From Elusimicrobiota bacterium (lineage in GTDB: Bacteria; Elusimicrobiota; Elusimicrobia; UBA1565; UBA9628): a stretch of DNA of 64,000 bases. The notes beneath the pieces were generated by a model. The model saw only the letters and a program-made list of their open reading frames with translations. It did no database searches and had not been told where the DNA came from. Within the stretch, counting starts at the first letter, position 1. Every line of letters begins with the position of its first letter. Positions 1 through 64,000 of this stretch are shown piece by piece. A program made the position numbers and the translations under genes. The DNA lies in NCBI GenBank assembly GCA_027319565.1, contig DAHVNA010000001.1, forward strand, positions 114,716 to 178,715, in the 5' to 3' direction.

Positions 1-1915
1 CAATATAAGGGTTATAGAGGATGTGGGTAAACCCCAGGGCTAATAATTCTTGGCGCAATTGCCGCCAGTCGGCGATGGAGTTGTAATCGAGAACTCCGGG
101 GTTTAAAGGATCGCCCCAGGCGTATTGGGGGTTGAGATAATAGCCCCTGACATCCCGGAAAAGAAAAATTTTAGAATTTAGCGGCAGATGATTGGCGGCT
201 TGACTCATCAAATACCAAGGCCCGAGACTTTTTTCAAGATAATGCCGGGCGGGCGGCTCTAGAGCGGCATCGAGGTTTAAAAAGGCATACATTTCGTTGT
301 TCAAAGACAATTTCTTCAAGGGCCAGAGGCCAATTAAAAGCGCGGAAAATGCCAGGGTTCGCAAGAACGGTTTTTCTCCGAGGAGTTGGGAACTCCAGGC
401 GCCGATTAAAACCGCCAAGATCGCGGCCGCCGGTAAAAAATAGCGCCAGTCCTGGTAGACATAAAACCAAACCGTGTAGAAGAAAAAGATAAAGAGAAGA
501 ATTTTTTTCTCGATCGCTTCGAGAGACGGGCGCCGGATGAGACGAACGGAGAGCAAAATGAAAAAAGGAATCATCATCCACTGCGGCTGGTGGAGAAAGG
601 TCTTGGGTTTTAAAATAAGGACAAAGGGGACGCTTAAATAATGAACGAAGGTTTTGGAGACTCCTTCGGTCACTGACGCAGATAAGCGCTTCCAGGCCGC
701 CATATCCGGGGCGCTGGCATGAAAAAATTGTCCCAAATAGGGCCAGACCGGGTTTCCAGTTTGAATCCAATTTTTTAAATACCAGGGAAATCCCAAAAGA
801 AAGACTCCGCTTCCGTAGAGAAAAATTTCTTTTGCCTTCTCAAGGACGGAATCGGAATTTTGGATTAAAATCAGAGCGCCTAAAGCTGCGATGGCCCATA
901 GCCCGGTAATTTTCGCGCTGGCGGCAAGGCCGCTTAAGAGCCCGCAGAGAAATAAGAGCCGCTTGCGTTCTCGTGAAAGCGGTTCTCGCGATAAGATGAG
1001 AAAAACAAAAACAGCGGCGGCGATGGTTTGGGCGATGTTGAGGTCTGTTTCCGCGTTTCCTATGACCCGTTGAAATAACGGCTGAACCGATAAAAGAGCG
1101 CAAGAAATTTCCGCCGCTCTATTTCCAAAGAAACGCCGGGCAATCAGCCATGCCGCGGCCAAAAGTCCAAGGCCGTTGATAAAATTAACGATGTGGGCGG
1201 CGCGGGCGCCGATGAAGGCCAAGCACAAGAGATAAATCATTTCGGCTCCAAGGGGATAATGGGCATTGGCTGACCATCTTAAGTTGACCAAGGCCTTGTC
1301 ATGGAGAAAAATTTTGGGAAGAGCCAGATGATAAGCCAAGGAGTCCCAATCGGTGTCCGGGGCTGAGCTAGCGATAAAGCCTCGCAAAAGGGCGGCAAAA
1401 ATGGCGGTCCAGCAAAGAATGGATATCCAATCTCTTTTCTCGTGAGAGGAATCTCTAATTTTTTGGACGGCTTTGGCGAAAAAATTTCTTTCTCGCCAGG
1501 CTCCCCAACAGAGAAATGCAAAGAGGCTCAATAATACCGCGCTTGTGTAAAGAGAAAGAAGACCGAGACTGAAGATGAGTAGAGAAATTAATCCCTCCCC
1601 GATAACCAACGATAGAAATAATTTTTCCGGCGTCTCTAAAACTTCTGAAATCTCAAGCGAATCTAGGATGGCGCGGCCTAAAGATAAAAAGCCAAGGGCG
1701 AGGATGAGGGCGAAAACGACGCTAGCGGTAAAATGAAAAAATCCGTTGAGACTCCTGAGAGTTAAAGCGTTCGGATGCGAAAATAAATAGGACAGGCAAT
1801 AGCGGCTTTGAAATAAAACAAAGGCGAGCGCGAGAAAAAAAGATAAAAATAGGTTAATTTTGGCTTGAGAGCTTATCTGAAATTTTTTCGCGCAATTCAA
1901 GGATCGCTCGAACAT
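1..1915 (-). CDS. GT-C fold membrane glycosyltransferase (family 39 / PMT-ArnT-like), partial. The C-terminus runs off the window start. The gene is in the third minus-strand frame and is missing from the supplied ORF track.
   Basis: I translated the minus strand myself. The frame whose codons end at coordinate ≡1 (mod 3) is open from nt 1915 down to nt 1 with no stop. It begins MFERSLNCAKK and contains about 12 predicted TM helices. Motifs include SAPDTDWDSLAYHLALPKIFL, GSGVFLLGFPWYLKNWIQTGNPVWPY and LPLNSKIFLFRDVRGYYLNPQYAWGDPLNPGV, typical of PMT_2/ArnT-like GT-C enzymes. The ORF-track entries 234..770, 840..1103 and 1279..1521 are in other frames. The start overlaps the 3' end of the upstream MltB gene by about 60 nt. 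Confidence 0.6.
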   Translation of the reverse strand, partial: MFERSLNCAKKFQISSQAKINLFLSFFLALAFVLFQSRYCLSYLFSHPNALTLRSLNGFFHFTASVVFALILALGFLSLGRAILDSLEISEVLETPEKLFLSLVIGEGLISLLIFSLGLLSLYTSAVLLSLFAFLCWGAWRERNFFAKAVQKIRDSSHEKRDWISILCWTAIFAALLRGFIASSAPDTDWDSLAYHLALPKIFLHDKALVNLRWSANAHYPLGAEMIYLLCLAFIGARAAHIVNFINGLGLLAAAWLIARRFFGNRAAEISCALLSVQPLFQRVIGNAETDLNIAQTIAAAVFVFLILSREPLSRERKRLLFLCGLLSGLAASAKITGLWAIAALGALILIQNSDSVLEKAKEIFLYGSGVFLLGFPWYLKNWIQTGNPVWPYLGQFFHASAPDMAAWKRLSASVTEGVSKTFVHYLSVPFVLILKPKTFLHQPQWMMIPFFILLSVRLIRRPSLEAIEKKILLFIFFFYTVWFYVYQDWRYFLPAAAILAVLIGAWSSQLLGEKPFLRTLAFSALLIGLWPLKKLSLNNEMYAFLNLDAALEPPARHYLEKSLGPWYLMSQAANHLPLNSKIFLFRDVRGYYLNPQYAWGDPLNPGVLDYNSIADWRQLRQELLALGFTHILYNPYI

Positions 1916-2762
1916 AGTTGTCGGAAGGGTTGTAGGCGTAAATCGAGTTCCAGATCGGAGATCCCGGGCTGGAATCTCCGGCGGCGTATCCGTGGGCTAT
2001 GAGGTAGTGGGCGACGCTGGCTAAAACGTCGGGCCAACTCTTCCAGTTTTTAACTCCGTCCCCATCGAAATCGACGGCATATGTATTGTAGCTGGACGGC
2101 ATGAATTGAAAATATCCGAAAGCTCCGGCGTAGGAACCCTTGATGGATTGAGGACGAATGTTTCCTTTATAACAAAGCTCCATGTAAGCGGCCAGTTCTT
2201 GCCGAGCCCAATCGGATAAGGCCGGGATCTTGGCCGCGATGGTGTAAAGGGCCGATAGGACCGGAATGCTTCCGGTGACATGTCCCCAGCGCGTTTCAAC
2301 CCCGACCAAGCTGACTAAAATAAGAGGATCGACGGGATAATCGTTTTGGATTTGAGACAAAAGTTCCGCATGTTTTTGATAAAAAGCGGCGCCGTAATCG
2401 ATATTGGCCTTGGTCATGAATCTTTTGCGGTATTCTTTATAGGGCATTTTCTCGGCGGGGCGGTGGAATAAGCCGATAATTGCGGGGATGATCTTCGTCT
2501 TTGGATTAAACAAGGCTCTGTGGACAAAGGAGTTGGGGACATTAGAATCGGAGAGACGATGGATGATATCTCGATAAATGGTTTCTTTGCTGAGGGCTTT
2601 TTTACTCTCGGTCAAAGAGGAGCTTTTTTGCCTGAGGAGAATTTGAATCTGATTGATCTGATTGAAAAATGCGGAATCATCCTGCGGGAGTTCTGCCGCT
2701 TGAGAGAGGAGAACATTTCCGAGGACCAATATCAAGGACAGAGATAATTTTTTCCTATTCAT
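1854..2762 (-). CDS. mltB: Membrane-bound lytic murein transglycosylase B (MltB, family 3 LT) with a signal peptide.
   Basis: N-terminal signal peptide MNRKKLSLSLILVLGNVLLSQAAE. MltB hallmark motifs are LVGVETRWG and YAGAFGYFQFMPSSY, plus the EF-hand-like DFDGDG. Confidence 0.8.
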   Translation of the reverse strand: MNRKKLSLSLILVLGNVLLSQAAELPQDDSAFFNQINQIQILLRQKSSSLTESKKALSKETIYRDIIHRLSDSNVPNSFVHRALFNPKTKIIPAIIGLFHRPAEKMPYKEYRKRFMTKANIDYGAAFYQKHAELLSQIQNDYPVDPLILVSLVGVETRWGHVTGSIPVLSALYTIAAKIPALSDWARQELAAYMELCYKGNIRPQSIKGSYAGAFGYFQFMPSSYNTYAVDFDGDGVKNWKSWPDVLASVAHYLIAHGYAAGDSSPGSPIWNSIYAYNPSDNYVRAILELREKISDKLSSQN

Positions 2763-2823
2763 AATTTAAGTTTAGCATAGAAAGTCTTACATAAGACCAT
2801 GATAAATTCCTATCATTAGAAAC

Positions 2824-5064
2824 ATGGCGCGCTCACGGCCTGTCGCGGAAACTTTGCCGGTTGGTCTTTCATGGCTGGATTTCCTTCAGCATTTTTTTCT
2901 GGTCTTAGCCTTTTTTGTCTCTCCGCTGATTTTTTTTACCAATCTTACTCGCAATCCCTATATCACGCAGATTTGCGCCCTCAATATCTCGATTTCCATC
3001 GTTCTCACTCTTTGGATGTTCCAAAATTACGGAGAGTTGCGAAAGATTAAGACGGTTCTTGATTTTCCGCTGCTCTTTTGGACCCTCATTATTTTCATCA
3101 GTTGGGGATACGCTTTTTTTAGGCACGTCAAATTTTACCGGCCCTCCGTTTTCAATGAAGGCCTTAACCATGAAATTTTTTGGGTGATCAACTGCCTGGG
3201 GGCTTTTTTTATCGGGGTTTCTTCGATCCGAAGTCAAGAGGAGGCCGATGAAGATGTCAACATCTGGGCGTGGGCGGGTTTTTGCGTTGTATGGGGGAGT
3301 TTGTGGTTTTTTTTCCCGTTGATGAGGAGTTCCAACTCGCCAGCCACCGACATCGCGGCCTTGGTCTGGAACGGTTACGGGGCTTTTCTCTGGGTGTTGG
3401 GAGTGGGATGTTGCGTTTACTTAAGCTTTAAAAGAAGAGCCATTGATTATCTCCATCTCGCTTTGGCCGCGGGGTTTTTGGCCTCGGCTTACGGCGTTCT
3501 TCAGTATTTTAATTTTGAGTTTATTTGGCCTCACGCGCTCAATCCTTATGGCGGACGCGCGGTTTCAACTTTTGGAAACCCCAACTTCCTTTCTTCCTAC
3601 AATGTCATCTTGCTTCCTTTTTGCGTGGTTTTATGGGCCCGAGCCAAGGGTGGGGCGCGTTATTGGTATGGCATCTGCGCGCTGACGCTTGAAGCCGGGC
3701 TTTTATGCAGCCTGACCCGCTCTTCTTGGCTTGGGGCTTTTGTGGCCGTGTCTTTCTTATTTTTTTCGAAAGGATTTATTCATATGCTCCGGAAAGAAAT
3801 ACGCCTATTTGGGCTTTTTTTTGGAGTGGGTTTTGCCGTTTTTGTCTTATGGCCGCATAGTCTTCTTTCGGCTGGATATCATCCCAGCGTTTTAGGGCGC
3901 TTGGAAGAAGTCGATACCTTGCTTAAGCCCGGACCGGTGAAGCAGGCCTATAGTCCTTGGCATCAAAGAGTGATGATTTGGACTTGCGCCTGGCTGATGG
4001 CCAAAGACAATCCCTTGACCGGGCAAGGTTTTGGGCTTTTTGAGTTGTTCTATCCGTTTTATCAAGGACCGGTTTTGCGGGCTACGCCTTTTTACTGGGA
4101 TTTAAGGACTCATGCCAACAATGCCCACAATGAGGCGCTGGAGGTTTTATCCCAGACAGGGATATTGGGGCTGGGGTTGTTTATTTGGGTCTGGGTGGTT
4201 TTTTTCCGTTTCGCGCGTGATTTTAGCGGTCAAGAAGAAGATTCCCTTAAAAATTTGTGGGTTTCCGCGGGCGCGGCGAGCGTTTTGGGCATGCTGGCTG
4301 ACAATCTCCTCAACGTGTCTCTTCATTTCGCGGTTCCGGCTTTTCTTTTTTGGTGGGTGGTGGGCTCTAGCGTTGGAAATGGGCGCGTTCACTTTTTGAA
4401 GGCGAGGGCGGAAAAAAATAAAAGAAATATTTGGGTTTTTCTCTCTGTTTTAGGCTTATGCGTGTGGATGATCGGGCGCTGGAGCTGCGTTTGGGAAAGA
4501 GAAGTCCATTATTTTTCCGGTTTTAAATTAGCTAGACAGGGAGATATGCCTGGCGCGATTAATCAGCTTGAGATTTCAAAACATTGGGGGCCGCCCGAGG
4601 TTAACGCGATTTACGAATTAGGCAACGCTTACGCGCGTTCCGGGTTTTTTAGAAGAGCTGAAAAAAACTATCAGGCGGCTCTTGATGCCAATGCGGGATA
4701 TGACGAAATTTTCTTTAACAAGGGGGCTATCGAGGCCAATCATCTCAATGACATCCTCGACGCGATTAATAATTTTCGCGTTTCGTGGTGGATTAACCCA
4801 CTTTTGAAAGACGTTTACAATAGCCTAGGCGCGCTTTATTTGCGAGATCCGCTTAAGTATCTCTCGCCGGCCTTGGATCTTCTCTCATATGGCGTCAAGG
4901 TATTCCCCCAAGACTCCGGGTTCTGGAATAATTTAGGCTATCTTCAAACCCTCAATAAAAATTATCCTGAAGCTGTCAGCGATTATCAAAGAGCTCTTCA
5001 GATTAACCCCAATTTGACCGCCGCGCGAAAGAATCTGGAAATTCTAACCCACTTTCGTCCCTAA
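2824..5064 (+). CDS. O-antigen ligase (Wzy_C)-like polytopic membrane protein with C-terminal TPR repeats. This is a candidate PglL/TfpO-type O-oligosaccharyltransferase.
   Basis: At least 10 TM helices. Wzy_C-like core LCSLTRSSWLGAFVAVSFLFF. C-terminal TPR-like units: IYELGNAYARSGFFRRAEKNYQAALDAN and NNLGYLQTLNKNYPEAVSDYQRALQINPN. Confidence 0.65.
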   Translation: MARSRPVAETLPVGLSWLDFLQHFFLVLAFFVSPLIFFTNLTRNPYITQICALNISISIVLTLWMFQNYGELRKIKTVLDFPLLFWTLIIFISWGYAFFRHVKFYRPSVFNEGLNHEIFWVINCLGAFFIGVSSIRSQEEADEDVNIWAWAGFCVVWGSLWFFFPLMRSSNSPATDIAALVWNGYGAFLWVLGVGCCVYLSFKRRAIDYLHLALAAGFLASAYGVLQYFNFEFIWPHALNPYGGRAVSTFGNPNFLSSYNVILLPFCVVLWARAKGGARYWYGICALTLEAGLLCSLTRSSWLGAFVAVSFLFFSKGFIHMLRKEIRLFGLFFGVGFAVFVLWPHSLLSAGYHPSVLGRLEEVDTLLKPGPVKQAYSPWHQRVMIWTCAWLMAKDNPLTGQGFGLFELFYPFYQGPVLRATPFYWDLRTHANNAHNEALEVLSQTGILGLGLFIWVWVVFFRFARDFSGQEEDSLKNLWVSAGAASVLGMLADNLLNVSLHFAVPAFLFWWVVGSSVGNGRVHFLKARAEKNKRNIWVFLSVLGLCVWMIGRWSCVWEREVHYFSGFKLARQGDMPGAINQLEISKHWGPPEVNAIYELGNAYARSGFFRRAEKNYQAALDANAGYDEIFFNKGAIEANHLNDILDAINNFRVSWWINPLLKDVYNSLGALYLRDPLKYLSPALDLLSYGVKVFPQDSGFWNNLGYLQTLNKNYPEAVSDYQRALQINPNLTAARKNLEILTHFRP

Positions 5065-5151
5065 ACTCTGTAATAATTTAGCAAACACTTCGGCGCAATA
5101 ATTATTAGGATAAGCGAAATCTATTTAAGGGAGAAATATCGGTTAAAGCTC

Positions 5152-6978
5152 ATGTTTAGAAGGAGGCAGAAGTTTTTTTGGAGCTTGATTATTGGCTCAC
5201 TTACCGTCGGTGCATGGGGGGGAATTATTGCTGGCCAAGAGCCGCCGCTGAGCCGCGATATGCAACTGGGAATTTTTTATTTCAAGAAGGGGGAGGATTC
5301 CGAGGCGATGGACCGCTTTATTGAAGTCCTTAATGGCGGAAACCCGACCGAGAGAACCCTTGCCAATAAGTATCTTAACCGTATTACTCGGCGCATGTCG
5401 GGGACAGAATCAAATCCACAAAAACCAGCTCAAAAAACGGAAGAGAAAACATCTTCTTCTTCATCCTCGGCTGTTCCCTCAAGCGCCGTAAAACCGGCTC
5501 CAAGTCCTACTCCATCCCAAGCTCAAGCCGCGCCAGCGTCTGTTGCGGCGCCGCATGAAGCGCCTGTAGCGTCCCCTCAAACACAAAAACAAAGCCCTGC
5601 GGTTGCTGTTTCCCCTACGGCTCAAGCCGCGCCACTGAGTCCTAGCGCCATTCAAGAACAAATCAAGGGGAAAATCCAAGCCTTGGCTGATTCCGGATTG
5701 AGGCGCTTGAAGCGCGTTCATCGTGTCGTTATTCTTCGTAAAAAAGATGAACGGCCGTTGGCGATTGCCTTGCCTTCGGATATTCTATTTGAAAAGCAAA
5801 TAGCGTTTAAAAACCGCGCCAATCAAATTATTTCCGATTTAGCCTCGGTCACTTACGGAGAAGGACAAGCGAAAATATTCATTTTCCCCCAAGGAGCCGC
5901 ATTGGGAGATGTGAAGGTCATGGATATGCGTCGGGCAGTGGCTCTCGCCGATTCCTTGGTGTCTCTGGGAATCGCTCCTAGCCGGGTTCAGGCGGAGCTT
6001 CTCACTGGAAGCTCATACCGCATTCCGAGTTCGCTTCTTTCATTTAAAGGGATTATCTTGGTTTTTGATTATCATTCGACTCTTGATCTTAAGGCGCCGC
6101 CGGACGAGTCCGGACCGCCCTTATCGATGGGGCTTTCTAGTCCGCGGTTCAGGGCTGATCAAGGCCAAGGCGTTTTGATCGAGTTCTCCGTTCAAAAACC
6201 GCATTCGGGGGTGAATTTCTGGAGATTTAAGATTTTGGGACCCGAGAACGCCAAAGCGAAGACAATTGAAGAAGTCGTGGGAAGCGGCCCGGTGTTTCAT
6301 CAGGTCTATTGGGACGGCAGGAAAAATTATTCCGGCTTTCATGAACCCTATGGTTTTTATGAGTGCCTTTTAACGGCGAAAGATGGCTCAGGGCGAACTC
6401 GGGCGATTCACCGTTGGGTTGAACTGGCCGGACCCGCTGGGGCGCAACACGCTTCAAGGAAAATTCCCGCGAAGGCATCCAAGGTAGTCAGCGCATCGAA
6501 GCGTTCTCATCTTAAGCCAGCGGGGAAGTCTTTTCACGGCAAAAAAGTTTCATATGTTCAATTGCGCGCGAGCCGCAGAAAGAAAATGAAGCGGAGTCTG
6601 CATGAAAAGAAAATAAAATCCCGAGCGAAAGGGCCTCGGATTGCAAGCGCGATTGTGTTTAAGACCAGTAGTTATCAATTGTCAAAAGCCATGAAAAGCA
6701 ATATCCTGAAACTTGCGCGTGACATGGCTAAAAATAAGAAAGTCCGATATGATATTATCGGTTATGCCAAGCCTGCGGAAAAAAATGCTAAAAACTTATG
6801 TCGGCAGCGGGCGCAGATAGTCGCCGGATTGCTCATCAACAAATATCGGATTAATTTTAAAAGGCTTAAAATCAGCGGGAAAGTGTCAAATTTAAAAGGT
6901 TCTCGTGTGCTGGTTTTAGCGCGAATAGCCGCAAAAAAGAGGAGAATTCAAAAGCGTGGACGAAAAGTTCATCGATGA
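5152..6978 (+). CDS. Envelope protein with an N-terminal TM/signal anchor, a Pro/Ala/Ser-rich linker, two OmpA-like peptidoglycan-binding domains and one FlgD-Ig-like domain.
   Basis: N-terminal TM/signal FFWSLIIGSLTVGAWGGIIAG, then a P/A/S-rich linker. OmpA-like segments: ANQIISDLASVTYGEGQAKIFIFPQGAALGDVKVMDMRRAVALADSLVSLGIAPSRV and NLCRQRAQIVAGLLINKYRINFKRLKISGKV. FlgD-Ig-like segment: GPVFHQVYWDGRKNYSGFHEPYGFYECLLTAKDGSGR. Confidence 0.5.
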   Translation: MFRRRQKFFWSLIIGSLTVGAWGGIIAGQEPPLSRDMQLGIFYFKKGEDSEAMDRFIEVLNGGNPTERTLANKYLNRITRRMSGTESNPQKPAQKTEEKTSSSSSSAVPSSAVKPAPSPTPSQAQAAPASVAAPHEAPVASPQTQKQSPAVAVSPTAQAAPLSPSAIQEQIKGKIQALADSGLRRLKRVHRVVILRKKDERPLAIALPSDILFEKQIAFKNRANQIISDLASVTYGEGQAKIFIFPQGAALGDVKVMDMRRAVALADSLVSLGIAPSRVQAELLTGSSYRIPSSLLSFKGIILVFDYHSTLDLKAPPDESGPPLSMGLSSPRFRADQGQGVLIEFSVQKPHSGVNFWRFKILGPENAKAKTIEEVVGSGPVFHQVYWDGRKNYSGFHEPYGFYECLLTAKDGSGRTRAIHRWVELAGPAGAQHASRKIPAKASKVVSASKRSHLKPAGKSFHGKKVSYVQLRASRRKKMKRSLHEKKIKSRAKGPRIASAIVFKTSSYQLSKAMKSNILKLARDMAKNKKVRYDIIGYAKPAEKNAKNLCRQRAQIVAGLLINKYRINFKRLKISGKVSNLKGSRVLVLARIAAKKRRIQKRGRKVHR

Positions 6979-8581
6979 ATGGGCCTTTGGGATAAAGGCT
7001 CCCAAGGTTTCTCAAAATCTGGGCATTTACCTAAGCCCAAGCGTGGCCTATATTGCCCAATCCCATCTCAACAAAGGCCGTTTGGTTTTAGATCAGCTTT
7101 TTCGCGTGGCCCTTCCTAAACCTAAAGTCGTGGCTCCGCCTAAGGAAGCTTCTCAAATGCCGGGAGTGGAGTTGTGGGGAGATTTTAACGATATTTTGGA
7201 CGTTTTGCGCCCCTCTATAGGCAAACTGGTCAATGCGCCAAAGGAGGTCGTGGTTTCTCTCTCTCCGGAACTCAGTCTCCTTCGTTATTTTCAGATGCCT
7301 CAAATTGAGCAAAGATTTTGGAAAACGGCAATTCCTTTGGAGGCAAAAAAACATATTCCTTTCGCCTTTCAAGGCCTTACCAGCGATTTTCAGGTTTTTC
7401 CTTCTGCGGTTTCAACCCCGGAGGGAAAAACGATGCAGGGGGTCTTGTTCGCCGTCACGTCTAAATCGACCTGGGAAGGCGTTAGAGATTTAATGAAGGG
7501 GTTGAAATTAGAGATGGTGGCCATGGAGACCAGCGTCAACTCTTATTTGAGATTTCTGCTGTCCATGGATAAAGGGATTGCGGATCCTGCTTGCCTTTGG
7601 GTCCATTTTTCCGATGTGAAGGTTCGCATTGTCGGATTTGCAAAAGGAATTCCGCTTTTGTTTAGAGAAGCTGATTGGTATCCCAATGGTGATCTAAGGA
7701 CGCTAGGACTTCCCAGCCTGGTTGATTTTATCAGCCATAAATTAAATTTGGGGTCCGTGCAAAAGTGCTTAGTTAGCGGCGCAGCCAATGAGTCTATCAT
7801 TGCGGGGCTTTCCCAGGAGATAAATCTGAGAGGGGAACCCAAAAACCCTGGACTTCCATTAGGGCTTAAGGGCGGAGATTTTGAGTCTTATGCCGCCATT
7901 GGCGGTTCTTTCCGTTTTACCGCTCCTTCTCCCGCCAATATCGATTTTTCCGCGGCAATGAAGGTGACTGATGGCGAGAGAAAAGCGGCGATGTTTGTTT
8001 TTGGGGCTTCAGTTGTTGTCGCCGTACTTTTTATCGTTTTAGGCTTGTTCTCAGGTGTCCAAGTTTTCATGCAATCACGGGAACTTTCAGGAATTAAAAG
8101 AGACCCGCATGTCGAGGCCCTCTTTCGCGGAAAATCCCAGGGGGATATACAAAAGATGATCTCTAAAATAGAAAAAGAAACGGCTTTTTTAGGCGGCGCC
8201 AGTAATAAAAAAAATGACCCTTCTGTTTTCCTTGAGGATATCGCTGCTTCCATTCCCGAAAACCTTTGGCTGACCGATATAAAACTGGATAATCCCTTAC
8301 CACGGCCAGGGCGCAACATAGGGCAGGGTATGACACTAAAATTATCTGGATATTCCACGGCCGATTCGCGGATGGGGGAAGAAGAAGACGCCAAAAACTT
8401 TAAAGAAGCTCTTGAGGAATTGCCTGATTTTAAAAGATTTTCCGTTCAGATACAATTGCAGAAAGGGCAAAGCCAAAGCATGTTTGGGGGTCTCAATAAA
8501 GACCCGTATGAAGCGGAGCGGCAGCGCGAGAAAAGAACGGGTTTTGATATTACCATTCAGCCGCGATACGATTTAAATTAA
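6956..8581 (+). CDS. pilM: Type IV pilus assembly PilM (actin-like ATPase fold) fused to a PilN-like TM + periplasmic segment.
   Basis: PilM-like N-terminus GIYLSPSVAYIAQ. A single TM at the C-terminal third (MFVFGASVVVAVLFIVLGLFSGVQVF) is followed by a PilN-like periplasmic region (ENLWLTDIKLDN...MTLKLSGYS). Position immediately upstream of the pilO/pilP/pilQ homologues. Confidence 0.6.
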   Translation: MDEKFIDEWAFGIKAPKVSQNLGIYLSPSVAYIAQSHLNKGRLVLDQLFRVALPKPKVVAPPKEASQMPGVELWGDFNDILDVLRPSIGKLVNAPKEVVVSLSPELSLLRYFQMPQIEQRFWKTAIPLEAKKHIPFAFQGLTSDFQVFPSAVSTPEGKTMQGVLFAVTSKSTWEGVRDLMKGLKLEMVAMETSVNSYLRFLLSMDKGIADPACLWVHFSDVKVRIVGFAKGIPLLFREADWYPNGDLRTLGLPSLVDFISHKLNLGSVQKCLVSGAANESIIAGLSQEINLRGEPKNPGLPLGLKGGDFESYAAIGGSFRFTAPSPANIDFSAAMKVTDGERKAAMFVFGASVVVAVLFIVLGLFSGVQVFMQSRELSGIKRDPHVEALFRGKSQGDIQKMISKIEKETAFLGGASNKKNDPSVFLEDIAASIPENLWLTDIKLDNPLPRPGRNIGQGMTLKLSGYSTADSRMGEEEDAKNFKEALEELPDFKRFSVQIQLQKGQSQSMFGGLNKDPYEAERQREKRTGFDITIQPRYDLN

Positions 8582-8585
8582 TTTT

Positions 8586-9175
8586 ATGGCTATGGATATT
8601 AAGGATATCAATAGAAAAATTCGCCATTTGCAGCGAGATTTTGGCGATACTATTTTTGTTCTCCAAAATAAGGGACTTAAGTATTTCCAACGCGTTTGGT
8701 TGGCGGCGCTTCTCATTTGTTTGTACCCTATAAATTCTTTTATCAATCGATGGATAGTAGAATTTCGTCATTAGAGATGAGAATTAAGACAGCCCGGGCC
8801 ACTAATAAATATGCCAAGACCTATAACGATGCCATGGAAAATCTTCTCGTCGTTGAGCGCCGCCTTCCTCCGGCAAGCAAGGGGACCGGGTGGTTAAGCG
8901 ATATTTCTATTTCTTCTCTCAAAGACGAAAACATTACTCCTGATTCAGTCTCTTCCGTCCATCAAGTTCAAAGCGGAAAACTTATTAAGGAAAGCATCTC
9001 GGTCGATTTTCAAGCGAAATTCCCTGAAATTTTTTCGTGGCTTTATAAGATTGAACACGATCATTATCTGATTCATGTTGACTCTCTGCAGATAAAAAAG
9101 AAAGGGCTCGATGAAAACAAAGTTCATTGCACTCTTTCTACTTTGATTCAGGCTGGATCCGGAGGTAATTCCTAA
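8586..9175 (+). CDS. PilO-like inner-membrane pilus assembly protein, apparently split by a frameshift. A TM-bearing ORF (8586..8774) is followed by a coiled-coil periplasmic ORF (8696..9175).
   Basis: ORF 8586..8774 encodes a short cytoplasmic segment plus a TM (RVWLAALLICLYPINSFI). The overlapping +2 frame continues from about 8750 with MDSRISSLEMRIKTARATNKYAKTYNDAMENLL... for roughly 140 aa. Position between pilMN and pilP. The frames switch near the homopolymeric tcttttatcaatcg around 8738-8752. Confidence 0.35.
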
Positions 9176-9177
9176 AC

Positions 9178-9894
9178 ATGGCTAAAAAGAGTCCTGCGGG
9201 CTGGGTGGTTCTTATGCTTGTTTTAGCCCTTCCGGGACTTGCTTTTTATTTTTGGTGGAATCATTTGGGCGGCAATCATAATGTCACTCAAAAACTCGCG
9301 AAAACACAGCCTTTTTCTCGTGTTTTTAACGCCTCTCCCCCTGGCACTAAGGTCTCAATTCCACGATTTTCTAGCGCTCCGATGGCGCCTGCTTCAAGCC
9401 CTCAAGCCTCGCCGAAATCTCCGGTGGTCGCAAAAACAATGCCCGCAGCTCTTGCCCGACCCGGCGTTTCTACGCCTTCCTCTGTTTCATTGGTCAACGC
9501 AGGAAAGCCGCTTACTACCTCTTCGGTTTCAGCCATGGCTTTAAAACCCGTAGCGCAAAATGGCCAGAAATTAGCGGTTCCAACTTTGAAAAGAGACCCC
9601 ACTCTCTCTCCGACGGACCGACAGGAAATTTATGATTTGCTTCACCCGAAGCCTAAACCCAAGATTGTGCGCCGGAGGATTAAAAAGAAAAAGGGCCCTC
9701 CTATTGAAAGTTTGATTGATTTGTCAGGAATCATTTTTATGTCTCCATCGAATGCCAAGGCGATTATTAATGGAAATCTTATGAAGGTGGGGCAAATGGT
9801 GCATGGGGCTAAGATTATTGAGATCGAAAAACAAAAAGTTATTTTCTCTTATCATGGGCGAAAGGTAATCAAGGTGATGAGCGGTAAACTTTGA
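9178..9894 (+). CDS. PilP/GspC-like pilus assembly protein: TM anchor, Pro/Ser/Ala-rich linker and a C-terminal beta domain.
   Basis: TM anchor VVLMLVLALPGLAFYFWW. Low-complexity P/S/A linker. C-terminal IIFMSPSNAKAIINGNLMKVGQMVHGAKIIEIEKQKVIFSYHGRKVIKVM resembles the PilP/GspC HR domain. Located directly upstream of the secretin. Confidence 0.5.
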   Translation: MAKKSPAGWVVLMLVLALPGLAFYFWWNHLGGNHNVTQKLAKTQPFSRVFNASPPGTKVSIPRFSSAPMAPASSPQASPKSPVVAKTMPAALARPGVSTPSSVSLVNAGKPLTTSSVSAMALKPVAQNGQKLAVPTLKRDPTLSPTDRQEIYDLLHPKPKPKIVRRRIKKKKGPPIESLIDLSGIIFMSPSNAKAIINGNLMKVGQMVHGAKIIEIEKQKVIFSYHGRKVIKVMSGKL

Positions 9895-9904
9895 GGAGAC
9901 TATT

Positions 9905-11893
9905 ATGAAGATTAATGGGTGGGGTTTTAAAGGTCTTGCGTGGGGAAAAAGTTTGTGGCGCGCTCTTTGCCTTTTATCAGCCTTGGAATTGGCCCTTTTG
10001 CCTGGGTTGACGGCCCTAGCCCAATCCGACAGCTCAACTCCCGAGGCCAATCCGCAGTTCCAAAATTCCGTGCAAAGTCCTAAAAGCGATTCCGGCTCTC
10101 CAGTGGGAAGCGTTTCCGCCGTTAAAGCCCATGCCGCGTCGGCTTCTAAAGCCCTCGAGCAGGCAAGTTCCCCTTCTCAAGCGGGCGCGTCTCCGTCAGG
10201 AATTCAAATCGGCGCTTCCAGTTCTCCAACGCCCCCGCGTAAGAAAAGAGCCCCATCCCCTTTGGACACACGCGTTTCGATTCGAGTCAAGGGCGCGCCA
10301 TTGGCGACTTTTTTAGATGCCATTTCCGCTCAGGCCAGGATTAATTTCTTAATCACCGAGGGCCTTGAGTCAGTTAAAATGACCGCCTTTTTGCAAAAGG
10401 TGACGGTTCGAGAAGCCTTGCAGATCCTTCTTGAAATTAAAGGCTTAACCTATCGGCAGATTGGCAAAAGTAATACCTATGTCATTAAAAAACGTTCCAA
10501 AAATGCTCCCAACTTTATCACGCGGATTTATTCTCTTTCCTACATACCCTTGGTCAATATCTCTCAACAAGGAACCCAAGGTCAACAAGGAGGAGCGGCA
10601 GGCGGCGCGGCGGGCGGCATGGCGGCAATGCTCGGCGGAATGGGGGGGCCGTCTGCGGGAGGAAGTTCTGGCGGCGGCGCGCCGGGAGGAGCTGGCGGTT
10701 CTGGCGGAGGGTTGGCGCCAGGTCAGGGTGGGCAGGCTTTAGGAATGGGATCCATGATGGGAGGCGCTGGCGTGGGTGGACAGCAAGGCGGCATGCCGGG
10801 AGCGGGAACCGGGGGCGTGAGCTCTATTGTGACCGTGGTCCAATCGGTTTTAACCAAGGCCGGCCGAGTGGCTGTGGATCCTCGAACCAACTCTTTAATC
10901 GTAACCGATGTGCCGGAGGTCTTTCCCCAGGTGGATCAACTGATTGCCGAACTTGACAAAAAAGTTCCCCAGATCATGATTGAGGCCCAGATTGTGGAAA
11001 TTGATTCCAATCGCGCCAATGATCTCGGTTTTGAGTGGGGCGGGCCAAACGGCGAAATGGGGACTTTTACCGGTGGCCAGCGCGATACGTCTTTTCCAAT
11101 GGTTTTGACCGGAGCCAGCGGCCAGCCGCGCTTTTTTGATCCGGTTCAAAACGTCATGAGCACCTTGGCCCTTGAAGGCGGCGGCATGATGGGGGGCAGT
11201 AGCGGCGGCATGGGCGGCGGCATGGGCACGACCTTGGGCGGAATTGGATCCACTGGCGGAACCTTGGCTATTCCCACGACACAGCCGGGAATCAATCCTC
11301 TGACCGGGCTTCCTATGCTGGGGTCTAGCGTCATGACCAGCGTCTTGAACTTAAGCCAGCTGACGATTACCTTACGCATGCTGGTCTCTCGCTCGGAAGC
11401 GCGCTATTTGGGAAAGCCCAAAATCTTAACCGTCAATAATACTCCGGCGACGATTTCTATCACTGGAAACACCGCAATTTACATGTCGCAGCAGACCACC
11501 GGCGGGACCATGGGAATTACCCAGGCGACCTATTCTCCTGTGACTGCAAATACTGGCCTTACTTTGACCGTGACTCCTCAAGTCAACGGCGATGGATATA
11601 TTACGATGGCGGTCAATCCTCAGTTTACCGATGTGCAACCAGCGGTCATTTCAAGCGCGGCCAATCCTGTTTATGACACTCTGGTTCGACGTGCGCAAAC
11701 CCTAGTGCGCGTCAAAAATGGAGAGACCTTGGTTCTTGGAGGGCTTTTGCATTCAACCGAACAGAAAACCGTGCGCAAGGTTCCGTTTTTGGGATATATT
11801 CCCGTCATCGGATGGCTTTTTACCAGCGTCCAAGCCCAGCGCAAGAACACGGATCTGGTCATCTTTATAACGCCGACCATCATTAACGATTGA
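9905..11893 (+). CDS. pilQ: Secretin (PilQ/GspD family) with long Gly-rich low-complexity inserts.
   Basis: Signal peptide. N0-like ITEGLESVKMTAFLQKVTVREALQILLEIKGLTYRQIG. Secretin_N: RVAVDPRTNSLIVTDVPEVFPQVDQLIAELDKKVPQIMIEAQIVEI. Secretin C domain: LVRVKNGETLVLGGLLHSTEQKTVRKVPFLGYIPVIGWLF...DLVIFITPTII. Gly-rich inserts at about aa 218-300 and 420-455. Confidence 0.85.
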   Translation: MKINGWGFKGLAWGKSLWRALCLLSALELALLPGLTALAQSDSSTPEANPQFQNSVQSPKSDSGSPVGSVSAVKAHAASASKALEQASSPSQAGASPSGIQIGASSSPTPPRKKRAPSPLDTRVSIRVKGAPLATFLDAISAQARINFLITEGLESVKMTAFLQKVTVREALQILLEIKGLTYRQIGKSNTYVIKKRSKNAPNFITRIYSLSYIPLVNISQQGTQGQQGGAAGGAAGGMAAMLGGMGGPSAGGSSGGGAPGGAGGSGGGLAPGQGGQALGMGSMMGGAGVGGQQGGMPGAGTGGVSSIVTVVQSVLTKAGRVAVDPRTNSLIVTDVPEVFPQVDQLIAELDKKVPQIMIEAQIVEIDSNRANDLGFEWGGPNGEMGTFTGGQRDTSFPMVLTGASGQPRFFDPVQNVMSTLALEGGGMMGGSSGGMGGGMGTTLGGIGSTGGTLAIPTTQPGINPLTGLPMLGSSVMTSVLNLSQLTITLRMLVSRSEARYLGKPKILTVNNTPATISITGNTAIYMSQQTTGGTMGITQATYSPVTANTGLTLTVTPQVNGDGYITMAVNPQFTDVQPAVISSAANPVYDTLVRRAQTLVRVKNGETLVLGGLLHSTEQKTVRKVPFLGYIPVIGWLFTSVQAQRKNTDLVIFITPTIIND

Positions 11894-11948
11894 AGGCCTT
11901 GACATATTCCGCAAACCCGTTATACTTCTAAAAGGGGTTAAAATTTAA

Positions 11949-13703
11949 ATGCCTGACAAAGCCTTCTTGGCGGATATGATGGTTTCTTCCGGTTCGCTGA
12001 CGGCGGAACAAAAAGAGAAAGCTCTCAAGGCTTCTCAAGAAGCTAGGTGCAGCTTTGAAGAGGCGGTCATTAAACTTGGTTTCGCTTCCGAAAGCGTGGT
12101 CACTGCGGCTTTGTCAAGGCAATTAGGCATTCCCCTCGCTTCGCGGGAAAATAAGATTTTAATCCCGGAAAAAGGCCAGGGGCTTGAGAAATTGATTCCT
12201 GAAAATTTCGCTCGAGATCATCTGGTCGTTCCCCTATTTCTTGAAGATGGCACCCTGGGCGTTGCGATGGCAGATCCTACCAATGTGATGCTTCAAGATA
12301 ATATTCGGGTCTTGAGTTCCAAAACCATTCATCCCTTTGTGGCGGCAAAAACTCAAATTTTAAAGTCCATTGACGAGCTTTATGGCGGAAATCTTGGAGG
12401 CAGTCTCGTTGATCGTACGCTGGAAGAGGGTAAAAAAAGCGGCGGGGTTAGCGCTGAAGAATCCGACTCTGCGGATGTGCGCGTGGATCTCGACAAGGCT
12501 ATTTCTGGTTCAAAAGACGCCCAGATTATTTCTCTTATCAACGCCATTTTAAAACAGGCCGTCAATGAGAGATGTTCCGATATTCATTTGGAAAGTTTTG
12601 ACAACCGCGCGAGTTTGCGCTTCCGCATCGACGGGATTTTGTATGAGAGAAGCTCTCCTCCCAAAGCGATATTCGCGTCCTTGGTTTCGAGGATCAAAAT
12701 TCTCTCGAAACTTGATATCGCGGAGCGCCGTCTGCCTCAAGATGGAACCTTTTCAATTAAACTTCAAAACCGCAATATCGATCTGCGGGTTTCCATTTGC
12801 CCGACGGTTTACGGAGAAAAGGTCGTCATGCGTATTTTAGATAAGGGCGCGGTTAATCTTGACGTAGATAAAATCGGCTTTGAGCCAAAACAGAAAGCGG
12901 ATTTTTTGGATGCGGCCAAACAGCCCCATGGCCTGATATTTCTCACCGGTCCCACGGGGTCCGGAAAAACCACCACCCTTTATTCCGTCTTAAATACCAT
13001 TAAAACGCCGGAGCTTAATTTTATGACTATTGAGGATCCGGTTGAAATTAAGCTCGACGGTCTCAATCAAGTTCAGGTTCGCTCCGATATCGGGCTTACT
13101 TTTGCCGCGGCCTTGCGTTCTTTTTTACGCCAAGATCCGGATGTGATTTTAGTCGGAGAGGTTCGAGATCAGGAAACCGCCCAGACCTGCTTAAGGGCGG
13201 CCTTAACCGGACACCTGGTTCTTTCGACTCTTCACACTAACGACGCGATGTCAACAGTCGTGCGTTTAATTGATCTGGGAATCGAGCCGTTTTTGCTTTC
13301 CGGAAGTCTTCTTTTGGCGGCGGCTCAGCGCTTGGTTCGCATTCTTTGTCCCCATTGCAAAAAGCCTTATAAACCGGACCCCGCTCAATTGGAGGCTTGC
13401 ATCAAGGAATCCATGTTGCCGCAGGCTCAAATTCCGAATCCGGCCAATATCGTTTTTTACAGAGAGCATGGCTGCGATAAATGTTCTCAAACCGGTTATA
13501 TGGGCCGACGGGCGATCTATGAAATTTACCGTATTATTCCGGAGATGAGAGAAATTATCTACAAATACGGCGGCGATTTGGCCCGGCTTCGAGAGGTGGC
13601 GGTCAAAAGCGGCATGTGGGATTTAAGGGCGAGCGGTTGGAGAAAGGTTTTGTCCGGGTTGACGACTTCTGAAGAGGTGCTCTCGGTGACGATGAAGGAA
13701 TAG
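11949..13703 (+). CDS. pilB: Type IV pilus / T2SS assembly ATPase (PilB/GspE family).
   Basis: T2SSE_N domain (LADMMVSSGSLTAEQKEKALKASQEARCSFEEAVIKLGFASESVV). Walker A GPTGSGKTTT. Asp box LVGEVRD. His box. Tetracysteine CPHCK...CDKC. Confidence 0.85.
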   Translation: MPDKAFLADMMVSSGSLTAEQKEKALKASQEARCSFEEAVIKLGFASESVVTAALSRQLGIPLASRENKILIPEKGQGLEKLIPENFARDHLVVPLFLEDGTLGVAMADPTNVMLQDNIRVLSSKTIHPFVAAKTQILKSIDELYGGNLGGSLVDRTLEEGKKSGGVSAEESDSADVRVDLDKAISGSKDAQIISLINAILKQAVNERCSDIHLESFDNRASLRFRIDGILYERSSPPKAIFASLVSRIKILSKLDIAERRLPQDGTFSIKLQNRNIDLRVSICPTVYGEKVVMRILDKGAVNLDVDKIGFEPKQKADFLDAAKQPHGLIFLTGPTGSGKTTTLYSVLNTIKTPELNFMTIEDPVEIKLDGLNQVQVRSDIGLTFAAALRSFLRQDPDVILVGEVRDQETAQTCLRAALTGHLVLSTLHTNDAMSTVVRLIDLGIEPFLLSGSLLLAAAQRLVRILCPHCKKPYKPDPAQLEACIKESMLPQAQIPNPANIVFYREHGCDKCSQTGYMGRRAIYEIYRIIPEMREIIYKYGGDLARLREVAVKSGMWDLRASGWRKVLSGLTTSEEVLSVTMKE

Positions 13704-13711
13704 GAGGCCTT

Positions 13712-14935
13712 ATGTCTCAATTTTCATATGTCGTTCAAGACGCTAGGGGCGAGGCCATTTCTGGGACCCTTGAAGCGGGAGATGAAAACGAAGCGGTGGC
13801 GGCCCTTCAATCAAAGGGCTATTTTATTTTGTCATTGTCTTCTAAAGACACAAAGACGACCAGCCGACAAGGCGCATCTTCCAAATCGCCCAAGGTCGCC
13901 CAGCAGGATCTTATTTTCTTTTCTGAACAATTGTCGACGCTTTTAACCGGTGGCGTTCCTTTAGTTCGAGCTTTGTCCTTGCTTGGAGAACATACCAACT
14001 CCCCGGGGCTTCACGCGGTGGTGGGAGCGGTGACCCAAGACGTGTCCCGCGGAACGGCGCTTTATAAGGCTCTGGCGAAACATCCCGCCATTTTCGATAC
14101 CTTGTGGGTTTCCCTGGTTCAAGCGGGAGAAATGGGAGGACAACTCCCCAAGGTTTTGCGGCAAATCGCCAATTATTTGACGGCTCAAGCGGAATTAAGA
14201 GGAAAAATCATCACGGCTTTGGCTTATCCCGCGGTTCTGGCTTGTATGTCGGGAGGGGTTCTCGCTTTTTTCGTCATCCATATCGTCCCGGTTTTTGCCG
14301 ATATTTTTAAGCAATTTCACATTAAACTCCCGATGCTCACCCAAATGGTTGTTTCCACTTCGGAACTCATCGTTCATCACTTAGGCCTGATTATTTTTGT
14401 CGTGGTGGGGGGATACATGGCGTGGAAATCGTATACTTCCACCGATGCCGGCAAAATTGCCAAATGGAATCTGATATTTGGAATTCCTTTTTTTGGCGAC
14501 TTCATCAAACACATTATGGTCGAAAGACTCTTGACTACTCTTTCGACTTTAATTGAAAGCGGCGTCAGTATTCTTAATGCGATTGCGGTTTTAGAAGGCG
14601 TTTTTTCATCCAATATTATTTTCCAGACGGCTCTGAGCGCGATTAAGGTGGACGTGGCGGCGGGAAAATCAATATCGGCGGCCTTTAGAAAATCGGGGGT
14701 TTTGCCTTCCTTGGTAACCGAGATGATGTTCATGGGGGAAGAATCGGGCAAGTTGCCGGATATGCTTCAGACCATGTCCGGGTTTTACAGGCTTCAAATT
14801 GATCAGTTTACTCGCAGATTCACCGCCATTATAGACCCGATACTGGTGGTCGGAATCGGCGGACTTGTCGGCGTTATTGTTTTAGCGGTCTTTATGCCAA
14901 TCTTTAAAATGTCGACGATGGGAGGAGGACATTGA
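13712..14935 (+). CDS. pilC: Type IV pilus / T2SS inner-membrane platform protein (PilC/GspF family).
   Basis: Two T2SSF repeats (FSEQLSTLLTGGVPLVRALSLL and LTTLSTLIESGVSILNAIAVL). Three TM segments. Directly follows the ATPase gene. Confidence 0.85.
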   Translation: MSQFSYVVQDARGEAISGTLEAGDENEAVAALQSKGYFILSLSSKDTKTTSRQGASSKSPKVAQQDLIFFSEQLSTLLTGGVPLVRALSLLGEHTNSPGLHAVVGAVTQDVSRGTALYKALAKHPAIFDTLWVSLVQAGEMGGQLPKVLRQIANYLTAQAELRGKIITALAYPAVLACMSGGVLAFFVIHIVPVFADIFKQFHIKLPMLTQMVVSTSELIVHHLGLIIFVVVGGYMAWKSYTSTDAGKIAKWNLIFGIPFFGDFIKHIMVERLLTTLSTLIESGVSILNAIAVLEGVFSSNIIFQTALSAIKVDVAAGKSISAAFRKSGVLPSLVTEMMFMGEESGKLPDMLQTMSGFYRLQIDQFTRRFTAIIDPILVVGIGGLVGVIVLAVFMPIFKMSTMGGGH

Positions 14936-15546
14936 TGAACGGAGAGGAGAAGAAAGTAAAAGAGAGTAACGGAGAGTCACGGAAAGTAGAAGAAAGTTAC
15001 GGAAAGCGACAGAAGCAACGGAAACAGCCTTTTTCCGTTTCTTTCCGTTTCTTTCCGTTTCTTTCCGTTCCGTTTGGTTTTACGCTCATAGAGCTTTTAG
15101 TGGTGATTTTGATTGTCGGAATATTGGCGGCTATTGGATATCCTTCCTACATCCGTTCGATGGAAACCAGCAAGGCCAACGACGCCGTGGGGTATTTGAC
15201 CATGGCTGGGAACGCCGATCGGATGTACGCCGTGGATCATAATGGGATATATGTTGCAGCGGGACAAATTACTGATTCCTGTGATAATGGGGCTACTTGT
15301 CCTCAGAACAATGCCTGCGACTTGGTCTATTGCGGCTATATGCCGGCGGACAATTACAGTGAAAAGCCCTACAGTATTACCATTAATGCTTACGCTCCGC
15401 CTCCATCAGCGCTGGTGACGGTTCAGCGTTGTACAGGTTCTTCTCCTTGTACAAATTCTTCTCCTTACACCGGTTGGGGATATAATATTGATGCCAATGG
15501 AAATGTCACGCCATTTGGTAATCAGACGCCGCCGCCGCCACAATAA
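14935..15546 (+). CDS. Type IV pilin/pseudopilin (probable major subunit) with an exceptionally long charged leader of about 48 aa before the prepilin cleavage site.
   Basis: The ATG overlaps the pilC stop (ttgATGA). Class III signal ...SVPFG|FTLIELLVVILIVGILAAIGYPSY, with Gly at -1 and Glu at +5. The C-terminal domain is Cys-rich with a Ser/Thr/Pro-rich tail (GSSPCTNSSPYTGWGY...TPPPPQ). The leader is encoded by inverted and tandem repeat DNA. Confidence 0.75.
   Translation: MNGEEKKVKESNGESRKVEESYGKRQKQRKQPFSVSFRFFPFLSVPFGFTLIELLVVILIVGILAAIGYPSYIRSMETSKANDAVGYLTMAGNADRMYAVDHNGIYVAAGQITDSCDNGATCPQNNACDLVYCGYMPADNYSEKPYSITINAYAPPPSALVTVQRCTGSSPCTNSSPYTGWGYNIDANGNVTPFGNQTPPPPQ
14966..15075 (+). 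repeat. Inverted repeat with a tandem arm inside the pilin leader-coding region. ACGGAAAG-type units at 14966-15028 face (CTTTCCGTTT)x4 at 15031-15070.
   Basis: Direct reading: gtaacggagag / tcacggaaag / ttacggaaag / caacggaaacag, then cc, then ttttccgttt ctttccgttt ctttccgttt ctttccgttc cgttt. The two arms are reverse complements, so the segment can fold as a long RNA/DNA hairpin. Confidence 0.7.
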
Positions 15547-15561
15547 GAAAGAAGAAAGCAA

Positions 15562-16131
15562 ATGAAAGAAACGGGCGCGACGCTTATTGAGGTTTTAGCC
15601 TCCGTTCTCATAGCGGCGGTGATGACTTCCGCTGTTTTCAGCGTGACCTTGGGGGCCAAGGTACAATCAAAAATTACGGAAGAACACAATGCGGCGTCTG
15701 AGTGCGTGACCCAGCTGACCAATGAACTTCACTCTTTCGTCACCGGTTATTGGGATTACAATACGAATACTTTCAATTCCAATATGACGGAAATCTGCGG
15801 CCCCGCTGATTCGTCTTGTTACCCGGGAACAAGTGGGGGGAATTCCTCTCAATGGACTTGGGCAGATCTGGGAGTAACGGATAACTGCGGGAGCGGCTGT
15901 TACGTTTTAGCTACCGGAACTCACGTCCTTTCAGTTGGGCCCAATGGCTTGACGGCTTTGGGCCAACCCTTTTGTCTTCCTCCCTGGATGTGGCAGCCGC
16001 CTTATAATCCTAGTGGAAATCAGCTCTTGTCCTATACCGTTTCGGCTCCACCGATCGTCTCCGGTCAACAAGTGGGAGGGCCAGGGGTTCAAGTGACGGT
16101 GAATTGGTATAACATCAATGGGTCCCAATGA
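15562..16131 (+). CDS. Minor pilin/pseudopilin (prepilin-type N-terminus).
   Basis: MKETG|ATLIEVLASVLIAAVMTSAVF has the class III signal with Glu at +5. Size and position match the minor-pilin block. Confidence 0.7.
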   Translation: MKETGATLIEVLASVLIAAVMTSAVFSVTLGAKVQSKITEEHNAASECVTQLTNELHSFVTGYWDYNTNTFNSNMTEICGPADSSCYPGTSGGNSSQWTWADLGVTDNCGSGCYVLATGTHVLSVGPNGLTALGQPFCLPPWMWQPPYNPSGNQLLSYTVSAPPIVSGQQVGGPGVQVTVNWYNINGSQ

Positions 16132-16802
16132 ATAAAAATTTTATCGGAGTTTCGATGAGAAATGGCGGATTTACCTTGGTCGAAATGATTGTCGCTCTTC
16201 TTTTAAGCTCTCTTGTCATGGTGGGCTTGATTGATATTACCGCTAGCATCATCGCCCAGCATTTTGAGGGAATTCGTAGAGGAAGAGTAGACAGTGAGAC
16301 CCTTTATTCTCTCGATCAGATGAGGCTGGAGCTTGAAGCCGCGACCTATTACTCTTATCCCAATACGTCAAGCCCGGCTACCATGTCCATTCAGGGCTGC
16401 GGAAATTATTTTTCAGCGACAAGCCCTGGTACGCAAATTTACACGGGGCCCGGCGCAACAATAAGTTCTTTTGCCTATTGCCTTGAGAACAAGTGTACAG
16501 GGAGTAATTCCAATTTGTGCGATCCATCGGGTTATACGGGGCCCTATGATTTAATTCGCTATTATAATCCCAATGGTTGTCCTATTTCGTGCGGAGGAGG
16601 GACGCCTCAGACCTTGGTTTATCAGAATGTCTATTTAGAACCAATATCATTAAATCCTTCGGGCCAGCCTTTTGTCTTGAACCGGCCGCTCGGCGGGGTC
16701 GATGTGCATATGATTATAGGCTATCCTGTTTTGGCGGGAGAAACCCCCACCTATTATCAAATTGATACAACCTATATTCCGGATACGGGGCGCATGCAGT
16801 GA
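16128..16802 (+). CDS. Minor pilin/pseudopilin (PilW/GspJ-like).
   Basis: MRNGG|FTLVEMIVALLLSSLVMVGL prepilin motif. Start overlaps the upstream stop (ATGA). Confidence 0.7.
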   Translation: MNKNFIGVSMRNGGFTLVEMIVALLLSSLVMVGLIDITASIIAQHFEGIRRGRVDSETLYSLDQMRLELEAATYYSYPNTSSPATMSIQGCGNYFSATSPGTQIYTGPGATISSFAYCLENKCTGSNSNLCDPSGYTGPYDLIRYYNPNGCPISCGGGTPQTLVYQNVYLEPISLNPSGQPFVLNRPLGGVDVHMIIGYPVLAGETPTYYQIDTTYIPDTGRMQ

Positions 16803-17233
16803 TTAAAAATTCCAGAGGGCAGATTTTAACCAGCACCTTGGTGACCGCCATGGTGGTAGTCCTCATCGCGGCCGGGCTCATGCATTTAATCTTGATGAGG
16901 TATACCGCCGCTAATAGAGCGACGATGGAGGTTAAATACACCCGCTGCGTTCAACTGGCCGTGGGTCAATTTTTTTCTACCTGGGACAGGCTTAGTTCAA
17001 CTGCGGGGGTCACCGATCCTGTTTGCAGTAGCGCGTCGCCACTGTTTACCTGTGCTGGGTCAAACCATGGACATTGCCATTGTACCTGTACATTTAACAG
17101 TGGATCCTTATCCGGCCTCACGGTGAAGGTGAAACCTGGTACAAATGGTGCAAACCCTCCTTGCACTTTTGAGGCTCAGACTACAACGAATACGTCCTCG
17201 CCCTTTGCCTCGGTTACCCCCGTTTGCCAGTGA
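16799..17233 (+). CDS. GspK/PilX-like pseudopilin lacking Glu+5.
   Basis: N-terminus SRGQILTSTLVTAMVVVLIAAGLMHLILM resembles the GspK-type hydrophobic segment, with no Glu at +5. The product is short (144 aa) and Cys-rich. It is the last gene of the pilin block. Confidence 0.45.
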   Translation: MIKNSRGQILTSTLVTAMVVVLIAAGLMHLILMRYTAANRATMEVKYTRCVQLAVGQFFSTWDRLSSTAGVTDPVCSSASPLFTCAGSNHGHCHCTCTFNSGSLSGLTVKVKPGTNGANPPCTFEAQTTTNTSSPFASVTPVCQ

Positions 17234-18201
17234 AACGCCTAATTGTTACCGCCGACGATTTTGGGGCGAGTTCTTTTGTCAACGAGGCGGTCATCCGCGC
17301 TTTTAAAGAAGGCATTTTGCGCTTTGCAAGCTTGATTGTTGACGCGCCCGCGGCCGAAGAAGCGGCGAAATTGGCTAAAGAAAACCCTGGCCTTGGCGTC
17401 GGGCTTCATTTGGACTTGTGCCATGAATTTGGAAGCGATTCTTGCTTTCCTCGTCATTCCGGCGAAAGCCGGAATCCAGACTTTCGCGCGGAGCTAGACT
17501 CCGGCTTACAAATTGCCGGAGTGACGAATCGAGCGGTTTGGGCCAATTCTCCAGCTCTTTGGGGCTTACGGTATTTTTTTTCTCCATATTGGAGAAAACG
17601 GATCGCTTCAGAAATTTCCCGGCAACTAGAGAAGTTTCTCTCGCTTGGAATTAATCCTACGCATGCGGACGGGCACACTAATATCCATATCCACCCCGTT
17701 ATTTTCCCCGCCCTTTTGCGGGCCTGCCAAAAATACGGAATTTCCAGGATCAGGGTTCCCGCCGGAGAGTACGATTTGGGCCGGCGCTATTTAAAGAAAA
17801 TTCCGTTTCTAAACAAGGTAGAATACGCGGCGTTTGGAGCGCTTGGCCCCTATCTCAAAAAACAAGCCAAGAAAATCGCGCCTCAAATCGAGATACTTCC
17901 CCGCTGTTTTGGACTTTTGCGCTCAGGGCGCATGAGGGAAGACTATGTTCTAAGGCTTTTAGAAAATCTGCCCGAGGGAGACAGCGAAATTTATTTTCAT
18001 CCCTCGCTGGATCCAAAAAGCCGAGTGTTCGGAGATTCTCCGACAAAGACCCATCAGACCATAACGGAATTTGAAACCTTGACTAGTCCGCGGATTTTAG
18101 AAGCTCTGGGGCGTTTGGATATCGCGTTGTTTTCGCCCGGTGGCTTAGATAAATCAAAAAGCCAAACGAAGACCACAAAATCTCCCGAATATGGCGGATA
18201 A
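17224..18201 (+). CDS. hpnK: ChbG/YdjC-family carbohydrate deacetylase, HpnK-like. It carries an in-frame REP-like insertion of about 25 aa.
   Basis: YdjC signature RLIVTADDFGASSFVNEAVIRAFKEGILRFASLIVDAP...GVGLHLDL. It sits next to hpnL, hpnI and hpnJ-like genes. The segment CFPRHSGESRNPDFRAELDSGLQIAGVT is encoded by the palindromic element at 17452-17526. Confidence 0.6.
   Translation: MPVKRLIVTADDFGASSFVNEAVIRAFKEGILRFASLIVDAPAAEEAAKLAKENPGLGVGLHLDLCHEFGSDSCFPRHSGESRNPDFRAELDSGLQIAGVTNRAVWANSPALWGLRYFFSPYWRKRIASEISRQLEKFLSLGINPTHADGHTNIHIHPVIFPALLRACQKYGISRIRVPAGEYDLGRRYLKKIPFLNKVEYAAFGALGPYLKKQAKKIAPQIEILPRCFGLLRSGRMREDYVLRLLENLPEGDSEIYFHPSLDPKSRVFGDSPTKTHQTITEFETLTSPRILEALGRLDIALFSPGGLDKSKSQTKTTKSPEYGG
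17452..17526 (+). repeat. REP/MITE-like double-hairpin palindromic element, copy 1, in frame inside the hpnK CDS.
   Basis: CGTCATTCCGGC-GAAA-GCCGGAATCCAG ...21 nt... ACTCCGGC-TTACAAATT-GCCGGAGTGACG. These are two perfect 8-bp stems, and the element ends are themselves inverted (CGTCA...TGACG). Confidence 0.7.
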
Positions 18202-19087
18202 TGGCAAAACTAAGTCCCTGACCTGCGGTATATCCAAAGGCCTTAAAGATCAAAACCTTTCCGGCTTCTTGAGTTCCGAGCTTGGCCGGCACCATAAAAA
18301 ACACCGCCTCAAAGGCGTTTGAGAGAGCTTCGATGACCAAGGCCGTAAAGGCGTCAATGGGCAGATTCATAAATGAGCAGATGACTGCCACTTCAATCAT
18401 CATTGAGGCGTATCCAACGGTAAAAAACAAGACGGAAAAGCCCATCCGAATGGGATGCGCCGTTAAATAGCGTCTCATGTTCTCCCGAATGGCCGAAATT
18501 CCGGGCCCGCCGATATCGCAAAAAAATTTTCCTTGTTTGTTTTTATAGGCGAGAATAAAGAGAGAAAAGGCGATTAGCCCGGCGACAAACAGGGCTCCTA
18601 AAACGATCCAAAGAATTTCTCCGCCGTCTAAGGCGTTCATTTTTCCTAATATTAAAAATAAAATTCCGACTAAAATAAAGGCCATTTGCCCGAGGCTTTG
18701 AGAGAGTTTGCCGATAAAGACGCTGGTGTTTTTTATTTCGGAAGAAAGTTCGCTTCCCAAAAAAGGCGGGCGGACAAATTCTCCGGCGACGGTAGCCGAT
18801 GGAGTGAGATAATTGACCCCGTCGCCCGCGAGTCTGCCTTGAGCCAAGGACAGAAAGCGAACTTTATTCCCGTCTTGGGGCGCCAAGGTAAAACGCCAGG
18901 CCCAGGCATTGAGGCTTTGTTCAAGAATCGGAATGGGGAGAATGGCGAGAAAACCCCAAAGACCGAACTCGCGGATATGCGCGAGTATTCTAGCGGGGCC
19001 GAGATGATGGATGAGGAAAAAAAGCGTAATCAGCCCGATGATGATGACAAGCCGGTGAAACCAAAGAAGAGCTTTTTTAGAGCTCAT
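18083..19087 (-). CDS. hpnL: Flippase-like / lysylphosphatidylglycerol-synthase-TM-domain membrane protein (HpnL-like).
   Basis: Eight predicted TM helices. It belongs to the UPF0104/LPG_synthase_TM-type family. Genomic context is with hpnI, hpnJ and hpnK. It overlaps the hpnK 3' end convergently by about 118 nt. Confidence 0.5.
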   Translation of the reverse strand: MSSKKALLWFHRLVIIIGLITLFFLIHHLGPARILAHIREFGLWGFLAILPIPILEQSLNAWAWRFTLAPQDGNKVRFLSLAQGRLAGDGVNYLTPSATVAGEFVRPPFLGSELSSEIKNTSVFIGKLSQSLGQMAFILVGILFLILGKMNALDGGEILWIVLGALFVAGLIAFSLFILAYKNKQGKFFCDIGGPGISAIRENMRRYLTAHPIRMGFSVLFFTVGYASMMIEVAVICSFMNLPIDAFTALVIEALSNAFEAVFFMVPAKLGTQEAGKVLIFKAFGYTAGQGLSFAIIRHIREILWSSFGFLIYLSHRAKTTRYPNAPELLKSAD

Positions 19088-20256
19088 CTTTCTGCGGCAA
19101 CTAAAGCGGGCTCGTCAATAGTTTCGGGGAAGGAATAGGCTTCTCCTCTCCAGGAGACGGATTGGTTTTTCCAGCCATATCCCCAGGCGAAAAAAATGAT
19201 GATTTCGTTTAAGGGCAACAGGAAAAAAGAGCGCCAGTTTGACTTCACGCCGGAGGCGTCTAAAATCCGCTGCTGCGCCAAAAATTTGGATAAAACGACG
19301 GCGGCCATCAACATGAGAGCGTTTGAACTAGGGCCAAAGAGAAATAAAGAGAGAATGAGCAGAGAAAACCCATGGAGAAACAAAAGCCCTAGGTATCCAG
19401 AAGCGCGGCAGGTCCGAATCGTGTGGGCCCAGCGAATCTGGTGCTTAAGGTATTTGAGAAACCCTGAATCTTCTGTCACGCATTCGACTAAACAAGAGGC
19501 GGCAGCGATTTGAAGCCCAAGGGCTTTGACCGCTTCGCCTAAAACAAAATCATCGGCTAGGTGGCGGGAGAGATACTCAAATCCGCCGATTTTTTCAAAA
19601 ACCTCTTTGCGAATCAGCATCGCCGCTCCCATCGCAAAACGCATCCCAAAAGAATAAGCCGCCATGGCTTGGGGGAGAAAATAGGCGTTGATGGATAATG
19701 CTTCCATCGAGGGCCAGAACTTGCGGCTTTGAGCCCCCTGGTAAAAGGAGGTGACCAGCCCAATTTGGGGGTTTGAAAGGGGTTCGGTCATGCGCTTTAG
19801 GAAATCTTTTTGGACTCGGACATCGGAGTCGGCCATCATTAAGAGGGGATATTTAATGAAAGCTTGAGCGGAAGAGACGTTATTGATTTTAGGGTTAAGC
19901 CCCTTAAGGGAATTGCCTTGAGAGAAAACAATTTCAATATCTTGTTCCGGAAATTTTTCCTTTATTTTTTGCGCGATCGAAGTGGCGGGGTCATCGGGGT
20001 TTGTAATGGTGAGGATGATTTGAAACAGTGGGTAATCAAGAGAACAAAAGCTTTCTAAATTTTCGGCTAGCCCCGGTTCGTTGCCCTTGAGCGGTTTAAG
20101 AATGGTAACCGGAGGACAAAAATCAGACTGGGATTTCCTTTTTTTTAGAATGGAAGGGGCAAGAAGAGCCGTTAAAAGAGAAAAGGCGATTGAAAAAACG
20201 GCGATTCCGTAGAGAAAGAAGAAAACCACATCAACGGCTGCCGGTTGAGAAATCAT
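19084..20256 (-). CDS. hpnI: Family 2/21 glycosyltransferase (ceramide-glucosyltransferase-like), HpnI-like.
   Basis: N-terminal TM, then VTILKPLKGNEPGLAENLESFCSLDYP. A DxD region (MMADSDVRV) and a C-terminal TM. The family assignment to HpnI rests on recalled motifs. Confidence 0.6.
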   Translation of the reverse strand: MISQPAAVDVVFFFLYGIAVFSIAFSLLTALLAPSILKKRKSQSDFCPPVTILKPLKGNEPGLAENLESFCSLDYPLFQIILTITNPDDPATSIAQKIKEKFPEQDIEIVFSQGNSLKGLNPKINNVSSAQAFIKYPLLMMADSDVRVQKDFLKRMTEPLSNPQIGLVTSFYQGAQSRKFWPSMEALSINAYFLPQAMAAYSFGMRFAMGAAMLIRKEVFEKIGGFEYLSRHLADDFVLGEAVKALGLQIAAASCLVECVTEDSGFLKYLKHQIRWAHTIRTCRASGYLGLLFLHGFSLLILSLFLFGPSSNALMLMAAVVLSKFLAQQRILDASGVKSNWRSFFLLPLNEIIIFFAWGYGWKNQSVSWRGEAYSFPETIDEPALVAAER

Positions 20257-20262
20257 TCCAGA

Positions 20263-21720
20263 CTAGACAGCCGCCATGTCTTTTTTTGGGGCTTCGGCTT
20301 TGGCGGTTTTTCGATTTCGCAGATACTGGAAAAACTCTTTTCCTTCCCGCAGACGGCGTCTGCGCTCGTTGGGATCTTTGAGCATTCCGGCCAGTATTCT
20401 CAAAATGGGTTTCGGGCGGGCATAGAACCGTGAATAAAAGCGCAAGACCGCCTGTTCAATCTCAGAGCTTGAAAGATGCGGATAGTGAAGCGTGCAGGCC
20501 TGGGTGCCGTCCGAGCGGGACAAAGCGCTTTCGTCATACCATTTGTTGGCCATCGCTTGGCGATAAAGTTCGGTGCCGGGATAGGGTGCCGACAAGGAGA
20601 CCTGGATCGTCTTAACGTCGAGTTCGCAGGCGTATTTCATCGTTTCTTCGATAGTGTCCTTGGTCTCGCCGGGAAGGCCCAGAATAAAACAGCCGTGAAT
20701 ATCAATTCCAAGTTTTCGGCAGTTTTTCGTAAATTCCTTGGCGATATCGGTGCGGACGCCTTTTTTGATGTTGTTGAGAATTTGCTGATTGCCGGATTCA
20801 TATCCGACGAGCAAGAGGCGAAGCCCATTTTCCCTGAATATTTTTAAATATTCATAAGGGATGTTCGCGCGTGAATTGCAAGCCCAGGTAATTCCCAGTT
20901 TTTTAAGCCCTTTGGCGATTTCAACGGCGCGAGAGAGATTAGCCGTGAAGGTATCGTCATCAAAGAAAAAATCCTTGACTTGAGGAAACATTTCTTTGGC
21001 CCGGGCCATTTCAGCGATAACGCTTTGAGCGGAACGGACGCGATAAAGATGTCCGCTGACGGTTTGGGGCCACAGGCAAAAGCTGCAACGGGCCGGGCAG
21101 CCGCGGCCGGTGTAGAGAGAAAGATAGGGGTGTCGCAGATAGCCGTTAAAATAGTTTTCGATGGTTAAATCTCTTTTGTAAACATCGATGACGGAGGGAA
21201 GTTCATCCATGTTTTCAATCAGCGGGCGATCGTTGTTGTGAAAGATCGCTCCATTTTTTCGATAACTCATCCCTAAAATATCTTCCCAAGGTTTTCCTTG
21301 TGCGATTTCAAGAATGGTATAGTCAAATTCTTCGCGGGCGACAAAGTCGAGATGCGGAGCGGCTTCCAATGACTCTTGGGGCAAAACCGCGACATGGGCG
21401 CCGACAAATCCCATGAGCATCTGAGGATAAGTGTCTTTGAGGGCTTTGGCCACTTTAATGTCGCTGTCGAAAGAGGGAGTGGAGGTATGAATGACGCAGA
21501 GTTCAAAGCCCTTGGCCCTTTGGATGACTTCGGCTAAACTCAAATCATCGGCGGGAGCGTCGATCAGTTTTGAACTTGGAATCATCGCCGCCGGCTGGGC
21601 CAACCAGGTTGGATACCAAAACGAGCGCACCTCCCGAGTGGTTTGATAGCGGGATCCGGCTCCGCCGTCGAATCCTTCAAAAGAAGGTGGATTTAGAAAA
21701 AGGGTTCTCATTGTATTCAT
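20263..21720 (-). CDS. hpnJ: B12-binding radical SAM protein, HpnJ-like.
   Basis: N-terminal LFLNPPSFEGFDGGAGSRYQTTREVRSFWYPTWLAQPAA (B12-binding-like). Radical SAM cluster motif GCPARCSFC (CX3CX2C). Confidence 0.65.
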   Translation of the reverse strand: MNTMRTLFLNPPSFEGFDGGAGSRYQTTREVRSFWYPTWLAQPAAMIPSSKLIDAPADDLSLAEVIQRAKGFELCVIHTSTPSFDSDIKVAKALKDTYPQMLMGFVGAHVAVLPQESLEAAPHLDFVAREEFDYTILEIAQGKPWEDILGMSYRKNGAIFHNNDRPLIENMDELPSVIDVYKRDLTIENYFNGYLRHPYLSLYTGRGCPARCSFCLWPQTVSGHLYRVRSAQSVIAEMARAKEMFPQVKDFFFDDDTFTANLSRAVEIAKGLKKLGITWACNSRANIPYEYLKIFRENGLRLLLVGYESGNQQILNNIKKGVRTDIAKEFTKNCRKLGIDIHGCFILGLPGETKDTIEETMKYACELDVKTIQVSLSAPYPGTELYRQAMANKWYDESALSRSDGTQACTLHYPHLSSSEIEQAVLRFYSRFYARPKPILRILAGMLKDPNERRRRLREGKEFFQYLRNRKTAKAEAPKKDMAAV

Positions 21721-21738
21721 CGGGATATACCTCTTTAT

Positions 21739-22245
21739 TTAGGCGGCAGACGGAATCAACTTCAGAGCGGCTGTTTCAAGCGAGAAAAGCGTGGCGGTAA
21801 AAAATAGGTCGCCTAGGGCCGAGTTTCTTAAAAAGGGAAGGGCGGCGGTATAGCAAGCCAGAAGCCCTGAACTGTTGTGGGGGTAGAGACTTGAAGTCGC
21901 CCAAACCCCAAAATTAGTCACGACAAAAAATAGAAGAGAGCTCGTTACGCAGGCTAGGGCGATGGTTTGGGCGTTTCGGCGGCTTTTGAGGAAAAGCCCC
22001 AGAGCCGAGACTAAAATGAAGGAAGCGTAGACAAACGGCATGGTTCCGTGAAAGCCCAGAAATAAATCGCTGACAAAAAGCGCCGCCAGGGGGACGGTCA
22101 AAGCCAAGGCGGGGGATAAATAAGCTCCGCCCAGAAGCGCGATGGCGGTTAAAGGGGTGACATTGGCCGGATGGGGCAAAAGCCGTGCCACGGCCCCCAT
22201 TAAAATGATGCTGGCCGTAACTGTGATTGTTTTCTTGTTATTCAT
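21739..22245 (-). CDS. Small polytopic membrane protein, function unknown.
   Basis: About 5 TM helices and no recognisable motif. Co-directional with and directly downstream of the hpnJ-like gene. Confidence 0.35.
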   Translation of the reverse strand: MNNKKTITVTASIILMGAVARLLPHPANVTPLTAIALLGGAYLSPALALTVPLAALFVSDLFLGFHGTMPFVYASFILVSALGLFLKSRRNAQTIALACVTSSLLFFVVTNFGVWATSSLYPHNSSGLLACYTAALPFLRNSALGDLFFTATLFSLETAALKLIPSAA

Positions 22246-22269
22246 ATCTTTTCTATTATACCAAATTAA

Positions 22270-22980
22270 TTAACTCCGCATTAAAAGAAGGCTGCCCTCA
22301 AAAAGAAGTATTGAAAACGCGGCGAGCGCGATTTGTGAAACCGGATCGGGGGTGACGAGAACGGGCGCGATAAAGCAAAGGAGATAAATCTGCCGCCAAT
22401 ATCCCCGCAAAACCGATTTTTTAAGAAGCCCCGCCCGGTTGAGCCCGTAGAGAATCAAGGGAAATTGAAAAAGAAGTCCGCAGCCGAGCATGAGATGAAC
22501 GACAAAGCGCAGGTAATGCTCGAGCCCGATCAAGGGTTTAATTTGAGGCGTTCGATAGGATAAAAGAAATTTGAGCGCGGCGGGAACGGCGATGAAAAAA
22601 GCGAGACAAGCTCCGACTAAAAAAAGAAGATAAGAGATGGGAATCATCGTCAGAATTCTTTTTTTCCAAGACTCCGAGAGGGCCGGAGCCGCGAAAAGAT
22701 AGGCTTGGCCTAAAATAAAAGGCAAGGTCAGTATTAGCCCGGCAAAAGCGGAGACCTCAAGCCGGGTGAAGAAGGCTTCGGTCGGGTTCATAAAGACAAG
22801 ATATCCGACCGGCCTTGCCAAAAATGAGAGAAGGGGGCCTGAAAAATAAAATCCGATGGCGACCCCAACGGAAAGAATGGCGACTGAAATAGTGACTCTT
22901 TTTCTCAGTTCATCAAGATGCGACAAAAAAGGCATTGTCGCCTCTGTTTTGACGGGAGCTTCAAGAACCTCTGCGCTCAT
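22270..22980 (-). CDS. tatC: Twin-arginine translocase subunit TatC.
   Basis: FLSHLDELRKRVTISVAILSVGVAIGF..NPTEAFFTRLEVSAFAGLILTLPFILGQAYLF. Six TM helices. Confidence 0.85.
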   Translation of the reverse strand: MSAEVLEAPVKTEATMPFLSHLDELRKRVTISVAILSVGVAIGFYFSGPLLSFLARPVGYLVFMNPTEAFFTRLEVSAFAGLILTLPFILGQAYLFAAPALSESWKKRILTMIPISYLLFLVGACLAFFIAVPAALKFLLSYRTPQIKPLIGLEHYLRFVVHLMLGCGLLFQFPLILYGLNRAGLLKKSVLRGYWRQIYLLCFIAPVLVTPDPVSQIALAAFSILLFEGSLLLMRS

Positions 22981-23366
22981 GGGGCCGGGAATAGGGTCTC
23001 TTCTTTTCCTTCAAACCAAGGCAATCGAATGACCTTGATTCCGAGATTTTTAATGAGGGCTTCGGTCTCCTCGTCTGGAATTTTCTGATCATAACCCAAG
23101 GCTAGAATGTCCGGCTTTTCCTTTAAAAGCGATTGGGAAAAGCTGTTTTCTTCTCCGACTCGGGCCGAATCGGCGATTTTAAGATCTTTGATCCATTGAA
23201 GGCGAATGGCGGACGGGACGGCATTCGCCTTTTTGTTGTGGGTGTCGCTGGACAAAATAACAATCAACTCATCTCCAAGATTTCGCGCTTCCTTAAGCAT
23301 CTTAAGATGAGCTTTGTGGACGCGGTTAAAGCATCCAGCGGTGAATACTTTGCGCTTGGAGCTCAA
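22977..23366 (-). CDS. Small cytidylyltransferase-like nucleotidyltransferase (TagD/RibL-like, about 129 aa).
   Basis: HxxH-type motif FTAGCFNRVHKAHLKML. Size and secondary pattern resemble glycerol-3-phosphate cytidylyltransferase or FMN adenylyltransferase. The gene sits between tatA and tatC. Confidence 0.5.
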   Translation of the reverse strand: MSSKRKVFTAGCFNRVHKAHLKMLKEARNLGDELIVILSSDTHNKKANAVPSAIRLQWIKDLKIADSARVGEENSFSQSLLKEKPDILALGYDQKIPDEETEALIKNLGIKVIRLPWFEGKEETLFPAP

Positions 23367-23369
23367 TGT

Positions 23370-23564
23370 CTAAGGTTTTGGGAGAGCGTCCTGGGTTTTG
23401 GCCGCTTCGATTTTTTTGTCTTCTTCCAGGCCTTCCTTGAGGCCTTGCTTGAACATGTTGACCGCGCGTCCGCATTGCTTGGCGAATTCCGGTATTTTAT
23501 TGGGGCCAAACAAAATGAGCCCGACAATTAGAATAACTAGAATTTCTCCGAAAGAAAGATCCAT
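23370..23564 (-). CDS. tatA: Twin-arginine translocase subunit TatA/E.
   Basis: MDLSFGEILVILIVGLILFGPNKIPEFAKQCGRAVNMFKQGLKE. The ORF-track start 16 codons upstream was rejected as an extension. Confidence 0.8.
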   Translation of the reverse strand: MDLSFGEILVILIVGLILFGPNKIPEFAKQCGRAVNMFKQGLKEGLEEDKKIEAAKTQDALPKP

Positions 23565-23620
23565 AATTCCTCCATCAAGAAGGGGACATCTCCCACTTCT
23601 TTTATATATCATATCACGAA

Positions 23621-24316
23621 ATGAAGCGGGCGAACCGTTATTGGGGTGTCGGGGTGGCGGTTTTTTTTCTTTCTGCCTGTTCCAACAAGAAAATGGCGGG
23701 CGGAAATGGGCGCGCTTATTATCAGGCTTTGAATTGCCAGGTCTGTCACCGCATTGGAAATGAAGGGGGAGCTCAAAAAGGGCCGGATCTCTCTTTTGTC
23801 GGGTTTCGGAAAAGCGCCGACTGGCTTAATCTCTGGCTTAAAAATCCCCAGGCTTGGAAACCGCAAACCCCCATGCCGAATTTCCATCTATCCTCTTCGG
23901 CGCGCAAGGCCCTGGTGGAATATTTGTCAAGCCTTAAAGGCCAGGTTTTTGATGGACATCGGCCATGGAATACTCCGGAGATTCGCCGCGATCCTATTTT
24001 GCGCGGGCATATAATTTATATTCGGGTTGGTTGCGTAACCTGTCATGGAATTGGCGGCGTTGGCGGTTATCCCGACAACAATGTCGTGGGGGGGCTGATT
24101 CCACCGCTCAATTCCGTTTCGCAGTCGTTTACCAAAGAGGAATTGATTCGGAAAATAAAATTGGGCGCGACGCCCCAGAAAGCCAACCCCGAAGGTCCTA
24201 CGCCGCTTCTTCAGATGCCAGCTTGGGGGCAGGTTTTAAGCGATGGGGAAATTTCCGCGGTCGCCGATTATCTTCTTTCGCTTAAATCCAAACAATCGGC
24301 GGCGGGAAATTGGTAG
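23621..24316 (+). CDS. Diheme c-type cytochrome, probable lipoprotein.
   Basis: Lipobox-like FFLSAC. Two CxxCH haem-binding motifs (CQVCH, CVTCH). The tail NPEGPTPLLQMPAWGQVLSDGEISAVADYL resembles cbb3 subunit-III / cytochrome c. Confidence 0.75.
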   Translation: MKRANRYWGVGVAVFFLSACSNKKMAGGNGRAYYQALNCQVCHRIGNEGGAQKGPDLSFVGFRKSADWLNLWLKNPQAWKPQTPMPNFHLSSSARKALVEYLSSLKGQVFDGHRPWNTPEIRRDPILRGHIIYIRVGCVTCHGIGGVGGYPDNNVVGGLIPPLNSVSQSFTKEELIRKIKLGATPQKANPEGPTPLLQMPAWGQVLSDGEISAVADYLLSLKSKQSAAGNW

Positions 24317-24329
24317 GATGAAAAGATAG

Positions 24330-24953
24330 ATGGCAATTTCAAGCTTGCGCGGGCGCGTGATTGATTCCAGAAACGATCGGGTGGTGTTTGAGGTTTCCGG
24401 CGTGGGCTATGAGGTTTTTGTTTCCCGCGGGGCTATCGAAAGAATGATTCAAGAAGGCAATGGCGAGATTTTGATTCAAATCGTGTCTGTATCCGCAATG
24501 TATGGAGGCGGAGAAACCTTCTACGGCTTTTTGACGGCGGAAGAAAAAGAGGTGTTTTTGCTTTTTAAAGACAATATCCCCGGAACCGGGGCGAAAAAAG
24601 CCATGGAGTATGTGGAAAAAGCCGCGAAGTCTTTTCCTGATTTTCGGCGCGCCGTCCTCGAGAAAGACTCAAAAGTCTTGGGAGCGATTTTCGGCTTTAC
24701 CTCTAAAACCGCGGACAAATTAATCGCCGGGCTTAAAGACAAGATCGGGGATATATCGCTAGGCGGAGTCGAAAAAATACGGCGCGCGCCCTTGGCGGCG
24801 GATACTTCTCTGTCTCAGGTTTTGAACGCTTTGTCGAGCTTGGGATATAAAAATTCGGAAGCGCGAGCGGCTTTAGAGGCCGTCATTGGCGAAAACGGAG
24901 AGGCGAATTTGAGCGCGGAGGAAATCGTGCGCCGAGCGCTTAAGAAACTCTAA
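24330..24953 (+). CDS. ruvA: Holliday junction branch-migration complex subunit RuvA.
   Basis: [32 protein letters not shown]-fold start. HhH region. C-terminal domain III. Immediately followed by ruvB. Confidence 0.85.
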
Positions 24954-25984
24954 TGGGCGAGATTTCAGAGTCGGTTCTAATGCCGGATCCTGCGGCGGGA
25001 GAAGAGATTTTTGACCGAGCCCTTCGCCCCAAGACTCTAGATGAATTTATCGGCCAAGAAAAACTCAAGGCCAACTTAAGGGTCTTTATCGAGGCCGCGC
25101 GCAAACGCAAGGAGCCCTTGGACCATTGCCTCTTTTATTCTCCTCCGGGGCTCGGGAAAACGACCTTGTCCTATATCCTGGCGCGGGAAATGGGCGTTAA
25201 TTTGAGAACTTCCTCGGGGCCTATTTTAGAGCGCGCCGGAGATTTGGCCGCTCTTTTGACTGATTTAAGCGAGGGCGATATTTTCTTCATCGATGAAATT
25301 CACCGTTTAAACGCGGTGGTTGAAGAAGCTCTTTATCCAGTGATGGAAGATTTCACTTTTTTTGTTTCGACAGGTAAGGGCCCTTCCGCTTCAGTTTTAA
25401 AATTAGCGGTTCCGCGCTTTACCTTGGTGGGGGCGACGACCCGGGCCGGGCTTTTAACCGGGCCGCTGAGAGACCGCTTTGGCATCGTCGGCAATCTCGG
25501 CTTTTATGACAATGCGGAGCTTGAAAAAATCGTTCTTCGTAGCGCCGGAATTTTAAAAATTCGCATATCCAATGACGGAGCTTCGGAGATTGCTCGCCGC
25601 TGCCGCCAAACCCCCAGAATCGCCAACCGCCTTTTGCGTCGCGTGCGCGATTTCGCGGATGTCAAAGGCCAAGGCCTTATTGATGGCCCCATCGCTCGTT
25701 ATGGCTTGGATGCTCTTGAAGTTGATGCGGAGGGCTTGGACGCCGGCGACCGCCGGCTTTTGTCCGCGTTGATCGAGAAATTTTCCGGCGGACCCGTCGG
25801 CCTTGAAAATCTGGCGATCGCGGTGGGAGAAGAGTTGGACACCTTGACCGATGTCATCGAGCCTTTCTTGATTCAGTCCGGATTTATGTCCCGCACCCCG
25901 CGGGGAAGAGTCGCTTCCCAAAAAGCGTATCGGCATTTAAATTTTCCCGTTCCTCCCGTGCAACAAGATGCCGGGCTCTTCTAG
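24953..25984 (+). CDS. ruvB: Holliday junction branch-migration ATPase RuvB.
   Basis: Walker [11 protein letters not shown]. Walker [10 protein letters not shown]-terminal RuvB winged helix. Confidence 0.9.
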
Positions 25985-27113
25985 TCTTTCCAAGGCCGCT
26001 TTTTTCGCTTTAACCTTGATTTCTCTTGTCTCTCTAAACGCCTGGTCTCATGAGCGTTCGATTCGGGTGGGGATCGTTCCGCAGGCGGATTCATTTGTCT
26101 TTGTGGTTCAGGGCCATTACCAGGCGCTTGATTTTTTGGGACGTTCCAAAAATCTCGTGGATGGAAAGACCTACACCGTTAAACCATCCGCGAAACTTTT
26201 ATCGTTAGGCCGCTGGACCTTGCCGGCCAAGGCTTGGCTTAAGAGCCAAGATCCCCATGCGGCTCTCTGGATCGGAGGACGGCGCTATCCCGGAAATTTT
26301 TTGGTGCTTCTAAATTCCAATAAGACGGTTACGGGAATTGAAATTATCGGCATTGAGACTTACTTGCTTGGAGTGGTCGGCCATGAGATGGACGCGTCTT
26401 GGCCGCTAGAGGCTTTAAAGGCCCAGGCGGTGGTGGCTAGAACCTTTGCCTATTTTCAGCTTGAGAAATACCATTCCCAGGGTTATGACTTGGGAGATGA
26501 CGCGGGTTCTCAGGTCTACGGCGGGGTCAATCAAACGCCGAAAAACGTCGTTCTAGCGGTTGAGAAAACCAAGGGAGAAGTTTTAGGCTATCGGGGAAAA
26601 CTCTTGAGCGTCTATTATCACTCTTGTTGCGGCGGCCATACCGCGGATGCGGGATGGGTGTGGGGATTTAAGAATACGCCGCGGCCTCTAAGGGGGGTGC
26701 GCGACCCTTATTGCAAATTTTCCCCCGATTACCGTTGGAAGGTTTTTTTTAGATCGGATGAAATCAAGGCCGCGCTCGAGAGCCGCCGACTTTTGGGGGG
26801 AGCGCTTAAGTTTTTTAGAATCGGAACCGAGAAATATGATTACGCTAAAAGTTTCAAAGCTCAAATTGGAGATACCCCTTTGAGCGTGGATGCCAACCGA
26901 TTTCGTTTGGCCTTGGGGCCTTCCAGCCTCAAAAGCGTGCGGATTTTTAGGATTAAAAGAGAATCGGGCGGCGTTGAGTTTTCCGGCGCGGGCTCGGGAC
27001 ACGGGGTGGGCCTTTGCCAATGGGGCGCGCGCGGCCAAGCCATGCGCGGCAGAAGCTATGAGAAGATCCTGAAATTTTATTTTCCCGGTTCGGTTCTTTC
27101 TGTCGTCGAGTAA
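25968..27113 (+). CDS. SpoIID/LytB-family peptidoglycan-remodelling protein.
   Basis: Signal peptide. SpoIID motifs: [35 protein letters not shown] and [20 protein letters not shown]. Confidence 0.8.
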
Positions 27114-27224
27114 AAATGATTTTTTAGGTTTTTATGATCACTGCCTCTTGAATCTTCGTTTCAGTTCTGTTAATCTGTTGGAGGTGTCGGTTGGTTAAAG
27201 GGTTTAAGAAACGGGAGAACGGTC

Positions 27225-27662
27225 ATGAACTATCATCTAAAACGGATTAATCCATATTGGCATAATCATCCCATGATTCCCACCGGGGTCGTGGTGGGAG
27301 TTATCTGCGCGGCCATGGGCTTTGCCGCTCAACGCCCGGCTATAGAAATCGTAGGAGTGTCGATCGCGGGATTATCTCTCTTTGTCGCGGTCAAGCCCGT
27401 CTTTTCCCTCTTGTTTTCTTTGATTGGGCTTTTTGGAGGAGTCAGCACGTTTTTGATCGCCCCCGGGCTTAACGCCGACAGCTTGACGCCACCGCTTAAG
27501 TTTATTTCCATTCTTCTATTCACCGCGTTTTATGCGGCGCTCATGGACGCGATGCTTTTGGTCGTGGCGGTGATTTATAATTTCCTGGTCGGCCCTGGGG
27601 GCCTTTCCGGGCTTCATCTTGAATTATCCGAGGCGGAGGCGGAAGAAGAGGTCGAGGGATGA
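27225..27662 (+). CDS. Small membrane protein (4 TM) with an acidic C-terminal tail. First gene of the signalling operon.
   Basis: Hydrophobic segments. Its stop overlaps the start of the OmpR-like gene (ATGA). Confidence 0.35.
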   Translation: MNYHLKRINPYWHNHPMIPTGVVVGVICAAMGFAAQRPAIEIVGVSIAGLSLFVAVKPVFSLLFSLIGLFGGVSTFLIAPGLNADSLTPPLKFISILLFTAFYAALMDAMLLVVAVIYNFLVGPGGLSGLHLELSEAEAEEEVEG

Positions 27663-28483
27663 AAATCAACGCCATTTACGCCTCGCGCGAACCCAATCGC
27701 GCAGCAGTTTTAATTGAAGCGTTATCGGCCAATCAGTTCGCTGTGTCTGTGGCGCAAAAATCCAAAGAGGTTTTGGATCAACTCTCTAAGCAGAACGCTA
27801 GTCTTCTTTTAATGGGAGAAAAACTACTTGATGCTGACGGAGTTTCATTCGTTAAAAACCTAAGGGCCAAAGGGGCTTATAAGCAAATGCCGGTGGTGGC
27901 GGTCGTCGAACATGGAGAAACCCAGGCGGTTGCCCCGCGGCGGAGCGCATATGCGGCCTTTGGGAAAAAGCCCGTTGACGCCATTCGCGTCAAATTTTCC
28001 GGCGAGGGAACTTCAAATGGAGTGGCCGCTTCCGCGTCTTCCCAGGCGAGCATTCGCCTCGCGTTTTTTAACGCGGGAGCGGATGAGTGTCTTTCTCTGA
28101 ATTGGGATGCGGCGGAATGTGTTGCCCGCATCAAAGCTCTTTTGAGGCGCACCCAAACGGTTCCTTCCGAAGAAATCATCAAGATGGGGCTTATCGAACT
28201 TAATTTGACAAGTTACACCCTTCATATTGGCGGCAAAAAAGTTAATTTAACTTCTAAGGAACTCGATTTGCTTTATGTTTTCCTAAGTTCGTCAAATCGC
28301 GTTTTAAGCCGTCCGTATTTAATTGAGCGCGTCTGGGGATATAACTATTTCGGGTCTCCGCGGACGGTGGATGTTCATGTGAGGCGTTTGCGGGAAAAAT
28401 TAGGCCCGGCGGCAAAGTACGTGACGACCATCCCTTGCGTGGGATATAAATTGATTCCCCCAAGTTCTGAAATGCGGAGGTAG
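27659..28483 (+). CDS. OmpR/PhoB-family winged-helix regulator with a degenerate (pseudo-)receiver domain.
   Basis: C-terminal trans_reg_C: LTSKELDLLYVFLSSSNRVLSRPYLIERVWGYNYFGSPRTVDVHVRRLREKLG...IPCVGYKL. The N-terminal receiver-like fold has no phospho-acceptor Asp in the expected place (SLLLMGEKLLDADG) and carries a roughly 60-aa insert before the DNA-binding domain. Confidence 0.65.
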   Translation: MKINAIYASREPNRAAVLIEALSANQFAVSVAQKSKEVLDQLSKQNASLLLMGEKLLDADGVSFVKNLRAKGAYKQMPVVAVVEHGETQAVAPRRSAYAAFGKKPVDAIRVKFSGEGTSNGVAASASSQASIRLAFFNAGADECLSLNWDAAECVARIKALLRRTQTVPSEEIIKMGLIELNLTSYTLHIGGKKVNLTSKELDLLYVFLSSSNRVLSRPYLIERVWGYNYFGSPRTVDVHVRRLREKLGPAAKYVTTIPCVGYKLIPPSSEMRR

Positions 28484-28488
28484 CGAAC

Positions 28489-28875
28489 ATGACAAAACAA
28501 AGCCATTCCAAGCTTCTGGTGATCGACGACGACGCCCATCTGCGCGAGAGTTTGGCCGAGGTTTTGGAACTGGACGGATTTGAATGCTTTCAGGCGGGAA
28601 CGGCCAAGGCCGGGCTTGAGAGCGCGGCGAAAATCAATCCCGAGATTGTCATCATGGATATTCAATTGCCGGATTCCTCTGGTTTTCAGATATGCCAGGA
28701 ACTGCGCAAGCGCTCGAAAACGACGATATTGATTATGATGACGGGGCGTTTTTTGTCTTTAGACGAGAAAAAACAGGGTTTTGCCTTGGGCGCGGATGAT
28801 TATTTGACCAAACCTTTCGATATCGTTGAGCTTTCTGCGCGAATCCGGCAAATGCTGACCCGCCGGAAGGGTTAA
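28489..28875 (+). CDS. Single-domain CheY-like response regulator receiver.
   Basis: LLVIDDDAHLRESLAEVLELDGFEC...IVIMDIQLPDSSGFQICQEL...DYLTKPFD, with the canonical DD, D and K residues. Confidence 0.8.
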   Translation: MTKQSHSKLLVIDDDAHLRESLAEVLELDGFECFQAGTAKAGLESAAKINPEIVIMDIQLPDSSGFQICQELRKRSKTTILIMMTGRFLSLDEKKQGFALGADDYLTKPFDIVELSARIRQMLTRRKG

Positions 28876-28886
28876 TCTTAGGCCTC

Positions 28887-30767
28887 ATGCCATCATCGGC
28901 TCAAAGAGGCAAACTCGCCTATAAAATTCTTCTCTGGTTTTTGGTCATTTCTCTAATTCCGATGGGAGTCGCCGGGCTCTATTTGATTAATATTTCCCAG
29001 GCTTCTCTTCATCAGCAAATTTTGGGGACGGAAAAATCCTTGGCCGAGAGTTTTGCCGAAACGGTCTATAAATATATCGCGACCTATCGGGATATTCTGG
29101 AAGAATCCGCGGCTTTGCCGCAATTTGTTTCGGGAAATAAAGAAGAGGAAGAGTCTTATCTCAAGCGCCTGATGAGCCTTCATGTCGCTATTTTAGAGCT
29201 CTCGGTTTTGGATTCTTCCGGCCATGAAACGATTCGGGAAGGGCGATTCCTCGGGCCCAACCCGCAGTTGCGCGATATGGAATCGGAGGGTTTTTTCGAT
29301 ACGGCTTTGGCGCGGGGGGAATTTATCGGCGGCCTTAAACGCTTTCAAGGCATTTATCCGACGGTGACAATCGCGGTTTCTATCGGATCGCCGAAATCGG
29401 GGCACACTCCCTTGGGAGTCTTGGCGGCTAAAATCAGCCTCAATGGACTTTCTTCAATGTTGTCCATGGAGTTTCCGCCTTCCAGCCAAACCTCGGCCGC
29501 CGTGGCCGCCCCGGACGGATTTCTGATCGCCCACTCCGATCCGGAAAAAGTTTATAAGCCGGACGCGCGTTTAAACAGCGAGATATTAAAAATTTTAACC
29601 ACCCAGGTCGCTGATTCCGGCGGGGGAGAAATAACCCTTTCCGATGGGAAAAACTTTTTAAGCGCTTATGCCGATGTCAATGGTTTGGACTGGATCGTCT
29701 ATGTTCAAGAGTCTATTCAAGCCGCCTATCATACGGCGGCGCGAATGCGCTCGCAGATTTTGCGGCTGTTGGTCTGGGTGATTATCGCGATTATCGTTTT
29801 ATCCTTGGCGGTTTCAAGGCATATCACGCAGCCATTAAGGGCTCTTAAGGACGCGGCTCGAAAAGTCGGCATGGGGCAATTTGAGGATTTCCCGGAAGTC
29901 CTTACCACTAACGATGAGATTGGAGATCTGGCCCAAGCGTTTTTGTCGATGAGCGAGTCGTTAAAAGAAAAAACCGGGGAACTGGTCGACACTAAACAAG
30001 AGCTTGAACGCTTGAACCGGACCCTTGAAAAGCGGGTCGAAGCGCGCACAAGAGAACTTAAAGCGGCGCAGGAAGAATTGATCAAAAAAGAGCGCTTAGC
30101 CGCGATCGGACAGATGGCTTCGGTGGTCGGCCATGAGATACGCAACCCGTTAGCCGTCATCAATAACTCGATTTACTTTATTAAAACGAAATTGGCGTCT
30201 GTCTTGGCGCAGGACCCGAAAGTCTCAAAGCACGTCAAAATCATAGAATCCGAGATTCAACAGGCCAATGGGATTATCAACGAGATATTGACCTATTCAC
30301 GGCAGCGCGAGCTTCAGCCCGAGACGGTTCGGCTCAATGATTGGCTGGAAGAGCTTCTTTCGGTGTATCCATTTCCTTCTCATATTACGGTTCAAAAAAT
30401 TTTCGTTCCCTCCAATCCGCCGGTTGAAATCGACTTGACCGAGATGCAGCAAGCTTTAAGAAATTTAATTGGGAACGCCATTGAGGTGATGCCGGAAAAA
30501 GGGATTTTAGGCGTTAAGACGTTTTTGTCTCAAGCCAACATGGCGGCTATCGAGATTTCTGACACCGGGCCCGGCATTCCCCCGGAGACGCTTGAAAAAA
30601 TATTCGCGCCATTTTTTACTACCAAGGCCCGCGGAACGGGCCTGGGGCTGGCGGTCGTAAAAAAAGTCATCGATCGCCACGGGGGAAAAGTGGAAGTGGC
30701 TAGCGTCGTGGGGCGCGGGACTATTTTTCGTCTCCATATTCCGATTTCCCAGAAGGTGGAAGCATGA
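28887..30767 (+). CDS. Sensor histidine kinase with a periplasmic (Cache-like) sensor domain, HAMP, HisKA and HATPase_c.
   Basis: Two TM segments flank a roughly 270-aa periplasmic domain. HAMP follows TM2. H-box ASVVGHEIRNPL. N, G1 and G2 boxes (GNAIEVM, DTGPGIP, GTGLGLAVV). Confidence 0.85.
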   Translation: MPSSAQRGKLAYKILLWFLVISLIPMGVAGLYLINISQASLHQQILGTEKSLAESFAETVYKYIATYRDILEESAALPQFVSGNKEEEESYLKRLMSLHVAILELSVLDSSGHETIREGRFLGPNPQLRDMESEGFFDTALARGEFIGGLKRFQGIYPTVTIAVSIGSPKSGHTPLGVLAAKISLNGLSSMLSMEFPPSSQTSAAVAAPDGFLIAHSDPEKVYKPDARLNSEILKILTTQVADSGGGEITLSDGKNFLSAYADVNGLDWIVYVQESIQAAYHTAARMRSQILRLLVWVIIAIIVLSLAVSRHITQPLRALKDAARKVGMGQFEDFPEVLTTNDEIGDLAQAFLSMSESLKEKTGELVDTKQELERLNRTLEKRVEARTRELKAAQEELIKKERLAAIGQMASVVGHEIRNPLAVINNSIYFIKTKLASVLAQDPKVSKHVKIIESEIQQANGIINEILTYSRQRELQPETVRLNDWLEELLSVYPFPSHITVQKIFVPSNPPVEIDLTEMQQALRNLIGNAIEVMPEKGILGVKTFLSQANMAAIEISDTGPGIPPETLEKIFAPFFTTKARGTGLGLAVVKKVIDRHGGKVEVASVVGRGTIFRLHIPISQKVEA

Positions 30768-31912
30768 CAGAACCGAAGGCGCGTATTCTCATTGTCGATG
30801 ACGATCCCCATATCCGCGAATCTCTGTTGGATGTTCTGGAAGACGCCGGTTACGAGGTTTTTACGGCCTCCAGGGAGAAAGAGGCCTTGGACAAGGTTCA
30901 CTCGCATAGTTTTGACGTGATCTTGATGGATTATAATCTTCCGGATTCAACCGGAATCCAGGTGATCAAGAAAATCAAAAAAATTAGGCCGATTGATTCC
31001 CAAAGCCAGATATTGATGCTTACCGCGGATAAAAGCCAAGAGACGGCGGTCATGGCCATTCAGGAATCCGTGGCGGATTTTCTCGTCAAGCCGGTTGATG
31101 TCGATCGCCTTAAACGAGTCATTTCAAATTCCCTGGAAAAGCTTCGCTTGATTCGGGAAAACGAGAGAATAACGCTTCAGCTTAAGAAAAGCAACGAGGA
31201 ACTCGAGCATTTGGACCGGATGAAATCTAAATTTCTCTCAATGTCTTCGCATGATTTATCCAATGCCTTAATGGCTCTTCAGGCCAGTTTTGAACTTCTT
31301 TCTCAAACGATGAACCCCTCGGAAGAGCAGACAAAAAGAATGCTCGCTATTTCTTCCAGCATCAGCCAATTAACTCGCCTGACCGCCGATTTAGTCGACT
31401 GGGCGTCCATTGAAAGTGGAAAATTCAGAATTGAGCGGGAAATCTGCTCTCCAGAAACTCTGCTACGGGAAATCTTGCTGGGTTCTCAAGCTCGCGCGCA
31501 GGCGCGGGGAATTAAGTTTACGGAAAAAATAGAAAAATCCTTGCCCGATATTTATGCCGACAAGAGGCGTATTTCCCAGGTTCTTAATAACCTGCTTGAA
31601 AATGCCATTCGCTACACTTCCAAAGGCGGAGAAATTCTGGTCTATGCGATGAAACTCGCCAACGGCAATGCGGAAACCGCGATTCAATTTGGAGTTAAAG
31701 ACTCCGGAGATGGGATACCGCCAAGCGAACTCGGTAAAATCTTCCAAAGTTTTTATCAAGGCTCCGATTCCTCTAAAAGCGGACGCCTGGGGCTGGGATT
31801 GGCGACTTCTAAAGAAATTGTCGAGGCTCACGGCGGAAGGATCTGGGTTGAAAGCGAAGGAGTCGGGCGCGGCGCGACTTTCTTTTTTACGGTTCCCACC
31901 TCGAAAAAATGA
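30764..31912 (+). CDS. Hybrid response regulator-histidine kinase (REC + HisKA + HATPase_c), cytoplasmic.
   Basis: RILIVDDDPHIRESLLDVLEDAGYEV...VILMDYNLPDSTG. H-box SMSSHDLSNAL. HATPase boxes NLLENAIRYT, DSGDGIP and GRLGLGLATSKEIVEAHGGRIWVESEGVGRGATFFF. Confidence 0.85.
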   Translation: MTEPKARILIVDDDPHIRESLLDVLEDAGYEVFTASREKEALDKVHSHSFDVILMDYNLPDSTGIQVIKKIKKIRPIDSQSQILMLTADKSQETAVMAIQESVADFLVKPVDVDRLKRVISNSLEKLRLIRENERITLQLKKSNEELEHLDRMKSKFLSMSSHDLSNALMALQASFELLSQTMNPSEEQTKRMLAISSSISQLTRLTADLVDWASIESGKFRIEREICSPETLLREILLGSQARAQARGIKFTEKIEKSLPDIYADKRRISQVLNNLLENAIRYTSKGGEILVYAMKLANGNAETAIQFGVKDSGDGIPPSELGKIFQSFYQGSDSSKSGRLGLGLATSKEIVEAHGGRIWVESEGVGRGATFFFTVPTSKK

Positions 31913-33975
31913 CGACTTTTCGCCGATGGGGGCGGCTTTTCTTGCCTCTCGCTTTTATTTCCTGCGCGACAGTCAAAGTTCCCATGTCGGTAACGTTTCC
32001 GCCGGCCATCGATTTGTCTCCTTACCATCGCTTCGCTTTTGGCGACATGAACGGCAATCTCGGCCATCGTTTTCAAGACGCTTTGGAAAGTTATTTGTCG
32101 CGCTCCAAAAATTTTAATTTCATAAATAGAGACCGGCTTAATGTGTTGACTGCGGAATATGACCTGACTCAGGCGCAAAATTCAGCGGATGCTCAAATGA
32201 ACGCTATTGCGATGAAGGTTCATGGCGCGGCGTTTATTTCGGGAACCATTAATCAAAATTATTACCAGTTCATTCAAGAGTCGCCGGATACCTGTCAATG
32301 GAATAACCGCGCTCATCCCTGCCCGTTAAAAACACGGGTCGGGCGGATTCGCATCGGCGGGCATTTGGATGTGACAAGTGCCGTAAGTGGAAAATTGATT
32401 CACTCCCAAGCGATATCAAAAGTTTGTCAGGCTCAGAGCCAGGCCAAAAACGCTTCTCCGCCTCCCATCGATCGCTCGCAGTTGACGCAAAATTGCGTTA
32501 ATTCCGCGGCGCGGGATTTGGCGATGCTTTTTTTGCCCTCAAGGAAAATGTTTTATCCAAGTTTCATAAAAGTGGGGGATATCCCGGCGGTGGCCCGGGG
32601 AATTGGAGATGTGGAGGCCGGAGACATAGCCCAAGCGGCCAAGGATTTTAACGCGGCCCTTAAAGATCCCAAGGTCGGCTCTAGGGATTTTGATAAAAAG
32701 TCTTTGTCTGAAATCTATTGGGATCTCGCGTTGGCCCAAGAATATTCCTGGCAGTTTGGGCCGGCCTTGGATTCCCTCAAGAAATCATATGCGCTTAACC
32801 CGGTTTTAAAAACGCAAAAAGAAGAATCCCAGCTTCTTAATTTTGAATCCGCGCGAAGACGGCTTTTAGGCGTTACTCCCCTGATGCTGGCGGTCGAAGG
32901 TGGGGCTTTTCATCAAGTTCAAACTCTTCTTCAAAAAGGCGCGGACCCTAATTTGCAGGATGCCTCGGGAAATACGGCCTTAATGCGCGCCGTTCAGAAA
33001 CAGAACTTGGCGATGGTCCAAATTCTTCTTCGCCATGGGGCTTGGCCCACGATTAGAAATAATCAAGGACTGAGCGCTTTGGATATGTCTAAAAATCCAA
33101 AAATTTCCGATCTGTTGAGAGAAGATTTTTCAAAACCTTCGGTTTCCCATCCAGAAAAGCCCGCGCGGCCTTCAAAAATCGTAATTCATTCCGATGTGGA
33201 TAAAATTCCTTACCATCTTCCGGAAGACCCGTTTAAAATCGCACTGGTCGTCGGCATTGAACACTATGAAAACAATCTCCCATCGGCTGATTTTGCCGAC
33301 CACGACGCCGAAGTCATGCGCGAGCATTTAATGGCTTTGGGCTATGCTCCGCGCCATATCCATTGGCTCAAAGATGAAGAAGCGACTCGCGCGGCCTTGG
33401 TCAAAAATTTTGAGGGCTGGCTGCCTCAAGTCGTTTCCTCATCTTCTACCGTTTTCTTTTATTACTCCGGTCACGGGGCCGCCGATCCGCAGACGCATAA
33501 AACTTATTTGGTTCCAGCGGATGGAGATCCCAATTATCTTCAAGAAACGGCTTATCCTCTTTCCCGTCTTTACTCGACTCTTGGAAAATTATCCGCAAAA
33601 CGGGTGATTGTCGTTTTAGACTCTTGCTTTTCAGGCCGCGGCGCGAGGTCTTTGTCTCCCACGGGAATGCGGCCTTTGGTGACCGTCTCTCCATCCGCGC
33701 CTATTTCAAAAGGGAGGGTTGTTGCCATGACCGCTGCTTCCGGGACCCAGATCGCGGAAGTTCTTAATTCCGAGGGCCATGGCTTGTTTACTTATTATTT
33801 TTTGAAGGGCCTTAATGGCGCGGCCACAACGCCAGTGAAAGTCATTACCTTGCAATCTCTCTATCATTATTTAAGGCCCGAGGTCGAAGACGCCGCAGGC
33901 CTTAAAAACCGGACTCAGACGCCGGAGTTTTTGCCGCAAAGACTTCTGAATGCGGCGCCGATTGTCTTGCGATAA
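31909..33975 (+). CDS. Lipoprotein with a CsgG/LpoB-like N-terminal domain, ankyrin repeats and a C-terminal caspase-like (peptidase C14) domain.
   Basis: Lipoprotein-type signal (RLFLPLAFISCAT). CsgG-like segment HRFAFGDMNGNLGHRFQDALESYLSRSKNFNFINRDRLNVLTAEYDL. Ankyrin units TPLMLAVEGGAFHQVQTLLQKGADPNLQDASGNTALMRAVQKQNLAMVQILLRHGA. Caspase His/Cys dyad in FFYYSGHGAADP and VIVVLDSCFSGRGA. Confidence 0.7.
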   Translation: MTTFRRWGRLFLPLAFISCATVKVPMSVTFPPAIDLSPYHRFAFGDMNGNLGHRFQDALESYLSRSKNFNFINRDRLNVLTAEYDLTQAQNSADAQMNAIAMKVHGAAFISGTINQNYYQFIQESPDTCQWNNRAHPCPLKTRVGRIRIGGHLDVTSAVSGKLIHSQAISKVCQAQSQAKNASPPPIDRSQLTQNCVNSAARDLAMLFLPSRKMFYPSFIKVGDIPAVARGIGDVEAGDIAQAAKDFNAALKDPKVGSRDFDKKSLSEIYWDLALAQEYSWQFGPALDSLKKSYALNPVLKTQKEESQLLNFESARRRLLGVTPLMLAVEGGAFHQVQTLLQKGADPNLQDASGNTALMRAVQKQNLAMVQILLRHGAWPTIRNNQGLSALDMSKNPKISDLLREDFSKPSVSHPEKPARPSKIVIHSDVDKIPYHLPEDPFKIALVVGIEHYENNLPSADFADHDAEVMREHLMALGYAPRHIHWLKDEEATRAALVKNFEGWLPQVVSSSSTVFFYYSGHGAADPQTHKTYLVPADGDPNYLQETAYPLSRLYSTLGKLSAKRVIVVLDSCFSGRGARSLSPTGMRPLVTVSPSAPISKGRVVAMTAASGTQIAEVLNSEGHGLFTYYFLKGLNGAATTPVKVITLQSLYHYLRPEVEDAAGLKNRTQTPEFLPQRLLNAAPIVLR

Positions 33976-34069
33976 ATTTTTCAATGGATGAGCGATTCCA
34001 TGCAAACTCATCTGGCATTGGATAATTCTAGCACGTGTGGGGGATTTTGGAAAGTGCTAAAATTCCACA

Positions 34070-35122
34070 GTGGGATACTTAAAAGGACTCGCGAAACGGG
34101 CGGAAGAAAGCGGTAAGGCGTATTTAAGGTCTCAATTTTTTAGGTTTTTACCGGTTTTGCCTCCGCCCAAGACTCCGGTCGACGTAAAAGCTGTTTCCCG
34201 CATTTTAGCCGTTCGTTCCGACGCGCGCTTAGGAAATATACTTCTTTTAACTCCGGCTCTGCGCTTAATTAAAGAGGCTTTTCCATCCGCACAAACGGAT
34301 ATCTTGATGCCGCAAGCTTATGCCGCGGCCTTAAAATTTAACCCTTGCGTCTCCCGGGTTTTAAGTCCCAAAGAATGGCCGCTTCTGCGCTTTTTCGGTT
34401 ATGATCTCGCTTTTGATTTTTCCTCCTACCATGCTTTTTCTCTCTCGGGTGCGTTGTGGAGCGCTTGGTCCGGTGCGCGCTGGAGGTTGGGATATCAACG
34501 TGGGGAATCGGATAGATTCATTAATATGCCTGTTCTCTGCCCTCGGGAAAAATTTCATGAGACCGTTAATTTAGCGCGCCTGGTGCGCGAGGCGGCGGGA
34601 AGGCCTTTAAGGCCCGATTCGGATTTAAGGCTTGAGTGGCATTGGGGTCCCGGTGAAAAAGAAGAGGGAGAAAAATTCTGGCGAAATCAGGGGTTGGATC
34701 AAGAATCCGTGGCTCTGTTCATCGGAGCTCGGGATCAGAAGCGACTCCCGCTGGCCTGGTTTTTAGAAATAGCCTCTCTTTTGCGCGCCCAGGGGAGAAA
34801 AACCGCTCTTCTCGCGGGTCCTGCGGAAAGACGTTTGATTGAGAATGTGTCCTTGCCCGTAGAGACGGTTTTACTGCCGGAGATGCCTTTAAGAAAATTT
34901 GCCGCCGCTTTATCCAATGCGAGAGCGGTTTTAACGGCCGACACGGGGCCGATGCATCTTTGCGTTTCTCTTAATATTCCGACGGTCGAACTCTTTAGCC
35001 ACAGCGAGCCTTGGAGGTTTGGCTATTCTCATTGGCCTTCCCATCGGGTGATAGAGACCCCAGGCCGATGGGCGGAAGTGGGAGAGGTCTGGCCGGTTTT
35101 ATCAGGGCTTCTTAACCGTTGA
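34070..35122 (+). CDS. Family 9 glycosyltransferase (ADP-heptose:LPS heptosyltransferase-like).
   Basis: ILAVRSDARLGNILLLTPALRLIKEAFPSAQTDILMPQAYAAALKFNPCV is a GT9 N-domain. C-terminal TADTGPMHLCVSLNIPTVELF is a GT9 nucleotide-sugar-binding motif. Confidence 0.7.
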   Translation: MGYLKGLAKRAEESGKAYLRSQFFRFLPVLPPPKTPVDVKAVSRILAVRSDARLGNILLLTPALRLIKEAFPSAQTDILMPQAYAAALKFNPCVSRVLSPKEWPLLRFFGYDLAFDFSSYHAFSLSGALWSAWSGARWRLGYQRGESDRFINMPVLCPREKFHETVNLARLVREAAGRPLRPDSDLRLEWHWGPGEKEEGEKFWRNQGLDQESVALFIGARDQKRLPLAWFLEIASLLRAQGRKTALLAGPAERRLIENVSLPVETVLLPEMPLRKFAAALSNARAVLTADTGPMHLCVSLNIPTVELFSHSEPWRFGYSHWPSHRVIETPGRWAEVGEVWPVLSGLLNR

Positions 35123-36073
35123 GGCTTGAGCTTTCGGAATAATCTTGCGGAGCGGACCTGAAATCATCGCGGGCTTGGTTTTTACCGGGCTCAATTGCGG
35201 TTTCAGGCGGATTTTAGGCTTGGGCTTCTGCGGGAGAAGATTGTCGATTTCATATGCTGAAACGAGAACCACGATGTTTCGGTCCAGGGATTTCGCGTAG
35301 TAATAAAGAGGTTTTCCCGATTTAACGGGTTGCGGAGTTCCAATAATCCATTCAATATTTTCCTTCCCGTCTTGCGCTTTGAAAGTAAAAAGTGGCTTTT
35401 TAAAGGGGTTTTTCTTTGGCAAATCTTGATCGACAAATTCTGTCGCGCGCAGGCCAAAGACGCTCGGCCAGGTCGGGCTTGAGGGATAGAGAGTGTAGCT
35501 TTTTCCGCGTCTGGGTGCGACCTCGATTGACTTTGGAATTCCGTAGGATCTCGGGAAAAAAGCGCGTTCTCTAAAATTATCTGGGTCCTGGGTGAGTCTC
35601 GAGGCATTGAGGCCGGAAGTGATATAAATTTCCGGGCGATTGGTGTACCTGAAATAAGCGGAATTCCAGCCGAAGGCCTGCCGTCCAAAATAGCCGTCTA
35701 AAATGGGTTTGGGGCTAATAGCCGCGTAAGCGATGAGGTGCGCGGCCGATGTAGAAATTCCGTAATCCGCATAGGAGGATGGGTTTTTAGTCGCGACATC
35801 TTCAAGAATAATTTGCGGGAGAGCTTCCACGATTTGAGATACAGAGTCTGGATCCGCCAAATCCGCCACCGGCTTTTGAACCTTCCAAGCGCCTTTGTCT
35901 TTGACCAGTTCGACTGATTTTCCTTGATAAGAAATATCTAGTTTCTCAATCTGATTGGCTTTGACTCCTTCGAGGATGGGGGCGCGCGTGATGCGGGCGT
36001 TGTCAATGGCGATCCAAACTAAGGCGCCGAAAGTCGCGAGGAAAAGAGCGGAAAGAATTAAAATTTTTTTCAT
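35102..36073 (-). CDS. DUF4340-like secreted protein. Last gene of the GldG-type ABC transporter operon.
   Basis: Signal peptide. Position directly downstream of the GldG-like auxiliary component matches the usual arrangement with these transporters. The family call is from recalled context, not a strong motif. Confidence 0.45.
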   Translation of the reverse strand: MKKILILSALFLATFGALVWIAIDNARITRAPILEGVKANQIEKLDISYQGKSVELVKDKGAWKVQKPVADLADPDSVSQIVEALPQIILEDVATKNPSSYADYGISTSAAHLIAYAAISPKPILDGYFGRQAFGWNSAYFRYTNRPEIYITSGLNASRLTQDPDNFRERAFFPRSYGIPKSIEVAPRRGKSYTLYPSSPTWPSVFGLRATEFVDQDLPKKNPFKKPLFTFKAQDGKENIEWIIGTPQPVKSGKPLYYYAKSLDRNIVVLVSAYEIDNLLPQKPKPKIRLKPQLSPVKTKPAMISGPLRKIIPKAQASTVKKP

Positions 36074-36078
36074 GGCTT

Positions 36079-37695
36079 TTAAGAGGAGATGGGAGTCGGT
36101 TCTTGTTGATGCGCTTCTTCTGCGGGAGCGGTGTCTGCGCCGTAGAGCGAAATCATTTTGCGCCTTCTCTTCATTTGTCTGCGATAACTAAACGCGCCGT
36201 AGACTAAAAGCATACAGGGTAGGAAAAGAATCATTCCATATTTGACCAGTAGACGCATTTTGTCGGACAAGGGCCTGAGAGGCCGATAGGTCATGCCTTT
36301 CCCGCGAATGGAGAGTAAATCGCTGTCCTCACAAGACCACTCAAGAAGATTTTCCAAAAAGACCGCGCTTGTCTGGCGATTGGCGAAATGAGAATCTAAC
36401 ACGTAAGCGGTCGCAATCACAATGGCCCGCGCGGATTTATGCGGAGTCAAAGATGGGGTTCCCGCAGGAGCGGGAAATTGCCCGGAAACTAACCCCGCCA
36501 GCGAGAAAGGCCCGCGCCGGTCTTTCGCCAAATTGGCGGAACTTTGCGTGATGCCGATGTTGTAGGAATTTTTAAGCCAGCTGTTGGGACTTGAGTCCAC
36601 TAAAGATTCGTATTTGAGTCCATTGACTGCGGCGGTTGAAGCGAAAATGGGGTGCACAAAGGGCAAGGTAACGCCTTGAAGATGCTCGACGGCGGGGTTG
36701 GAAGAATCAAAATGGGTGGCGACCGGTATGTAAGGATATTGCTGAATTCTCATCGCGACAAATTGGCCGATATTTTGTTGAAATTCGACATTTTCCGATT
36801 GGGCGTCGACGACAAAGCCATTGGGAATATTGAGCCCCCAGTCTTTTAGAAGCGGTCCTAAACCCAGACTCATCGGCGCGCTATAAAAGGCTTGGAAATT
36901 AACCGAGCGCCGATTAAAGAGAATTCCCAAGGGCTTTCCTTCAAACAGCCAATTTCTCAGGGCTTCAATGTCTTGGTTTTTAAACTTTTGAGTGGGACCT
37001 AAAATCCACAGAGCCGAGACATCGGAGGGGATTGCGGAGCTAAGATCGACGGTCTTTAAATTGAGGTCTTCCCGAAGCGGAGCAAAGAGGTTAGATGCCG
37101 AGGGGTCTCCCGGGTTTTTTTCGCCATGCCCAACGACAAAGCCTACGGTCGGAAGGACCGGATCGGCGAGTTTTTTGATGCGGCTGGTGATTTGATACTC
37201 CAAATCGGAGGTGTCTTGTAAAAAGGGAATAACCTGACTGCGCCCTTTATAAAGGAGAGCGATTCCCATATAGGCGGTTTTGACCTCGAATTTATCTTTG
37301 GCCATCACGTTCACCTGGACCGGGGAAATGCCCAGCGCCTGAGCGTCGTCTTTTCTTTTTTGAGATTCGTTGGGATCCAAAAATTCAACCGTAATATGCC
37401 CGTGGGCCGCAGATTTATATTCGCCTAAGAGATCGCGGAGATAATTTTCATTGAGCCCGTAGGGCGGGGGAAGATTCGGAGTGAAATAGACCTTGACGAT
37501 CAGGTTGTCGGTTAATTTTGAGAGGATATGTTTAGTTCCCTTGGATATGGAGAAGATGTGTCCGGAGGAAAAATCCATTCGGGAATAAACGTAATAGGAA
37601 ATTCCGTTGACGGCGGCCAATGTCCCAATCAAAAGCAAAGTGCCTAAGCCGGAAAACAGAAGTTGCCGGAATTTGGTCTTGGGTTCTTGAGACAT
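36079..37695 (-). CDS. GldG-like ABC-transporter auxiliary component (ABC_transp_aux domain), bitopic at both ends.
   Basis: N-terminal TM, large periplasmic domain and C-terminal TM (ILFLPCMLLVYGAFSY), the GldG architecture. Start overlaps the permease stop. Confidence 0.65.
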   Translation of the reverse strand: MSQEPKTKFRQLLFSGLGTLLLIGTLAAVNGISYYVYSRMDFSSGHIFSISKGTKHILSKLTDNLIVKVYFTPNLPPPYGLNENYLRDLLGEYKSAAHGHITVEFLDPNESQKRKDDAQALGISPVQVNVMAKDKFEVKTAYMGIALLYKGRSQVIPFLQDTSDLEYQITSRIKKLADPVLPTVGFVVGHGEKNPGDPSASNLFAPLREDLNLKTVDLSSAIPSDVSALWILGPTQKFKNQDIEALRNWLFEGKPLGILFNRRSVNFQAFYSAPMSLGLGPLLKDWGLNIPNGFVVDAQSENVEFQQNIGQFVAMRIQQYPYIPVATHFDSSNPAVEHLQGVTLPFVHPIFASTAAVNGLKYESLVDSSPNSWLKNSYNIGITQSSANLAKDRRGPFSLAGLVSGQFPAPAGTPSLTPHKSARAIVIATAYVLDSHFANRQTSAVFLENLLEWSCEDSDLLSIRGKGMTYRPLRPLSDKMRLLVKYGMILFLPCMLLVYGAFSYRRQMKRRRKMISLYGADTAPAEEAHQQEPTPISS

Positions 37696-38447
37696 TAGCT
37701 AATTCTCCTGTGACTGAGCTTTTGCGCGGTCAGATAGAGAAAGATGAAGATAAACGACGCGAAATAGAGAATATCCCGGGTATCCAAGACGCCTTTTCCC
37801 ATCGTCTGCATGTGGGAATCCAACCCGATGAAATCAAGGATGCTCGAAAGTCCGGTGGGAAGAAAAATGGCGAATTTTCCGATCACGACAAAGCTAAATC
37901 CGATTAAGAAAGCGGTGATGAAAGACACGATCTGGTTTTTGCTAAAAGAAGAGGTGTAGAGCCCCGCCGCTCCAATTAAGAGACCTTCAAAAGTCAACGC
38001 GCAAAGAGTTCCGATGGATTCTCCCCAATCCAGATGGGCCGGAGGGGCCACCAAAAACGCGAGACCAACCGCGAAAAACAAAAGCGCGGCAATGACGAGG
38101 GTATAAAGAGAAGCAAAGCCGAGATACTTTCCCAGGACGATATCCCAATCTTCTAACGGGAAAGTGGCCAGCGTTTCAAAAGTTCCGGATTTTAATTCTT
38201 CCGAGAGAAGGCCCATGGTCAAGGCCGGGACAAAGAAAGAGAGGATGATGGGCTCAAAGTCGATGAGGGTTTTAATGGTCGCCTGCCCGACCAGGAAAAG
38301 AGGCGCCATAAACAAATACCCAGTTAGAAGATAAAAAACAAACAAAGCGACATAGGTCGACGGCGATTCCAAAGCGACGCGAAGGCCCTTGTGCGCCAGG
38401 GCTTTGACGGCGTGAACTTGAAACAGCGGTTCTTCTTGCGTTTTCAT
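37695..38447 (-). CDS. ABC-2 family permease (GldF-like).
   Basis: Six TM helices with the ABC-2 pattern. Lies between the ATPase and the GldG-like gene. Confidence 0.65.
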   Translation of the reverse strand: MKTQEEPLFQVHAVKALAHKGLRVALESPSTYVALFVFYLLTGYLFMAPLFLVGQATIKTLIDFEPIILSFFVPALTMGLLSEELKSGTFETLATFPLEDWDIVLGKYLGFASLYTLVIAALLFFAVGLAFLVAPPAHLDWGESIGTLCALTFEGLLIGAAGLYTSSFSKNQIVSFITAFLIGFSFVVIGKFAIFLPTGLSSILDFIGLDSHMQTMGKGVLDTRDILYFASFIFIFLYLTAQKLSHRRIS

Positions 38448-38452
38448 TTTGA

Positions 38453-39385
38453 TTAGTTTTGAGTGAGGTTCCTGAAAATCTCTTCCAGATCTTGCCTGTC
38501 TTTTCTTAATTCCAAAATCGGCCAGCGTTTTTCAGCGGCCAGGTTGAAGAGATCTTCCCGAACGTCGGTCTTGGCCGAGGCGTCAAAATAAAACCCCGGT
38601 TCCTTGGGGTTGTGGATGGCCTCTTCTGCCGATGACACGCCGGGCAGTTTTCTTAAAGCGGATAAAATTTCGGAGGCCGGCCCTTTGAGAGAAACAAAAA
38701 AACGGATTTGAGAGTTTTTTCCGCCGGAGCTGATTTCTTCTGAGCTTCCCTCCGCGACCAAGCGTCCGTTGTTGATGATGATGAGCCTATCGCAGAGGAC
38801 TTTCGCCTCCGAGAGAATATGGGTTGAAAAAAGAACGGTCTTTTCCCGTCCAAGTTCGCGGATGAGATCTCGTACTTCATGAACCTGATTGGGGTCCAGG
38901 CCCGAGGTCGGTTCATCCAGGATGAGAACTTCCGGGTCATGGAGAATCGCTTGCGCCAGGCCCACGCGCTGGCGAAAACCTTTAGAGAGTTCGCCGATTT
39001 TCCGCCCCAAGGCGGATCTGAGCCCGCAGGCTTTGACGGCATAGGCAATGCGCTCGCGCTTTTTTTCGCCGGAGATTCCTCTTAGATGTGCGGCTAATTC
39101 TAAACTCTCCGCGACTTCCAAGTCTTCATAGAGAGGATTATTCTCTGGCAAATAGCCCAAATGGCGGCGCGCTTCCATGGGGTTTTCTGAAACATCAAGA
39201 TCGAGAATCTTCGCGTGCCCATCGTCTGCCGGGAAAAAAGAAGTCAAAAGCCTCATCGTGGTCGTCTTTCCCGCGCCGTTGGGACCGAGAAATCCGACAA
39301 TACGGCCTTGCTCGACTTTGAAGCTTAAATCGTCGACAGCAGTTCTTTCTCCAAATTTTTTCTTTAAACGAATCGCTTCAATCAT
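38453..39385 (-). CDS. ABC transporter ATP-binding protein (GldA-like).
   Basis: Walker A GPNGAGKTTT. Signature LSKGFRQRVGLA. Walker B LILDEPTSGLD. H-loop. Confidence 0.9.
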   Translation of the reverse strand: MIEAIRLKKKFGERTAVDDLSFKVEQGRIVGFLGPNGAGKTTTMRLLTSFFPADDGHAKILDLDVSENPMEARRHLGYLPENNPLYEDLEVAESLELAAHLRGISGEKKRERIAYAVKACGLRSALGRKIGELSKGFRQRVGLAQAILHDPEVLILDEPTSGLDPNQVHEVRDLIRELGREKTVLFSTHILSEAKVLCDRLIIINNGRLVAEGSSEEISSGGKNSQIRFFVSLKGPASEILSALRKLPGVSSAEEAIHNPKEPGFYFDASAKTDVREDLFNLAAEKRWPILELRKDRQDLEEIFRNLTQN

Positions 39386-39449
39386 GACTTCTATATTAAA
39401 GAAAAATTTTAGGGGAATTTGTCAATATTTCGCTTTTTTCCCGTAACCC

Positions 39450-39478
39450 TTGACAATGTCAGGGGGCGGGGCTAGACT
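39450..39478 (+). promoter_or_regulatory. Sigma70-like promoter candidate for the TPR gene and the Tol-like locus.
   Basis: TTGACA (39450-39455), a 17-nt spacer, then TAGACT (39473-39478). An SD-like GAAAGGAGG lies at 39522-39531. Confidence 0.4.
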
Positions 39479-39520
39479 ATTTGAAGGAAGCGCCAAAAAT
39501 TCAGAAATTATTTTTCGCGC

Positions 39521-42500
39521 TTGAAAGGAGGGGCTTTGGGCTTGCTTTGGTCGTTATTTTTGTGGGGGAATCAGCTTTGTTTTCCCCAGGCTGCGGCAAT
39601 CCCGCCGGAGATGACTCTCAACACCCAAGCTCAACAGCTTTATCTCTCCGCGGGAAATTTTTTTCAAACCCAAGATTACGCCCATGCCGCCGATCAATAC
39701 CAAGAATTCTTAAAACGCGATCGCGATCAACCCGATCGTCTTGAGGCCCAGATGATGCTGGCGGAAAGCCTTTACCGGCAAGGCATTGCGCAATTGTCTT
39801 TGTCTCCTAAGCGCGCGGCAAAGATTTTTAAGCAGGCGAAAAAGGCTTATAAGAAAGTGTCTCGGGACTCTCCAAGCGGGGACTATCTGGCGGAGAGCGC
39901 GCGGTTTCGAATCGGGGAAATGGCCTTTAACCTTGGCCAATATGACGAGGCCGTTTCGGATATGGAAAGTTTGGTTTCCGATTACCCTCTAGGCACGTTG
40001 AGAGGCGAAGCCCGGTTGCTTGAGGCCGAGGCCTTGATGTCTCAAAAACAGTTCTCAAAGGCGGAGAACTTGCTGGATGAGGCTTTAAAAGAACAACCCT
40101 CTTATGCCGATAATCCGAGACTCAAATTAGTGCGCGGGATCGCTCTTTTTGAAACGGGAAATCCTGCCGCTGCTCTGGCGTCTCTGAGCGGGCTTCAATC
40201 TCCGCTCGCGCTTTTATATTCCGCTCGAGCCAACATGAATCTGGAAAAGCCTTTAATCGCGGTTGAGAACCTTAAGACCCTGATCGCGGATTATCCTGAA
40301 GACCCGGAAGTTGAAATGAGCCGTTATCTGGTGGGGGAGGCTTTTTTCGAGGCCAGAGACTACACCTCGGCAGCCCAGGTCTTTAACCAGTTTCTGATGG
40401 ATTATCCGCGTAGCTCTTTGCGCGGGGCGGCGACTTATAAAATGGGCTTATGCAGTTATAACCTTAAAGATTATATGGCGGCGCGCGGAGACTTTGAGTC
40501 GGTTGAACAAATGAGTCCGCCTGGAGAATTCGCCGAGCCGAGCCTCTACATGATGGGCGAATCTTTTCTAAAGGAAGGAAACTATACCAAAGCCGGTTTT
40601 GATTATTCCGATTTATCCTCCGCTTATTCCAATCGCTTGGCCGGAACCGCTCAATTTAAGCTGGCTTGGACCCAATATAAGCGGCAGGAATATCCGGAGG
40701 CCCATGTCACGCTCAATTCGTTCATTGTCCGCTATTCATCGCATCCATTAGTTCCAGCGGCGGCGTATCTCAATGGAAATACTTTAGGAAGCGAGGGTAA
40801 ATATCGCCAGGCGGCTCACGCCTATCAACAATCCTTAGACTTGGCGGCTTCCAATCTCTATCCCTATCGGAGTTTAATTTTAAACCCGGCCTTGGCCATG
40901 CTTAGCCGCTCCTATTTGGAAGCCGGAGAATACGGCCATTTGATCTCCGGTTATCAATACGTCCTTAAGGAAAATGCCCCCACCCAGGATCCTTGGCGCG
41001 CGGCCGCTCTCCTTTATATAGCGGAGGGATATTACCGGCAGGGGCTTTATGATCAGTCTCTTTCGATTTACAAGGAAATCATCCATTCCTATCCTGCGAC
41101 TCCGGAATCCATTGTCGCAAAGGATGGAATCAGTTGGTGTCTTTTTAAACAAGGGCATTTTTCTCAATCTTATCAGAAGCGCGTTGAACTGGAGGCCTTG
41201 AAGAACGCGCCGGCGATTGCCCCGTCTAAGACCGTTGTCGTCAATGAAAATCCGGGCGCCGATTTGTTTTTAAACAACCAGTATGCCGAGGCGGTCACTC
41301 TTTTTAATCAGAAAAAATATGCCGACGCCTTGGACGCCTTTGAGCGGTTTGAAAAAGATTACGCCCAGGACCCGCGCGCGGCCGATGCCGCTTTGGAAGA
41401 GGGTTGGTGCTATTACCGCCTCAATTATTACGGTGACGCCGTTAAAACCTGGGAAAGGGTGGAAGCGAGTTATTCGTCTTCTGAAGCCGCCAAATCCGCG
41501 GCCTGGGCCACGGCCGACACTTATTTTAGAGCCGCTCAATACGACAAAGCCGTGGCGGCCTATCAACATATACTCCAAACCTATCCGGATGACGCCGCTT
41601 CTTCATATGCCCGGCTTCGCATCGCCCAAAGTTATTACAACGCGAAAAATATTCCCCAGGCCATCTCTGCGTTTGAGGATGTTTTGAATAATTCTCCTGG
41701 AGACAAGGAGGGTCAACAGGTTCTGGATTATTTAACGCAGATGCTTTATCAGCCCGAATCTAAAGACGCGGCCTTAAAGGCTCTTCAATCTTTGGCGAGC
41801 TCCCAATCTTCGAACTCTTTTGGAGCGAGAGCGGAACTGGGTTTGGGGCTTTATTTTTTCGAGACGGGAGATTATACCAGCGCGGTTCAAAACTTAGAGG
41901 AAGCGATCCCCAACCTTTCGCGGGACAAAGATATTCGCGACGCCCAGTATGATTTGGCCCAATCTTATTACGCCTTAAAGCGCTATGAGGATGCGGAAAG
42001 GGCTTATCAGCGCTTTACGGAAAACTATCCTGACGATTCGCGTCTGAGAGCGGCTTTGTTTCGCATGGGAACCTCGGCGTTCAATTTAAAGGATTTCGAA
42101 AGAGCGGCCGCGGCTTTCCATCAGTTGGCGGCGCAGTATCCAAAGTCTCATTACGCCGCCTTGGCCCTCTACAACTCTTCCTTGGCCTATCGAAAATTGG
42201 GCGATTGGGAATCGGCGGCCTTGGCCTTGAAAAATTATATCGCTCTTTATCCGCAGCAGGCTCAAAAATCAAGCGCGCCATCGGAACTGGCTTCCGTTTA
42301 CGAGGAACAACGAGACTATGGAAAAGCGATTAAGCAGCTGGAGTCCGAAAAGAGCTCTCTTAAAAGCGATGACCCTGTTTTCCTAGAGACCAGTCTTGAG
42401 ATCGCCAAGGATTACGCGGCGATGGGAGATGATGCCGATTCTCTGAAAGAATACCAAGCCATCGAGGCTAGCCCGCTTAAGAGTAATCCCTACCGTTTAA

Positions 42501-42727
42501 ACGCCTTGGCCGATTTGGGCCGCTTCTATGAAGATAAAAAAGAGTGGAGCCTTGCGGCAAAGACCTATGAGGAGTTGTCTTTGAGCACCAACGATCCCAG
42601 TTGGCGCGATCCCGCCAAAGCTCGCGCAGAAGCGGATCGCGAAAAAGTTTCCAAGACCGTTTCGGCTGATTCCAATCAGAATCAAGTTCAGAATTCTTCC
42701 GCGCCGGCGGGAGGAGGGGCGCAATGA
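39521..42727 (+). CDS. Very large TPR-repeat protein (CpoB/YbgF-like repeats), probably periplasmic.
   Basis: N-terminal hydrophobic signal-like segment. TPR-like repeats across 1068 aa (e.g. QAQMMLAESLYRQGI, AAYLNGNTLGSEGKYRQAAHAYQQSL, AQYDLAQSYYALKRYEDAERAYQRF). The start may lie at in-frame TTGs at 39536 or 39542, since the SD falls inside the annotated start. Confidence 0.75.
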   Translation: MKGGALGLLWSLFLWGNQLCFPQAAAIPPEMTLNTQAQQLYLSAGNFFQTQDYAHAADQYQEFLKRDRDQPDRLEAQMMLAESLYRQGIAQLSLSPKRAAKIFKQAKKAYKKVSRDSPSGDYLAESARFRIGEMAFNLGQYDEAVSDMESLVSDYPLGTLRGEARLLEAEALMSQKQFSKAENLLDEALKEQPSYADNPRLKLVRGIALFETGNPAAALASLSGLQSPLALLYSARANMNLEKPLIAVENLKTLIADYPEDPEVEMSRYLVGEAFFEARDYTSAAQVFNQFLMDYPRSSLRGAATYKMGLCSYNLKDYMAARGDFESVEQMSPPGEFAEPSLYMMGESFLKEGNYTKAGFDYSDLSSAYSNRLAGTAQFKLAWTQYKRQEYPEAHVTLNSFIVRYSSHPLVPAAAYLNGNTLGSEGKYRQAAHAYQQSLDLAASNLYPYRSLILNPALAMLSRSYLEAGEYGHLISGYQYVLKENAPTQDPWRAAALLYIAEGYYRQGLYDQSLSIYKEIIHSYPATPESIVAKDGISWCLFKQGHFSQSYQKRVELEALKNAPAIAPSKTVVVNENPGADLFLNNQYAEAVTLFNQKKYADALDAFERFEKDYAQDPRAADAALEEGWCYYRLNYYGDAVKTWERVEASYSSSEAAKSAAWATADTYFRAAQYDKAVAAYQHILQTYPDDAASSYARLRIAQSYYNAKNIPQAISAFEDVLNNSPGDKEGQQVLDYLTQMLYQPESKDAALKALQSLASSQSSNSFGARAELGLGLYFFETGDYTSAVQNLEEAIPNLSRDKDIRDAQYDLAQSYYALKRYEDAERAYQRFTENYPDDSRLRAALFRMGTSAFNLKDFERAAAAFHQLAAQYPKSHYAALALYNSSLAYRKLGDWESAALALKNYIALYPQQAQKSSAPSELASVYEEQRDYGKAIKQLESEKSSLKSDDPVFLETSLEIAKDYAAMGDDADSLKEYQAIEASPLKSNPYRLNALADLGRFYEDKKEWSLAAKTYEELSLSTNDPSWRDPAKARAEADREKVSKTVSADSNQNQVQNSSAPAGGGAQ

Positions 42728-42781
42728 TGAATGGACGGAATTTTATTTCTAGTGGAGTGGTTCATAAATCCATTTACAATC

Positions 42782-42855
42782 CGTCACCCCGGCAGGTCTT
42801 AAGCCGGGGTCCAGCCTCTTTGTGGGTTTGGATTCCGGCAACAGCCGGAATGACG
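42782..42855 (-). repeat. REP/MITE-like double-hairpin element, copy 2, in inverse orientation to copy 1. It lies in the 5' leader / N-terminal extension of the FlgD-Ig gene.
   Basis: The reverse complement reads CGTCATTCCGGC-TGTT-GCCGGAATCCAAACCCACAAAGAGGCTGG-ACCCCGGC-TTAAGACCT-GCCGGGGTGACG, the same architecture as copy 1 at 17452-17526. Confidence 0.7.
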
Positions 42856-45800
42856 AAAATGCAAAATGTAAGCAAGAATTGGAGACTCTACGCTAGGGGA
42901 AAATGGCTTGCCATTTTCTTCTTCTTGATCGCCTTTTTATGGCCAAGGAATCTTCATGCCAAATCATCTCCATTAGAGCCCCCCAGCCTGATTTTTTCGC
43001 CCGCTGGAAACGGATCTCGAAAAACTCTTTCTTTTGTCGTTAATCTGCCGGAGACCGCCGAAGTCTCTAGCTGGCGTTTTGAGATTCGAGAGAAGGGAAA
43101 CAAAGACCTTCCCGGCGCCCTTGTCAAAGCATTTTCCGGTGATGGACGCCCGCCTCAAAAGATTGTCTGGGATGGAAAAGACACCCAAAACCGGGTGGTC
43201 GAGGATGGAACTTATTATTATTCGTTGAGCCTTCAGACCCCGGCTGGAAATCAAGCCGCGATTCGCCTTTCTCCGGTGATTGTCGACCGCGTTCCTCCCA
43301 CTATTTCGGCCAAGGTCCATCCCAGAATTTTTTCTCCCAACGGTCTTAAGCCGGAGACCGTTTTTACTTTGAAAGCTTCCGATCAGTACGGAATTTATGA
43401 ATGGCTGCTTGAAATTAAAGGTTCCGATGGGGTGCCGGTCAAGTCTTGGATGGGAAAAGGGCGTCCGCCCGCGGCCGTGCGTTGGGATGGGAGAGGAGAT
43501 TTTAATGAAGACGTGCCGAACGGGACCTATACCTTTCAGCTCACGGTTGAGAACCTGGCTTCAAATCGCGCGGTCACGCCGCCCCAGACGGTGACGGTTA
43601 AAAGGCAAGGCGTGGTTTCAACCGTGGGAGTGACTCCGGACGTTTTTTCCCCGCATAAAGAGAAACCGATCGCGAGTTTTGATATTACCGGCGGCGATCC
43701 TTCCTCGGTTGAGCGTTGGGAGCTCAAAATTATCAACCAAGCCGGCAGGCCCGTCTTTTCTTTCAAAGGCAATGGGGCTCCACCCGCGCGTCTTGACTGG
43801 AATGGGGATATTTCTAAGGATAAGACCGCGCCTGACGGGGCTTATCAAGTTATCTTATATGAGACCGACAATGCCGGGAACACCGCCGCTTCCGCTCCGG
43901 AACCCCTCTATGTCGATACAAAGCCGCCTCTTTTGGAAGCGCGCCTGGAGCCGGATTTGTTGAGTCCGGGAAAACAGCGCGAAAATTCCCAAGGGATTTT
44001 TAAATTGCGCGCTGAGAGCCGATATCCGTTTAAATGGGCCCTTAAAATTTATACCGATGTCGGAGAACCGGTCAGAACTTGGAGCGGGAAAATGGGGTCA
44101 AGAGTCCCGAACCAAATTTTGTGGCACGGCAATAACGACTCCGGGCAGATTGTCACCGACGGGACCTATTCTTATTCCCTTTGGGCTTCTGATATCGCCG
44201 GAAATGAAGGGGAAACTCCGCGGCAAAAATTCGTGGTGAACACGACTCCCCCGGCTCTGTCTGTTTCAGCGGATCATGCCCTTTTTTCTCCCAATGGCGA
44301 CCCCACTCTGAGCCACGTCGTTTTTAGTTTGAGCGCCCAGGATGCCAGTCCCTTCGCGAGCTGGGCTCTTTTGATTAACGATTCAAGCGGCAATCTTGTT
44401 CGCGAATTCACCGGATCTCCGCTCAATATTCCGGAGAGCGTCTCATGGAACGGGAAAAGCAAAGACCGCGAACCGCTTCCGGACGGGACCTACTCCTATG
44501 CGCTCGAGGCGAAAGATATCGCGGGAAATTCCGCCAAGACTAGTCCCCAAAATATCGTTATTGGAGCGACCAAGCCCATTCCTCGGGTGTCTTCTTCTCT
44601 GGACGCTATCTCGCCCAATGCCGATGGATTTAAAGACACGACCGATTTCCATTTGAGCGTCAAATCCTTCAATCCGGTTGAAAAATGGTTTCTTAGGATT
44701 TTTGATGAAGACAAGGTCGCGCGCCGGACCTTTGAAGGGCAGGGAGACGTTCCCGGAACCATCCAATGGGGCGGCGAGGGAGACGATCAAAAAACGCTTC
44801 CGGACGGGAGATATTCTTATCAGCTGGAAGTGGTCGACGCCGCCGGAAACACCAGCAAGACCCGCCTTAAATCTATTTTGATCAACACAACGCCGCCCAC
44901 AATTAAAATTACCGCCGACCCTGCTCTTTTTTCGCCGAAACCGACGGCGCCTCATTTTAGCTCTTCGACCATGTTTGTCCTAGGCTATCAAGATGTCAGC
45001 CCGGTCATGAGATGGAAAGTGATCATTCAGGACCCGATGAAAAATAATGTTCGCGTTTTTTCCGGAAATTCTTCTTTTCCGCGGTCAATTTCCTGGTATG
45101 GGCGTTCCAGCTCCAGAAAGATTTTACCGGACGGGCCCTACACCTATACTCTTTTCGCGGAAGATGATGTTGGCAATAAGTCGACCACCTCCGAGCAGAT
45201 TTTGCGCTTGGACGGCTCTTCTCCCCAGGTGAGTTTGAGAGCGGACCCCACGCTTTTTTCGCCCGGGACGGGCTCTCAGAAAAACGAGACGACTCTATTG
45301 TTGGGATATAAGGCCAAGGCCGACATCTCTAAATGGAAATTGTCCATTGACTTAAAAAAGGGAGAAGTCGCGCGCGTTTTCTCGGGCCTTGGGCGTCCGC
45401 CGCAAAATATCCCATGGGACGGGAAAAACGCCTACGGGCGCATTCTTCCCGATGGGACTTACGACGCGTTTTTGAAAGTCATTGACGAAGTCGGCAACGA
45501 GGGGCTTAGCCCCGCCGCTAAAATCACGATCGACACCTCAAAACCAGTCGCCACTGTCGTCGCCCAAACCGAGCAGTTGGAAGACCTAAGCGTTCCTCTG
45601 ACCGTTACGAAAGACGCGGACAAGGATATCGTTATTTCCTTGGCCAGCGAGGTCCTTTTTGATAGCGGCAAGTCGACTTTAAAAGATGCGGCCGACAATA
45701 CCCTTTTAAGAGCCGCCTATCTTATTAAGCGTTATCCCCATCGCGCCGTTTTAATTAATGGGTATACCGACAATGTGCCAATCCATGACGCGTCGTTTAA

Positions 45801-46023
45801 AAACAACCAACAGCTTTCAAAAGCGCGGGCCGAGGCCGTAATGAAGTTCTTGGCCTTTAAGGCGAATATTCCCGCCTCTCGGATGAAAGCCCAGGGCTTT
45901 GGGGATAAAAATCCTATCGCCTCTAACGACGATCCCGAGGGCCGGCAAAAGAACCGCCGCGTGGAAATTGTTTTGACCAGCAATACCCATCGATCTCATG
46001 CGACTAAGGAGGAGAATCAATGA
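42850..46023 (+). CDS. Giant envelope protein with a signal peptide, about 8 tandem FlgD-Ig-like domains and a C-terminal OmpA_C peptidoglycan-binding domain (Pal-like anchor).
   Basis: Likely start MTKMQNVSKNWRLYARGKWLAIFFFLIAFLWPRNLHA (signal peptide). The ORF-track start at 42724 reads through the REP element. Repeats carry FSPNG..., W(D/N)G(K/R)..., PDGTY.Y and DxAGN motifs (e.g. IVWDGKDTQNRVVEDGTYYYSL; ILWHGNNDSGQIVTDGTYSYSLWASDIAGN). OmpA_C: LFDSGKSTLKDAADNTLLRAAYLIKRYPHRAVLINGYTDNVP...SKARAEAVMKFL...RRVEIVL. Confidence 0.75.
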   Translation: MTKMQNVSKNWRLYARGKWLAIFFFLIAFLWPRNLHAKSSPLEPPSLIFSPAGNGSRKTLSFVVNLPETAEVSSWRFEIREKGNKDLPGALVKAFSGDGRPPQKIVWDGKDTQNRVVEDGTYYYSLSLQTPAGNQAAIRLSPVIVDRVPPTISAKVHPRIFSPNGLKPETVFTLKASDQYGIYEWLLEIKGSDGVPVKSWMGKGRPPAAVRWDGRGDFNEDVPNGTYTFQLTVENLASNRAVTPPQTVTVKRQGVVSTVGVTPDVFSPHKEKPIASFDITGGDPSSVERWELKIINQAGRPVFSFKGNGAPPARLDWNGDISKDKTAPDGAYQVILYETDNAGNTAASAPEPLYVDTKPPLLEARLEPDLLSPGKQRENSQGIFKLRAESRYPFKWALKIYTDVGEPVRTWSGKMGSRVPNQILWHGNNDSGQIVTDGTYSYSLWASDIAGNEGETPRQKFVVNTTPPALSVSADHALFSPNGDPTLSHVVFSLSAQDASPFASWALLINDSSGNLVREFTGSPLNIPESVSWNGKSKDREPLPDGTYSYALEAKDIAGNSAKTSPQNIVIGATKPIPRVSSSLDAISPNADGFKDTTDFHLSVKSFNPVEKWFLRIFDEDKVARRTFEGQGDVPGTIQWGGEGDDQKTLPDGRYSYQLEVVDAAGNTSKTRLKSILINTTPPTIKITADPALFSPKPTAPHFSSSTMFVLGYQDVSPVMRWKVIIQDPMKNNVRVFSGNSSFPRSISWYGRSSSRKILPDGPYTYTLFAEDDVGNKSTTSEQILRLDGSSPQVSLRADPTLFSPGTGSQKNETTLLLGYKAKADISKWKLSIDLKKGEVARVFSGLGRPPQNIPWDGKNAYGRILPDGTYDAFLKVIDEVGNEGLSPAAKITIDTSKPVATVVAQTEQLEDLSVPLTVTKDADKDIVISLASEVLFDSGKSTLKDAADNTLLRAAYLIKRYPHRAVLINGYTDNVPIHDASFKNNQQLSKARAEAVMKFLAFKANIPASRMKAQGFGDKNPIASNDDPEGRQKNRRVEIVLTSNTHRSHATKEENQ

Positions 46024-46634
46024 TTCATATTAATTTTTTGGAAATTCTAAAAACGAGTTTTACCCTGGTCATATTGCTTTTTTGCTCCTTGGTGACCATG
46101 ACTTTCGCCATTGAGAGATGGTGGTATTACCGCTCGGTCAGAATCGACGTCGAAAAATTCATGACGGCAATCAAAGAATTTTTGGAGGCCCACAAACACG
46201 CGGAAGCCCTCAATCTCGCGTCGAATTCTCCGGGGCCTGTCGCGGCAATAGTCCGCATCGCCCTTTTAAATCGCAGTCGCCCTAAAAGCGAGGCCGCCGC
46301 CCTTTTAAGCGCCGCGCAGATTGATGAAAGGGGAAAACTGGAGCGTTATCTCGGCATTTTGGGAACCATGGGAAATACCGCGCCGTTTATTGGCCTCTTT
46401 GGAACCGTGGTGGGAATTATTAAGGCTTTTCATGATTTGGCTCTTTCCGGATCGGGAGGGCCTTCGGTCGTCGCTGCGGGAATCGCGGAAGCGCTGGTGG
46501 CGACGGCCAGCGGGCTTGCGGTCGCTATTCCATCGGCGATGCTCTATAACTATTTTGTCAAAAAGGTCAAGGATATCGCTTCTGACATGGAAGCTTCCTC
46601 GATTCGGATTCTAGTTTATTTGGGGCTTAGCTGA
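46020..46634 (+). CDS. MotA/TolQ/ExbB-family proton channel.
   Basis: Three TM segments. LGILGTMGNTAPFIGLFGTVVGIIKAF and GIAEALVATASGLAVAIPSAMLYNYF. Start overlaps the upstream stop. Confidence 0.85.
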   Translation: MIHINFLEILKTSFTLVILLFCSLVTMTFAIERWWYYRSVRIDVEKFMTAIKEFLEAHKHAEALNLASNSPGPVAAIVRIALLNRSRPKSEAAALLSAAQIDERGKLERYLGILGTMGNTAPFIGLFGTVVGIIKAFHDLALSGSGGPSVVAAGIAEALVATASGLAVAIPSAMLYNYFVKKVKDIASDMEASSIRILVYLGLS

Positions 46635-47050
46635 TGCAGACCGGTTCTTCAAACAACTCGATTATCACCGACATCAATGTAACTCCCTTGGTCGACGTCT
46701 GCTTGGTTTTAGTGATTATTTTCATGGTGGTAGCGCCGCTGGCGATGCAGGCTTCCATTGAAGTCGCTTCTACCCGGGTCGGAGCGCCCAAAGCTCGGGC
46801 GGCTTTGACCAAGAATGTCGACGTGGTTTTGGACGCGCGGGGAACGGTCACGATTAATGGAACTCCGGTGGCTTGGGAGAATCTGCCCCAGGCGTTGAGA
46901 AAGGCGATTTCCCGTAGCCAGGATCGCTTGGTCGGGCTTAAGGCTTCTCCCAAGGCGCCTTTAGGCAAGGTGGTTGAGATTTTAGATGATTCCAAACAGA
47001 ACGGCGCTAAAAAAGTAGCCTTGATCAATCCCAAAGAAGGAGGAAGTTGA
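46634..47050 (+). CDS. ExbD/TolR-family protein, paralogue 1.
   Basis: ITDINVTPLVDVCLVLVIIFMVVAPL is the ExbD/TolR TM. Periplasmic domain. Start overlaps the ExbB stop. Confidence 0.85.
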   Translation: MQTGSSNNSIITDINVTPLVDVCLVLVIIFMVVAPLAMQASIEVASTRVGAPKARAALTKNVDVVLDARGTVTINGTPVAWENLPQALRKAISRSQDRLVGLKASPKAPLGKVVEILDDSKQNGAKKVALINPKEGGS

Positions 47051-47469
47051 TGGCGATAGGGCAAGGAAAGTCGGGCGAGCCGATTACCTCGATTAACATC
47101 ACGCCCTTAGTGGATGTCAGCCTTGTTTTGGTCATTATTTTTATGGTCGCCGCGCCGCTTTTAACACAGCCGATTTTGCCGGTTCAGCTTCCTAAAGCCG
47201 TGACGGATGAGGGAAAGGAAAGAGAAAATATCACGATTACGATTACCAAGGACGGCCAATGGGCGCTCAATGCCGATCCGACGACTCCTGAAACTCTTCC
47301 CTCGGTTTTGCCCTCGCTTTTGGCGAAAAATAAAGATAAATACGTGATCATCCGGGCGGATGCCGATTCTCCCTATTCCTACACTTTGGAAGCGCTTAAA
47401 ATCGCGAAAGCGGCCGGGGCCAAGGATTATGCGGTGGCGACAGTCGAGAAAAAGAGAGTATCTCCGTGA
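47047..47469 (+). CDS. ExbD/TolR-family protein, paralogue 2.
   Basis: ITSINITPLVDVSLVLVIIFMVAAPL. Second adjacent ExbD paralogue. Start overlaps the upstream stop. Confidence 0.85.
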   Translation: MMAIGQGKSGEPITSINITPLVDVSLVLVIIFMVAAPLLTQPILPVQLPKAVTDEGKERENITITITKDGQWALNADPTTPETLPSVLPSLLAKNKDKYVIIRADADSPYSYTLEALKIAKAAGAKDYAVATVEKKRVSP

Positions 47470-48587
47470 GTAAGGATGCGACTAGGCTTGAGACTTCGGC
47501 GGGTTTAGCCGCCGCTATTCATGCTTCCCTTTTCGGGCTCTATCTTTTGCTCAAAGCAACCGCGCCTACCGAAGAGATGGTGAAGCTAACCCGGGTTGAT
47601 TTTATCGATGAAATTCCCCAAGCCGCGCCTACTACTTCTGCCAATCCCGGTCGGCTTGAACGCGCGCCCAAAAGCTTCAAGGATTTTCTTCATATGGCCC
47701 TTCCCTCGTTTCACGCTCCAAGCCCGCCCCAAGCCAAGTTGGAAGAAATGCAAACCAGCCCCGCTTTAAACTCGCCCAAAGAGACTTTGCCTTCTCCCCG
47801 TATCACGCTTAAAACCAGCGCTAATTCCGTTCATATGAATTTTCGCTTTGCGCCCGCTCATTTAAAATCGGCGGATTCGCATTTGTCGGATATCTCTTCC
47901 CCGCAAGCAGTTCCACAAGAAACGCCCCAAGACATGCCAAATTCAAAGCCGATTGCGTTAGAGGCGGTTGGAAAGGTCAAGGTTTCAGGGCAAATTCATT
48001 TTAATCAAGCGGCGCATTTTAAGAGTTCGGATCAAATACGAGATTTGCCTCAGGAAAATTTGGCGGCCTCGGGACCCGCGGCGCTGGAAGATTCTCAGCC
48101 CGGGGCGATTCAATTAAATTCCAGCTATCACGCGGCAAGCAGATCCGCCTTGCCTTCCGGCGGAGACTTGCCCATCGGCTATGATAAAGGAATTTCCTTG
48201 AAAGAGGGGGCGGTTCATCCCGCGGGAGCGAATTTGCCGCAAGCTTCTCTTGCGCCTGCCGCGACAAAACCGGGCAAGCTTAAAAGCGTCAATCATAAAG
48301 GCATGGAGATTAGCGGTCCCTTGGCGGACCGGAAGATTTTAAAAGCGGCGGCGCCGCGCTATCCCAATTGGGCGAAAAGCCAAGGAGTGGAAGCCGATGT
48401 CATCGTCCGTTTTTATGTTTCGCCCGAGGGGCGGGTTTTAGACCGAATGATTATCGAAAGGACCTCGGGATACCAAAGGCTTGATGAACTGTGCAAAAAA
48501 ACTCTCAAGAAAATGCTTTTTGCCCCGCTTGAAAAAGGCGATCAGGTCGAATGGGGGTATATCACCTTTCATTTCAAATTAAAATGA
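47466..48587 (+). CDS. TonB/TolA-like energy-transducing protein: N-terminal TM, long linker and TonB_C domain.
   Basis: TM LAAAIHASLFGLYLLL. C-terminal VEADVIVRFYVSPEGRVLDRMIIERTSGYQRLDELCKKTLKKMLFAPLEKGDQVEWGYITFHFKL matches TonB_C. Confidence 0.7.
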   Translation: MSKDATRLETSAGLAAAIHASLFGLYLLLKATAPTEEMVKLTRVDFIDEIPQAAPTTSANPGRLERAPKSFKDFLHMALPSFHAPSPPQAKLEEMQTSPALNSPKETLPSPRITLKTSANSVHMNFRFAPAHLKSADSHLSDISSPQAVPQETPQDMPNSKPIALEAVGKVKVSGQIHFNQAAHFKSSDQIRDLPQENLAASGPAALEDSQPGAIQLNSSYHAASRSALPSGGDLPIGYDKGISLKEGAVHPAGANLPQASLAPAATKPGKLKSVNHKGMEISGPLADRKILKAAAPRYPNWAKSQGVEADVIVRFYVSPEGRVLDRMIIERTSGYQRLDELCKKTLKKMLFAPLEKGDQVEWGYITFHFKLK

Positions 48588-48596
48588 GATAAAGCC

Positions 48597-49196
48597 ATGG
48601 CTCAAGAAAGCTCGCAATTGACCTTAAACCGCCGAAGGCGCTATTTTATCGATACGGAAATTCAATTGCCGCTGACCCTGGGTCTTATTTTTATCGCGAC
48701 GGTTGAGGGAGTTTTCGTGGGATGGGGGCTCAGCCGGATTATTCATCTTGCCTTTGATTGGCAGAATGCTCGCCAGATTTTAGAATTCTTCGCTTTTCTT
48801 GTCATGACTTTCTTGCCGATGGTCCTCATTAATTTTTGGCTGAGCGCATGGTTTACCCATCGGATGATTGGGCCGCTCTCAAGGGCGCGCAAAGCGCTGT
48901 CTTCCGTTGTAGAGGGAAATTTGGAATGCGAGATTATTCCCAGGGAAGGCGACTTTCTCCGCCATTATCTGGAAGACGTCAACTCGGCCGTGCGGACCTT
49001 AAAACGCCTCATTTACCGAGATCATCAATACGTTCAGGAAACAGTCGAACTCTTAAACCAGTGCCGCGATAAAATCGAGAGTAGCGGCCTTCCCAGCGAG
49101 GCGAAAAACGATCTTCAAAAACTCATTTCCCAAGCCAAAAGCCGCCTGAGTATTGTCAATGTCCATTTCGTGCGTCACCGAGGGGATAAGACATGA
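48597..49196 (+). CDS. Membrane protein with two TM segments and a HAMP-like domain. No output domain.
   Basis: TM1 LTLGLIFIATVEGVFVGWGL. TM2 FAFLVMTFLPMVLINFWLSAWF. The HAMP-like helix pair follows: HRMIGPLSRARKALSSVVEGNLE. Confidence 0.45.
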   Translation: MAQESSQLTLNRRRRYFIDTEIQLPLTLGLIFIATVEGVFVGWGLSRIIHLAFDWQNARQILEFFAFLVMTFLPMVLINFWLSAWFTHRMIGPLSRARKALSSVVEGNLECEIIPREGDFLRHYLEDVNSAVRTLKRLIYRDHQYVQETVELLNQCRDKIESSGLPSEAKNDLQKLISQAKSRLSIVNVHFVRHRGDKT

Positions 49197-49573
49197 AAAA
49201 AACAGATGAAGCGGTCTTGATCGTAGATGATGACGATGGCATGCGGGAGTTGGCCGAAGTGATGTGTAAGCAGATGAAGCTTAAAACTTTCTCCGCTTCG
49301 GACACCGTCGCCGCCCGGCGCTATCTTGAAGAAAATATCCCGCGCTTGATTCTTCTCGACATCATGATGCCGGACGGAAACGGCATCGAGTTTTGTCAGT
49401 GGATGCGTTCGCAAGAGGAGTTTAAAAATGTTTCAATTATCGTAACAAGCGCTTTAAAAGAAGAAGAAACGATTCAAGACGCTTTTAAAGTCGGCGCCAA
49501 TGACTTTTTGTCAAAGCCCTTCGAGGTGGTGATTTTTATGGAGAAACTGGGACGTTGGATTAAAGATAAATGA
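49193..49573 (+). CDS. Single-domain CheY-like response regulator receiver.
   Basis: VLIVDDDDGMRELAEV...LILLDIMMPDGNGIEFCQWMR...DFLSKPF. Confidence 0.8.
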   Translation: MKKTDEAVLIVDDDDGMRELAEVMCKQMKLKTFSASDTVAARRYLEENIPRLILLDIMMPDGNGIEFCQWMRSQEEFKNVSIIVTSALKEEETIQDAFKVGANDFLSKPFEVVIFMEKLGRWIKDK

Positions 49574-50544
49574 GAGCGGCTATTTTAGCTTGTTTGTTTT
49601 TTGGAGGCGTTCTCTTTGCCGCGGCGGATTCTCAAAACGGCGGGAATGCCGCGAGCGGGCAAGGAGTGTTGCCGGAGGTCCTCATCGAAGCCGAGCATAA
49701 CAAGCCTTTGCCGTTGTCCAAACCACCCTTGAGTTTTGATGTCAAGGAAGACCAGCCAATCGAAAAGATTCTCAAACAAACGGACCGTTCTTTGATGAAT
49801 CGTCTTCCTTCTCAAATACTAAAATCAAACGTCTTTAAGCCAGAGATTTCAGTCAGCTCTCGGGTTATTATTCCGTCCCAGATTTGGATTGTCCGGCCTT
49901 GGGCGGGAGATTTCGCGCATGTTTTTCACCCGCAAAATATCCTATCAAGCATTCACGCCTTTGAAGATAATCGAAACGAGCGCAAGAAGGCAGTTTGGGA
50001 AATGGACGTGGTCGATGGAGAGGGAAAATCAATCCAGCATTTTTCCGGTTCCGGAGTCGTGCCCAAGCGGATACCCTTTGACGGGAAAGACAAGGATGGA
50101 AAATGGATCGAAGTCGGAGAGACCTACATGGGAGTTCTCAAAAACACCGATTCTCAAGGCAGGATTCATACCGCCTACGGCCGTCCTTTTAAAATAGCGG
50201 GGCTCAGCCTCAAGAATTCTTCCTCTTTTTCTATCGACTTGGACGCGGGAGTTCTTTTTTCCACCTCTTCTGCCGTTCTTGAGTTTTCTCCCTTCGGGCG
50301 GGAACTGATTGTAGAAGCCGCCCAGTTGCTGCAAAGATATTATCCCGGCTTTTCGGTTGCGGCATCTCTTTCGAGCAAACGCTTAAATTCCCAAGAACTT
50401 AAAAAAGCCGTTTCCCTGTGCGCCGAGGAAATCGCAAATAGACTCATTATTTCCTCGTCTAATATCCGAAAGAGTTGGAACCGTCAAGATGCGGGAGGAG
50501 AGGGAGTTCTCGCCATTTCAGTCCAATCCCAGGCTCGGCCGTAA
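49570..50544 (+). CDS. Secreted hypothetical protein with one FlgD-Ig-like domain.
   Basis: Signal peptide MRAAILACLFFGGVLFAAA. VWEMDVVDGEGKSIQHFSGSGVVPKRIPFDGKDKDGKWIEVGETYMGVLKNTDSQGR matches the W..G...P..i.fDGkd..G..v..G.Y pattern. Confidence 0.4.
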   Translation: MRAAILACLFFGGVLFAAADSQNGGNAASGQGVLPEVLIEAEHNKPLPLSKPPLSFDVKEDQPIEKILKQTDRSLMNRLPSQILKSNVFKPEISVSSRVIIPSQIWIVRPWAGDFAHVFHPQNILSSIHAFEDNRNERKKAVWEMDVVDGEGKSIQHFSGSGVVPKRIPFDGKDKDGKWIEVGETYMGVLKNTDSQGRIHTAYGRPFKIAGLSLKNSSSFSIDLDAGVLFSTSSAVLEFSPFGRELIVEAAQLLQRYYPGFSVAASLSSKRLNSQELKKAVSLCAEEIANRLIISSSNIRKSWNRQDAGGEGVLAISVQSQARP

Positions 50545-50551
50545 GAATCGT

Positions 50552-51184
50552 TTATCTCACTGTGCCGTTTTTTTTGGCTCGCCAAAATTCAAAAAGGCCT
50601 GGAAGCAAGGAAATAAAGATGACGACCAGAATGACCAAATGGATGCGTCGGCCGATGTTGGGGATTAGCCCTGCCAAGGAATAGCCTCCGCCGGCCATGG
50701 CGAGAATCCAAAGAAGGCCGCCGACGATATTGTAAGCGACGAAACGAGAGTAAGGCATTTCAGCCACTCCGGCGACCGCGGGGGCGAAAGTTCTGACAAT
50801 GGGAATAAAACGGGCCAAAACGATGGTTTTCGCTCCATATTGTTCATAAAAATCGTGCGCCCGCCGCAAGTGTTTTTTCTTAAAAAAAAGAGAATCCTCT
50901 TTTTGAAAAAGGCTGTGTCCGGCCTTAAGCCCGATTCCGTATCCGATTTGATCTCCTAAGATGGCGGCGATAGAAGCGGCGATTAAAAGCCAAGAAATAG
51001 AGAGTTCTCCCGTTTTCGCGAAAATTCCGGCCGTGACCAAAAGAGAGTCTCCGGGCAAAAAGAAACCGAAAAAAAGGCCGGTTTCGGCAAACAGGATGAG
51101 AGAAATCAGCGAAATTCCGCCCCAACTGATTAAGGCTTTGACATCATAAATTTCGCGAACGATATGGATAAGCGAGTGGATCAT
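50552..51184 (-). CDS. DedA/TVP38-family membrane protein.
   Basis: DedA core GLFFGFFLPGDSLLVTAGIFAKTGELS and GIGLKAGHSLFQK..LRRAHDFYEQYGAKTIVLARFIPIVRTFAP. Confidence 0.75.
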   Translation of the reverse strand: MIHSLIHIVREIYDVKALISWGGISLISLILFAETGLFFGFFLPGDSLLVTAGIFAKTGELSISWLLIAASIAAILGDQIGYGIGLKAGHSLFQKEDSLFFKKKHLRRAHDFYEQYGAKTIVLARFIPIVRTFAPAVAGVAEMPYSRFVAYNIVGGLLWILAMAGGGYSLAGLIPNIGRRIHLVILVVIFISLLPGLFEFWRAKKNGTVR

Positions 51185-51185
51185 T

Positions 51186-52436
51186 TTAGATGAGAAGTCC
51201 TGCGATGGCCGCGCTTAAAAAGCAGGTTAAAGAACCCGCGATCCAAGCATAAACTCCAAGGCGCGCCAGGTCTTTTCTGCGCTTGGGAGCCAAGACTCCG
51301 ATTCCTCCGATTTGAATTCCGATAGAGAGAAGATTTGAAAAACCGCACAGAGCGTAGGCGGCGATGATTTGAGAGCGCATATCCAAGGCTTGGCGAACAG
51401 ACAAGATTTTGGACATATCGGTGTAGGCTACAAATTCATTGAGAATCGTCTTTTCCCCCATTAAAAACCCCACGGTTTTACAATCTTTCCAGGGAACTCC
51501 CAATATCCACGCAATCGGAGACAAGGCTCGGCCCAAGATGAATTCAAGCCCGATGTCGGGGCGCCCGAAATAGCCGAAGATAATGTGAAGCCCGGCATTA
51601 ATCATCGCCAGCATCGCCATGAAGGCAATTAGCATGGCCGCAACGTTGAGCGCGAGTTTGAGCCCGGTCTCGGCTCCGCTTGCCGCCGCTTCCAAGACAT
51701 TGGAGTCGGTGTTAGAGTTGAGTTTTGGAATAAAACCGCTGGTTTCCGGGGTTTGGGTCTCAGGAATGATCAGTTTTGAGATGACCAATGAGCCAATGGC
51801 GGATAAGACGCTTGCCGCTAAAAGATGGCCGGCGATATCGGGAATGTAGGCTTTTAAAAGCCCGACATAGGCGATCATGACTCCGCCTGAAATCGTCGCC
51901 ATTCCAGCCACCATCACGCAGAATAACTCGGATTCCGTCATGTTTTCTAGATAGGGTTTGACTAAAAGCGGGGCCTCTGTTTGTCCCATAAAGACGTTGG
52001 CGGCGGCGTTGAGGGTTTCCGCGCCCGAGGTTTTTAAAGCGCGTTTCATGAGATGGGCCATGAGCGAAATTACCCATTGCATAATTCCCAGATAATAAAA
52101 AACGGACATCAGCGAAGAAAGAAAAATAACGCTGGGCAAGACTTGGAAGGCGAAGAAAAATCCGATAGAACCGGATTGCCCCGGCGGAATCGACAGCGCG
52201 TTAAAGACAAATTTTCCGCCTTCTTCTTGAAAGGCCAAGAGGCTGGTGACCAAATCGTTGACCTTGGCAAAAACCCAGTGTCCGCTTGCGGTCTTTAAAA
52301 TGAGGAGTGCGAAAATAAATTGAAGGAAAACCCCCCAGCCGACCACGGCCCAATTAATTTTTTTCCCGCGGCCGCCAAGCAGGCGCGCAAACAACAGCAT
52401 TGCGATAATGCCAAAGAAGCTCATCAGCCTAGGCAT
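51186..52436 (-). CDS. nupC: Concentrative nucleoside transporter (NupC/CNT family).
   Basis: Nucleos_tra2 motifs: NVFMGQTEAPLLVKPYL, GFIPKLNSNTDSNVLEAAASGAETGLKLALNVAAMLIAFMAMLA and GVPWKDCKTVGFLMGEKTILNEFVAY. Confidence 0.8.
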   Translation of the reverse strand: MPRLMSFFGIIAMLLFARLLGGRGKKINWAVVGWGVFLQFIFALLILKTASGHWVFAKVNDLVTSLLAFQEEGGKFVFNALSIPPGQSGSIGFFFAFQVLPSVIFLSSLMSVFYYLGIMQWVISLMAHLMKRALKTSGAETLNAAANVFMGQTEAPLLVKPYLENMTESELFCVMVAGMATISGGVMIAYVGLLKAYIPDIAGHLLAASVLSAIGSLVISKLIIPETQTPETSGFIPKLNSNTDSNVLEAAASGAETGLKLALNVAAMLIAFMAMLAMINAGLHIIFGYFGRPDIGLEFILGRALSPIAWILGVPWKDCKTVGFLMGEKTILNEFVAYTDMSKILSVRQALDMRSQIIAAYALCGFSNLLSIGIQIGGIGVLAPKRRKDLARLGVYAWIAGSLTCFLSAAIAGLLI

Positions 52437-54024
52437 GGCTAAAGACCTCGGCTTTAGAATGTTTTGAAAAAGAGAGAGCGAAGAATGTTATGGATAAGAG
52501 CGCATATGCCGCGGAAAACTGATAGGGAATTTGATTGGCCGGATAGGCCAAGGTCCAAGGCCCATACATCGAGCCGTCCGGGGATGCGGAATGAACAATT
52601 CCAAAAAATGAAAAGACAGACAATAGCATGAGATAAAATGAAGAACGCTTGAGCTTCCCATCAATTAATTCCGCCATGAATGCGCCCCAGAGCATCGCGG
52701 TCAAGATAAATCCGTTTCCAAGGGCCGTAATGACAAGAACTTCGGGCAAGCCTTTTCCGACGGCATTGAGAAGAGTCTGAAATTTTTCCGGGCTAATCCA
52801 ATCGGGGTTTGAAATTTTAATTTGTAAAAGCCGCGCTACGGTGGGAAAATAAGAGAAGGCGACGGCCGGGGCATGCCGGGCGGGGCAGGAGAGAAACGCC
52901 TGGCAGATGATGTCTAAGGCCACGAAAATGAGAATAGGAGCGATGACGGCCCGAGGAATTAATTCGACGATAGCCCCTAAATATCCAAAGATTCCTCCGA
53001 GTCCTATGAAGAGCCCGGTGAGGAGTGTGTATCCATAGCGGCTTCCCATATGCTTATAGGCGGGTTGACCGATATAAGGCGTTGACTGCGCGACCCCGCC
53101 GAAAATTCCGGCAATCAAGGTCGCGACGGCCTCGGTTAGAAGAATATCCCGGGTGTTAAAATTGTCGCCCGCGACTTTTGCGCTTTCAGTGACATTGATT
53201 CCCCCGACGACGGTCAAAATTCCAAAGGGAAGGGCGATTGGCAGATATCGGAGGGAAGGAATAAAACCATGGACAAATCCCAGTGTCGGGAGCGGAAACC
53301 CAAAATGAAAGGTGATGCTGGGGGGAGAATAATGGCCTCCCACAAGCCCATGCGGAGCCAAGAGATAATAAAGAAAAGTTCCCAGTCCTATCGCGGTTAA
53401 AACTCCGGGAAAATTCCACGGGAGTTTTCTGTGGGCGACCAAGGAATAAAGAATCAACCCCAAGGATAAAACCCCGACTAAGGGCATTCCAAAGACCTCG
53501 GCCAAAGGGACAAATCCAATTAAGGCAAGGCCGATTCCGGCTAAGGATCCCAAAAGTCCGGCCTGGGGCACCGCTTTTCTGACCCAATCGCCGAAAAACG
53601 AAAGAATGAGCTTTAAAACTCCAATGGAAATCATGGTCGCCATTCCGATTTCCCAGGCTTGAATGGCCGCCGCCTGCGGGGAAAGCCCCTGGTTTTTAAG
53701 CGCGATAAAAGACGGGCCGAGAACCGTCAGGGCGATTCCGATAGTCGAGGGAGTGTCCAAGCCCAAGGGCATGGCGGTGACGGATTCCTTTCCAGTTTTT
53801 TTAGCCAGGCGAAAGGCCATCCAGGTATAGACGAGATCGCCAAAAAGAACGCCCAAAGCCGTTCCCGGAAACATTCTTCCGTAGACGATGTTTTCCGGGA
53901 AATGAAATCCAAAAATCAGGATTCCGGCTAGGAAAGAAAGGACGGTCAGATTGTCGAAAGCAAGGCCGAAAAAACCGTTCAAATCGCCAAGCCCGATTAA
54001 ATTGCCAACGGCGTTTCTTTCCAT
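52429..54024 (-). CDS. NCS2-family nucleobase permease (AzgA-like).
   Basis: About 12 TM helices. N-terminal NLTVLSFLAGILIFGFHFPENIVYGRMFPGTALGVLFGDLVYTWMAF and MPLGLDTPSTIGIALTVLG resemble the AzgA family. Adjacent to nupC. Confidence 0.5.
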   Translation of the reverse strand: MERNAVGNLIGLGDLNGFFGLAFDNLTVLSFLAGILIFGFHFPENIVYGRMFPGTALGVLFGDLVYTWMAFRLAKKTGKESVTAMPLGLDTPSTIGIALTVLGPSFIALKNQGLSPQAAAIQAWEIGMATMISIGVLKLILSFFGDWVRKAVPQAGLLGSLAGIGLALIGFVPLAEVFGMPLVGVLSLGLILYSLVAHRKLPWNFPGVLTAIGLGTFLYYLLAPHGLVGGHYSPPSITFHFGFPLPTLGFVHGFIPSLRYLPIALPFGILTVVGGINVTESAKVAGDNFNTRDILLTEAVATLIAGIFGGVAQSTPYIGQPAYKHMGSRYGYTLLTGLFIGLGGIFGYLGAIVELIPRAVIAPILIFVALDIICQAFLSCPARHAPAVAFSYFPTVARLLQIKISNPDWISPEKFQTLLNAVGKGLPEVLVITALGNGFILTAMLWGAFMAELIDGKLKRSSFYLMLLSVFSFFGIVHSASPDGSMYGPWTLAYPANQIPYQFSAAYALLSITFFALSFSKHSKAEVFSHA

Positions 54025-54118
54025 TGGTAAATTCTACCTGATTTTGAGGGCGGTAACCGAGTTGCTGGCTTGAAAATGTGTTTCCCGTTCTCGGTCTAGG
54101 CCTTTTGTTGGCGCGAGT

Positions 54119-54136
54119 CTGGGCCTTTAGGCCCAG
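54119..54136. promoter_or_regulatory. Perfect 7-4-7 palindrome (CTGGGCC-TTTA-GGCCCAG) in a divergent intergenic region. Candidate operator.
   Basis: Read directly. Revcomp(CTGGGCC) = GGCCCAG. It lies between the start of the AzgA-like gene (minus strand, 54024) and the kinase-like gene (plus strand, 54168). A related half-site, TAGGCC, sits at about 54097. Confidence 0.4.
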
Positions 54137-54167
54137 GGAAAAAATGGGCGTTTAGCTTATACTAATA

Positions 54168-55232
54168 ATGATGAAGGAAAAACTCTTCAAATTCCGAAAA
54201 TTCCGATGGGGAATTGGGTTTCTCGCGTTATGGATGGGGTTTCCCGTTTGGGCTCTTGAGTCTTCCGCGCGCTTTGAAGAGCCGGTTCCAATTAATTTAC
54301 ATTCTTTTTCCAATGCCGTCCAACCCAATGATGTTTTGCCCGATCTGGGAAATTCTCCGAAAGAGATTTCTTTCCCAAGCGAAATTTTTCATAGAAAAGA
54401 GCGCCTTTTAAGTCCTCAGGTTCCTTTAGCTAGACCCCATGATCTAGCAGACAACGATCCTGCTCGGGGCTTTGTGCCATTTGAGAGAGTTGTCGAAAAT
54501 TCCCCAAAATCCGTATTTCAGACGAAAACCGCTTCTCGCCTCAATCAGGAGTCGTTTAAAAGTCCTGTTAGCGGCGGGGTTCTTTTTGACGGCGCTCAAG
54601 AAAAAGAGGGGCCGTGGAAATACGATTTGGAGGGAGCGTTGTGGTTTTCCGGTCAACAGGCGCAACTGATAGGTTCCGGTTCTTATGGGCGCGTTTTTGC
54701 GCATCCCGCTAATCAAGACTGGGTCGTTAAAGTGATTCACGGCAGCAGGATTTACGGGGCGACCGCGTTTTATGAACATCCGGAATTTTCCAATCTTGAG
54801 AAATTGTCTCAAGCCCATCTTTCTCCGCGCCCGATAGATACGGGTCTCATAAATGGCATTCCCTATATTATTTCAGAGCGGGTGCATGGCGCGACCTTAG
54901 GAGACATCATTGGCGAGAAAAAATTTGGCATTAGGGAGTTAAAATTATTGCGGCAGATGTTTAACTCTCTTTTAAAGAGCCGGTTTTCCATCGTCGATCT
55001 AACCCCCAGCAATGTCATGTTGGGGCATACGGCGTCTAATCCAGAACCCCAAGCCTATATTATTGACGCGGGGCTTTTAACTTCGATTAGCGTTTTTGCT
55101 AATCCTTTTATTGATATCCAAGATTTGGTGAAAGATTGCAACGATTTGCTACGCCGATCAGGGAGCGTTCGAAAAATCGAGTTTGCGCGCCGGGAGATTG
55201 GTCATAAAGCCGCGCTTTTTTTCTCGCGTTAA
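54168..55232 (+). CDS. Signal-peptide-bearing protein with a C-terminal protein-kinase-like (PKL) fold.
   Basis: Signal/TM FRWGIGFLALWMGFPVWALESS. Kinase-like elements: Gly loop LIGSGSYGRVF, beta3 Lys WVVKVIH, hinge ISERVHGATLGD, catalytic-loop-like IVDLTPSNVML and DFG-like YIIDAGL. Confidence 0.4.
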   Translation: MMKEKLFKFRKFRWGIGFLALWMGFPVWALESSARFEEPVPINLHSFSNAVQPNDVLPDLGNSPKEISFPSEIFHRKERLLSPQVPLARPHDLADNDPARGFVPFERVVENSPKSVFQTKTASRLNQESFKSPVSGGVLFDGAQEKEGPWKYDLEGALWFSGQQAQLIGSGSYGRVFAHPANQDWVVKVIHGSRIYGATAFYEHPEFSNLEKLSQAHLSPRPIDTGLINGIPYIISERVHGATLGDIIGEKKFGIRELKLLRQMFNSLLKSRFSIVDLTPSNVMLGHTASNPEPQAYIIDAGLLTSISVFANPFIDIQDLVKDCNDLLRRSGSVRKIEFARREIGHKAALFFSR

Positions 55233-55236
55233 TTTA

Positions 55237-57450
55237 ATGAAGATATCTGCTCAAATTCTGTGGAGCCTTTTTCTTTTGATTTCTGCTCCCTTTTCTTATG
55301 CCGCTTCCGGCTGGGTTGAGGCGGATCCTGCGGGAGGCTTTTCAAAATATAACCCGGCGACCGTCGACCGGATTGAGTTTGGGAATCAATTTCAGAATCA
55401 GGGAATGGATCAATGGTGCGATCGATTCCCTCTCATCGTGCCCCTCAGTCAAGACTTTGTCAACGGTTTGGGGCCGGGAAGTTTGTTGGTCGGGGGAACT
55501 TTTTCGGGAACTAGACAATTTCTCCGCTATCCCGATGGCAGTCTTGCTCTCAACGATCAATTGGAAATTAAATTTCAAAGCGGATATGCGATGACCGCCG
55601 TCAAGAGCGCGGCAGGCATTTCTCAGAGGGCTTTAGGGGTTTACGCGGGGGTTTCCGTCGATGGGCAGTCGATTGTCACCCGTCCGCTTCACACCGCTGA
55701 CTCTTGCAGCCAGGTCAAACGCCTTCTCAACGTGCTTGACTTTAAAACCGTTCTCCCGCTCAATGCCAAGAGAATTTCAAAAATGGAAGTGGGGGAATTG
55801 TGGGAAATTCCGCTGGTCTATCAGATTTCTTTTGAGCCTTTGGACGCGGCCCAGGTCCTGGAAACTCCGGGGTCTTTTACGCCTTTTTCCGCTTATTTCG
55901 CGATAGGCTTGTCTAAAACCGCGGACCCCACCGTGACTCTTTTTAGAAAATCTTCGCACGATTTGCGCCTCAAAATCCATTTCGATCAATTTAAGACCGT
56001 CAGCGCTTCCGGCGGAGCGGTCGTAGGGCCGATTCCAGCCACCGATATTGGAACTCCGGGAATTGAGTCGCTTTTATCGAACATGCTTCCGAATCTTATC
56101 TCGAATCCCGCGCTTAAACTTTTAACGCGAGAGGTGGATGATTATCTCGCGGCCCAGATTGCGGTTTTAGTCTCTCAAGAGCGCGGCGGGCAAATTTTAC
56201 TCGAATACCGCTTGGATCCCGCCAATCAAAAACAGATGGAAGAACTCGCCAAGCTTTTGAAAGGCGATTTGAGCGTTCTTTCAGCGATGAAAAATCTGTT
56301 GGTCGACTGGAGGGGACGAGAAAACAAAGATATCGAAAAAACCCTCAACGCTTTAAGGCAAAGGCATTTGGAACATTTGCGCGTTTCCGAATCCTTGTCC
56401 GGTTTTGATCATTATCGACAGAGTCTTAAAACGCTCAATTTTTCGGTTCCGTTTCTTTTTAATTACAGCGGCTCGGTCGCGCGGAACACCGATCATTATG
56501 TGATCGCAGCGCCCCGAGGTCTTGAGTTCTATTCCTATAAGTCTCAAAAACAATCGAATTGGGGATTTTTAAAGCCCCCGATTGTGGGCTCTTCGTTGAG
56601 GCATAATCAGAGTCAAAGCGTGCAATCCCTTGTTTTTCTCAATGCGCGCCACGCTTCTAAAAATAAGGATGAGCAATTAATAGTTTATAACCGGGAAACC
56701 GGCATTTTGCGCTTGGGAGATATCCAGCAGGAGTTGTCTCGAATTGATTCTTTGATTGCCTCTATCGGGTCTCTTCAAAATTTTCCGCCTGAGGCGGAAA
56801 TTCCCAAAAAACTCAAGGATCTTGTTTCCGGTTCCGAACATAAAGGCTATGCGGAGTTAAGCGTGATTTTGACTCCAAAAGCGATTCATCAAATTATTTC
56901 TTCTTCCTCGGAATCTGTTCTCCGTGCCTTTGAGCTTTCGCTTTCCGGCGGCAACCGCGCGGTCTTTGACTATGCCCTCAAATATTCAAGATTATCGGCC
57001 GATGGCAGCCTGCATTTTAAGCGTTCTTTTGTCCGACACTTGGACGAACTGAATTTGCCGGATCCAACCCGAAAAAGGCCGGAAATGGTTTTATCCAAGG
57101 CCGGGGTTTTATTTCACGAAGTCGAGCTTCTAATTTCTGATTTAAAGAGAGCGAAAAACATTCCTTCTCCGGAACAGCAATCAAAAGAGATTCTTAAGAT
57201 ATTGGACGGCAGTTCCCATTGGTTTGAGTCTTACTCTGGATATGGCCGGGTGGTTGAAGTTCTGTTGCGTCTTGCGCCGCGAGACGGGGTGGCCGCCGAT
57301 TTGTTTTTCCATGTAGACAAAAAGAAAACCGATTCCTCAAACCCGAGCAAGCGCTATTTATTTAGCCCAGATATTCTCAGCCAGGCTTCTCTGCGCGCGA
57401 TTAGCGCCGTTGAGCGTTCCTTTATGCCGCCGACTTCGCTCAACGATTGA
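55237..57450 (+). CDS. Large secreted hypothetical protein (738 aa).
   Basis: Signal peptide MKISAQILWSLFLLISAPFSYA|AS at an in-frame ATG with good context. The ORF-track start at 55183 overlaps the upstream gene. No recognisable domain. Confidence 0.4.
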   Translation: MKISAQILWSLFLLISAPFSYAASGWVEADPAGGFSKYNPATVDRIEFGNQFQNQGMDQWCDRFPLIVPLSQDFVNGLGPGSLLVGGTFSGTRQFLRYPDGSLALNDQLEIKFQSGYAMTAVKSAAGISQRALGVYAGVSVDGQSIVTRPLHTADSCSQVKRLLNVLDFKTVLPLNAKRISKMEVGELWEIPLVYQISFEPLDAAQVLETPGSFTPFSAYFAIGLSKTADPTVTLFRKSSHDLRLKIHFDQFKTVSASGGAVVGPIPATDIGTPGIESLLSNMLPNLISNPALKLLTREVDDYLAAQIAVLVSQERGGQILLEYRLDPANQKQMEELAKLLKGDLSVLSAMKNLLVDWRGRENKDIEKTLNALRQRHLEHLRVSESLSGFDHYRQSLKTLNFSVPFLFNYSGSVARNTDHYVIAAPRGLEFYSYKSQKQSNWGFLKPPIVGSSLRHNQSQSVQSLVFLNARHASKNKDEQLIVYNRETGILRLGDIQQELSRIDSLIASIGSLQNFPPEAEIPKKLKDLVSGSEHKGYAELSVILTPKAIHQIISSSSESVLRAFELSLSGGNRAVFDYALKYSRLSADGSLHFKRSFVRHLDELNLPDPTRKRPEMVLSKAGVLFHEVELLISDLKRAKNIPSPEQQSKEILKILDGSSHWFESYSGYGRVVEVLLRLAPRDGVAADLFFHVDKKKTDSSNPSKRYLFSPDILSQASLRAISAVERSFMPPTSLND

Positions 57451-58185
57451 TTAGAACCCGACGCCAATGTTAAGCTCGTAGCCGGAAATGCCATGGAATA
57501 TCATGTAGGCTCCTCTGAGATCCACAAAGGGGAAAGGGGTGATGTCGATGCCGGCCGCCAAACGCGAACCCGTGGCTGTTGCCGCGAGCCCATCAAGGCC
57601 AGCGATTTGGGCCGTGTTGATTGTCGCTCTAGTGTCGTCAAAGCCCGCGCCGATAAAGGGCTGAACGATCGGCAGTCTCCAGATCGCGCTGAGGTCTCCT
57701 GATAAATGAGTCATCGAAAAGGCGCTGTCGTTGATCATGTCTCCCATCGCGGAAACCTCGACCGTCGGTAAAAAGAAAAGGAGGCGGGATGGAGTGAAGA
57801 GTCCATAGCGAAGGCCTCCACCTAAAACCGTCGCGCCATCGTAGCTAAATCCATGAGCTACGACGTCTAAATGAAAGGGAAGCCCTAATGTTCCCTGAAC
57901 CATTGGCAAGCCGAACGCCCCGGCGCCGCTGTTTTTTAGGACGATGTCATTTGAATTGGGGGCGGTTTGCGCTACTCCAACAAGTCCCAGGGAAAAACCG
58001 GGGAAACCATCCGGCGCTGTCGGGTCAAATTCCGCGCCTCCAAGAACTCCTCCGATATCGAGCGCAAAAGGCTTGAGCGCCTGGGAATTGATGAGTGACG
58101 AAAATTGATTAAAGGGTCCCGCCCAGGACCATAGCGGCAAAGATAACGGCATTAACGCCAACAAAAACAGAAATATTTTTTTCAT
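57451..58185 (-). CDS. Probable outer-membrane beta-barrel protein.
   Basis: Signal peptide MKKIFLFLLALMPLSLPLWSWA. Alternating hydrophobic beta-strand pattern. Gly-rich. C-terminal ...LNIGVGF ends in an aromatic residue. Confidence 0.4.
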   Translation of the reverse strand: MKKIFLFLLALMPLSLPLWSWAGPFNQFSSLINSQALKPFALDIGGVLGGAEFDPTAPDGFPGFSLGLVGVAQTAPNSNDIVLKNSGAGAFGLPMVQGTLGLPFHLDVVAHGFSYDGATVLGGGLRYGLFTPSRLLFFLPTVEVSAMGDMINDSAFSMTHLSGDLSAIWRLPIVQPFIGAGFDDTRATINTAQIAGLDGLAATATGSRLAAGIDITPFPFVDLRGAYMIFHGISGYELNIGVGF

Positions 58186-58218
58186 GAAGAAAGGATATCA
58201 AAATTTTAGGAGAAATCT

Positions 58219-59421
58219 TTAATGAGATTTGAAAATGTCGGCTAAGGTCGTTAGTATGACGATATTTTTTGCCCCGGAATAGGACAGGCCGTTGATGAGG
58301 CGCATGGCATGTCTCCAGGATTTTTTGCAAGTATTGAGCTCGTTTGAATATTTGAGAATTTCATTGCGGATTTCTTGCCGCATCGTCTTTGACCAATAAC
58401 GCTTGGCCCTAGAATAGTTATCCTTGGCCTTTTGATATTTTTCCATGGACAATAAAAATTGCTTATGGCCGGAGTCGAGCAAATCCAGAACTTTTTCTTT
58501 GAGCGTTGGGGTGGGCAAGATTTCCAGTTTTTGCTTAGCTTTTTCCATTTCCACTTCCAGACGAGCTTTGAGAATCAGCGGTTCAGGAACGCTTCTTAGT
58601 TTTTTGGATAGACCGATAGCCTGGGTCGTCCACAGCCACCATTTGGTGATATCGAACTGATGCCAGTAAATTCCATTTCTCCAATCCGCCGGAAATTTGT
58701 GATGAAAATTGTGATAACCCTCGCCGAATGTCAAAGGGGCTAAAAGCCAGTTGTCGCGAGCCGAGTTACTCATTGAATAGGGCTTTCCGCCCCAAACATG
58801 GGCGGCGGAATTAATCAGGAAGGTCATATGATGAACCACGACCATTCTAAAAAGGCCGCCCCATAAAAACCCGCCGAGAGGGTGTCCCAAGATTAGGCCC
58901 AGCATTGTCGGCAGTCCAAAAGAGACCGCGACGACTAAAAAAGGGTACCAGCGGTCTTGCCAGAGAACAAGAGGATCTTTCGTTAAGTCCGGGGCGTTTT
59001 TCTTTCTCTGTTCCGCGAAGGGATCGGTGTAAAAAATCCACCCCATATGGGCGTAGAAAAAACCTTTTCCGATATTGTAGGGATCTTTTTCGCTGTCGAC
59101 ATACCGGTGGTGATCGCGGTGATCCGAGGCCCAGCTAAGAACTGAATTTTGGGCCGCCGCCGCGCCAAAAATGAGATAGAAAAGCTGGAGGGGTTTGCCG
59201 CATTCATAGCTTCGATGGGAATAGTAGCGGTGGTATCCGGCGGTGATAGAAAGACCGGTGGCCAAATACATAAGCGCGAACACGAAGAGATTGGCCCATG
59301 GAAATCCGTAATGGATTAAATACCATATCGCTCCCAAGAGAGCGGCGGTTGGAGTGGATGTCAGCCAAAAGAGATTGAGGTAGTTGATTTCTCTTTTTGG
59401 CTGTTGTGGTTGGGTCTCCAC
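58219..59421 (-). CDS. Acyl-CoA/acyl-lipid fatty-acid desaturase (Delta9-like) with a C-terminal extension of about 110 aa.
   Basis: Three His boxes: HRYYSHRSY, HRDHHRYVD and HNFHHKFP. Four TM helices. Coiled-coil-like tail from residue 290. Confidence 0.8.
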   Translation of the reverse strand: METQPQQPKREINYLNLFWLTSTPTAALLGAIWYLIHYGFPWANLFVFALMYLATGLSITAGYHRYYSHRSYECGKPLQLFYLIFGAAAAQNSVLSWASDHRDHHRYVDSEKDPYNIGKGFFYAHMGWIFYTDPFAEQRKKNAPDLTKDPLVLWQDRWYPFLVVAVSFGLPTMLGLILGHPLGGFLWGGLFRMVVVHHMTFLINSAAHVWGGKPYSMSNSARDNWLLAPLTFGEGYHNFHHKFPADWRNGIYWHQFDITKWWLWTTQAIGLSKKLRSVPEPLILKARLEVEMEKAKQKLEILPTPTLKEKVLDLLDSGHKQFLLSMEKYQKAKDNYSRAKRYWSKTMRQEIRNEILKYSNELNTCKKSWRHAMRLINGLSYSGAKNIVILTTLADIFKSH

Positions 59422-59428
59422 AAAGGGC

Positions 59429-60742
59429 CTAGTAGCGGTAATTCTCGGTCTTGTAAGGTCCTTTGGGGTTAATTCCTAGATATTCCGCCTGTTTTTGATT
59501 GAGTTGCGTCAGATGAGCTCCGAGCTTATCTAAATGGATTCGCGCCACTCTCTCATCGAGCAGTTTGGGCAGGGTATAGACCTTGTTTTCGTATTTCTTA
59601 TTCTCGCGATTGGACCATAATTCGATCTGGGCGAGAACTTGGTTGGAAAACGAGATGCTCATCACAAAGGAGGGGTGCCCCGAGGCGCATCCAAGGTTCA
59701 CTAAGCGTCCTTCGGCCAGGACGATCAAAACTTTTCCATCCGGCCAGGTGAATTGATCGACCTGCGGCTTGACCGTCGTTCTTTTGAGTTTTTTGTCGTT
59801 CATTAAAGAAGCGACATCAATTTCAAGGTCGAAGTGCCCGATATTGCAGACGATCGCGTGGGATTTCATCGCGTCCATATGCTTTTTAGTGATGACATCG
59901 CAGCAACCGGTGGCGGTCACGAAAATATCTCCGATGGGAGCGGCTTCATCCATCGTGATGACGGAAAAGCCTTCCATGGAGGCTTGGAGAGCGGTAATAG
60001 GATCGATTTCGGTCACTAGAACTCGGGCCCCCATTCCTTTAAACGATTGCGCGCAGCCTTTGCCGACATCTCCATATCCGCAGACGACCGCGATTTTCCC
60101 CGCGATCATGACATCGGTGGCGCGTTTAATGCCGTCCAAAAGCGATTCTCTGCAGCCGTAGAGATTGTCGAATTTAGACTTGGTGCAGGAATCATTGACG
60201 TTAATGGCCGGAACCTTGAGTTTTCCTTGGGCCTCCCGTTGATACAGGCGATGAACCCCGGTCGTGGTCTCTTCCGACAAGCCGGCGATATCTTTTAAGA
60301 GATGGGGATACTTGTCGTGAATAATGTTTGTCAGGTCGCCGCCGTCATCGAGCAGAAGATTGGGGCCGAGTCCGCCTTCAAATTGGAGAGTTTGCTCAAT
60401 GCACCAATCATATTCCTCAAGAGTTTCTCCCTTCCAGGCAAAAACGGGAATTCCCGCTTGGGCAATCGCCGCGGCGGCATGATCTTGAGTCGAGAAAATA
60501 TTGCAAGAACTCCAGCGGACTTCCGCCCCCAATTGAATCAGGGTTTCAATTAAGACAGCCGTTTCAATGGTCATATGGAGGCATCCGGCGATTCGTGCCC
60601 CTTTGAGCGGTTTTTTGCCGCGATATTCCGCCCTTAAAGACATCAGCCCTGGCATTTCCGCTTCGGCTAAAGCGATTTCCTTTCTTCCCCAATCGGCAAG
60701 AGTGATATCTTTGACTTTGTAATCCATGGCGGCGGTCGGCAT
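59429..60742 (-). CDS. ahcY: Adenosylhomocysteinase (S-adenosyl-L-homocysteine hydrolase).
   Basis: [35 protein letters not shown]-terminus. NAD-binding [27 protein letters not shown]. Start placed at the ATG preceded by AAGGAG (6-nt spacing) instead of the ORF-track start 30 codons upstream. Confidence 0.9.
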
Positions 60743-60840
60743 AAATTTCTCCTTCCCAAGGCGAGACTTGGGCATTTTTTTACTAGCACTAACCACTTTA
60801 TTGTAGCAAAACTCGCTATTGATGAGATACAATAAATGTC

Positions 60841-61434
60841 ATGAATAAAATCAACAGCCGTATTGCCGAGGAATTGACGGAAAGCGGGCGGGTCATCTCT
60901 CAGTCCGCTCAAATGGCCCCTTTGCTTGAGAAAGTAGCCGAAGAATTGGTGTCTTGTTATCGTCGCGGCAACAAGATATTGACTTTTGGAAATGGCGGAT
61001 CGGCTTGCGATGCCCAAAATTTCGCCGACGAACTCGTTGGCCGTTTCGAGCGCAATCGCCCACCCCTTCCGGCATTGGCTTTGACCACTAACACTTCGGA
61101 TCTCACCTCAATATCCAACGATTTCGGTTATGAGGTTGTCTTTGCAAGGCAACTTGAGGCCCATGCCAAGCCCGGAGATATCGCGGTGGCGATATCGACC
61201 TCGGGAAACTCCAAAAATGTCCTTTTGGCCGCAGAAGCGGCAAAAAAATTAGGGCTTTTAGTCATCGGTCTTTCTGGAGAAAGCGGGGGGAAACTCAAAA
61301 ATATCGCTGACTTCTGCGTTTGCGTCCCGTCTAAGACCGTCGCGCGCATCCAAGAGGCGCATATCGCCATCATTCAAATCTGGTGCGGGATTATTGAGGA
61401 CTCTCTTTTCCCGAATGCGCCAAAAGCCCATTGA
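60841..61434 (+). CDS. gmhA: Phosphoheptose isomerase (SIS domain).
   Basis: ILTFGNGGSACDAQNFADELVGRF...DIAVAISTSGNSKNVLLAAEAAKKLGLLVIGLSGESGG. Confidence 0.8.
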   Translation: MNKINSRIAEELTESGRVISQSAQMAPLLEKVAEELVSCYRRGNKILTFGNGGSACDAQNFADELVGRFERNRPPLPALALTTNTSDLTSISNDFGYEVVFARQLEAHAKPGDIAVAISTSGNSKNVLLAAEAAKKLGLLVIGLSGESGGKLKNIADFCVCVPSKTVARIQEAHIAIIQIWCGIIEDSLFPNAPKAH

Positions 61435-61913
61435 GACCGGCGATGGGAGAGATCGTTTCTTTAAAGACAGCCGCGCTGATCCGCCAAAGCCTGAAAAAAA
61501 AACATAAGACGGTTGTTTTTACCAATGGAGTCTTCGATATTTTGCACGCCGGTCATGTTCAGGTTCTGGAGCGGGCTAAAAAAATGGGAGATGTTTTAAT
61601 TCTAGGCCTTAACCGCGATGAGTCGGTTCGCCTATTGGGAAAAGGCCCGGGCCGCCCGCTCAACCGCTTTAAAGACCGTGCCCGAGTTTTAGCGGCATTG
61701 TCGGCTGTTGACTACGTCGTTGGGTTTAAGGAAAAAACCCCTGAGAAGACGATTCGGGTTTTAAGGCCCGATATCCTGGTTAAGGGCGCCGACTATTCAA
61801 AAAACCAAATCGCGGGCGCCGCCTTTGCCGGGAAAGTCGTCCGTATCGCGCTTAAAAAAGGCTATTCAACGACAGCCCTGGTCAAAAAAATTCAGGGGTT
61901 ATCCGCCGCCTGA
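61431..61913 (+). CDS. Standalone D-beta-D-heptose-1-phosphate adenylyltransferase (RfaE/HldE domain II, cytidylyltransferase fold).
   Basis: VVFTNGVFDILHAGHVQVLERAKKMGDVLILGLNRDESV...DYVVGF. HxGH motif. About 160 aa with no fused kinase domain. Confidence 0.75.
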   Translation: MRPAMGEIVSLKTAALIRQSLKKKHKTVVFTNGVFDILHAGHVQVLERAKKMGDVLILGLNRDESVRLLGKGPGRPLNRFKDRARVLAALSAVDYVVGFKEKTPEKTIRVLRPDILVKGADYSKNQIAGAAFAGKVVRIALKKGYSTTALVKKIQGLSAA

Positions 61914-62443
61914 GTTTTCGCCGGTTTCTTTTTTTGGCGCGTTTTTGACTGGGGCGATTTAATTTTTTCCTTGCCCTTATTATTGGCGTTTAATTTTTCA
62001 AGCTCCGCGATTTTCTCTTGCGCTTTTTTAACGTCTTTGAGTAGCGGGCTTGAAGGGTGGGATTTTTCAAACGCGCTTAGATCCGCTTGGGCTTGTTTGA
62101 GCTTTCCGGAGACGACTTCCTTAACGGCGGCGGCGAATTCCTTTCGTTCTTTGAGAGTTTGTTCTCTTTGGGAAACATTAGATTTCTCCCAAGTTGGTTG
62201 ATTGAGTTTGGAGAGGTCTTGTTTGCTTCCGCGCACAGCCGCGACCGCGACTAAGTCGTTTCTATTTTCGTAGCTTTGTCCTACCGATGAGGCGGAGAGG
62301 CTTTGTTCCAGTTGAGTAAACCAATTCATCAGTAGTGTCGTGGTCGATTGCGCTTTTTGAGGCGGTGGCGCCTGTCCTTCGTCAGCCTTCGATGAACCGA
62401 CGGCGAAGACGCTCAACGCGAGCGCAAGGATTATTTTTTTCAT
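61892..62443 (-). CDS. Secreted Lys-rich coiled-coil hypothetical protein.
   Basis: Signal peptide MKKIILALALSVFAVGSSKA. Low-complexity K/E/Q-rich. Overlaps the upstream gene convergently by 22 nt. Confidence 0.35.
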   Translation of the reverse strand: MKKIILALALSVFAVGSSKADEGQAPPPQKAQSTTTLLMNWFTQLEQSLSASSVGQSYENRNDLVAVAAVRGSKQDLSKLNQPTWEKSNVSQREQTLKERKEFAAAVKEVVSGKLKQAQADLSAFEKSHPSSPLLKDVKKAQEKIAELEKLNANNKGKEKIKSPQSKTRQKKKPAKTQAADNP

Positions 62444-64000
62444 GGGTTTCCCTCCTGAAAATTCTTGACCAGGATCTCAACCGAAGGGCCGTAGGAGGGG
62501 TCAAGCTCCTGTATCTGTTTTGCGGATTCGGAAACTTTCCGCGCGTTTTTAAGATGGATTTCGGTTTTAAGGAAGTTCATCCAGATATCGGGATTGCCGG
62601 GGTCGTTGAGCGCGGCTTTCTTATACCAACTCTCGGCCTTATGGTATTGGCGCTTTAAAAAGTCGATGTTTCCAAGATCGTTATAGGCGGCCGGGCTTGT
62701 GGAGCTAATGGCCAAGGCCGATTTAAAACTTTTCTTGGCGGCACTGATATTTCCATCTTCATACTCCCAAACCCCCAAGGCCAGGCGCGGATCGATGAGA
62801 GAGGGGTTTTCGGCGATTTTTTCTTCAAGCCTTTTCCGAATTGATCGGTAGGCCGCATGAAAGAGATTTTCGGAATTTTCTTTGACGAATTTATCGACCG
62901 CTTCCATATTCGGTATCTCCACCTTCCAGTCAGTGGGCGGCATGGTCACGGGCTCATATGTTTCCCAGGCTTTTCGCACATCGATGATATGAACGTCGCC
63001 TTTCTTTGACTCGGTTTTATAAGAATAGGCGGCGTTTCTTACGGCGTCGATAAAAGATTTTCCTATCAATGTCGACTCGACAGGGACCCAATAGGTTCCC
63101 TCATAACTAATCAAGCTGTCCTTAGGAAAAGCGGCATCGGTCCAAGAGGAGGCGCGGGTATCAAACATAAAGGCCATATGCCCTGGATAGTCGATAATGG
63201 CGGCGTGAACATTGTCCGCGTCAAGCATGGAGATGAATAGAGTCGTTAAATCGTCGCATTGTCCGCTTTTTCGCCGAAGAGTTTCCCGTGGAAATTGCGC
63301 ATAGTCAATCGGGAAATTGGGGTTGGTTGAAATTTTCTCAAAGGAGTTCGTCGGGTTTTCCGCGTATTGCATGCCGTAAACCCCTAAGGCTTCCCACAAA
63401 CGCATGGCGGCCAAAACATTGGAATTGAGGGCTGAGGCATCGGGAAAATTTTCCTGATGATTGAGAATCTCTCTCTCAAAATCAAATACGGGCGTATCGT
63501 TGGGAGTGATGAAATTGGCGATTCGGCGCGGGTCTTGCCAGGTAATGGCATTGCGGGAATAGACGGTCAGCGGCTGGGCAAGAGAGATCGTTTTCTTTTT
63601 GTTTTTTTCGAAATAGGTCAGCGTCAATTTCGCCTGAATGGGAGTTTCCTCCGTGACATCGAGGATGGTATTGTTTAAAGTCGCGATCAGAGGGACGACA
63701 ATCGAGGACATGGAGTCCAATTTTTTAATGCGTATGTCGTATCCAAAGTCCATGTAATTTTTGATCTGGAAGGTCAGCTTGAGGTCGTTAAACGGCACAT
63801 CGGAATTGTTCGTGATGGTGGCCGAGCCGATGGGATTTTTTAAATACCACTTATAGTTGGCCGGGAATATTCCGGACAATGTTATAGAGGAGATGGAGAT
63901 TTTCGGGCGGTTGGCGCTTTCCCCATCAATGGCCTTGATCGCCCGGCTTTGCGTGCCAATATCTCCGGTTTTCGCCTCGGTGGCCAATCGGTAGTAATAG
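62440..64000 (-). CDS. Transglutaminase-like domain protein with C-terminal TPR repeats. The N-terminus probably continues beyond the window end.
   Basis: Cys/His/Asp core SGQCDDLTTLFISMLDADNVHAAIIDYPGHMAFMFD. TPR-like C-terminus AYNDLGNIDFLKRQYHKAESWYKKAALNDPGNPD. The reading frame stays open to nt 64000 upstream of the TTG assigned by the ORF track. Confidence 0.5.
   Translation of the reverse strand, partial: YYYRLATEAKTGDIGTQSRAIKAIDGESANRPKISISSITLSGIFPANYKWYLKNPIGSATITNNSDVPFNDLKLTFQIKNYMDFGYDIRIKKLDSMSSIVVPLIATLNNTILDVTEETPIQAKLTLTYFEKNKKKTISLAQPLTVYSRNAITWQDPRRIANFITPNDTPVFDFEREILNHQENFPDASALNSNVLAAMRLWEALGVYGMQYAENPTNSFEKISTNPNFPIDYAQFPRETLRRKSGQCDDLTTLFISMLDADNVHAAIIDYPGHMAFMFDTRASSWTDAAFPKDSLISYEGTYWVPVESTLIGKSFIDAVRNAAYSYKTESKKGDVHIIDVRKAWETYEPVTMPPTDWKVEIPNMEAVDKFVKENSENLFHAAYRSIRKRLEEKIAENPSLIDPRLALGVWEYEDGNISAAKKSFKSALAISSTSPAAYNDLGNIDFLKRQYHKAESWYKKAALNDPGNPDIWMNFLKTEIHLKNARKVSESAKQIQELDPSYGPSVEILVKNFQEGNP

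Follow-up and report, generated by a model that had tools for sequence, protein, structure and literature searches.

How a palindromic repeat can lie inside an enzyme gene and leave that gene readable from end to end is the question raised by a double hairpin in a deacetylase gene of the DNA studied here, a stretch of 64,000 nucleotides that we call the window. We think it probable that this double hairpin is the core of a palindromic repeat of about 120 nt, composed of two inverted hairpins of the NTS/SRM type described below, that was inserted into an HpnK-like gene. The sequence comparisons that follow show the element to be a mobile or once-mobile repeat, and they bear with different strength on how it moves and on what became of the enzyme.

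The double hairpin and its host gene

The 75-nt double hairpin of the original prediction was recovered at exactly 17452-17526, where it makes up codons 77-101 of the open reading frame 17224-18201(+). It starts with the first base of codon 77, and its 25 codons (RHSGESRNPDFRAELDSGLQIAGVT) contain no stop and leave the frame unbroken. The core consists of two inverted hairpins of 28 and 33 nt (Table 1) with perfect local stems, ATTCCGGC/GCCGGAAT around the 4-nt loop GAAA and ACTCCGGC/GCCGGAGT around a 9-nt loop, and the right stem differs from the left one by a compensatory change from T-A to C-G. The outer 13-nt arms of the core are 92% complementary and form terminal inverted repeats, as in a classical MITE. 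RNA folding of a 101-nt stretch resulted in -48.7 kcal/mol (z = -5.6), a value reached by none of 200 shuffles, and DNA folding of this stretch gave z = -2.9 versus shuffles. In the minimum-energy fold the two halves pair lengthwise and form one long hairpin, so that this REPIN-like trait is present. Neither of the 28-30-nt halves occurred in the window by chance in 100 shuffles, and a search of Rfam over the whole window returned no family match. The hairpin is open in five of six reading frames, the sixth of which reads GAA TGA. A 14-nt direct repeat to the right of the core (17529/17550) was judged to be due to chance, with about three such pairs estimated per 400 nt. With exact coordinates, perfect stems and an intact reading frame, the predicted palindromic double hairpin in frame within a deacetylase gene is confirmed.

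Table 1. Positions of the repeat copies, their parts and the host gene (window coordinates unless a contig is named)
Feature	Position	Strand	Basis or remark
Host gene, YdjC-family HpnK-like deacetylase (hopanoid pathway), 325 aa, intact	17224..18201	+	Pfam YdjC 1.4e-54
Entire segment that homologues lack, about 120 nt (residues 67-106 HEFGSDSCFP...NRAVWA), ends uncertain by about 6 nt	17422..17541	+	homologue alignment; 120-nt DNA gap versus L125
ATTCTTGCTT, 10-mer outside the 75-nt core, common to both copies	17438..17447	+	on the 4-nt-loop side in both copies
Left SRM/NTS-type hairpin, CGTCA-TTCCGGC-GAAA-GCCGGAA-TCCAG	17452..17479	+	SRM motif match; profile E = 8e-10
Spacer between the hairpins, 14 nt	17480..17493	.	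position between the hairpins
Right SRM-type hairpin, inverted, 9-nt loop; minus-strand reading CGTCA-CTCCGGC-AATTTGTAA-GCCGGAG-TCTAG	17494..17526	-	SRM motif match on the minus strand
Second doublet, same family, 74 nt, orientation opposite to the first; between a TPR gene and an OmpA-like gene	42782..42855	-	profile match; same layout
Reverse complement of ATTCTTGCTT, flanking the second copy	42870..42879	-	shared 10-mer
Insertion in the sister lineage, 102 nt, after RYLKK, site different from that of the window insertion	L125 10451-10552		also in L126, L127, L241 and L242

The segment that sets this protein apart is longer than the core. In an alignment of 120 sequences, the interval Cys66-Pro110 comprises 5 residues in 112 of the 120 homologues, 7-26 in seven of them and 45 in this protein, and an alignment of the DNA with the syntenic orthologue in contig L125 leaves a gap of 120 nt at the segment. 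The inserted DNA is therefore about 120 nt long (residues 67-106), with the double hairpin at its centre and flanks of about 30 nt on the left and about 15 nt on the right. It had been predicted that YdjC/HpnK homologues would lack the insert, and a segment at the same position was indeed found in 0 of 119 homologues; the closest relatives (69-82% identity over the aligned residues) are all without it. It had also been proposed that the element adds about 25 residues right after the conserved GLHLDL segment. The in-frame placement is correct, whereas the number of added residues is rather about 40, and the core does not follow directly, because GLHLDL covers residues 60-65 and the core begins at residue 77. 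Searches for a close empty site of the window insertion, including a metagenome scan, found none; the metagenome scan, in which the lineage-specific flank was combined with the hairpin, returned only two unrelated chance matches. Nine contigs, drawn from several independent assemblies, encode an identical protein, and an assembly artefact is therefore not the source of the segment. The sequences thus compared make the segment an insertion and rule against a native loop.

The three closest homologues (P0002-P0004) are near-identical to the window protein on both sides of a region of about 35 residues just after the loop (window residues 107-140), over which they diverge sharply; this divergence belongs to the side of P0002-P0004, because more distant homologues resemble the window sequence there. 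The protein P0128 (333 aa) was considered as a third insertion and proved to carry only a mis-called N-terminal extension.

The best NCBIfam match of the host protein is HpnK (TIGR03473) with 200.4 bits, which is below the cut-off of 232.6, and 200.9 bits are reached with the insert deleted. Its neighbours encode an HpnL-like membrane protein, an HpnI-like glycosyltransferase that is borderline (309.1 versus a cut-off of 310) and an HpnJ radical-SAM equivalog that is above its cut-off (771.6 versus 577.6). From this score and these neighbours the label “HpnK-like” is apt. The nearest named homologues come from metagenome-assembled genomes (MAGs) of Elusimicrobiota. In the region 9905-21720, the hpnK-like gene is directly preceded by a type IV pilus or type II secretion-like cluster with a secretin, an ATPase, a platform protein and four pilin-like genes, and directly followed by the hpnL-, hpnI- and hpnJ-like genes. 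Within the pilus/secretion cluster, a gene for a 196-aa protein is split into two frames (8577-8771 and 8681-9172) by a 1-base deletion at about position 8718, as seen by comparison with L121, which comes from another assembly of the same organism and shows no other difference over 21 kb; the deletion reflects either a difference between strains or an error in sequencing.

All 36 of the 36 invariant residues of the family are retained in the host protein, including all catalytic residues. Its AlphaFold model has a mean pLDDT of 88, with more than 90 for most of the protein and 46-70 for the insert, and the best structural matches are all of the YdjC family (ChbG/YdjC: 7vi8, 2i5i, 8jqe/8jqf, 2e67). 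In the model, the insert is located between the strand 58-63 and the helices that begin at about residue 103. The ChbG protein of K. pneumoniae binds its zinc ion via D11, H61 and H125, uses D10 as general base and lines the acetate pocket with L66 (PMC9402603). By sequence alignment, D11, H61, H125 and D10 correspond to D12, H62, H151 and D11 of the host protein. The insert therefore begins 4-5 residues past a ligand of the metal, on that face of the barrel where catalysis takes place, and the model suggests that this 40-residue excursion beside the active site is probably disordered. The structure model had been proposed as a check on whether the frame was kept by insertion into a surface loop; a variable loop of low confidence is what it shows, while the site is not on a remote surface and instead adjoins the catalytic metal.

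Further copies and the hairpin family

The second doublet of the window has the layout of the first, with one 4-nt-loop and one 9-nt-loop hairpin, and carries the compensatory stem variant CCCCGGC/GCCGGGG. As the 10-mer ATTCTTGCTT is common to both copies, with a chance probability of about 0.001-0.002, the repeated unit must be longer than the 75-nt core. In the gene calls, the second doublet falls inside the N-terminus of an OmpA-like gene encoding 1099 aa, where it reads WIPATAGMT in the context ...SRGPASLWVWIPATAGMT.... The called start of this gene overlaps the stop codon of the upstream TPR gene (ATGA), and a signal-peptide-like stretch follows only after the element (42724-42860); the real start may be the ATG in the terminal GGAATGACG of the element (42850) or the next ATG (42859). 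An attempt to find the empty site of this copy via orthologues of the OmpA-like gene gave only distant repeat-domain proteins. Beyond the two doublets, no further copies were detected in the window by BLAST, by a mismatch search or with a profile from 45 hairpins, and about 8 kb added on each side (about 16 kb) contained no further hairpin copy. The copy density is low, with two doublets and hence four hairpins in 64 kb, or in about 80 kb when the flanks are included. Further copies of the element had been expected, and they are found in the second doublet (42782-42855), in the orthologue of a related genome and at many loci elsewhere.

The family could be identified from the literature. PMC11893778 (Nat Commun 2025) defines the Neisseria Transformation Sequence (NTS), CGTCATTCCCGCGMAVGCGGGAATCYRG, together with a degenerate Ssn-related motif (SRM), which we used as published (HGTCWYN(0-2)YYVSBRHN(0-5)WNVSBRGN(0-2)RNCYNB; PMC11893778). 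Both halves of 17452-17526 match the SRM, giving two matches in the 64-kb window against 0.19 expected from first-order Markov simulations, and a compensating C/G swap in the stem is all that separates the left hairpin from the NTS consensus of Neisseria. The halves of the second doublet miss the strict motif on account of their loops but match the 45-hairpin profile. All four hairpins have the same asymmetric flanks as the Neisseria NTS, with CGTCA before the stem and TCCAG or TCTAG after it. The element had been labelled “REP/MITE-like”; the motif match allows the family to be named more exactly as NTS/SRM, which is distinct from a classical GTAG-type REP.

One genome per species was scanned with the pattern CGTCAYYCCGGC-N(4-9)-GCCGGRRTCYAR, for which one or two chance genome matches were estimated. 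The pattern was found at 120 or more genome loci (at least 120) in many phyla, among them Pseudomonadota, Chloroflexota, Thermodesulfobacteriota, candidate-phyla bacteria, Nitrospiraceae, Acidimicrobiia, Fibrobacter and one Bathyarchaeota MAG, and at 101 loci in a viral collection. Inverted doublets with outward CGTCA...TGACG ends account for 54 occurrences, and their spacers vary in length and sequence. At two stem positions that the pattern leaves free, 97% of the matches are Watson-Crick paired, with four pair types, against about 25% expected by chance. The conserved unit in this comparison is the hairpin. Its translations RHSGESRNP, WIPA.AGMT, VIPA.AGIQ and LDSG.RRNDE recur at unrelated loci, which bears out the earlier statement that peptides of the RHSGESRNP and WIPATAGMT type are characteristic products of these palindromes.

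Some of these loci deserve mention in their own right. In L033, a single hairpin (515-536) is read in frame as RHSGAGRNP inside a Pfam-confirmed restriction-modification gene of the MmeI family, and a similar case in L019 (7646-7667) concerns a cysteine-rich membrane protein with no Pfam match. Long open frames across hairpins in GC-rich loci were mostly not genes, and Pfam confirmed only that of L033. Two doublets (462-549 and 1740-1818) are located on a 3.8-kb contig binned as Candidatus Bathyarchaeota (L114), so that either the repeats have spread across domains or a bacterial contig was mis-binned. The 9-nt loops (17506-17514 and 42794-42802 in the window, and those in L078, L103 and L114) are alike across phyla (AGGTCTTAA, ATGTCTTAA, AGGTTTTTA, AATTTGTAA), and this suggests that the 9-nt-loop variant may be a second conserved hairpin subtype.

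A natural counterpart to the window insertion exists in a sister lineage. The contigs L125-L127 are fully syntenic with the window and encode a homologue, P0008, that carries its own insertion from the same hairpin family at a different site (Table 1), in a length-variable stretch between the helices 182-189 and 195-218. L128 encodes a protein that is 93% identical and has this site empty (near 1500). The empty site reads TTTAAAAAAAGTC|TCTTTAGG and the filled site AAAAAAAGTC-GTAACTACTCA-[68-nt doublet]-AACC-TGAGCAGTTGC-AAAAAATC-TCTTTAGG, in which GTAACTACTCA and TGAGCAGTTGC form an outer imperfect 11-nt inverted repeat (9/11) outside the hairpins. On folding, the complete unit forms a closed multi-branch hairpin (z = -4.9). 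The repeat at its junctions can be read as TC (2 bp) or as an imperfect AAAAAA(G)TC, and a target duplication is possible but, from these sequences, ambiguous. Three alleles, in all of which the sister insertion is present, are 3-9 nt apart; for the two deeper comparisons, synonymous and non-synonymous changes stand at 6:3 and 5:1 (pN/pS 0.15 and 0.06), while the site ratio predicts about 2 synonymous changes per 9 in the unconstrained case. These counts are small, and they suggest that purifying selection may have continued in the sister lineage after the insertion. It is mildly surprising that one small gene received two insertions in sister lineages at this low copy density, the chance of the second being estimated at about 2%.

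Movement of the element and state of the enzyme

The nuclease SsnA is a GIY-YIG protein of 94 aa whose binding to the NTS hairpin is restricted to single-stranded DNA and whose cut is made a few nucleotides upstream of the hairpin; ssn genes, of the single-domain GIY-YIG type cd10448, are typically flanked by SRM repeats in an insertion-sequence-like arrangement, and how Ssn-linked hairpin repeats multiply is left open (PMC11893778). Among the hairpin loci collected here, L045 contains a 90-aa GIY-YIG gene (PF01541) that is flanked by hairpins, and in L152 a GIY-YIG gene (PF01541) adjoins a doublet. The gene in L045 lies between two direct repeats of about 60 nt (3150-3920), each with a hairpin in the same orientation and not inverted as in the doublets. 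The tblastn searches for GIY-YIG genes used query sequences that were partly approximate, and hits were used only once they were confirmed by Pfam. They found no GIY-YIG gene in the window or in the approximately 16 kb of added flank. GIY-YIG is the only recurrent neighbouring gene that was found around hairpin loci. An all-against-all clustering of the ORFs of 120 hairpin loci yielded only translated repeats as recurrent neighbour proteins. To our knowledge, a transposition of NTS/SRM repeats has never been demonstrated.

The most probable course of events begins with a non-autonomous palindromic repeat of about 120 nt that landed in the loop after beta-strand 3 of a deacetylase of the YdjC family, the HpnK-like host protein. 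Three properties allowed the insertion to survive, namely a length divisible by three, a hairpin with five of its six frames open and a loop that tolerates a change in length. The element itself would spread in single-stranded hairpin form, on which an Ssn-family GIY-YIG nuclease from another place in the genome would act in trans. We infer this last step only tentatively and consider it possible rather than probable; the proposed Ssn link rests on a motif with a characterised nuclease and on the gene association at two loci.

Alternatively, the repeat may be a conventional MITE, in which a DDE-type transposase recognises the outer ends and the SRM hairpins are internal cargo. The inserted DNA overshoots the hairpins by 11-30 nt per side and has lineage-specific outer repeats, and it is for this reason that a conventional transposase is kept here as a live rival. 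The 102-nt insert of L125 carries its 11-nt inverted repeat (9/11) outside the hairpins, and the AAAAAA(G)TC on both sides could be a target duplication of 8-9 bp; many doublets of other phyla likewise have lineage-specific inverted repeats just outside the hairpins, and the two window copies share their 10-mer outside the core. The overshoot, the outer repeat of L125 and the possible duplication would fit such a transposase at least as well as a cleavage at the hairpin foot. However, the outer sequences depend on the lineage, whereas the 28-nt hairpin keeps its sequence in many phyla and shows covariation, which is the opposite of what would be expected if the outer ends were recognised; the candidate duplication has mismatches and may just as well be a TC repeat of 2 bp, and no transposase was seen nearby, so that we regard a conventional MITE as distinctly unlikely. 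A REPIN, that is a classical REP doublet moved by a RAYT tyrosine transposase, would have the same architecture, a pair of short palindromes in inverted orientation able to form a single long hairpin. RAYT-linked REPs have a conserved GTAG or GTGG tetranucleotide at the foot of the palindrome (Nunvar et al. 2010, as cited in PMC11893778). The foot is CGTCA in the element described here and neither hairpin of 17452-17526 adjoins a GTAG or GTGG, the sequence instead matches the Ssn-related motif, and the only recurrent neighbour gene found is GIY-YIG; a REPIN is thus very unlikely. That the segment is no mobile DNA at all but a native lineage-specific loop or an assembly artefact could be argued from the mere two copies that are visible in about 80 kb. 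As the same hairpin occurs at many unrelated loci (at least 120 in genomes and 101 on viral contigs), the nearest homologues lack the segment and nine independent contigs carry it identically, the likelihood of this is close to nil.

A further alternative accepts the inserted repeat and concerns its effect, namely that the insertion inactivated the enzyme and left a young pseudogene that is in frame by chance. The insert indeed has its start 4-5 residues beyond the zinc ligand His62, where K. pneumoniae ChbG has Leu66 in its acetate pocket. It is also not improbable that an insertion leaves the frame open, as five of the six hairpin frames contain no stop; we estimate from these frames that this would hold for about one in every four or five random insertions. 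Against a pseudogene stand the complete retention of the 36 invariant residues, the intact hpnI-, hpnJ- and hpnL-like genes next to it, the fact that both independent insertions are multiples of three, and the mostly synonymous differences between the alleles with the sister insertion. Moreover, homologues have loops of 5 to 26 residues at this point, where the HpnK profile also contains about 20 additional positions. We therefore think that inactivation is unlikely, and the host gene is predicted still to encode a full-length enzyme with every catalytic residue kept.

Known palindromic elements and what the locus adds

The NTS/SRM repeats with SsnA (PMC11893778) are closest to the element, with the same 28-nt layout of CGTCA, 7-nt stem, GNNN loop, stem and TCCAG and a near-identical sequence. 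They are likewise multi-copy and spread across phyla, and a small GIY-YIG gene adjoins such hairpins at two loci. The stem differs, being TTCCGGC here and TTCCCGC in the NTS, one half has a 9-nt loop, and no ssn gene was found in about 80 kb of this genome. The main text of PMC11893778 does not describe in-frame insertions in genes, and the terms “in-frame” and “intragenic” do not occur in it. The dRS3 elements and NIMEs of Neisseria are also short units bounded by inverted palindromes of the ATTCC type, and the dRS3 core is contained in the NTS (PMC11893778), but NIMEs form intergenic arrays in Neisseria, whereas here one unit lies in a coding sequence of an unrelated, probably Elusimicrobiota-like lineage.

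In-frame palindromic insertions in genes are already known from Rickettsia palindromic elements, intragenic ERIC and QMITE1 (PMC10969869). Rickettsia palindromic elements are palindromic sequences of about 100-150 bp that occur in frame in unrelated metabolic genes and add a peptide while the fold stays compatible with function (Ogata et al. 2000, as reviewed in PMC10969869); they differ in host lineage. A lead to a possible relationship in sequence is that Rickettsia is listed among the SRM-rich genera (PMC11893778). Intragenic MITEs such as ERIC, QMITE1 and cyanobacterial ones (PMC10969869) are similarly small and non-autonomous, with terminal inverted repeats and in-frame host fusions, while the present element has terminal repeats that are themselves hairpins, conserved in many phyla, and is not known to have a parent insertion sequence. 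With REPs and REPINs with RAYT, the element has in common the inverted doublet of short palindromes and a proposed mobilisation in trans on single-stranded hairpins, but it has another motif without a GTAG/GTGG foot and an association with GIY-YIG rather than with a Y1 transposase.

The lineage and the gene are thus a previously unreported setting for an SRM insertion, and the type of event is itself known; the principle of mobile palindromes is not changed by this locus. What it adds is an enzyme gene that has stayed intact with a repeat inserted in frame next to the metal site, a further insertion that arose independently in the orthologous gene of a sister lineage, and a natural pair of filled and empty sites that bounds the inserted DNA at 102 nt, which is more than the hairpins alone. 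For annotation, the hairpins explain the recurrent RHSGESRNP, VIPAKAGIQ and WIPAFAGMT peptides in database proteins as well as false N-terminal extensions such as that at 42724-42855. In a wider reading, which we deem quite improbable, SRM doublets would be pan-bacterial, coding-compatible mobile hairpins that repeatedly add enzyme loops of 25-40 residues, in a Rickettsia-like manner but in many phyla. If this were true, the two hits in the hpnK orthologue group would mean a target preference or a selection for a longer active-site loop, beyond mere tolerance, and the L125/L128 pair, in which an outer inverted repeat and an A-rich flank are seen, would be a first natural record of the insertion of an SRM repeat.

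Follow-up and report, generated by a model that had tools for sequence, protein, structure and literature searches.

The window analyzed in this work is a stretch of 64,000 nucleotides from an Elusimicrobiota bacterium (GCA_027319565.1 DAHVNA010000001.1:114716-178715), in which the locus of interest spans positions 27225-33975. The ORF check of the window found six co-directional ORFs at this locus, here called g1 to g6. The coordinates and domains that had been proposed for them from the sequence alone (the sequence-only reading) agree with these ORFs and their Pfam matches. The genes, the parts of g6 and the flanking regions are as follows:

27114..27224, + strand: upstream intergenic region of 111 bp, the largest gap between ruvA and the caspase gene
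27213-27218, + strand: ribosome-binding site GGGAGA, read in the sequence ahead of g1
27225..27662, + strand: g1, small membrane protein of 145 aa with four hydrophobic segments and no Pfam family
27659..28483, + strand: g2, DNA-binding protein of the OmpR/PhoB type, with a winged helix and a pseudo-receiver (Pfam and receiver alignment)
28489..28875, + strand: g3, single-domain CheY-like receiver (Response_reg, E 4e-25)
28887..30767, + strand: g4, membrane sensor histidine kinase (Pfam dCache_1-HAMP-HisKA-HATPase_c)
30764..31912, + strand: g5, cytoplasmic kinase, receiver domain at its N-terminus (Pfam Response_reg-HisKA-HATPase_c)
31909..33975, + strand: g6, caspase-domain putative lipoprotein of 688 aa (Pfam Ank and Peptidase_C14)
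31909..31965, + strand: predicted signal peptide and lipobox of g6 (MTTFRRWGRLFLPLAFIS-C19; sequence and Cys19 conservation)
31966..32862, + strand: anchor module of g6, CsgG/LptE/PelC-like (residues 20-215), then TPR helices (residues 216-318)
32863..33123, + strand: about 2-3 ankyrin repeats of g6 (residues 319-405; Ank, Ank_2, Ank_4 and Ank_5 matches)
33190..33201, + strand: S-D-V-D motif in the g6 linker (residues 428-431; alignments)
33229..33972, + strand: Peptidase_C14 (caspase-fold) domain of g6 (PF00656; His522 codon 33472-33474, Cys573 codon 33625-33627)
33976..34069, + strand: intergenic region of 94 bp 3' of g6, with a GT9 glycosyltransferase gene next

The six genes had been described as overlapping throughout. 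This holds for g1/g2, g4/g5 and g5/g6, which overlap by 4 bp, but not for g2/g3 and g3/g4, which are separated by 5 bp and 11 bp, respectively. The operon likely starts from a promoter in the upstream region 27114..27224, where the promoter scan found no consensus sigma-70 match. No intrinsic terminator was predicted in the 94-bp region 3' of g6 (33976..34069). In the window, g6 is surrounded by housekeeping and envelope genes, with DUF4340/ABC genes among the neighbours.

The hydrophobicity scan detected four hydrophobic 19-mers in g1 and no hydrophobic segment in g5. In public gene calls g1 starts at 27273, yielding a protein of 129 aa. Orthologs of g1 share 92-98% identity within the clade and 37-45% in deep Elusimicrobiota, and always lie immediately 5' of g2. 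The latter combines a Trans_reg_C domain (E 6e-24) with a partial Response_reg match (residues 15-91, E 1.6e-8). According to the receiver alignment and the PhoB profile register, from which the residue positions were taken, the acidic pair DD of its receiver is changed to AS, the acceptor Asp to Gly, Thr to Val and Lys to Leu, and about 40 aa are inserted. The receiver is degenerate, as the sequence-only reading had it, and to a larger extent than stated, with every phospho-acceptor residue replaced. Since no phospho-acceptor residue is left, g2 is not a canonical relay output, and the idea of a phosphorelay of several steps that leads to an OmpR-type output is not supported. Full-length orthologs of g2 are present by the hundreds in Elusimicrobiota (63-69% identity). 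HP1043 and ChxR are atypical, phosphorylation-independent OmpR-family regulators, and g2 resembles them in that its winged-helix output follows a receiver-like domain without the acceptor Asp. Unlike them, it carries the extra receiver insertion of about 40 aa, and its operon holds two kinases and two intact receivers. The latter are those of g3 and g5, in which all phospho-acceptor residues (DD, D, T and K) are retained in the receiver alignment. In g4, residues 14-32 and 291-309 form hydrophobic segments on either side of the dCache_1 domain, which is predicted to be periplasmic, between two transmembrane segments. The identity of g4 is 95-99% across the clade.

At its N-terminus, g6 begins with an N-region of positive charge, continues with a short hydrophobic stretch and reaches Cys19, and each of these features is conserved in seven out of seven homologs with an N-terminus. 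Its assignment as a lipoprotein in the sequence-only reading is plausible: the conserved Cys19 speaks for it, while the lipobox in the window (F-I-S-C) is non-canonical at position -3. The module that follows was used as a query against 1.84 billion proteins and retrieved 234 representatives, mostly of 310-370 aa and matching end to end. These standalone proteins (about 330 aa) align to g6 residues 20-315 (the N-terminal 296 residues), and at least 90% of the members have a Cys at the equivalent lipobox column. Among 150 listed matches, the clade's own representative is the sole one longer than 480 aa. In Pfam, the family matches TPR_2 (41/41), CsgG (37/41; best E 1.4e-16) and LpoB (19/41). 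Standalone members share with g6 the lipobox, the Cys pattern and the TPR signature YWNLGLxxEY, but end after the TPR without a protease; their conserved neighbours are other envelope proteins rather than kinases. Four Cys residues of the g6 anchor domain (C129, C138, C173 and C196) are invariant in the clade alignment. The Pfam CsgG match scores 20.1-21.5 bits against a cut-off of 20.8 and covers profile positions 32-92 alone. An AlphaFold model of the anchor module (pLDDT 89.9) gave CsgG, HpaA, FlgT, LptE and PelC as top Foldseek matches, all five being outer-membrane lipoproteins structurally related to the g6 anchor. The model suggests that the anchor shares a fold class with CsgG (E 1.6e-6), which, at a TM-score of just 0.33-0.47, does not by itself establish orthology. 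In view of this TM-score and of the absence of curli genes nearby, g6 is probably not a CsgG ortholog: csgA/B/E/F are not among the g6 neighbours, which are kinases, the GT9 glycosyltransferase and DUF4340/ABC genes.

Both domains that the sequence-only reading had named for the C-terminal half were matched in Pfam. The Ank match covers residues 320-393, a region with PDB sequence matches to ankyrins and DARPins. Peptidase_C14 (PF00656) covers residues 443-675 with 60.3 bits against a gathering cut-off of 21.4 (E 3e-16). The catalytic dyad motifs are present, with His522 in SGHG and Cys573 in DSCFSG, and both residues are invariant in eight clade sequences and in eight aligned caspase domains, seven of which come from other phyla. 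With a p20 match above threshold and the His-Cys dyad, g6 is a predicted member of the C14 family. Metacaspases and orthocaspases cleave after Arg or Lys, true caspases after Asp. Asp571 lies two residues ahead of the catalytic Cys573 (D571-S-C573), an arrangement that we take to resemble the S1 pocket of metacaspases; by analogy, it suggests that g6 would cleave after Arg or Lys. The caspase region is the most conserved part of g6 (78-80% identity versus 47-54% for the anchor module). About 12 residues ahead of the caspase domain, S-D-V-D is invariant in the clade, and S-D-V/I-D or S-E-V-D occurs in seven of eight aligned caspase proteins, six of them from other phyla. The NCBIfam model of EACC1-associated caspases scores 92 bits against g6, below its cut-off of 140.

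Relatives of the caspase half occur in other phyla. The g6 caspase region is approximately 40% identical to that of lipoprotein caspases from Nitrospirota and Deltaproteobacteria with other N-terminal modules, two of which carry ankyrin repeats. More broadly, the lipoprotein-anchored C14 peptidases at five loci in Nitrospirota, Deltaproteobacteria and Dechloromonas MAGs (L017-L021) have caspase domains 30-44% identical to that of g6, and share with it the SDVD-type motif and the same invariant residues. A signal peptide is present in six out of seven, and in five of these it ends with a lipobox Cys. The two proteins of L017, too, carry ankyrin repeats immediately N-terminal to the caspase domain. 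The N-terminal modules of the L017-L021 proteins differ from that of g6, being Ank only, PEGA, Sel1 or an unassigned domain of about 200 aa, and the caspase genes of L017-L020 cluster with further caspase paralogs, unlike g6. No two-component genes were found near the four Nitrospirota/Deltaproteobacteria caspase loci (L017-L020). L021 encodes a Sel1-caspase protein, and genes for a receiver and a kinase lie some 4 kb from the caspase gene. A two-component gene lies near 1 out of 54 standalone-anchor loci. Judging by these alignments, the caspase domain of g6 is part of a family of lipoprotein-anchored C14 peptidases that spans phyla, and some members already carry ankyrin repeats. As a whole, g6 is a clade-specific fusion in which a widespread standalone lipoprotein (CsgG/LptE fold and TPR) was joined to ankyrin repeats and a caspase domain. 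Among the matches listed, the combination of CsgG/LptE-fold lipoprotein, TPR, Ank and caspase appears in this clade alone.

All genomes compared are MAGs from uncultured organisms. In every clade relative that could be examined, g6 lies directly 3' of the RR-HK gene, with an identity of the caspase protein of 61-88%. The stretch cytochrome c-ruvA-ruvB-spoIID-g1..g6 is collinear in the clade, and synteny breaks 3' of g6, where the window has the GT9 glycosyltransferase and the relatives have queA-tgt; no GT9 match was found in L012-L016. Within the clade, g6 evolves faster than the kinases (76-88% identity versus 95-99% for g4). Just past the g6 start codon, the L011/L015 lineage carries an insertion of 3-6 tandem copies of a 66-bp repeat.

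At the g5/g6 junction, the g5 stop and g6 start share ATGA at 31909-31912, the overlap that had been reported at these positions. The sequence-only reading considered this coupling unusual and indicative of a functional link. Yet a 4-bp overlap occurs in 14 of the 43 same-strand neighbour pairs of the window (33%), 79% of such pairs lie within 20 bp of each other, ruvB and spoIID overlap by 17 bp, and in relatives the housekeeping gene queA likewise overlaps the caspase stop codon. Overlap is the norm for this genome, and the one between g5 and g6 is uninformative about function. It had also been asked whether an operon boundary falls at 31912. The sole terminator-like match near this position is predicted to fold no more stably than its shuffled counterparts (z = 0.65), and the promoter scan found no plus-strand promoter-like site upstream of 31909. 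In the absence of such a site and of a credible terminator, co-transcription of g6 with the operon is likely. No Shine-Dalgarno sequence precedes the g6 start, and g6 is probably coupled translationally to the operon. Because synteny is kept and no boundary signal lies at 31912, the proposed linkage does not fall on these grounds.

A comparison with deeper lineages puts this linkage in another perspective. In three deeply diverged Elusimicrobiota (L146-L148), an orthologous g1-g5 block lies beside Tad pilus genes (identity to the window of 67-68% for g2, 76-81% for g3, 63-64% for g4 and 55-57% for g5). In these genomes a REC-GerE (NarL-type) regulator comes after the block, at the position that g6 takes in the window, and no g6 homolog was found within 6-10 kb. 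A further genome (L149) has the same upstream context on a contig that ends after g3. Phylogenetic co-occurrence with the kinase block, as looked for in a kinase accessory, is not seen for g6, as L146-L148 have the block without it. Since g1-g5 occurs across Elusimicrobiota without a caspase, the comparison indicates that the pairing with g6 is a recent, lineage-specific addition, restricted to this clade, to a much older block that works without caspase in most of the phylum. The implied membership of the protease in the signalling system is not supported by this block with its REC-GerE regulator, nor by the relatives of both halves of g6, which elsewhere are not beside two-component genes.

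On balance, we regard it as probable, with modest confidence, that g6 is an envelope protease, predicted to be active, that is co-expressed with an ancient signalling operon without being integral to it. The protein would be exported via Sec and lipidated at Cys19; for export speak the conserved lipobox Cys, the four invariant anchor Cys and the structural relatives of the anchor, which are all outer-membrane lipoproteins. It would most likely reside at the outer membrane, facing the periplasm. The anchor would form a disulfide-stabilised CsgG/LptE-fold domain, the TPR and ankyrin repeats would recruit protein partners, and the C14 domain with its intact His522/Cys573 would act as a cysteine peptidase, presumably with Arg/Lys specificity. 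Lodged at the 3' end of the five-gene operon in one Elusimicrobiota clade, g6 would follow operon expression in its level through co-transcription and probable coupling. In the operon itself, g4 would sense a periplasmic ligand through its dCache domain and may phosphorylate the receiver of g3 and/or g5, and g2 would be a phosphorylation-independent DNA-binding protein. As the pathway appears to run without g6 in most of the phylum, g6 would not be a core component. Three observations weigh against this reading. The adjacency is kept down to at least 61% protein identity and past a rearrangement of the next gene downstream, and to some degree this speaks for selection that maintains g6 in the operon. 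Furthermore, g6 occupies the exact slot of the ancestral NarL-type regulator, which could reflect a rewired pathway rather than one that was just extended. Direct contact between g6 and the g4 sensor is physically possible, since a periplasmic location is predicted for both.

In a rather unlikely alternative, g6 is a signal input that, anchored in the envelope, cleaves an envelope or periplasmic protein bound via its TPR/ankyrin repeats, thereby making or destroying a ligand or inhibitor of g4. Such a logic would be akin to that of ExoR, whose proteolysis controls ExoS, and of RcsF and NlpE with the Rcs and Cpx systems. The predicted extracytoplasmic location of both g6 and the dCache domain, the adjacency and tight spacing of g5 and g6 throughout the clade and the slot of the lost regulator are compatible with it, as is the receiver and kinase pair of L021. 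A precedent exists in a periplasmic helical-repeat protein that controls a kinase via proteolysis, and ExoR-like Sel1 proteins with Peptidase_C14 are known (PMC4550343). However, the five-gene block works without a caspase in deep lineages, the anchor and lipoprotein-caspase families are elsewhere unlinked to two-component genes, the g5/g6 overlap carries no information, and g4 remains 95-99% identical in the clade while g6 drifts to 76%, without sign of co-evolution. The specific scenario that g6 replaced the NarL-type output regulator of a Tad-pilus-associated operon and now serves as proteolytic co-sensor for the dCache kinase is very unlikely. Alternatively, g6 might be transcribed or regulated separately and be functionally unrelated to the kinases, its adjacency being inherited synteny in a shallow clade with compact genomes. 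The collinearity of the whole cytochrome c-to-g6 stretch, by which the order is not specific to g5/g6, the routine overlap of unrelated genes (ruvB/spoIID; queA over the caspase stop) and the tandem repeat at the junction in the L011/L015 lineage fit this idea. The missing promoter-like site before 31909, the lack of a credible terminator after g5, the missing Shine-Dalgarno sequence before g6, which speaks for translation coupled to that of g5 on one mRNA, and the synteny break 3' rather than 5' of g6 make it improbable. A cytoplasmic cell-death or anti-phage effector under kinase control, as in bacterial conflict systems, is extremely improbable. The PADLOC defence-system search of the locus returned generic caspase, Ankyrin and receiver matches only, of which the first two, like the sub-threshold EACC1 match, would suit such a role. 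The search gave no system-level match and no partner proteins, and the housekeeping and envelope neighbours include neither an NTPase nor a TIR protein nor any other component of a conflict system. The conserved signal peptide, the lipobox Cys, the four invariant anchor Cys and the outer-membrane lipoprotein fold equally argue against a cytoplasmic effector.

With prokaryotic metacaspases and orthocaspases (MEROPS C14), g6 shares the SGHG His and DSCxSG Cys dyad and the protein-interaction repeats. Among solved structures, GSU0716 of Geobacter sulfurreducens (PDB 3BIJ) comes closest to it in sequence, and even this relationship is distant (E = 0.002). The lipoproteins RcsF and NlpE feed the Rcs and Cpx systems. 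In the ExoR-ExoS-ChvI system, periplasmic proteolysis of ExoR is the switch (PMC4550343). In a 2012 survey, TPR_1 and TPR_2 were among the four domains most commonly fused to prokaryotic caspase homologs, many of which had N-terminal helices that are possibly signal peptides; 23 out of 217 metacaspase operons included signalling, sensor or regulatory domains, and no metacaspase was found in the Elusimicrobia genomes then available (PMC3501461). ExoR, RcsF and NlpE resemble g6 as envelope helical-repeat proteins or lipoproteins that share a locus with a sensor kinase or act on it. They co-occur phylogenetically with their kinases, whereas the kinase block here is far older and more widespread than g6. 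Moreover, g6 itself carries the protease, while ExoR is a protease substrate.

Caspase homologs abound in bacteria, a function is known for few of them, and their discussion has mostly centred on cytoplasmic cell death or defence. Here, g6 represents a clear predicted extracytoplasmic caspase homolog whose active site is intact and subject to strong purifying selection, and its gene context suggests an envelope role tied to signalling. The case also calls for caution, as 4-bp overlaps and shallow synteny do not prove a functional link in compact genomes. The deeper comparison shows the signalling block as the old conserved unit and the protease as a late arrival. Should g6 communicate with the kinases, the modes of two-component control would gain regulated proteolysis in the periplasm by an enzyme of the caspase fold, and, if it does so as a proteolytic signal input, no earlier protease of this fold would be known to take part in a bacterial two-component pathway.

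The six co-directional open reading frames were found at exactly the coordinates that the sequence-only reading had given, and its domain calls are confirmed by Pfam for g2 to g6. The features are the following.

27225-31912, plus strand: signalling block of five genes, g1 to g5
g1: small membrane protein, no Pfam family, four hydrophobic segments
g2: OmpR-type protein with a pseudo-receiver, Trans_reg_C and partial receiver (Pfam), no hydrophobic segments
g3: CheY-like protein, single receiver (Pfam), no hydrophobic segments
g4, 28887-30767: sensor kinase, dCache_1-HAMP-HisKA-HATPase_c (Pfam), two hydrophobic segments either side of the Cache domain
g5: RR-HK, receiver-HisKA-HATPase_c (Pfam), no hydrophobic segments
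31909-33975, plus strand: g6, 688-aa predicted caspase lipoprotein, ankyrin repeats at residues 320-393 and Peptidase_C14 at residues 443-675 (Pfam; the latter 60.3 bits against a threshold of 21.4)
33190-33201: S-D-V-D motif of g6, about 12 residues before the caspase domain, invariant in the clade (the Elusimicrobiota relatives carrying g6)

Rfam and tRNA scans of the window gave no matches. As two hydrophobic segments bracket the Cache domain of g4, its sensor is predicted to face the periplasm. Within the clade, identity amounts to 95-99% for g4, 90-98% for RuvB, 74-92% for RuvA and 76-88% for g6; the conservation of g4 is unusually strong for a sensor kinase, its periplasmic domain included.

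In a receiver alignment, g3 and the receiver of g5 have the complete set of phospho-acceptor residues, while g2 has none and carries an insertion of about 40 aa. The relay had been proposed to feed an OmpR-type output; lacking phospho-acceptor residues, g2 cannot serve as the canonical terminus of a phosphorelay. Hundreds of full-length g2 orthologs (63-69% identity) occur across Elusimicrobiota, and the same five genes stand in the same order in three deeply diverged genomes (L146 1-16133, L147 1-16121, L148 1-16085), one of which is a complete 3.8-Mb chromosome. Identities to this deep block are 37-45% for g1, 67-68% for g2, 76-81% for g3, 63-64% for g4 and 55-57% for g5. In these three loci the block lies directly 3' of a Tad/Flp pilus cluster (TadE, RcpC, secretin, CpaE/TadA, TadB, TadC, TPR); after it come a REC-GerE (NarL-type) regulator and DUF2332, with no g6 homolog within 6-10 kb downstream; a fourth locus (L149 1-11240) has the same upstream context up to the contig end. 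The NarL-type regulator after g5 in the deep lineages was probably the ancestral phosphorylatable DNA-binding output. Its slot is held by g6 in the window's clade, and no ortholog of it occurs within the 64-kb window. Judged by sequence comparison, the g1-g5 block is thus far older than its association with g6, and this is the decisive limit on what their adjacency can mean. In the window, secretin and T2SSE-type ATPase genes (9905-13703, within a run of tightly spaced genes at 8696-17233) are found some 14-18 kb 5' of the operon and are 30-35% identical, over partial matches, to their counterparts in the L147 Tad cluster.

An alignment of g6 with seven homologs (eight sequences) shows a conserved N-terminus, in which a positively charged part precedes a short hydrophobic run and Cys19. 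Invariant in the same alignment are the caspase dyad (His522 in SGHG, Cys573 in DSCFSG) and four cysteines of the N-terminal domain (C129, C138, C173 and C196), a pattern that fits disulfides in an exported protein. The anchor module (the CsgG/LptE-fold and TPR part, residues 20-315) retrieved 234 relatives in an exhaustive HMMER search of 1.84 billion representative proteins. With few exceptions these are standalone 310-370 aa proteins matching from end to end, starting just past their own signal peptides, and of the 150 relatives listed the clade's own representative alone has room for extra domains. Pfam matched TPR_2 in all 41 members scanned, CsgG in 37 and LpoB in 19, and the lipobox column holds a Cys in at least 90% of the family alignment. 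The AlphaFold model obtained for the module from that alignment has high confidence (pLDDT 89.9); its best structural matches, with modest TM-scores, are CsgG, HpaA, FlgT, LptE and PelC, outer-membrane lipoproteins of which several form rings. The full-length model (8-sequence alignment) was unusable, with a mean pLDDT of 40.5, and a PDB sequence search with full-length g6 was dominated by ankyrin and DARPin matches; it was rerun with the caspase domain alone.

The relatives of the C-terminal part are lipoprotein-anchored C14 peptidases from Nitrospirota, Deltaproteobacteria and Dechloromonas MAGs. Their caspase domains are 30-44% identical to that of g6 and share its catalytic motifs, and their N-terminal modules vary (ankyrin repeats, PEGA, Sel1 or an unassigned domain). 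Since the two halves have separate relatives, g6 is a fusion of a standalone CsgG/LptE-fold and TPR lipoprotein, ankyrin repeats and a lipoprotein-type caspase domain. Constraint is strongest in this last domain (78-80% identity in the most distant clade members versus 47-54% for the anchor), which argues for a putatively active enzyme. Most of the cross-phylum relatives also carry the S-D-V-D motif just ahead of the caspase domain, as SDVD, SDID or SEVD in Nitrospirota and Deltaproteobacteria. It resembles a caspase-type DxxD site and could be an autoprocessing or metal-binding site.

An identical g6 protein occurs in several assemblies in the same context. The other clade relatives that could be examined, several from MAGs labelled Elusimicrobia, encode g6 proteins of 88, 86, 78, 77, 76, 64 and 61% identity, and the RR-HK gene lies directly 5' of the caspase gene wherever the contig reaches upstream (4-bp overlap or 10-13 bp apart). 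No plus-strand promoter-like site was found upstream of g6, and terminator-like matches across the region are fewer than in shuffled sequence. A terminator-like hairpin at 31928-31949, just inside g6, was rejected as a boundary, its stability being no better than that of shuffled sequence (z = 0.65). The sequence-only reading was to fall if synteny was absent from relatives and an operon boundary lay at 31912; instead, the g5/g6 order is kept and no boundary signal is seen. With the order kept in the clade and no promoter or terminator signal at the junction, co-transcription of g5 and g6 would be the sensible default.

Synteny breaks 3' of g6, where the relatives annotated downstream (L007-L011) have queA-tgt (L007 12056-14298, L009 2288-4608, L010 4598-6843, L011 12259-14567) and the window has a GT9 glycosyltransferase and a DUF4340/GldG-like ABC cluster (33976-35122). 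A rearrangement breakpoint lies within the 94-bp spacer that follows g6; in L012-L016, no GT9 gene was detected. Further downstream (39521-46023, plus strand), two very large overlapping genes encode proteins of 1068 aa (multi-TPR) and 1099 aa (Ig-like and OmpA domains), as annotated from an identical public contig. In two relatives (L015 9604-10000 and the equivalent L011 region), a 66-bp in-frame tandem repeat (six copies at 99% identity and three copies, respectively) lies between the coupled caspase-lipoprotein ATG and the signal peptide. Its unit includes the hairpin CTCGC-GAA-GCGAG and, if translated, the repeat would add 66-132 residues ahead of the signal peptide.

The sequence ATGA at 31909-31912 is indeed common to the g5 stop codon and the g6 start codon, but this overlap, previously regarded as unusual, is ordinary here. 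A 4-bp overlap occurs at three of the five operon junctions (gaps of 5 and 11 bp at the others) and in 14 of the 43 same-strand neighbour pairs of the window, 34 of which lie within 20 bp (same longest-ORF calling as for the operon). Other genes overlap as well, such as ruvB/spoIID in the window and queA over the caspase stop codon in relatives. Moreover, the whole stretch from cytochrome c through ruvA-ruvB-spoIID to g1-g6 is collinear in the clade, so that plain inheritance can account for the conserved g5/g6 order at this depth. The four caspase loci from Nitrospirota and Deltaproteobacteria lack two-component genes and contain extra caspase paralogs instead; four lipoprotein-caspase genes cluster in a Deltaproteobacteria MAG (L017 1531-8121) and two in a Nitrospirae locus (L019 1828-7219), each with a different N-terminal module. 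For true standalone anchor-family members, 54 metagenomic loci were collected by a back-translated motif search followed by a profile filter. Greedy longest-ORF calling gave spurious ORFs on high-GC soil contigs, so all ORFs were tested by phmmer, tblastn and small HMMs; all three agree on a kinase in the flanks of a single locus. Background loci likewise have no two-component genes, and the result is therefore one of no enrichment, not of measured depletion. On these comparisons, neither parent family of g6 appears linked to two-component genes elsewhere. That g6 is an unrelated neighbour of the kinases is an unlikely but serious alternative. In 19 metagenome loci (among them L135 8578-9681 and L116 5823-6989), the gene of the standalone CsgG-TPR lipoprotein has a divergent partner at a distance of about 22 bp, encoding a second secreted protein whose N-terminus by eye resembles a CsgG/LpoB-like domain; some 3.5 kb away is a gene for a SurA-like chaperone. 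The conservation may be shallow, as many of the 19 loci are high-GC soil contigs closely related to one another.

A proteolytic co-sensor acting on the dCache kinase g4 is physically possible, as both g6 and the g4 sensor are predicted to face the periplasm. There is precedent in ExoR-ExoS-ChvI, where proteolysis controls the kinase, and C14 domains are known from ExoR-like Sel1 proteins (PMC4550343); we nevertheless consider this role unlikely, on a par with the unrelated neighbour. A cytoplasmic death or defence effector is highly improbable, being contradicted by the export signals of g6 and by the PADLOC result, on which together a defence-system reading was rejected. We favour, with moderate confidence, a predicted-active, lipid-anchored envelope peptidase that was appended to the operon and is co-transcribed with it, outside the core signalling machinery. 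As such, g6 would be a cysteine peptidase probably held at the inner face of the outer membrane, with TPR and ankyrin repeats that may choose substrates or partners. In one clade, its gene would have been added to an ancient signalling operon at the 3' end, and its abundance would track operon expression without g6 being a core signalling component.

The general kind is already known. A survey has covered prokaryotic caspase homologs that carry TPR, Sel1 or WD40 repeats and putative signal peptides; signalling or regulatory domains occur in 23 of its 217 operons (PMC3501461). It detected no such homologs in the Elusimicrobia genomes of the time and recorded their greatest density in Nitrospirae (PMC3501461), consistent with Nitrospirota being among the nearest caspase relatives of g6. 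New are the CsgG/LptE-fold, TPR, Ank and C14 architecture, not found outside the clade among the matches listed, and the position of g6, which stands last in a phylum-wide signalling operon and fills the slot of the lost output regulator. A search of the accessible literature returned no earlier description of a CsgG-like/TPR/Ank/caspase lipoprotein, of caspases in Elusimicrobia or of such a placement. A role in regulating Tad pili is possible for the phylum-wide g1-g5 module, whose general interest may exceed that of the caspase itself.

Follow-up and report, generated by a model that had tools for sequence, protein, structure and literature searches.

The window, the whole 64,000-nucleotide stretch of DNA analyzed here, carries a gene whose product is, on balance, probably an envelope-tethered, lipid-anchored, active C14 cysteine endopeptidase that acts on envelope proteins, likely cuts after Arg/Lys, derives from a fusion, and is linked to kinases. 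In the mechanism we propose, a lipid anchor at Cys19 would hold the enzyme on the membrane, on its periplasmic side. The CsgG-like, TPR, and ankyrin modules would probably position it and recruit substrates, while catalysis by the H522/C573 dyad, next to a predicted acidic S1 pocket, would cut envelope proteins in a limited way, after Arg or Lys. An envelope target, suggested in an earlier note on this DNA, fits the predicted location.

The gene spans 31909..33975 on the + strand, exactly the coordinates noted earlier, and encodes 688 amino acids between an ATG start and a stop codon at 33973-33975. Along the protein, the order of domains is lipobox, CsgG-like, TPR, ankyrin, and caspase. A search for the same architecture, which the earlier note had proposed, returned eight database clusters of full-length relatives with 61-93% identity to the window protein. 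Since the fused ORF recurs in these eight clusters and at seven orthologous loci (L001-L005, L079, and L080), it is not an assembly artefact. Whole-gene dN/dS is 0.09-0.14, and purifying selection acts on all five domains (dN/dS 0.06-0.3), with the strongest constraint in the protein falling on the caspase domain (0.06-0.09). What the gene encodes is a real and unusual member of an enzyme family that is already known, not a new kind of system.

The catalytic domain

The catalytic domain, a caspase-hemoglobinase fold of Peptidase C14, covers aa 443-688 (33235..33972, + strand). A caspase His/Cys dyad had been claimed from the motifs YYSGHG and LDSCFSG. Both are present in the translation, as FYYSGHGAAD around H522 (codon 33472..33474, + strand) and VLDSCFSGR around C573 (codon 33625..33627, + strand), and they align with the SGHG and DSCHSG motifs of GSU0716 (3bij), a solved bacterial caspase-fold protein. 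Pfam Peptidase_C14 (PF00656) matches aa 443-675 far beyond chance, at E=3e-16, with 60.3 bits against a cut-off of 21.4 and over model positions 2-224 of 233. The structure model shows a caspase-hemoglobinase fold, which supports the p20-like fold that was to be checked by structure prediction. The earlier note had named two outcomes as refuting, a domain search failing to support Peptidase_C14 and an N-terminal domain unrelated to CsgG/LpoB; neither arose.

H522, C573, D466, and D571 are each invariant in 72/72 clade members, and the enzyme is predicted to be catalytically active. That it is instead a non-catalytic scaffold, a pseudo-protease merely binding partners, seems scarcely credible. 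Pseudo-orthocaspases do occur in other bacteria (PMC6426788), but here the His, the Cys, and their surrounding motifs do not vary across the clade, and the caspase domain is the most constrained of the protein.

D466 lies where helix 1 begins, and D571 stands two positions ahead of the catalytic Cys; both are predicted to be acidic S1-pocket residues. By motif alignment, they presumably correspond to D365 and D462 of MALT1 and to D95 and D211 of TbMCA2. E617, a candidate third S1 residue, is acidic in the window family only. An acidic pocket makes all characterized non-caspase members of C14 cut after basic residues (PMC5756287). We infer that the window enzyme is probably an Arg/Lys-specific endopeptidase.

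In structural comparison, the catalytic domain best matches the MALT1 paracaspase and plant and yeast metacaspases, with legumain also among the matches. MALT1 and the metacaspases share with the window protein an Asp at the two mapped S1 positions, but they are eukaryotic and cytoplasmic and carry death, Ig, or p10/280-loop modules. At the sequence level, the window protein shows no membership in their families (the Yca1 match has E=0.39). Among solved structures, its nearest relative comes from a bacterium (GSU0716 of Geobacter sulfurreducens, PDB 3BIJ), and its origin is prokaryotic. The orthocaspases and metacaspase-like proteins, including GSU0716 and MaOC1 of Microcystis, are cytoplasmic, whereas the window protein is predicted to be lipid-anchored and extracytoplasmic. 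It carries its accessory domains ahead of the catalytic domain, on the N-terminal side, whereas those of orthocaspases are commonly C-terminal (PMC5756287). Our literature search found no orthocaspase paper mentioning CsgG.

Many of the caspase homologues that bacteria carry in the cytoplasm have been proposed to be effectors of cell death or anti-phage defence, and two annotation results point that way here. Among NCBIfam models, the top match is caspase_w_EACC1 (NF047832, E=2.7e-26), which is associated with conflict systems, and PADLOC gives matches to its generic 'caspase' and 'Ankyrin' models. However, the NF047832 score of 92.4 bits is well under the cut-off of 140, there is no EACC1 partner among the annotated neighbors, and no NTPase or other conflict-system partner is found nearby. 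The predicted extracytoplasmic location also argues against a defence role, as does the locus itself, which is syntenic core chromosome and not a variable island. We regard this explanation as improbable, and the defence response raised in the earlier note as unsupported.

Membrane anchor and N-terminal modules

A lipoprotein signal peptide occupies aa 1-19 (31909..31965, + strand), with a basic RR n-region, a hydrophobic core, and an F-I-S-C lipobox that terminates at Cys19. In the translation, the N-terminus reads MTTFRRWGRLFLPLAFISC followed by ATVKV, and the signal peptide with its lipobox (MTTFRRWGRLFLPLAFIS-C19) agrees with bacterial lipoproteins at the level of pattern. The Cys and lipobox are kept in every orthologue with an intact N-terminus, bearing out the lipoprotein status claimed earlier, and no column of alignment A3 is better conserved than that of Cys19 (121/134 rows). 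A lipobox was also detected in 111/146 free-standing relatives of the N-terminal module and in 68/113 caspase paralogues, and several other caspase paralogues have a hydrophobic, signal-like N-terminus.

The prediction is thus that the protein leaves the cytoplasm, receives a lipid at Cys19, and sits on a membrane, on the side that faces the periplasm. The extracytoplasmic site is backed by the lipobox, by paired cysteines, and by the lipoboxes or signal-like N-termini of the paralogues. The anchoring membrane is most likely the outer one, given an Ala at residue +2 and the outer-membrane placement of the lipoproteins CsgG and LpoB. Inner-membrane or surface-exposed placement is possible, as lipoprotein sorting rules in Elusimicrobia may differ.

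The lipobox is followed by a CsgG/LpoB-superfamily alpha/beta domain (aa 20-225; 31966..32583, + strand). On the window sequence alone, its assignment to CsgG is borderline, and it becomes convincing only through the family. Pfam CsgG (PF03783) scores 20.1 bits over aa 47-109 in the whole protein, against a cut-off of 20.8, and 21.5 bits, slightly over that cut-off, when the N-terminal module is scanned alone. Among the 96 scanned members of the N-module family, 87 match Pfam CsgG (best E=5e-19). The family profile A5 matches the solved CsgG structures 4uv2, 4uv3, and 3x2r at E=4e-5 over profile positions 29-153. The E. coli curli channel CsgG (PDB 4UV3, 3X2R) is also a lipoprotein, and its periplasmic alpha/beta domain is homologous to the window domain over ~125 residues.

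LpoB, the outer-membrane lipoprotein that activates PBP1B through its UB2H domain, is likewise a lipoprotein with a small alpha/beta domain of the same superfamily. Pfam LpoB is matched by 39/96 family members (E<=1e-3), which indicates superfamily kinship only, and profile A5 reaches only E=0.64 against the LpoB structure 4q6l. The window protein itself scores 13.3 bits for LpoB (PF13036 / TIGR02722; E=0.081), below the cut-off of 22.3. No PBP link was seen, with no PBP gene in the annotated part of the neighborhood. Of the CsgG/LpoB-like N-terminus described before, the superfamily kinship therefore stands through the family, and the LpoB match does not reach its cut-off.

The protein has only six cysteines. 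One belongs to the lipobox, one is catalytic, and the other four are gained or lost pairwise across the family. The CsgG-like domain has invariant C129, C138, C173, and C196. Among 96 family members, 44 have both C129 and C138, 51 have neither, and one is an exception, and C173 is present solely together with C196. The domain is probably stapled by two disulfides.

The barrel of CsgG is 36-stranded and built from two amphipathic beta-hairpins per protomer. The segment aligned to CsgG residues ~128-154, which we take to include the first barrel hairpin, is polar in the window protein and holds the covarying Cys pair (SPDTCQWNNRAHPCPLKTR). The N-domain portion of the structure model was built on a partly misaligned alignment; a second model gave the CsgG-like region a pLDDT of ~65-82 and the order beta-alpha-alpha-alpha-beta-hairpin-beta-beta-alpha. 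On inspection, no second barrel hairpin is predicted, and the model continues after strand 163-176 as a loop and then a helix. From the sequence and predicted secondary structure, the hairpins that form the outer-membrane barrel described for CsgG (PMC4594475) appear to be absent from the window domain. The N-domain is therefore probably a tether or scaffold and not a secretion channel.

Separately, a reading of the protein as a curli secretion channel was rejected: the segment aligned to the first hairpin is polar and probably cysteine-stapled, no second hairpin is predicted, and no curli genes (csgA, B, E, F) are found among the neighbors.

A putative helical TPR pair with a conserved YWDLALAQEYSWQF motif follows (aa 226-318; 32584..32862, + strand). 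This pair, flanked by the CsgG-like domain and ankyrin repeats, was absent from the earlier note. TPR_2 is weak on the window protein alone (E=0.093, 13.3 bits against a cut-off of 27) and is matched by 91/96 N-module family members. The deep family profile A4 matches consensus TPR proteins with E down to 1e-80, while profile A2 gives weak matches to the TPRs of NASP and TTC5. The confidence of the structure model is low across this region.

Three ankyrin repeats (aa 319-404; 32863..33120, + strand) are clear, as had been claimed. Five Pfam models match aa 320-395 at E=9e-15 to 9e-8, far beyond chance; the motif scores exceed their cut-offs, and the fold is that of helix-turn-helix repeats. 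A variable linker (aa 405-442; 33121..33234, + strand) then leads to the catalytic domain. Its dN is higher than that of any other segment, and it ends with the clade-wide motif S-D-V-D (aa 428-431), conserved in 59-71/72 clade members depending on the residue.

Fusion origin and the Elusimicrobia family

A 2012 survey reported no caspase homologues in the Elusimicrobia phylum (PMC3501461). Our search recovered an expansion of 2,561 Elusimicrobia caspase proteins at E<=1e-10, mostly lipoproteins or secreted, in a clade with frequent ankyrin repeats, many paralogues per genome, and varied N-terminal modules. In its catalytic domain, the window protein is closest, with 48-58% identity, to Elusimicrobia lipoproteins that carry the automatic annotations 'caspase family protein' or 'ankyrin repeat domain-containing protein' (P0273, P0287, P0292; L009, L014, L031). 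Many such caspase lipoproteins follow the same plan of lipobox, ankyrin, SDVD, and caspase, but their length is 400-490 aa, the 300-aa CsgG-TPR module is missing from them, and they are not linked to two-component genes. The architecture had been called unusual. This holds for the added CsgG-TPR module, which is rare and fused to a caspase only in the window protein and its eight database clusters, and not for the combination of lipoprotein, ankyrin, and caspase, which is common in Elusimicrobia.

The 300-aa N-terminal module has 376 matching clusters; among the matches listed, most are free-standing lipoproteins of ~320-340 aa. Examples from other phyla include MBF0120501.1, a 'tetratricopeptide repeat protein' of a Desulfobacterales bacterium, and MBI5178986.1 of a Nitrospinae bacterium. 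These proteins match the module end to end (profile positions 1-300), directly after the lipobox, and share its cysteine pattern and TPR motif. They differ from the window protein in that they stop after the TPR pair, without ankyrin or caspase; among the matches listed, they are mostly 300-400 aa long, the exception being P0007 of the fusion family. In the few contexts examined, they had no conserved partner gene.

The module is absent from ~150 caspase paralogues, in a comparison where orthologue controls score 135-263 bits. Because of this absence, and because lipobox-ankyrin-caspase proteins are common, sequence comparison indicates that the protein arose by fusion, with a free-standing CsgG-TPR lipoprotein joined to the front of an ankyrin-caspase lipoprotein.

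The expansion admits another explanation, in which the protein is a surface-exposed or secreted, gingipain-like nutritional protease and the paralogues multiplied for protein or peptide scavenging. A large clade of mostly lipoprotein or secreted members, with many paralogues and varied N-terminal modules, would suit this, as would the presence of legumain among the structural matches. Gingipains offer a precedent, being Arg/Lys-specific proteases of clan CD that act outside the cytoplasm and have nutritional roles. However, ankyrin, TPR, and CsgG/LpoB-like domains are partner or scaffold modules and not modules that bind bulk substrates or carbohydrates. The neighborhood is one of core housekeeping and signalling genes, without peptide transporters nearby, and we judge a nutritional role quite unlikely.

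Linked kinases and implications

Two kinase genes lie directly upstream on the + strand. The first encodes a sensor histidine kinase with periplasmic dCache, HAMP, HisKA, and HATPase domains by Pfam (28887..30767) and overlaps the second by 4 nt. The second encodes a hybrid REC-HisKA-HATPase kinase, also by Pfam (30764..31912), and its stop overlaps the caspase gene start in ATGA. With the three genes joined by these two 4-nt overlaps, we infer that the caspase gene is probably co-transcribed and translationally coupled with both kinase genes. Scans for promoters and terminators were at chance level. Other neighbors include TatC, cytochrome c, RuvAB, SpoIID, and two-component genes, with GT9 and ABC-transporter genes downstream.

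The order of histidine kinase, hybrid kinase, and caspase is kept in L001-L005 and L080, which are all of the orthologues with upstream sequence, down to 61% identity. The histidine kinase is 85-99% identical across the orthologue genomes, and since these genomes are all fairly close, the conserved gene order could be simple inheritance. In relatives, the gene run extends into housekeeping queA and tgt, where genes overlap as well; an overlap by itself is therefore no sign of shared function.

This linkage raises the possibility that the protein is an accessory of the co-encoded phosphorelay, one that contacts or cleaves the kinase dCache domain or makes its ligand, with proteolysis as the signal input. 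The overlapping genes and their constant order favor it, and the periplasmic dCache domain would share a compartment with the protease. The linkage is also specific to this family, as a kinase-like ORF lies within 500 bp at only 1/76 other caspase loci. Lipoproteins such as NlpE and RcsF, like QseG, control their kinases. QseG-QseE provides a precedent, with a lipoprotein that is encoded in a two-component operon and binds the kinase in the periplasm (PMC6075780). Against this, synteny in so narrow a family, with related genomes, may reflect inheritance and not selection, and the overlaps continue into queA and tgt. We consider such an accessory role unlikely. In a speculative and slightly less probable form, the protease would be a dedicated periplasmic signalling partner of both kinases. 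Its CsgG-like module would hold it at the outer membrane and might oligomerize as CsgG does and so activate the caspase domains by proximity, and limited cleavage of the dCache domain or of an envelope protein in the periplasm would feed the phosphorelay.

The preferred reading remains that of a lipid-anchored envelope protease, and on present evidence the protein is an interesting variant of architecture and not a new mechanism. Discussion of caspase homologues in bacteria usually treats them as effectors of cell death or defence in the cytoplasm. Unlike in that usual view, the whole Elusimicrobia clade is predicted to act outside the cytoplasm, and the window protein is its most elaborate member, with a targeting arm made by fusion. 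If the signalling-partner reading were true, a caspase-family enzyme would serve envelope signalling and not cell death. Should the fusion mirror a functional partnership, both uncharacterized families would gain a first functional lead, that of a protease at an envelope scaffold. The protein also offers a tractable candidate for the role that caspase-fold enzymes may play in the bacterial envelope.

The fused gene and its caspase domain

The caspase-fold lipoprotein is encoded by a 688-residue open reading frame with an ATG start at 31909..33975 on the + strand. The frame lies exactly where the earlier note had located it, and both motifs quoted there are present: the translation places the catalytic histidine, H522, in FYYSGHGAAD (codon 33472-33474, + strand) and the catalytic cysteine, C573, in VLDSCFSGR (codon 33625-33627, + strand). 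The domain reading proposed in that note, a lipoprotein with CsgG/LpoB-like, ankyrin and caspase domains, was upheld overall by Pfam, family profiles and the modelled fold. The N-terminus, MTTFRRWGRLFLPLAFISCATVKV, consists of a basic n-region and a hydrophobic core, followed by a lipobox closing at Cys19.

The search for the same architecture that the earlier note had suggested, carried out over 5.8 billion protein clusters, returned eight full-length relatives at 61-93% identity, below which scores drop to domain-only matches. Metagenome scans found no further members of this fusion family. An orthologue is present in five species-representative genomes (loci L001-L005), all of them MAGs labelled Elusimicrobia or unclassified 'bacterium'. 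The lipobox cysteine, four cysteines of the N-terminal domain, H522 and C573 are all kept in the family alignment. Compared with seven orthologues, every domain has a dN/dS of 0.06-0.3, with the strongest constraint on the caspase domain (0.06-0.09) and the weakest on the linker. Selection therefore maintains the fused reading frame, which is no assembly artefact. The predicted orthologue P0004 has an N-terminal extension ahead of the conserved start (L004 7596-8000; columns 1-70 of the family alignment), in which a 23-residue unit (CVPCSRSESVPKHLEKRRYDSA...) is repeated perfectly three times in tandem; this extension is probably an intergenic DNA tandem repeat read through by gene calling, and no part of the protein.

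Pfam assigns aa 443-675 to Peptidase_C14 (E=3e-16, 60.3 bits against a cut-off of 21.4). By sequence, GSU0716, a bacterial protein with a caspase fold (3BIJ, E=2e-3), comes closest among solved structures, and its SGHG and DSCHSG motifs line up with the His and Cys motifs of the window protein. An AlphaFold model from the eight orthologues alone was unusable (mean pLDDT 40.5). A second model, based on a composite alignment in which MAFFT put free-standing relatives of the N-terminal module under the caspase region, is of good quality for the ankyrin repeats and caspase domain and of moderate quality for the N-terminal domain. Its caspase domain has a pLDDT of 90-98 except in the loop after the catalytic cysteine, and Foldseek matches it to the MALT1 caspase domain (E=9e-10, target-normalised TM 0.74). 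Sequence, fold and dyad together place the protein in peptidase family C14, as the earlier note had claimed, and the AlphaFold check it had suggested gave a confident caspase fold.

H522 and C573 are invariant among 72 clade members, as are D571, two residues before the cysteine, and D466, where helix 1 begins. A pseudo-protease, fourth in plausibility among the rival readings described below, is contradicted by the invariance of the dyad and by the low dN/dS of the caspase domain. Motif alignment equates D466 and D571 with the S1-pocket residues D365/D462 of MALT1 and D95/D211 of TbMCA2, and so suggests that the two aspartates line the S1 pocket. Every characterised non-caspase C14 enzyme favours a basic P1 residue, owing to its acidic pocket (PMC5756287). 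Given this rule and the predicted pocket, we expect the protease to be specific for Arg/Lys at P1. E617, a candidate for the third pocket residue, is acidic in the fusion family only among the 72 members compared.

The loop after the catalytic cysteine is conserved and Arg-containing, with R580 and R588 near-invariant among the 72 members; by analogy with the caspase inter-domain loop, it may serve in self-processing or regulation. Some 12 residues ahead of the first caspase strand, an SDVD motif (window 33190-33201, aa 428-431) is kept in 59-71 of the 72 members, depending on the residue. It resembles the classical caspase DxxD site, although the pocket of this enzyme predicts Arg/Lys specificity. 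Three close orthologues (P0001, P0002 and that of L005) have an insertion of ~19 residues rich in Ala, Gly and Lys (e.g. IPEASAHAFAGKAGAAKKNLKE) at window ~33820-33850 (aa ~640-646), a variable surface loop of the caspase domain where P0008 has a different insertion.

The N-terminal module and the predicted anchoring of the protein

On the whole protein, Pfam reports five ankyrin models (E=9e-15 to 9e-8, aa 320-395), confirming the ankyrin repeats, together with a weak TPR_2 match (aa 234-252), a CsgG match of 20.1 bits against a cut-off of 20.8 (aa 47-109) and LpoB at E=0.081. Scanned alone, the N-terminal module reaches 21.5 bits for CsgG, just above the cut-off. Among 1.84 billion representative proteins, a narrow profile of this module (aa 19-318) matched 376 clusters at E<=1e-3, of which 191 reach E<=1e-10. 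The best 150 of the 376 are mostly free-standing proteins of ~320-340 aa that cover the profile from 1 to ~300, starting at their own residue ~20. These free-standing relatives (P0121-P0269, clustered at 50% identity; window nt 31963-32862) are lipoproteins, with source names such as 'tetratricopeptide repeat protein' (Desulfobacterales bacterium) and 'hypothetical protein' (Nitrospinae bacterium). Among 96 relatives of the module, Pfam matches CsgG in 87 (best E=5e-19) and TPR_2 in 91, with a weaker share for LpoB (39) and DUF6340 (22). The free-standing CsgG-TPR lipoproteins are an uncharacterised family, and no recurring partner or caspase neighbour lies beside the four examined.

In the PDB, the narrow profile matched no CsgG or LpoB structure and gave weak TPR matches. 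TPR structures crowd the match list of a deep profile of the whole module, and the CsgG match emerged with the CsgG-like part alone, which hits solved E. coli CsgG (4UV2, 4UV3, 3X2R) at E=4e-5 over ~125 residues and LpoB at E=0.64. Profile-structure searches indicate that the C-terminal third of the module is probably a TPR pair. Because of the family-wide Pfam matches and this structural match, the 'CsgG/LpoB-like' call of the earlier note is right at superfamily level; the probable TPR pair had been overlooked. The protein belongs to the CsgG/LpoB domain superfamily, outside the CsgG channel family and LpoB proper.

The CsgG channel is a nonamer whose 36-stranded barrel narrows at its centre, and it works with CsgE and CsgF (PMC4594475, PMC7304575). 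In the second AlphaFold model, the window protein has a short hairpin at aa 128-137 and a strand at 163-176, followed by a loop and a helix, with no second hairpin, and no curli genes occur in the annotated neighbourhood. The stretch aligned to CsgG residues ~128-154, which presumably hold the first barrel hairpin of CsgG, is polar in the window protein (SPDTCQWNNRAHPCPLKTR) and contains C129 and C138. In counts uncorrected for phylogeny, the free-standing family has both of these cysteines in 44 members and neither in 51, with one exception, and no case of C173 without C196. The polar stretch, the covarying cysteines, the single modelled hairpin and the lack of curli genes suggest, from inspection and a moderately confident model, that the CsgG-like domain, a relative of the periplasmic domain of CsgG and LpoB, is soluble and stapled by disulfides, acting as a tether and not as a channel.

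The protein has six cysteines in all: lipobox Cys19, four that are paired, and catalytic C573. Together with the conserved lipobox, this pattern agrees with export and lipid anchoring, with two disulfides formed and the active-site thiol left free. Our best guess for the site of anchoring is the outer membrane, by analogy with the outer-membrane lipoproteins CsgG and LpoB and given the Ala at position +2.

Origin by fusion of two lipoprotein types

Used alone, the caspase domain matched 2,561 proteins with E<=1e-10. The 120 best of them are 277-493 aa long, with ankyrin Pfam matches in about one third and CsgG in none, and the named ones are Elusimicrobia 'caspase family protein' or 'ankyrin repeat domain-containing protein'. 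Among extracted ORFs of related loci, a lipobox-ankyrin-caspase plan recurs (L009, L014, L031, and L041 with nine repeats), and other paralogues have a lipobox, a ~200-aa unannotated region and the caspase domain. Of 113 paralogues, 68 pass a simple lipobox test, and several of the rest start with a hydrophobic signal-like N-terminus, so that the Elusimicrobia caspase clade looks extracytoplasmic.

The CsgG-TPR module is absent from ~150 caspase paralogues, all of which score below 5 bits (orthologue controls, 135-263 bits). The ~200-aa N-termini were considered as cryptic CsgG-like domains and ruled out by the same scores. The sole long protein in the best 150 N-module clusters is P0007, the fusion family's own representative. 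A Rosetta-stone test found no free-standing N-module gene beside a caspase paralogue in the related loci examined. Since the paralogues lack the module and P0007 is the only long match among its best 150 clusters, the window protein is a fusion, in which a CsgG-TPR lipoprotein was put before an ankyrin-caspase lipoprotein whose signal peptide was lost.

Loci L006-L078 and proteins P0270-P0389 represent a large caspase-fold expansion in Elusimicrobia, with several paralogues per genome; six loci (L023, L024, L028, L053, L060 and L061) all come from the single MAG PLZD01 palsa_1176. The paralogue at L041 7291-9411, a lipoprotein of 706 aa, combines about nine ankyrin repeats with a caspase domain; its gene shares the contig JAJZCM010000003.1 with the L004 orthologue, roughly 10-12 kb away.

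Genomic context and proposed function

Upstream, a sensor kinase whose dCache domain is periplasmic (28887..30767, + strand) overlaps a hybrid REC-HisKA-HATPase kinase (30764..31912, + strand), whose TGA overlaps the ATG of the caspase gene. Farther upstream lie genes for an OmpR-type regulator, SpoIID, RuvB, RuvA, cytochrome c and TatC. The regulator (window 27659-28483) has a clear DNA-binding domain (E=6e-24) and a weak, partial receiver match (E=1.6e-8, aa 15-91), and its receiver may be degenerate. The kinase-kinase-caspase order is maintained in L001-L005 and in the divergent orthologous locus L080 (85%, 69% and 61% identity to the window, respectively); L079, whose sequence ends just upstream of the caspase gene, is outside this comparison. 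Among 76 non-orthologous caspase loci, just one has a kinase-like ORF at a distance of up to 500 bp, indicating that the kinase linkage is particular to the fusion family. The conserved order may be mere inheritance among related genomes.

A second caveat to the kinase linkage is that downstream, in L004, L005, L079 and L080, the tight gene run goes on to include queA and tgt, with stops that overlap. In the window, a GT9 glycosyltransferase takes their place, and after it comes an opposite-strand DUF4340/GldG-like/ABC-2/ABC-ATPase set. Synteny is lost precisely where the caspase gene ends (window 33976-39385 versus L005 10118-12324, L079 2288-4608 and L080 4598-6843), and none of the ORFs in the window has a match in the downstream regions of L001-L005. 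Promoter and terminator scans around the gene gave chance-level matches only. The locus is core chromosome and no defence island. A defence or cell-death effector, third in plausibility, is poorly supported: PADLOC yields generic caspase and ankyrin matches only, and the best NCBIfam model, caspase_w_EACC1, scores 92 bits, under its cut-off of 140. With PADLOC matches this generic, the defence reading was dropped as the main explanation.

A plausible mechanism can be outlined from the predicted domains. After export and lipidation, the protein would be suspended from a membrane into the periplasm, where the CsgG-like/TPR module and ankyrin repeats may bind envelope partners and present substrates, and the caspase domain would perform limited cleavage after Arg or Lys. 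Expression would be coupled to both upstream kinases. The most plausible rival makes the protein an accessory regulator of its co-encoded kinase, for which QseG-QseE provides a precedent (PMC6075780); a gingipain-like nutritional surface protease comes second.

Elusimicrobia yielded no caspase homologue in a 2012 survey of prokaryotes (PMC3501461), and our literature search found no published description of the CsgG-TPR-ankyrin-caspase architecture or of the Elusimicrobia caspase expansion. The window protein represents a new architectural variant in a large, uncharacterised and apparently extracytoplasmic clade of bacterial caspase homologues.
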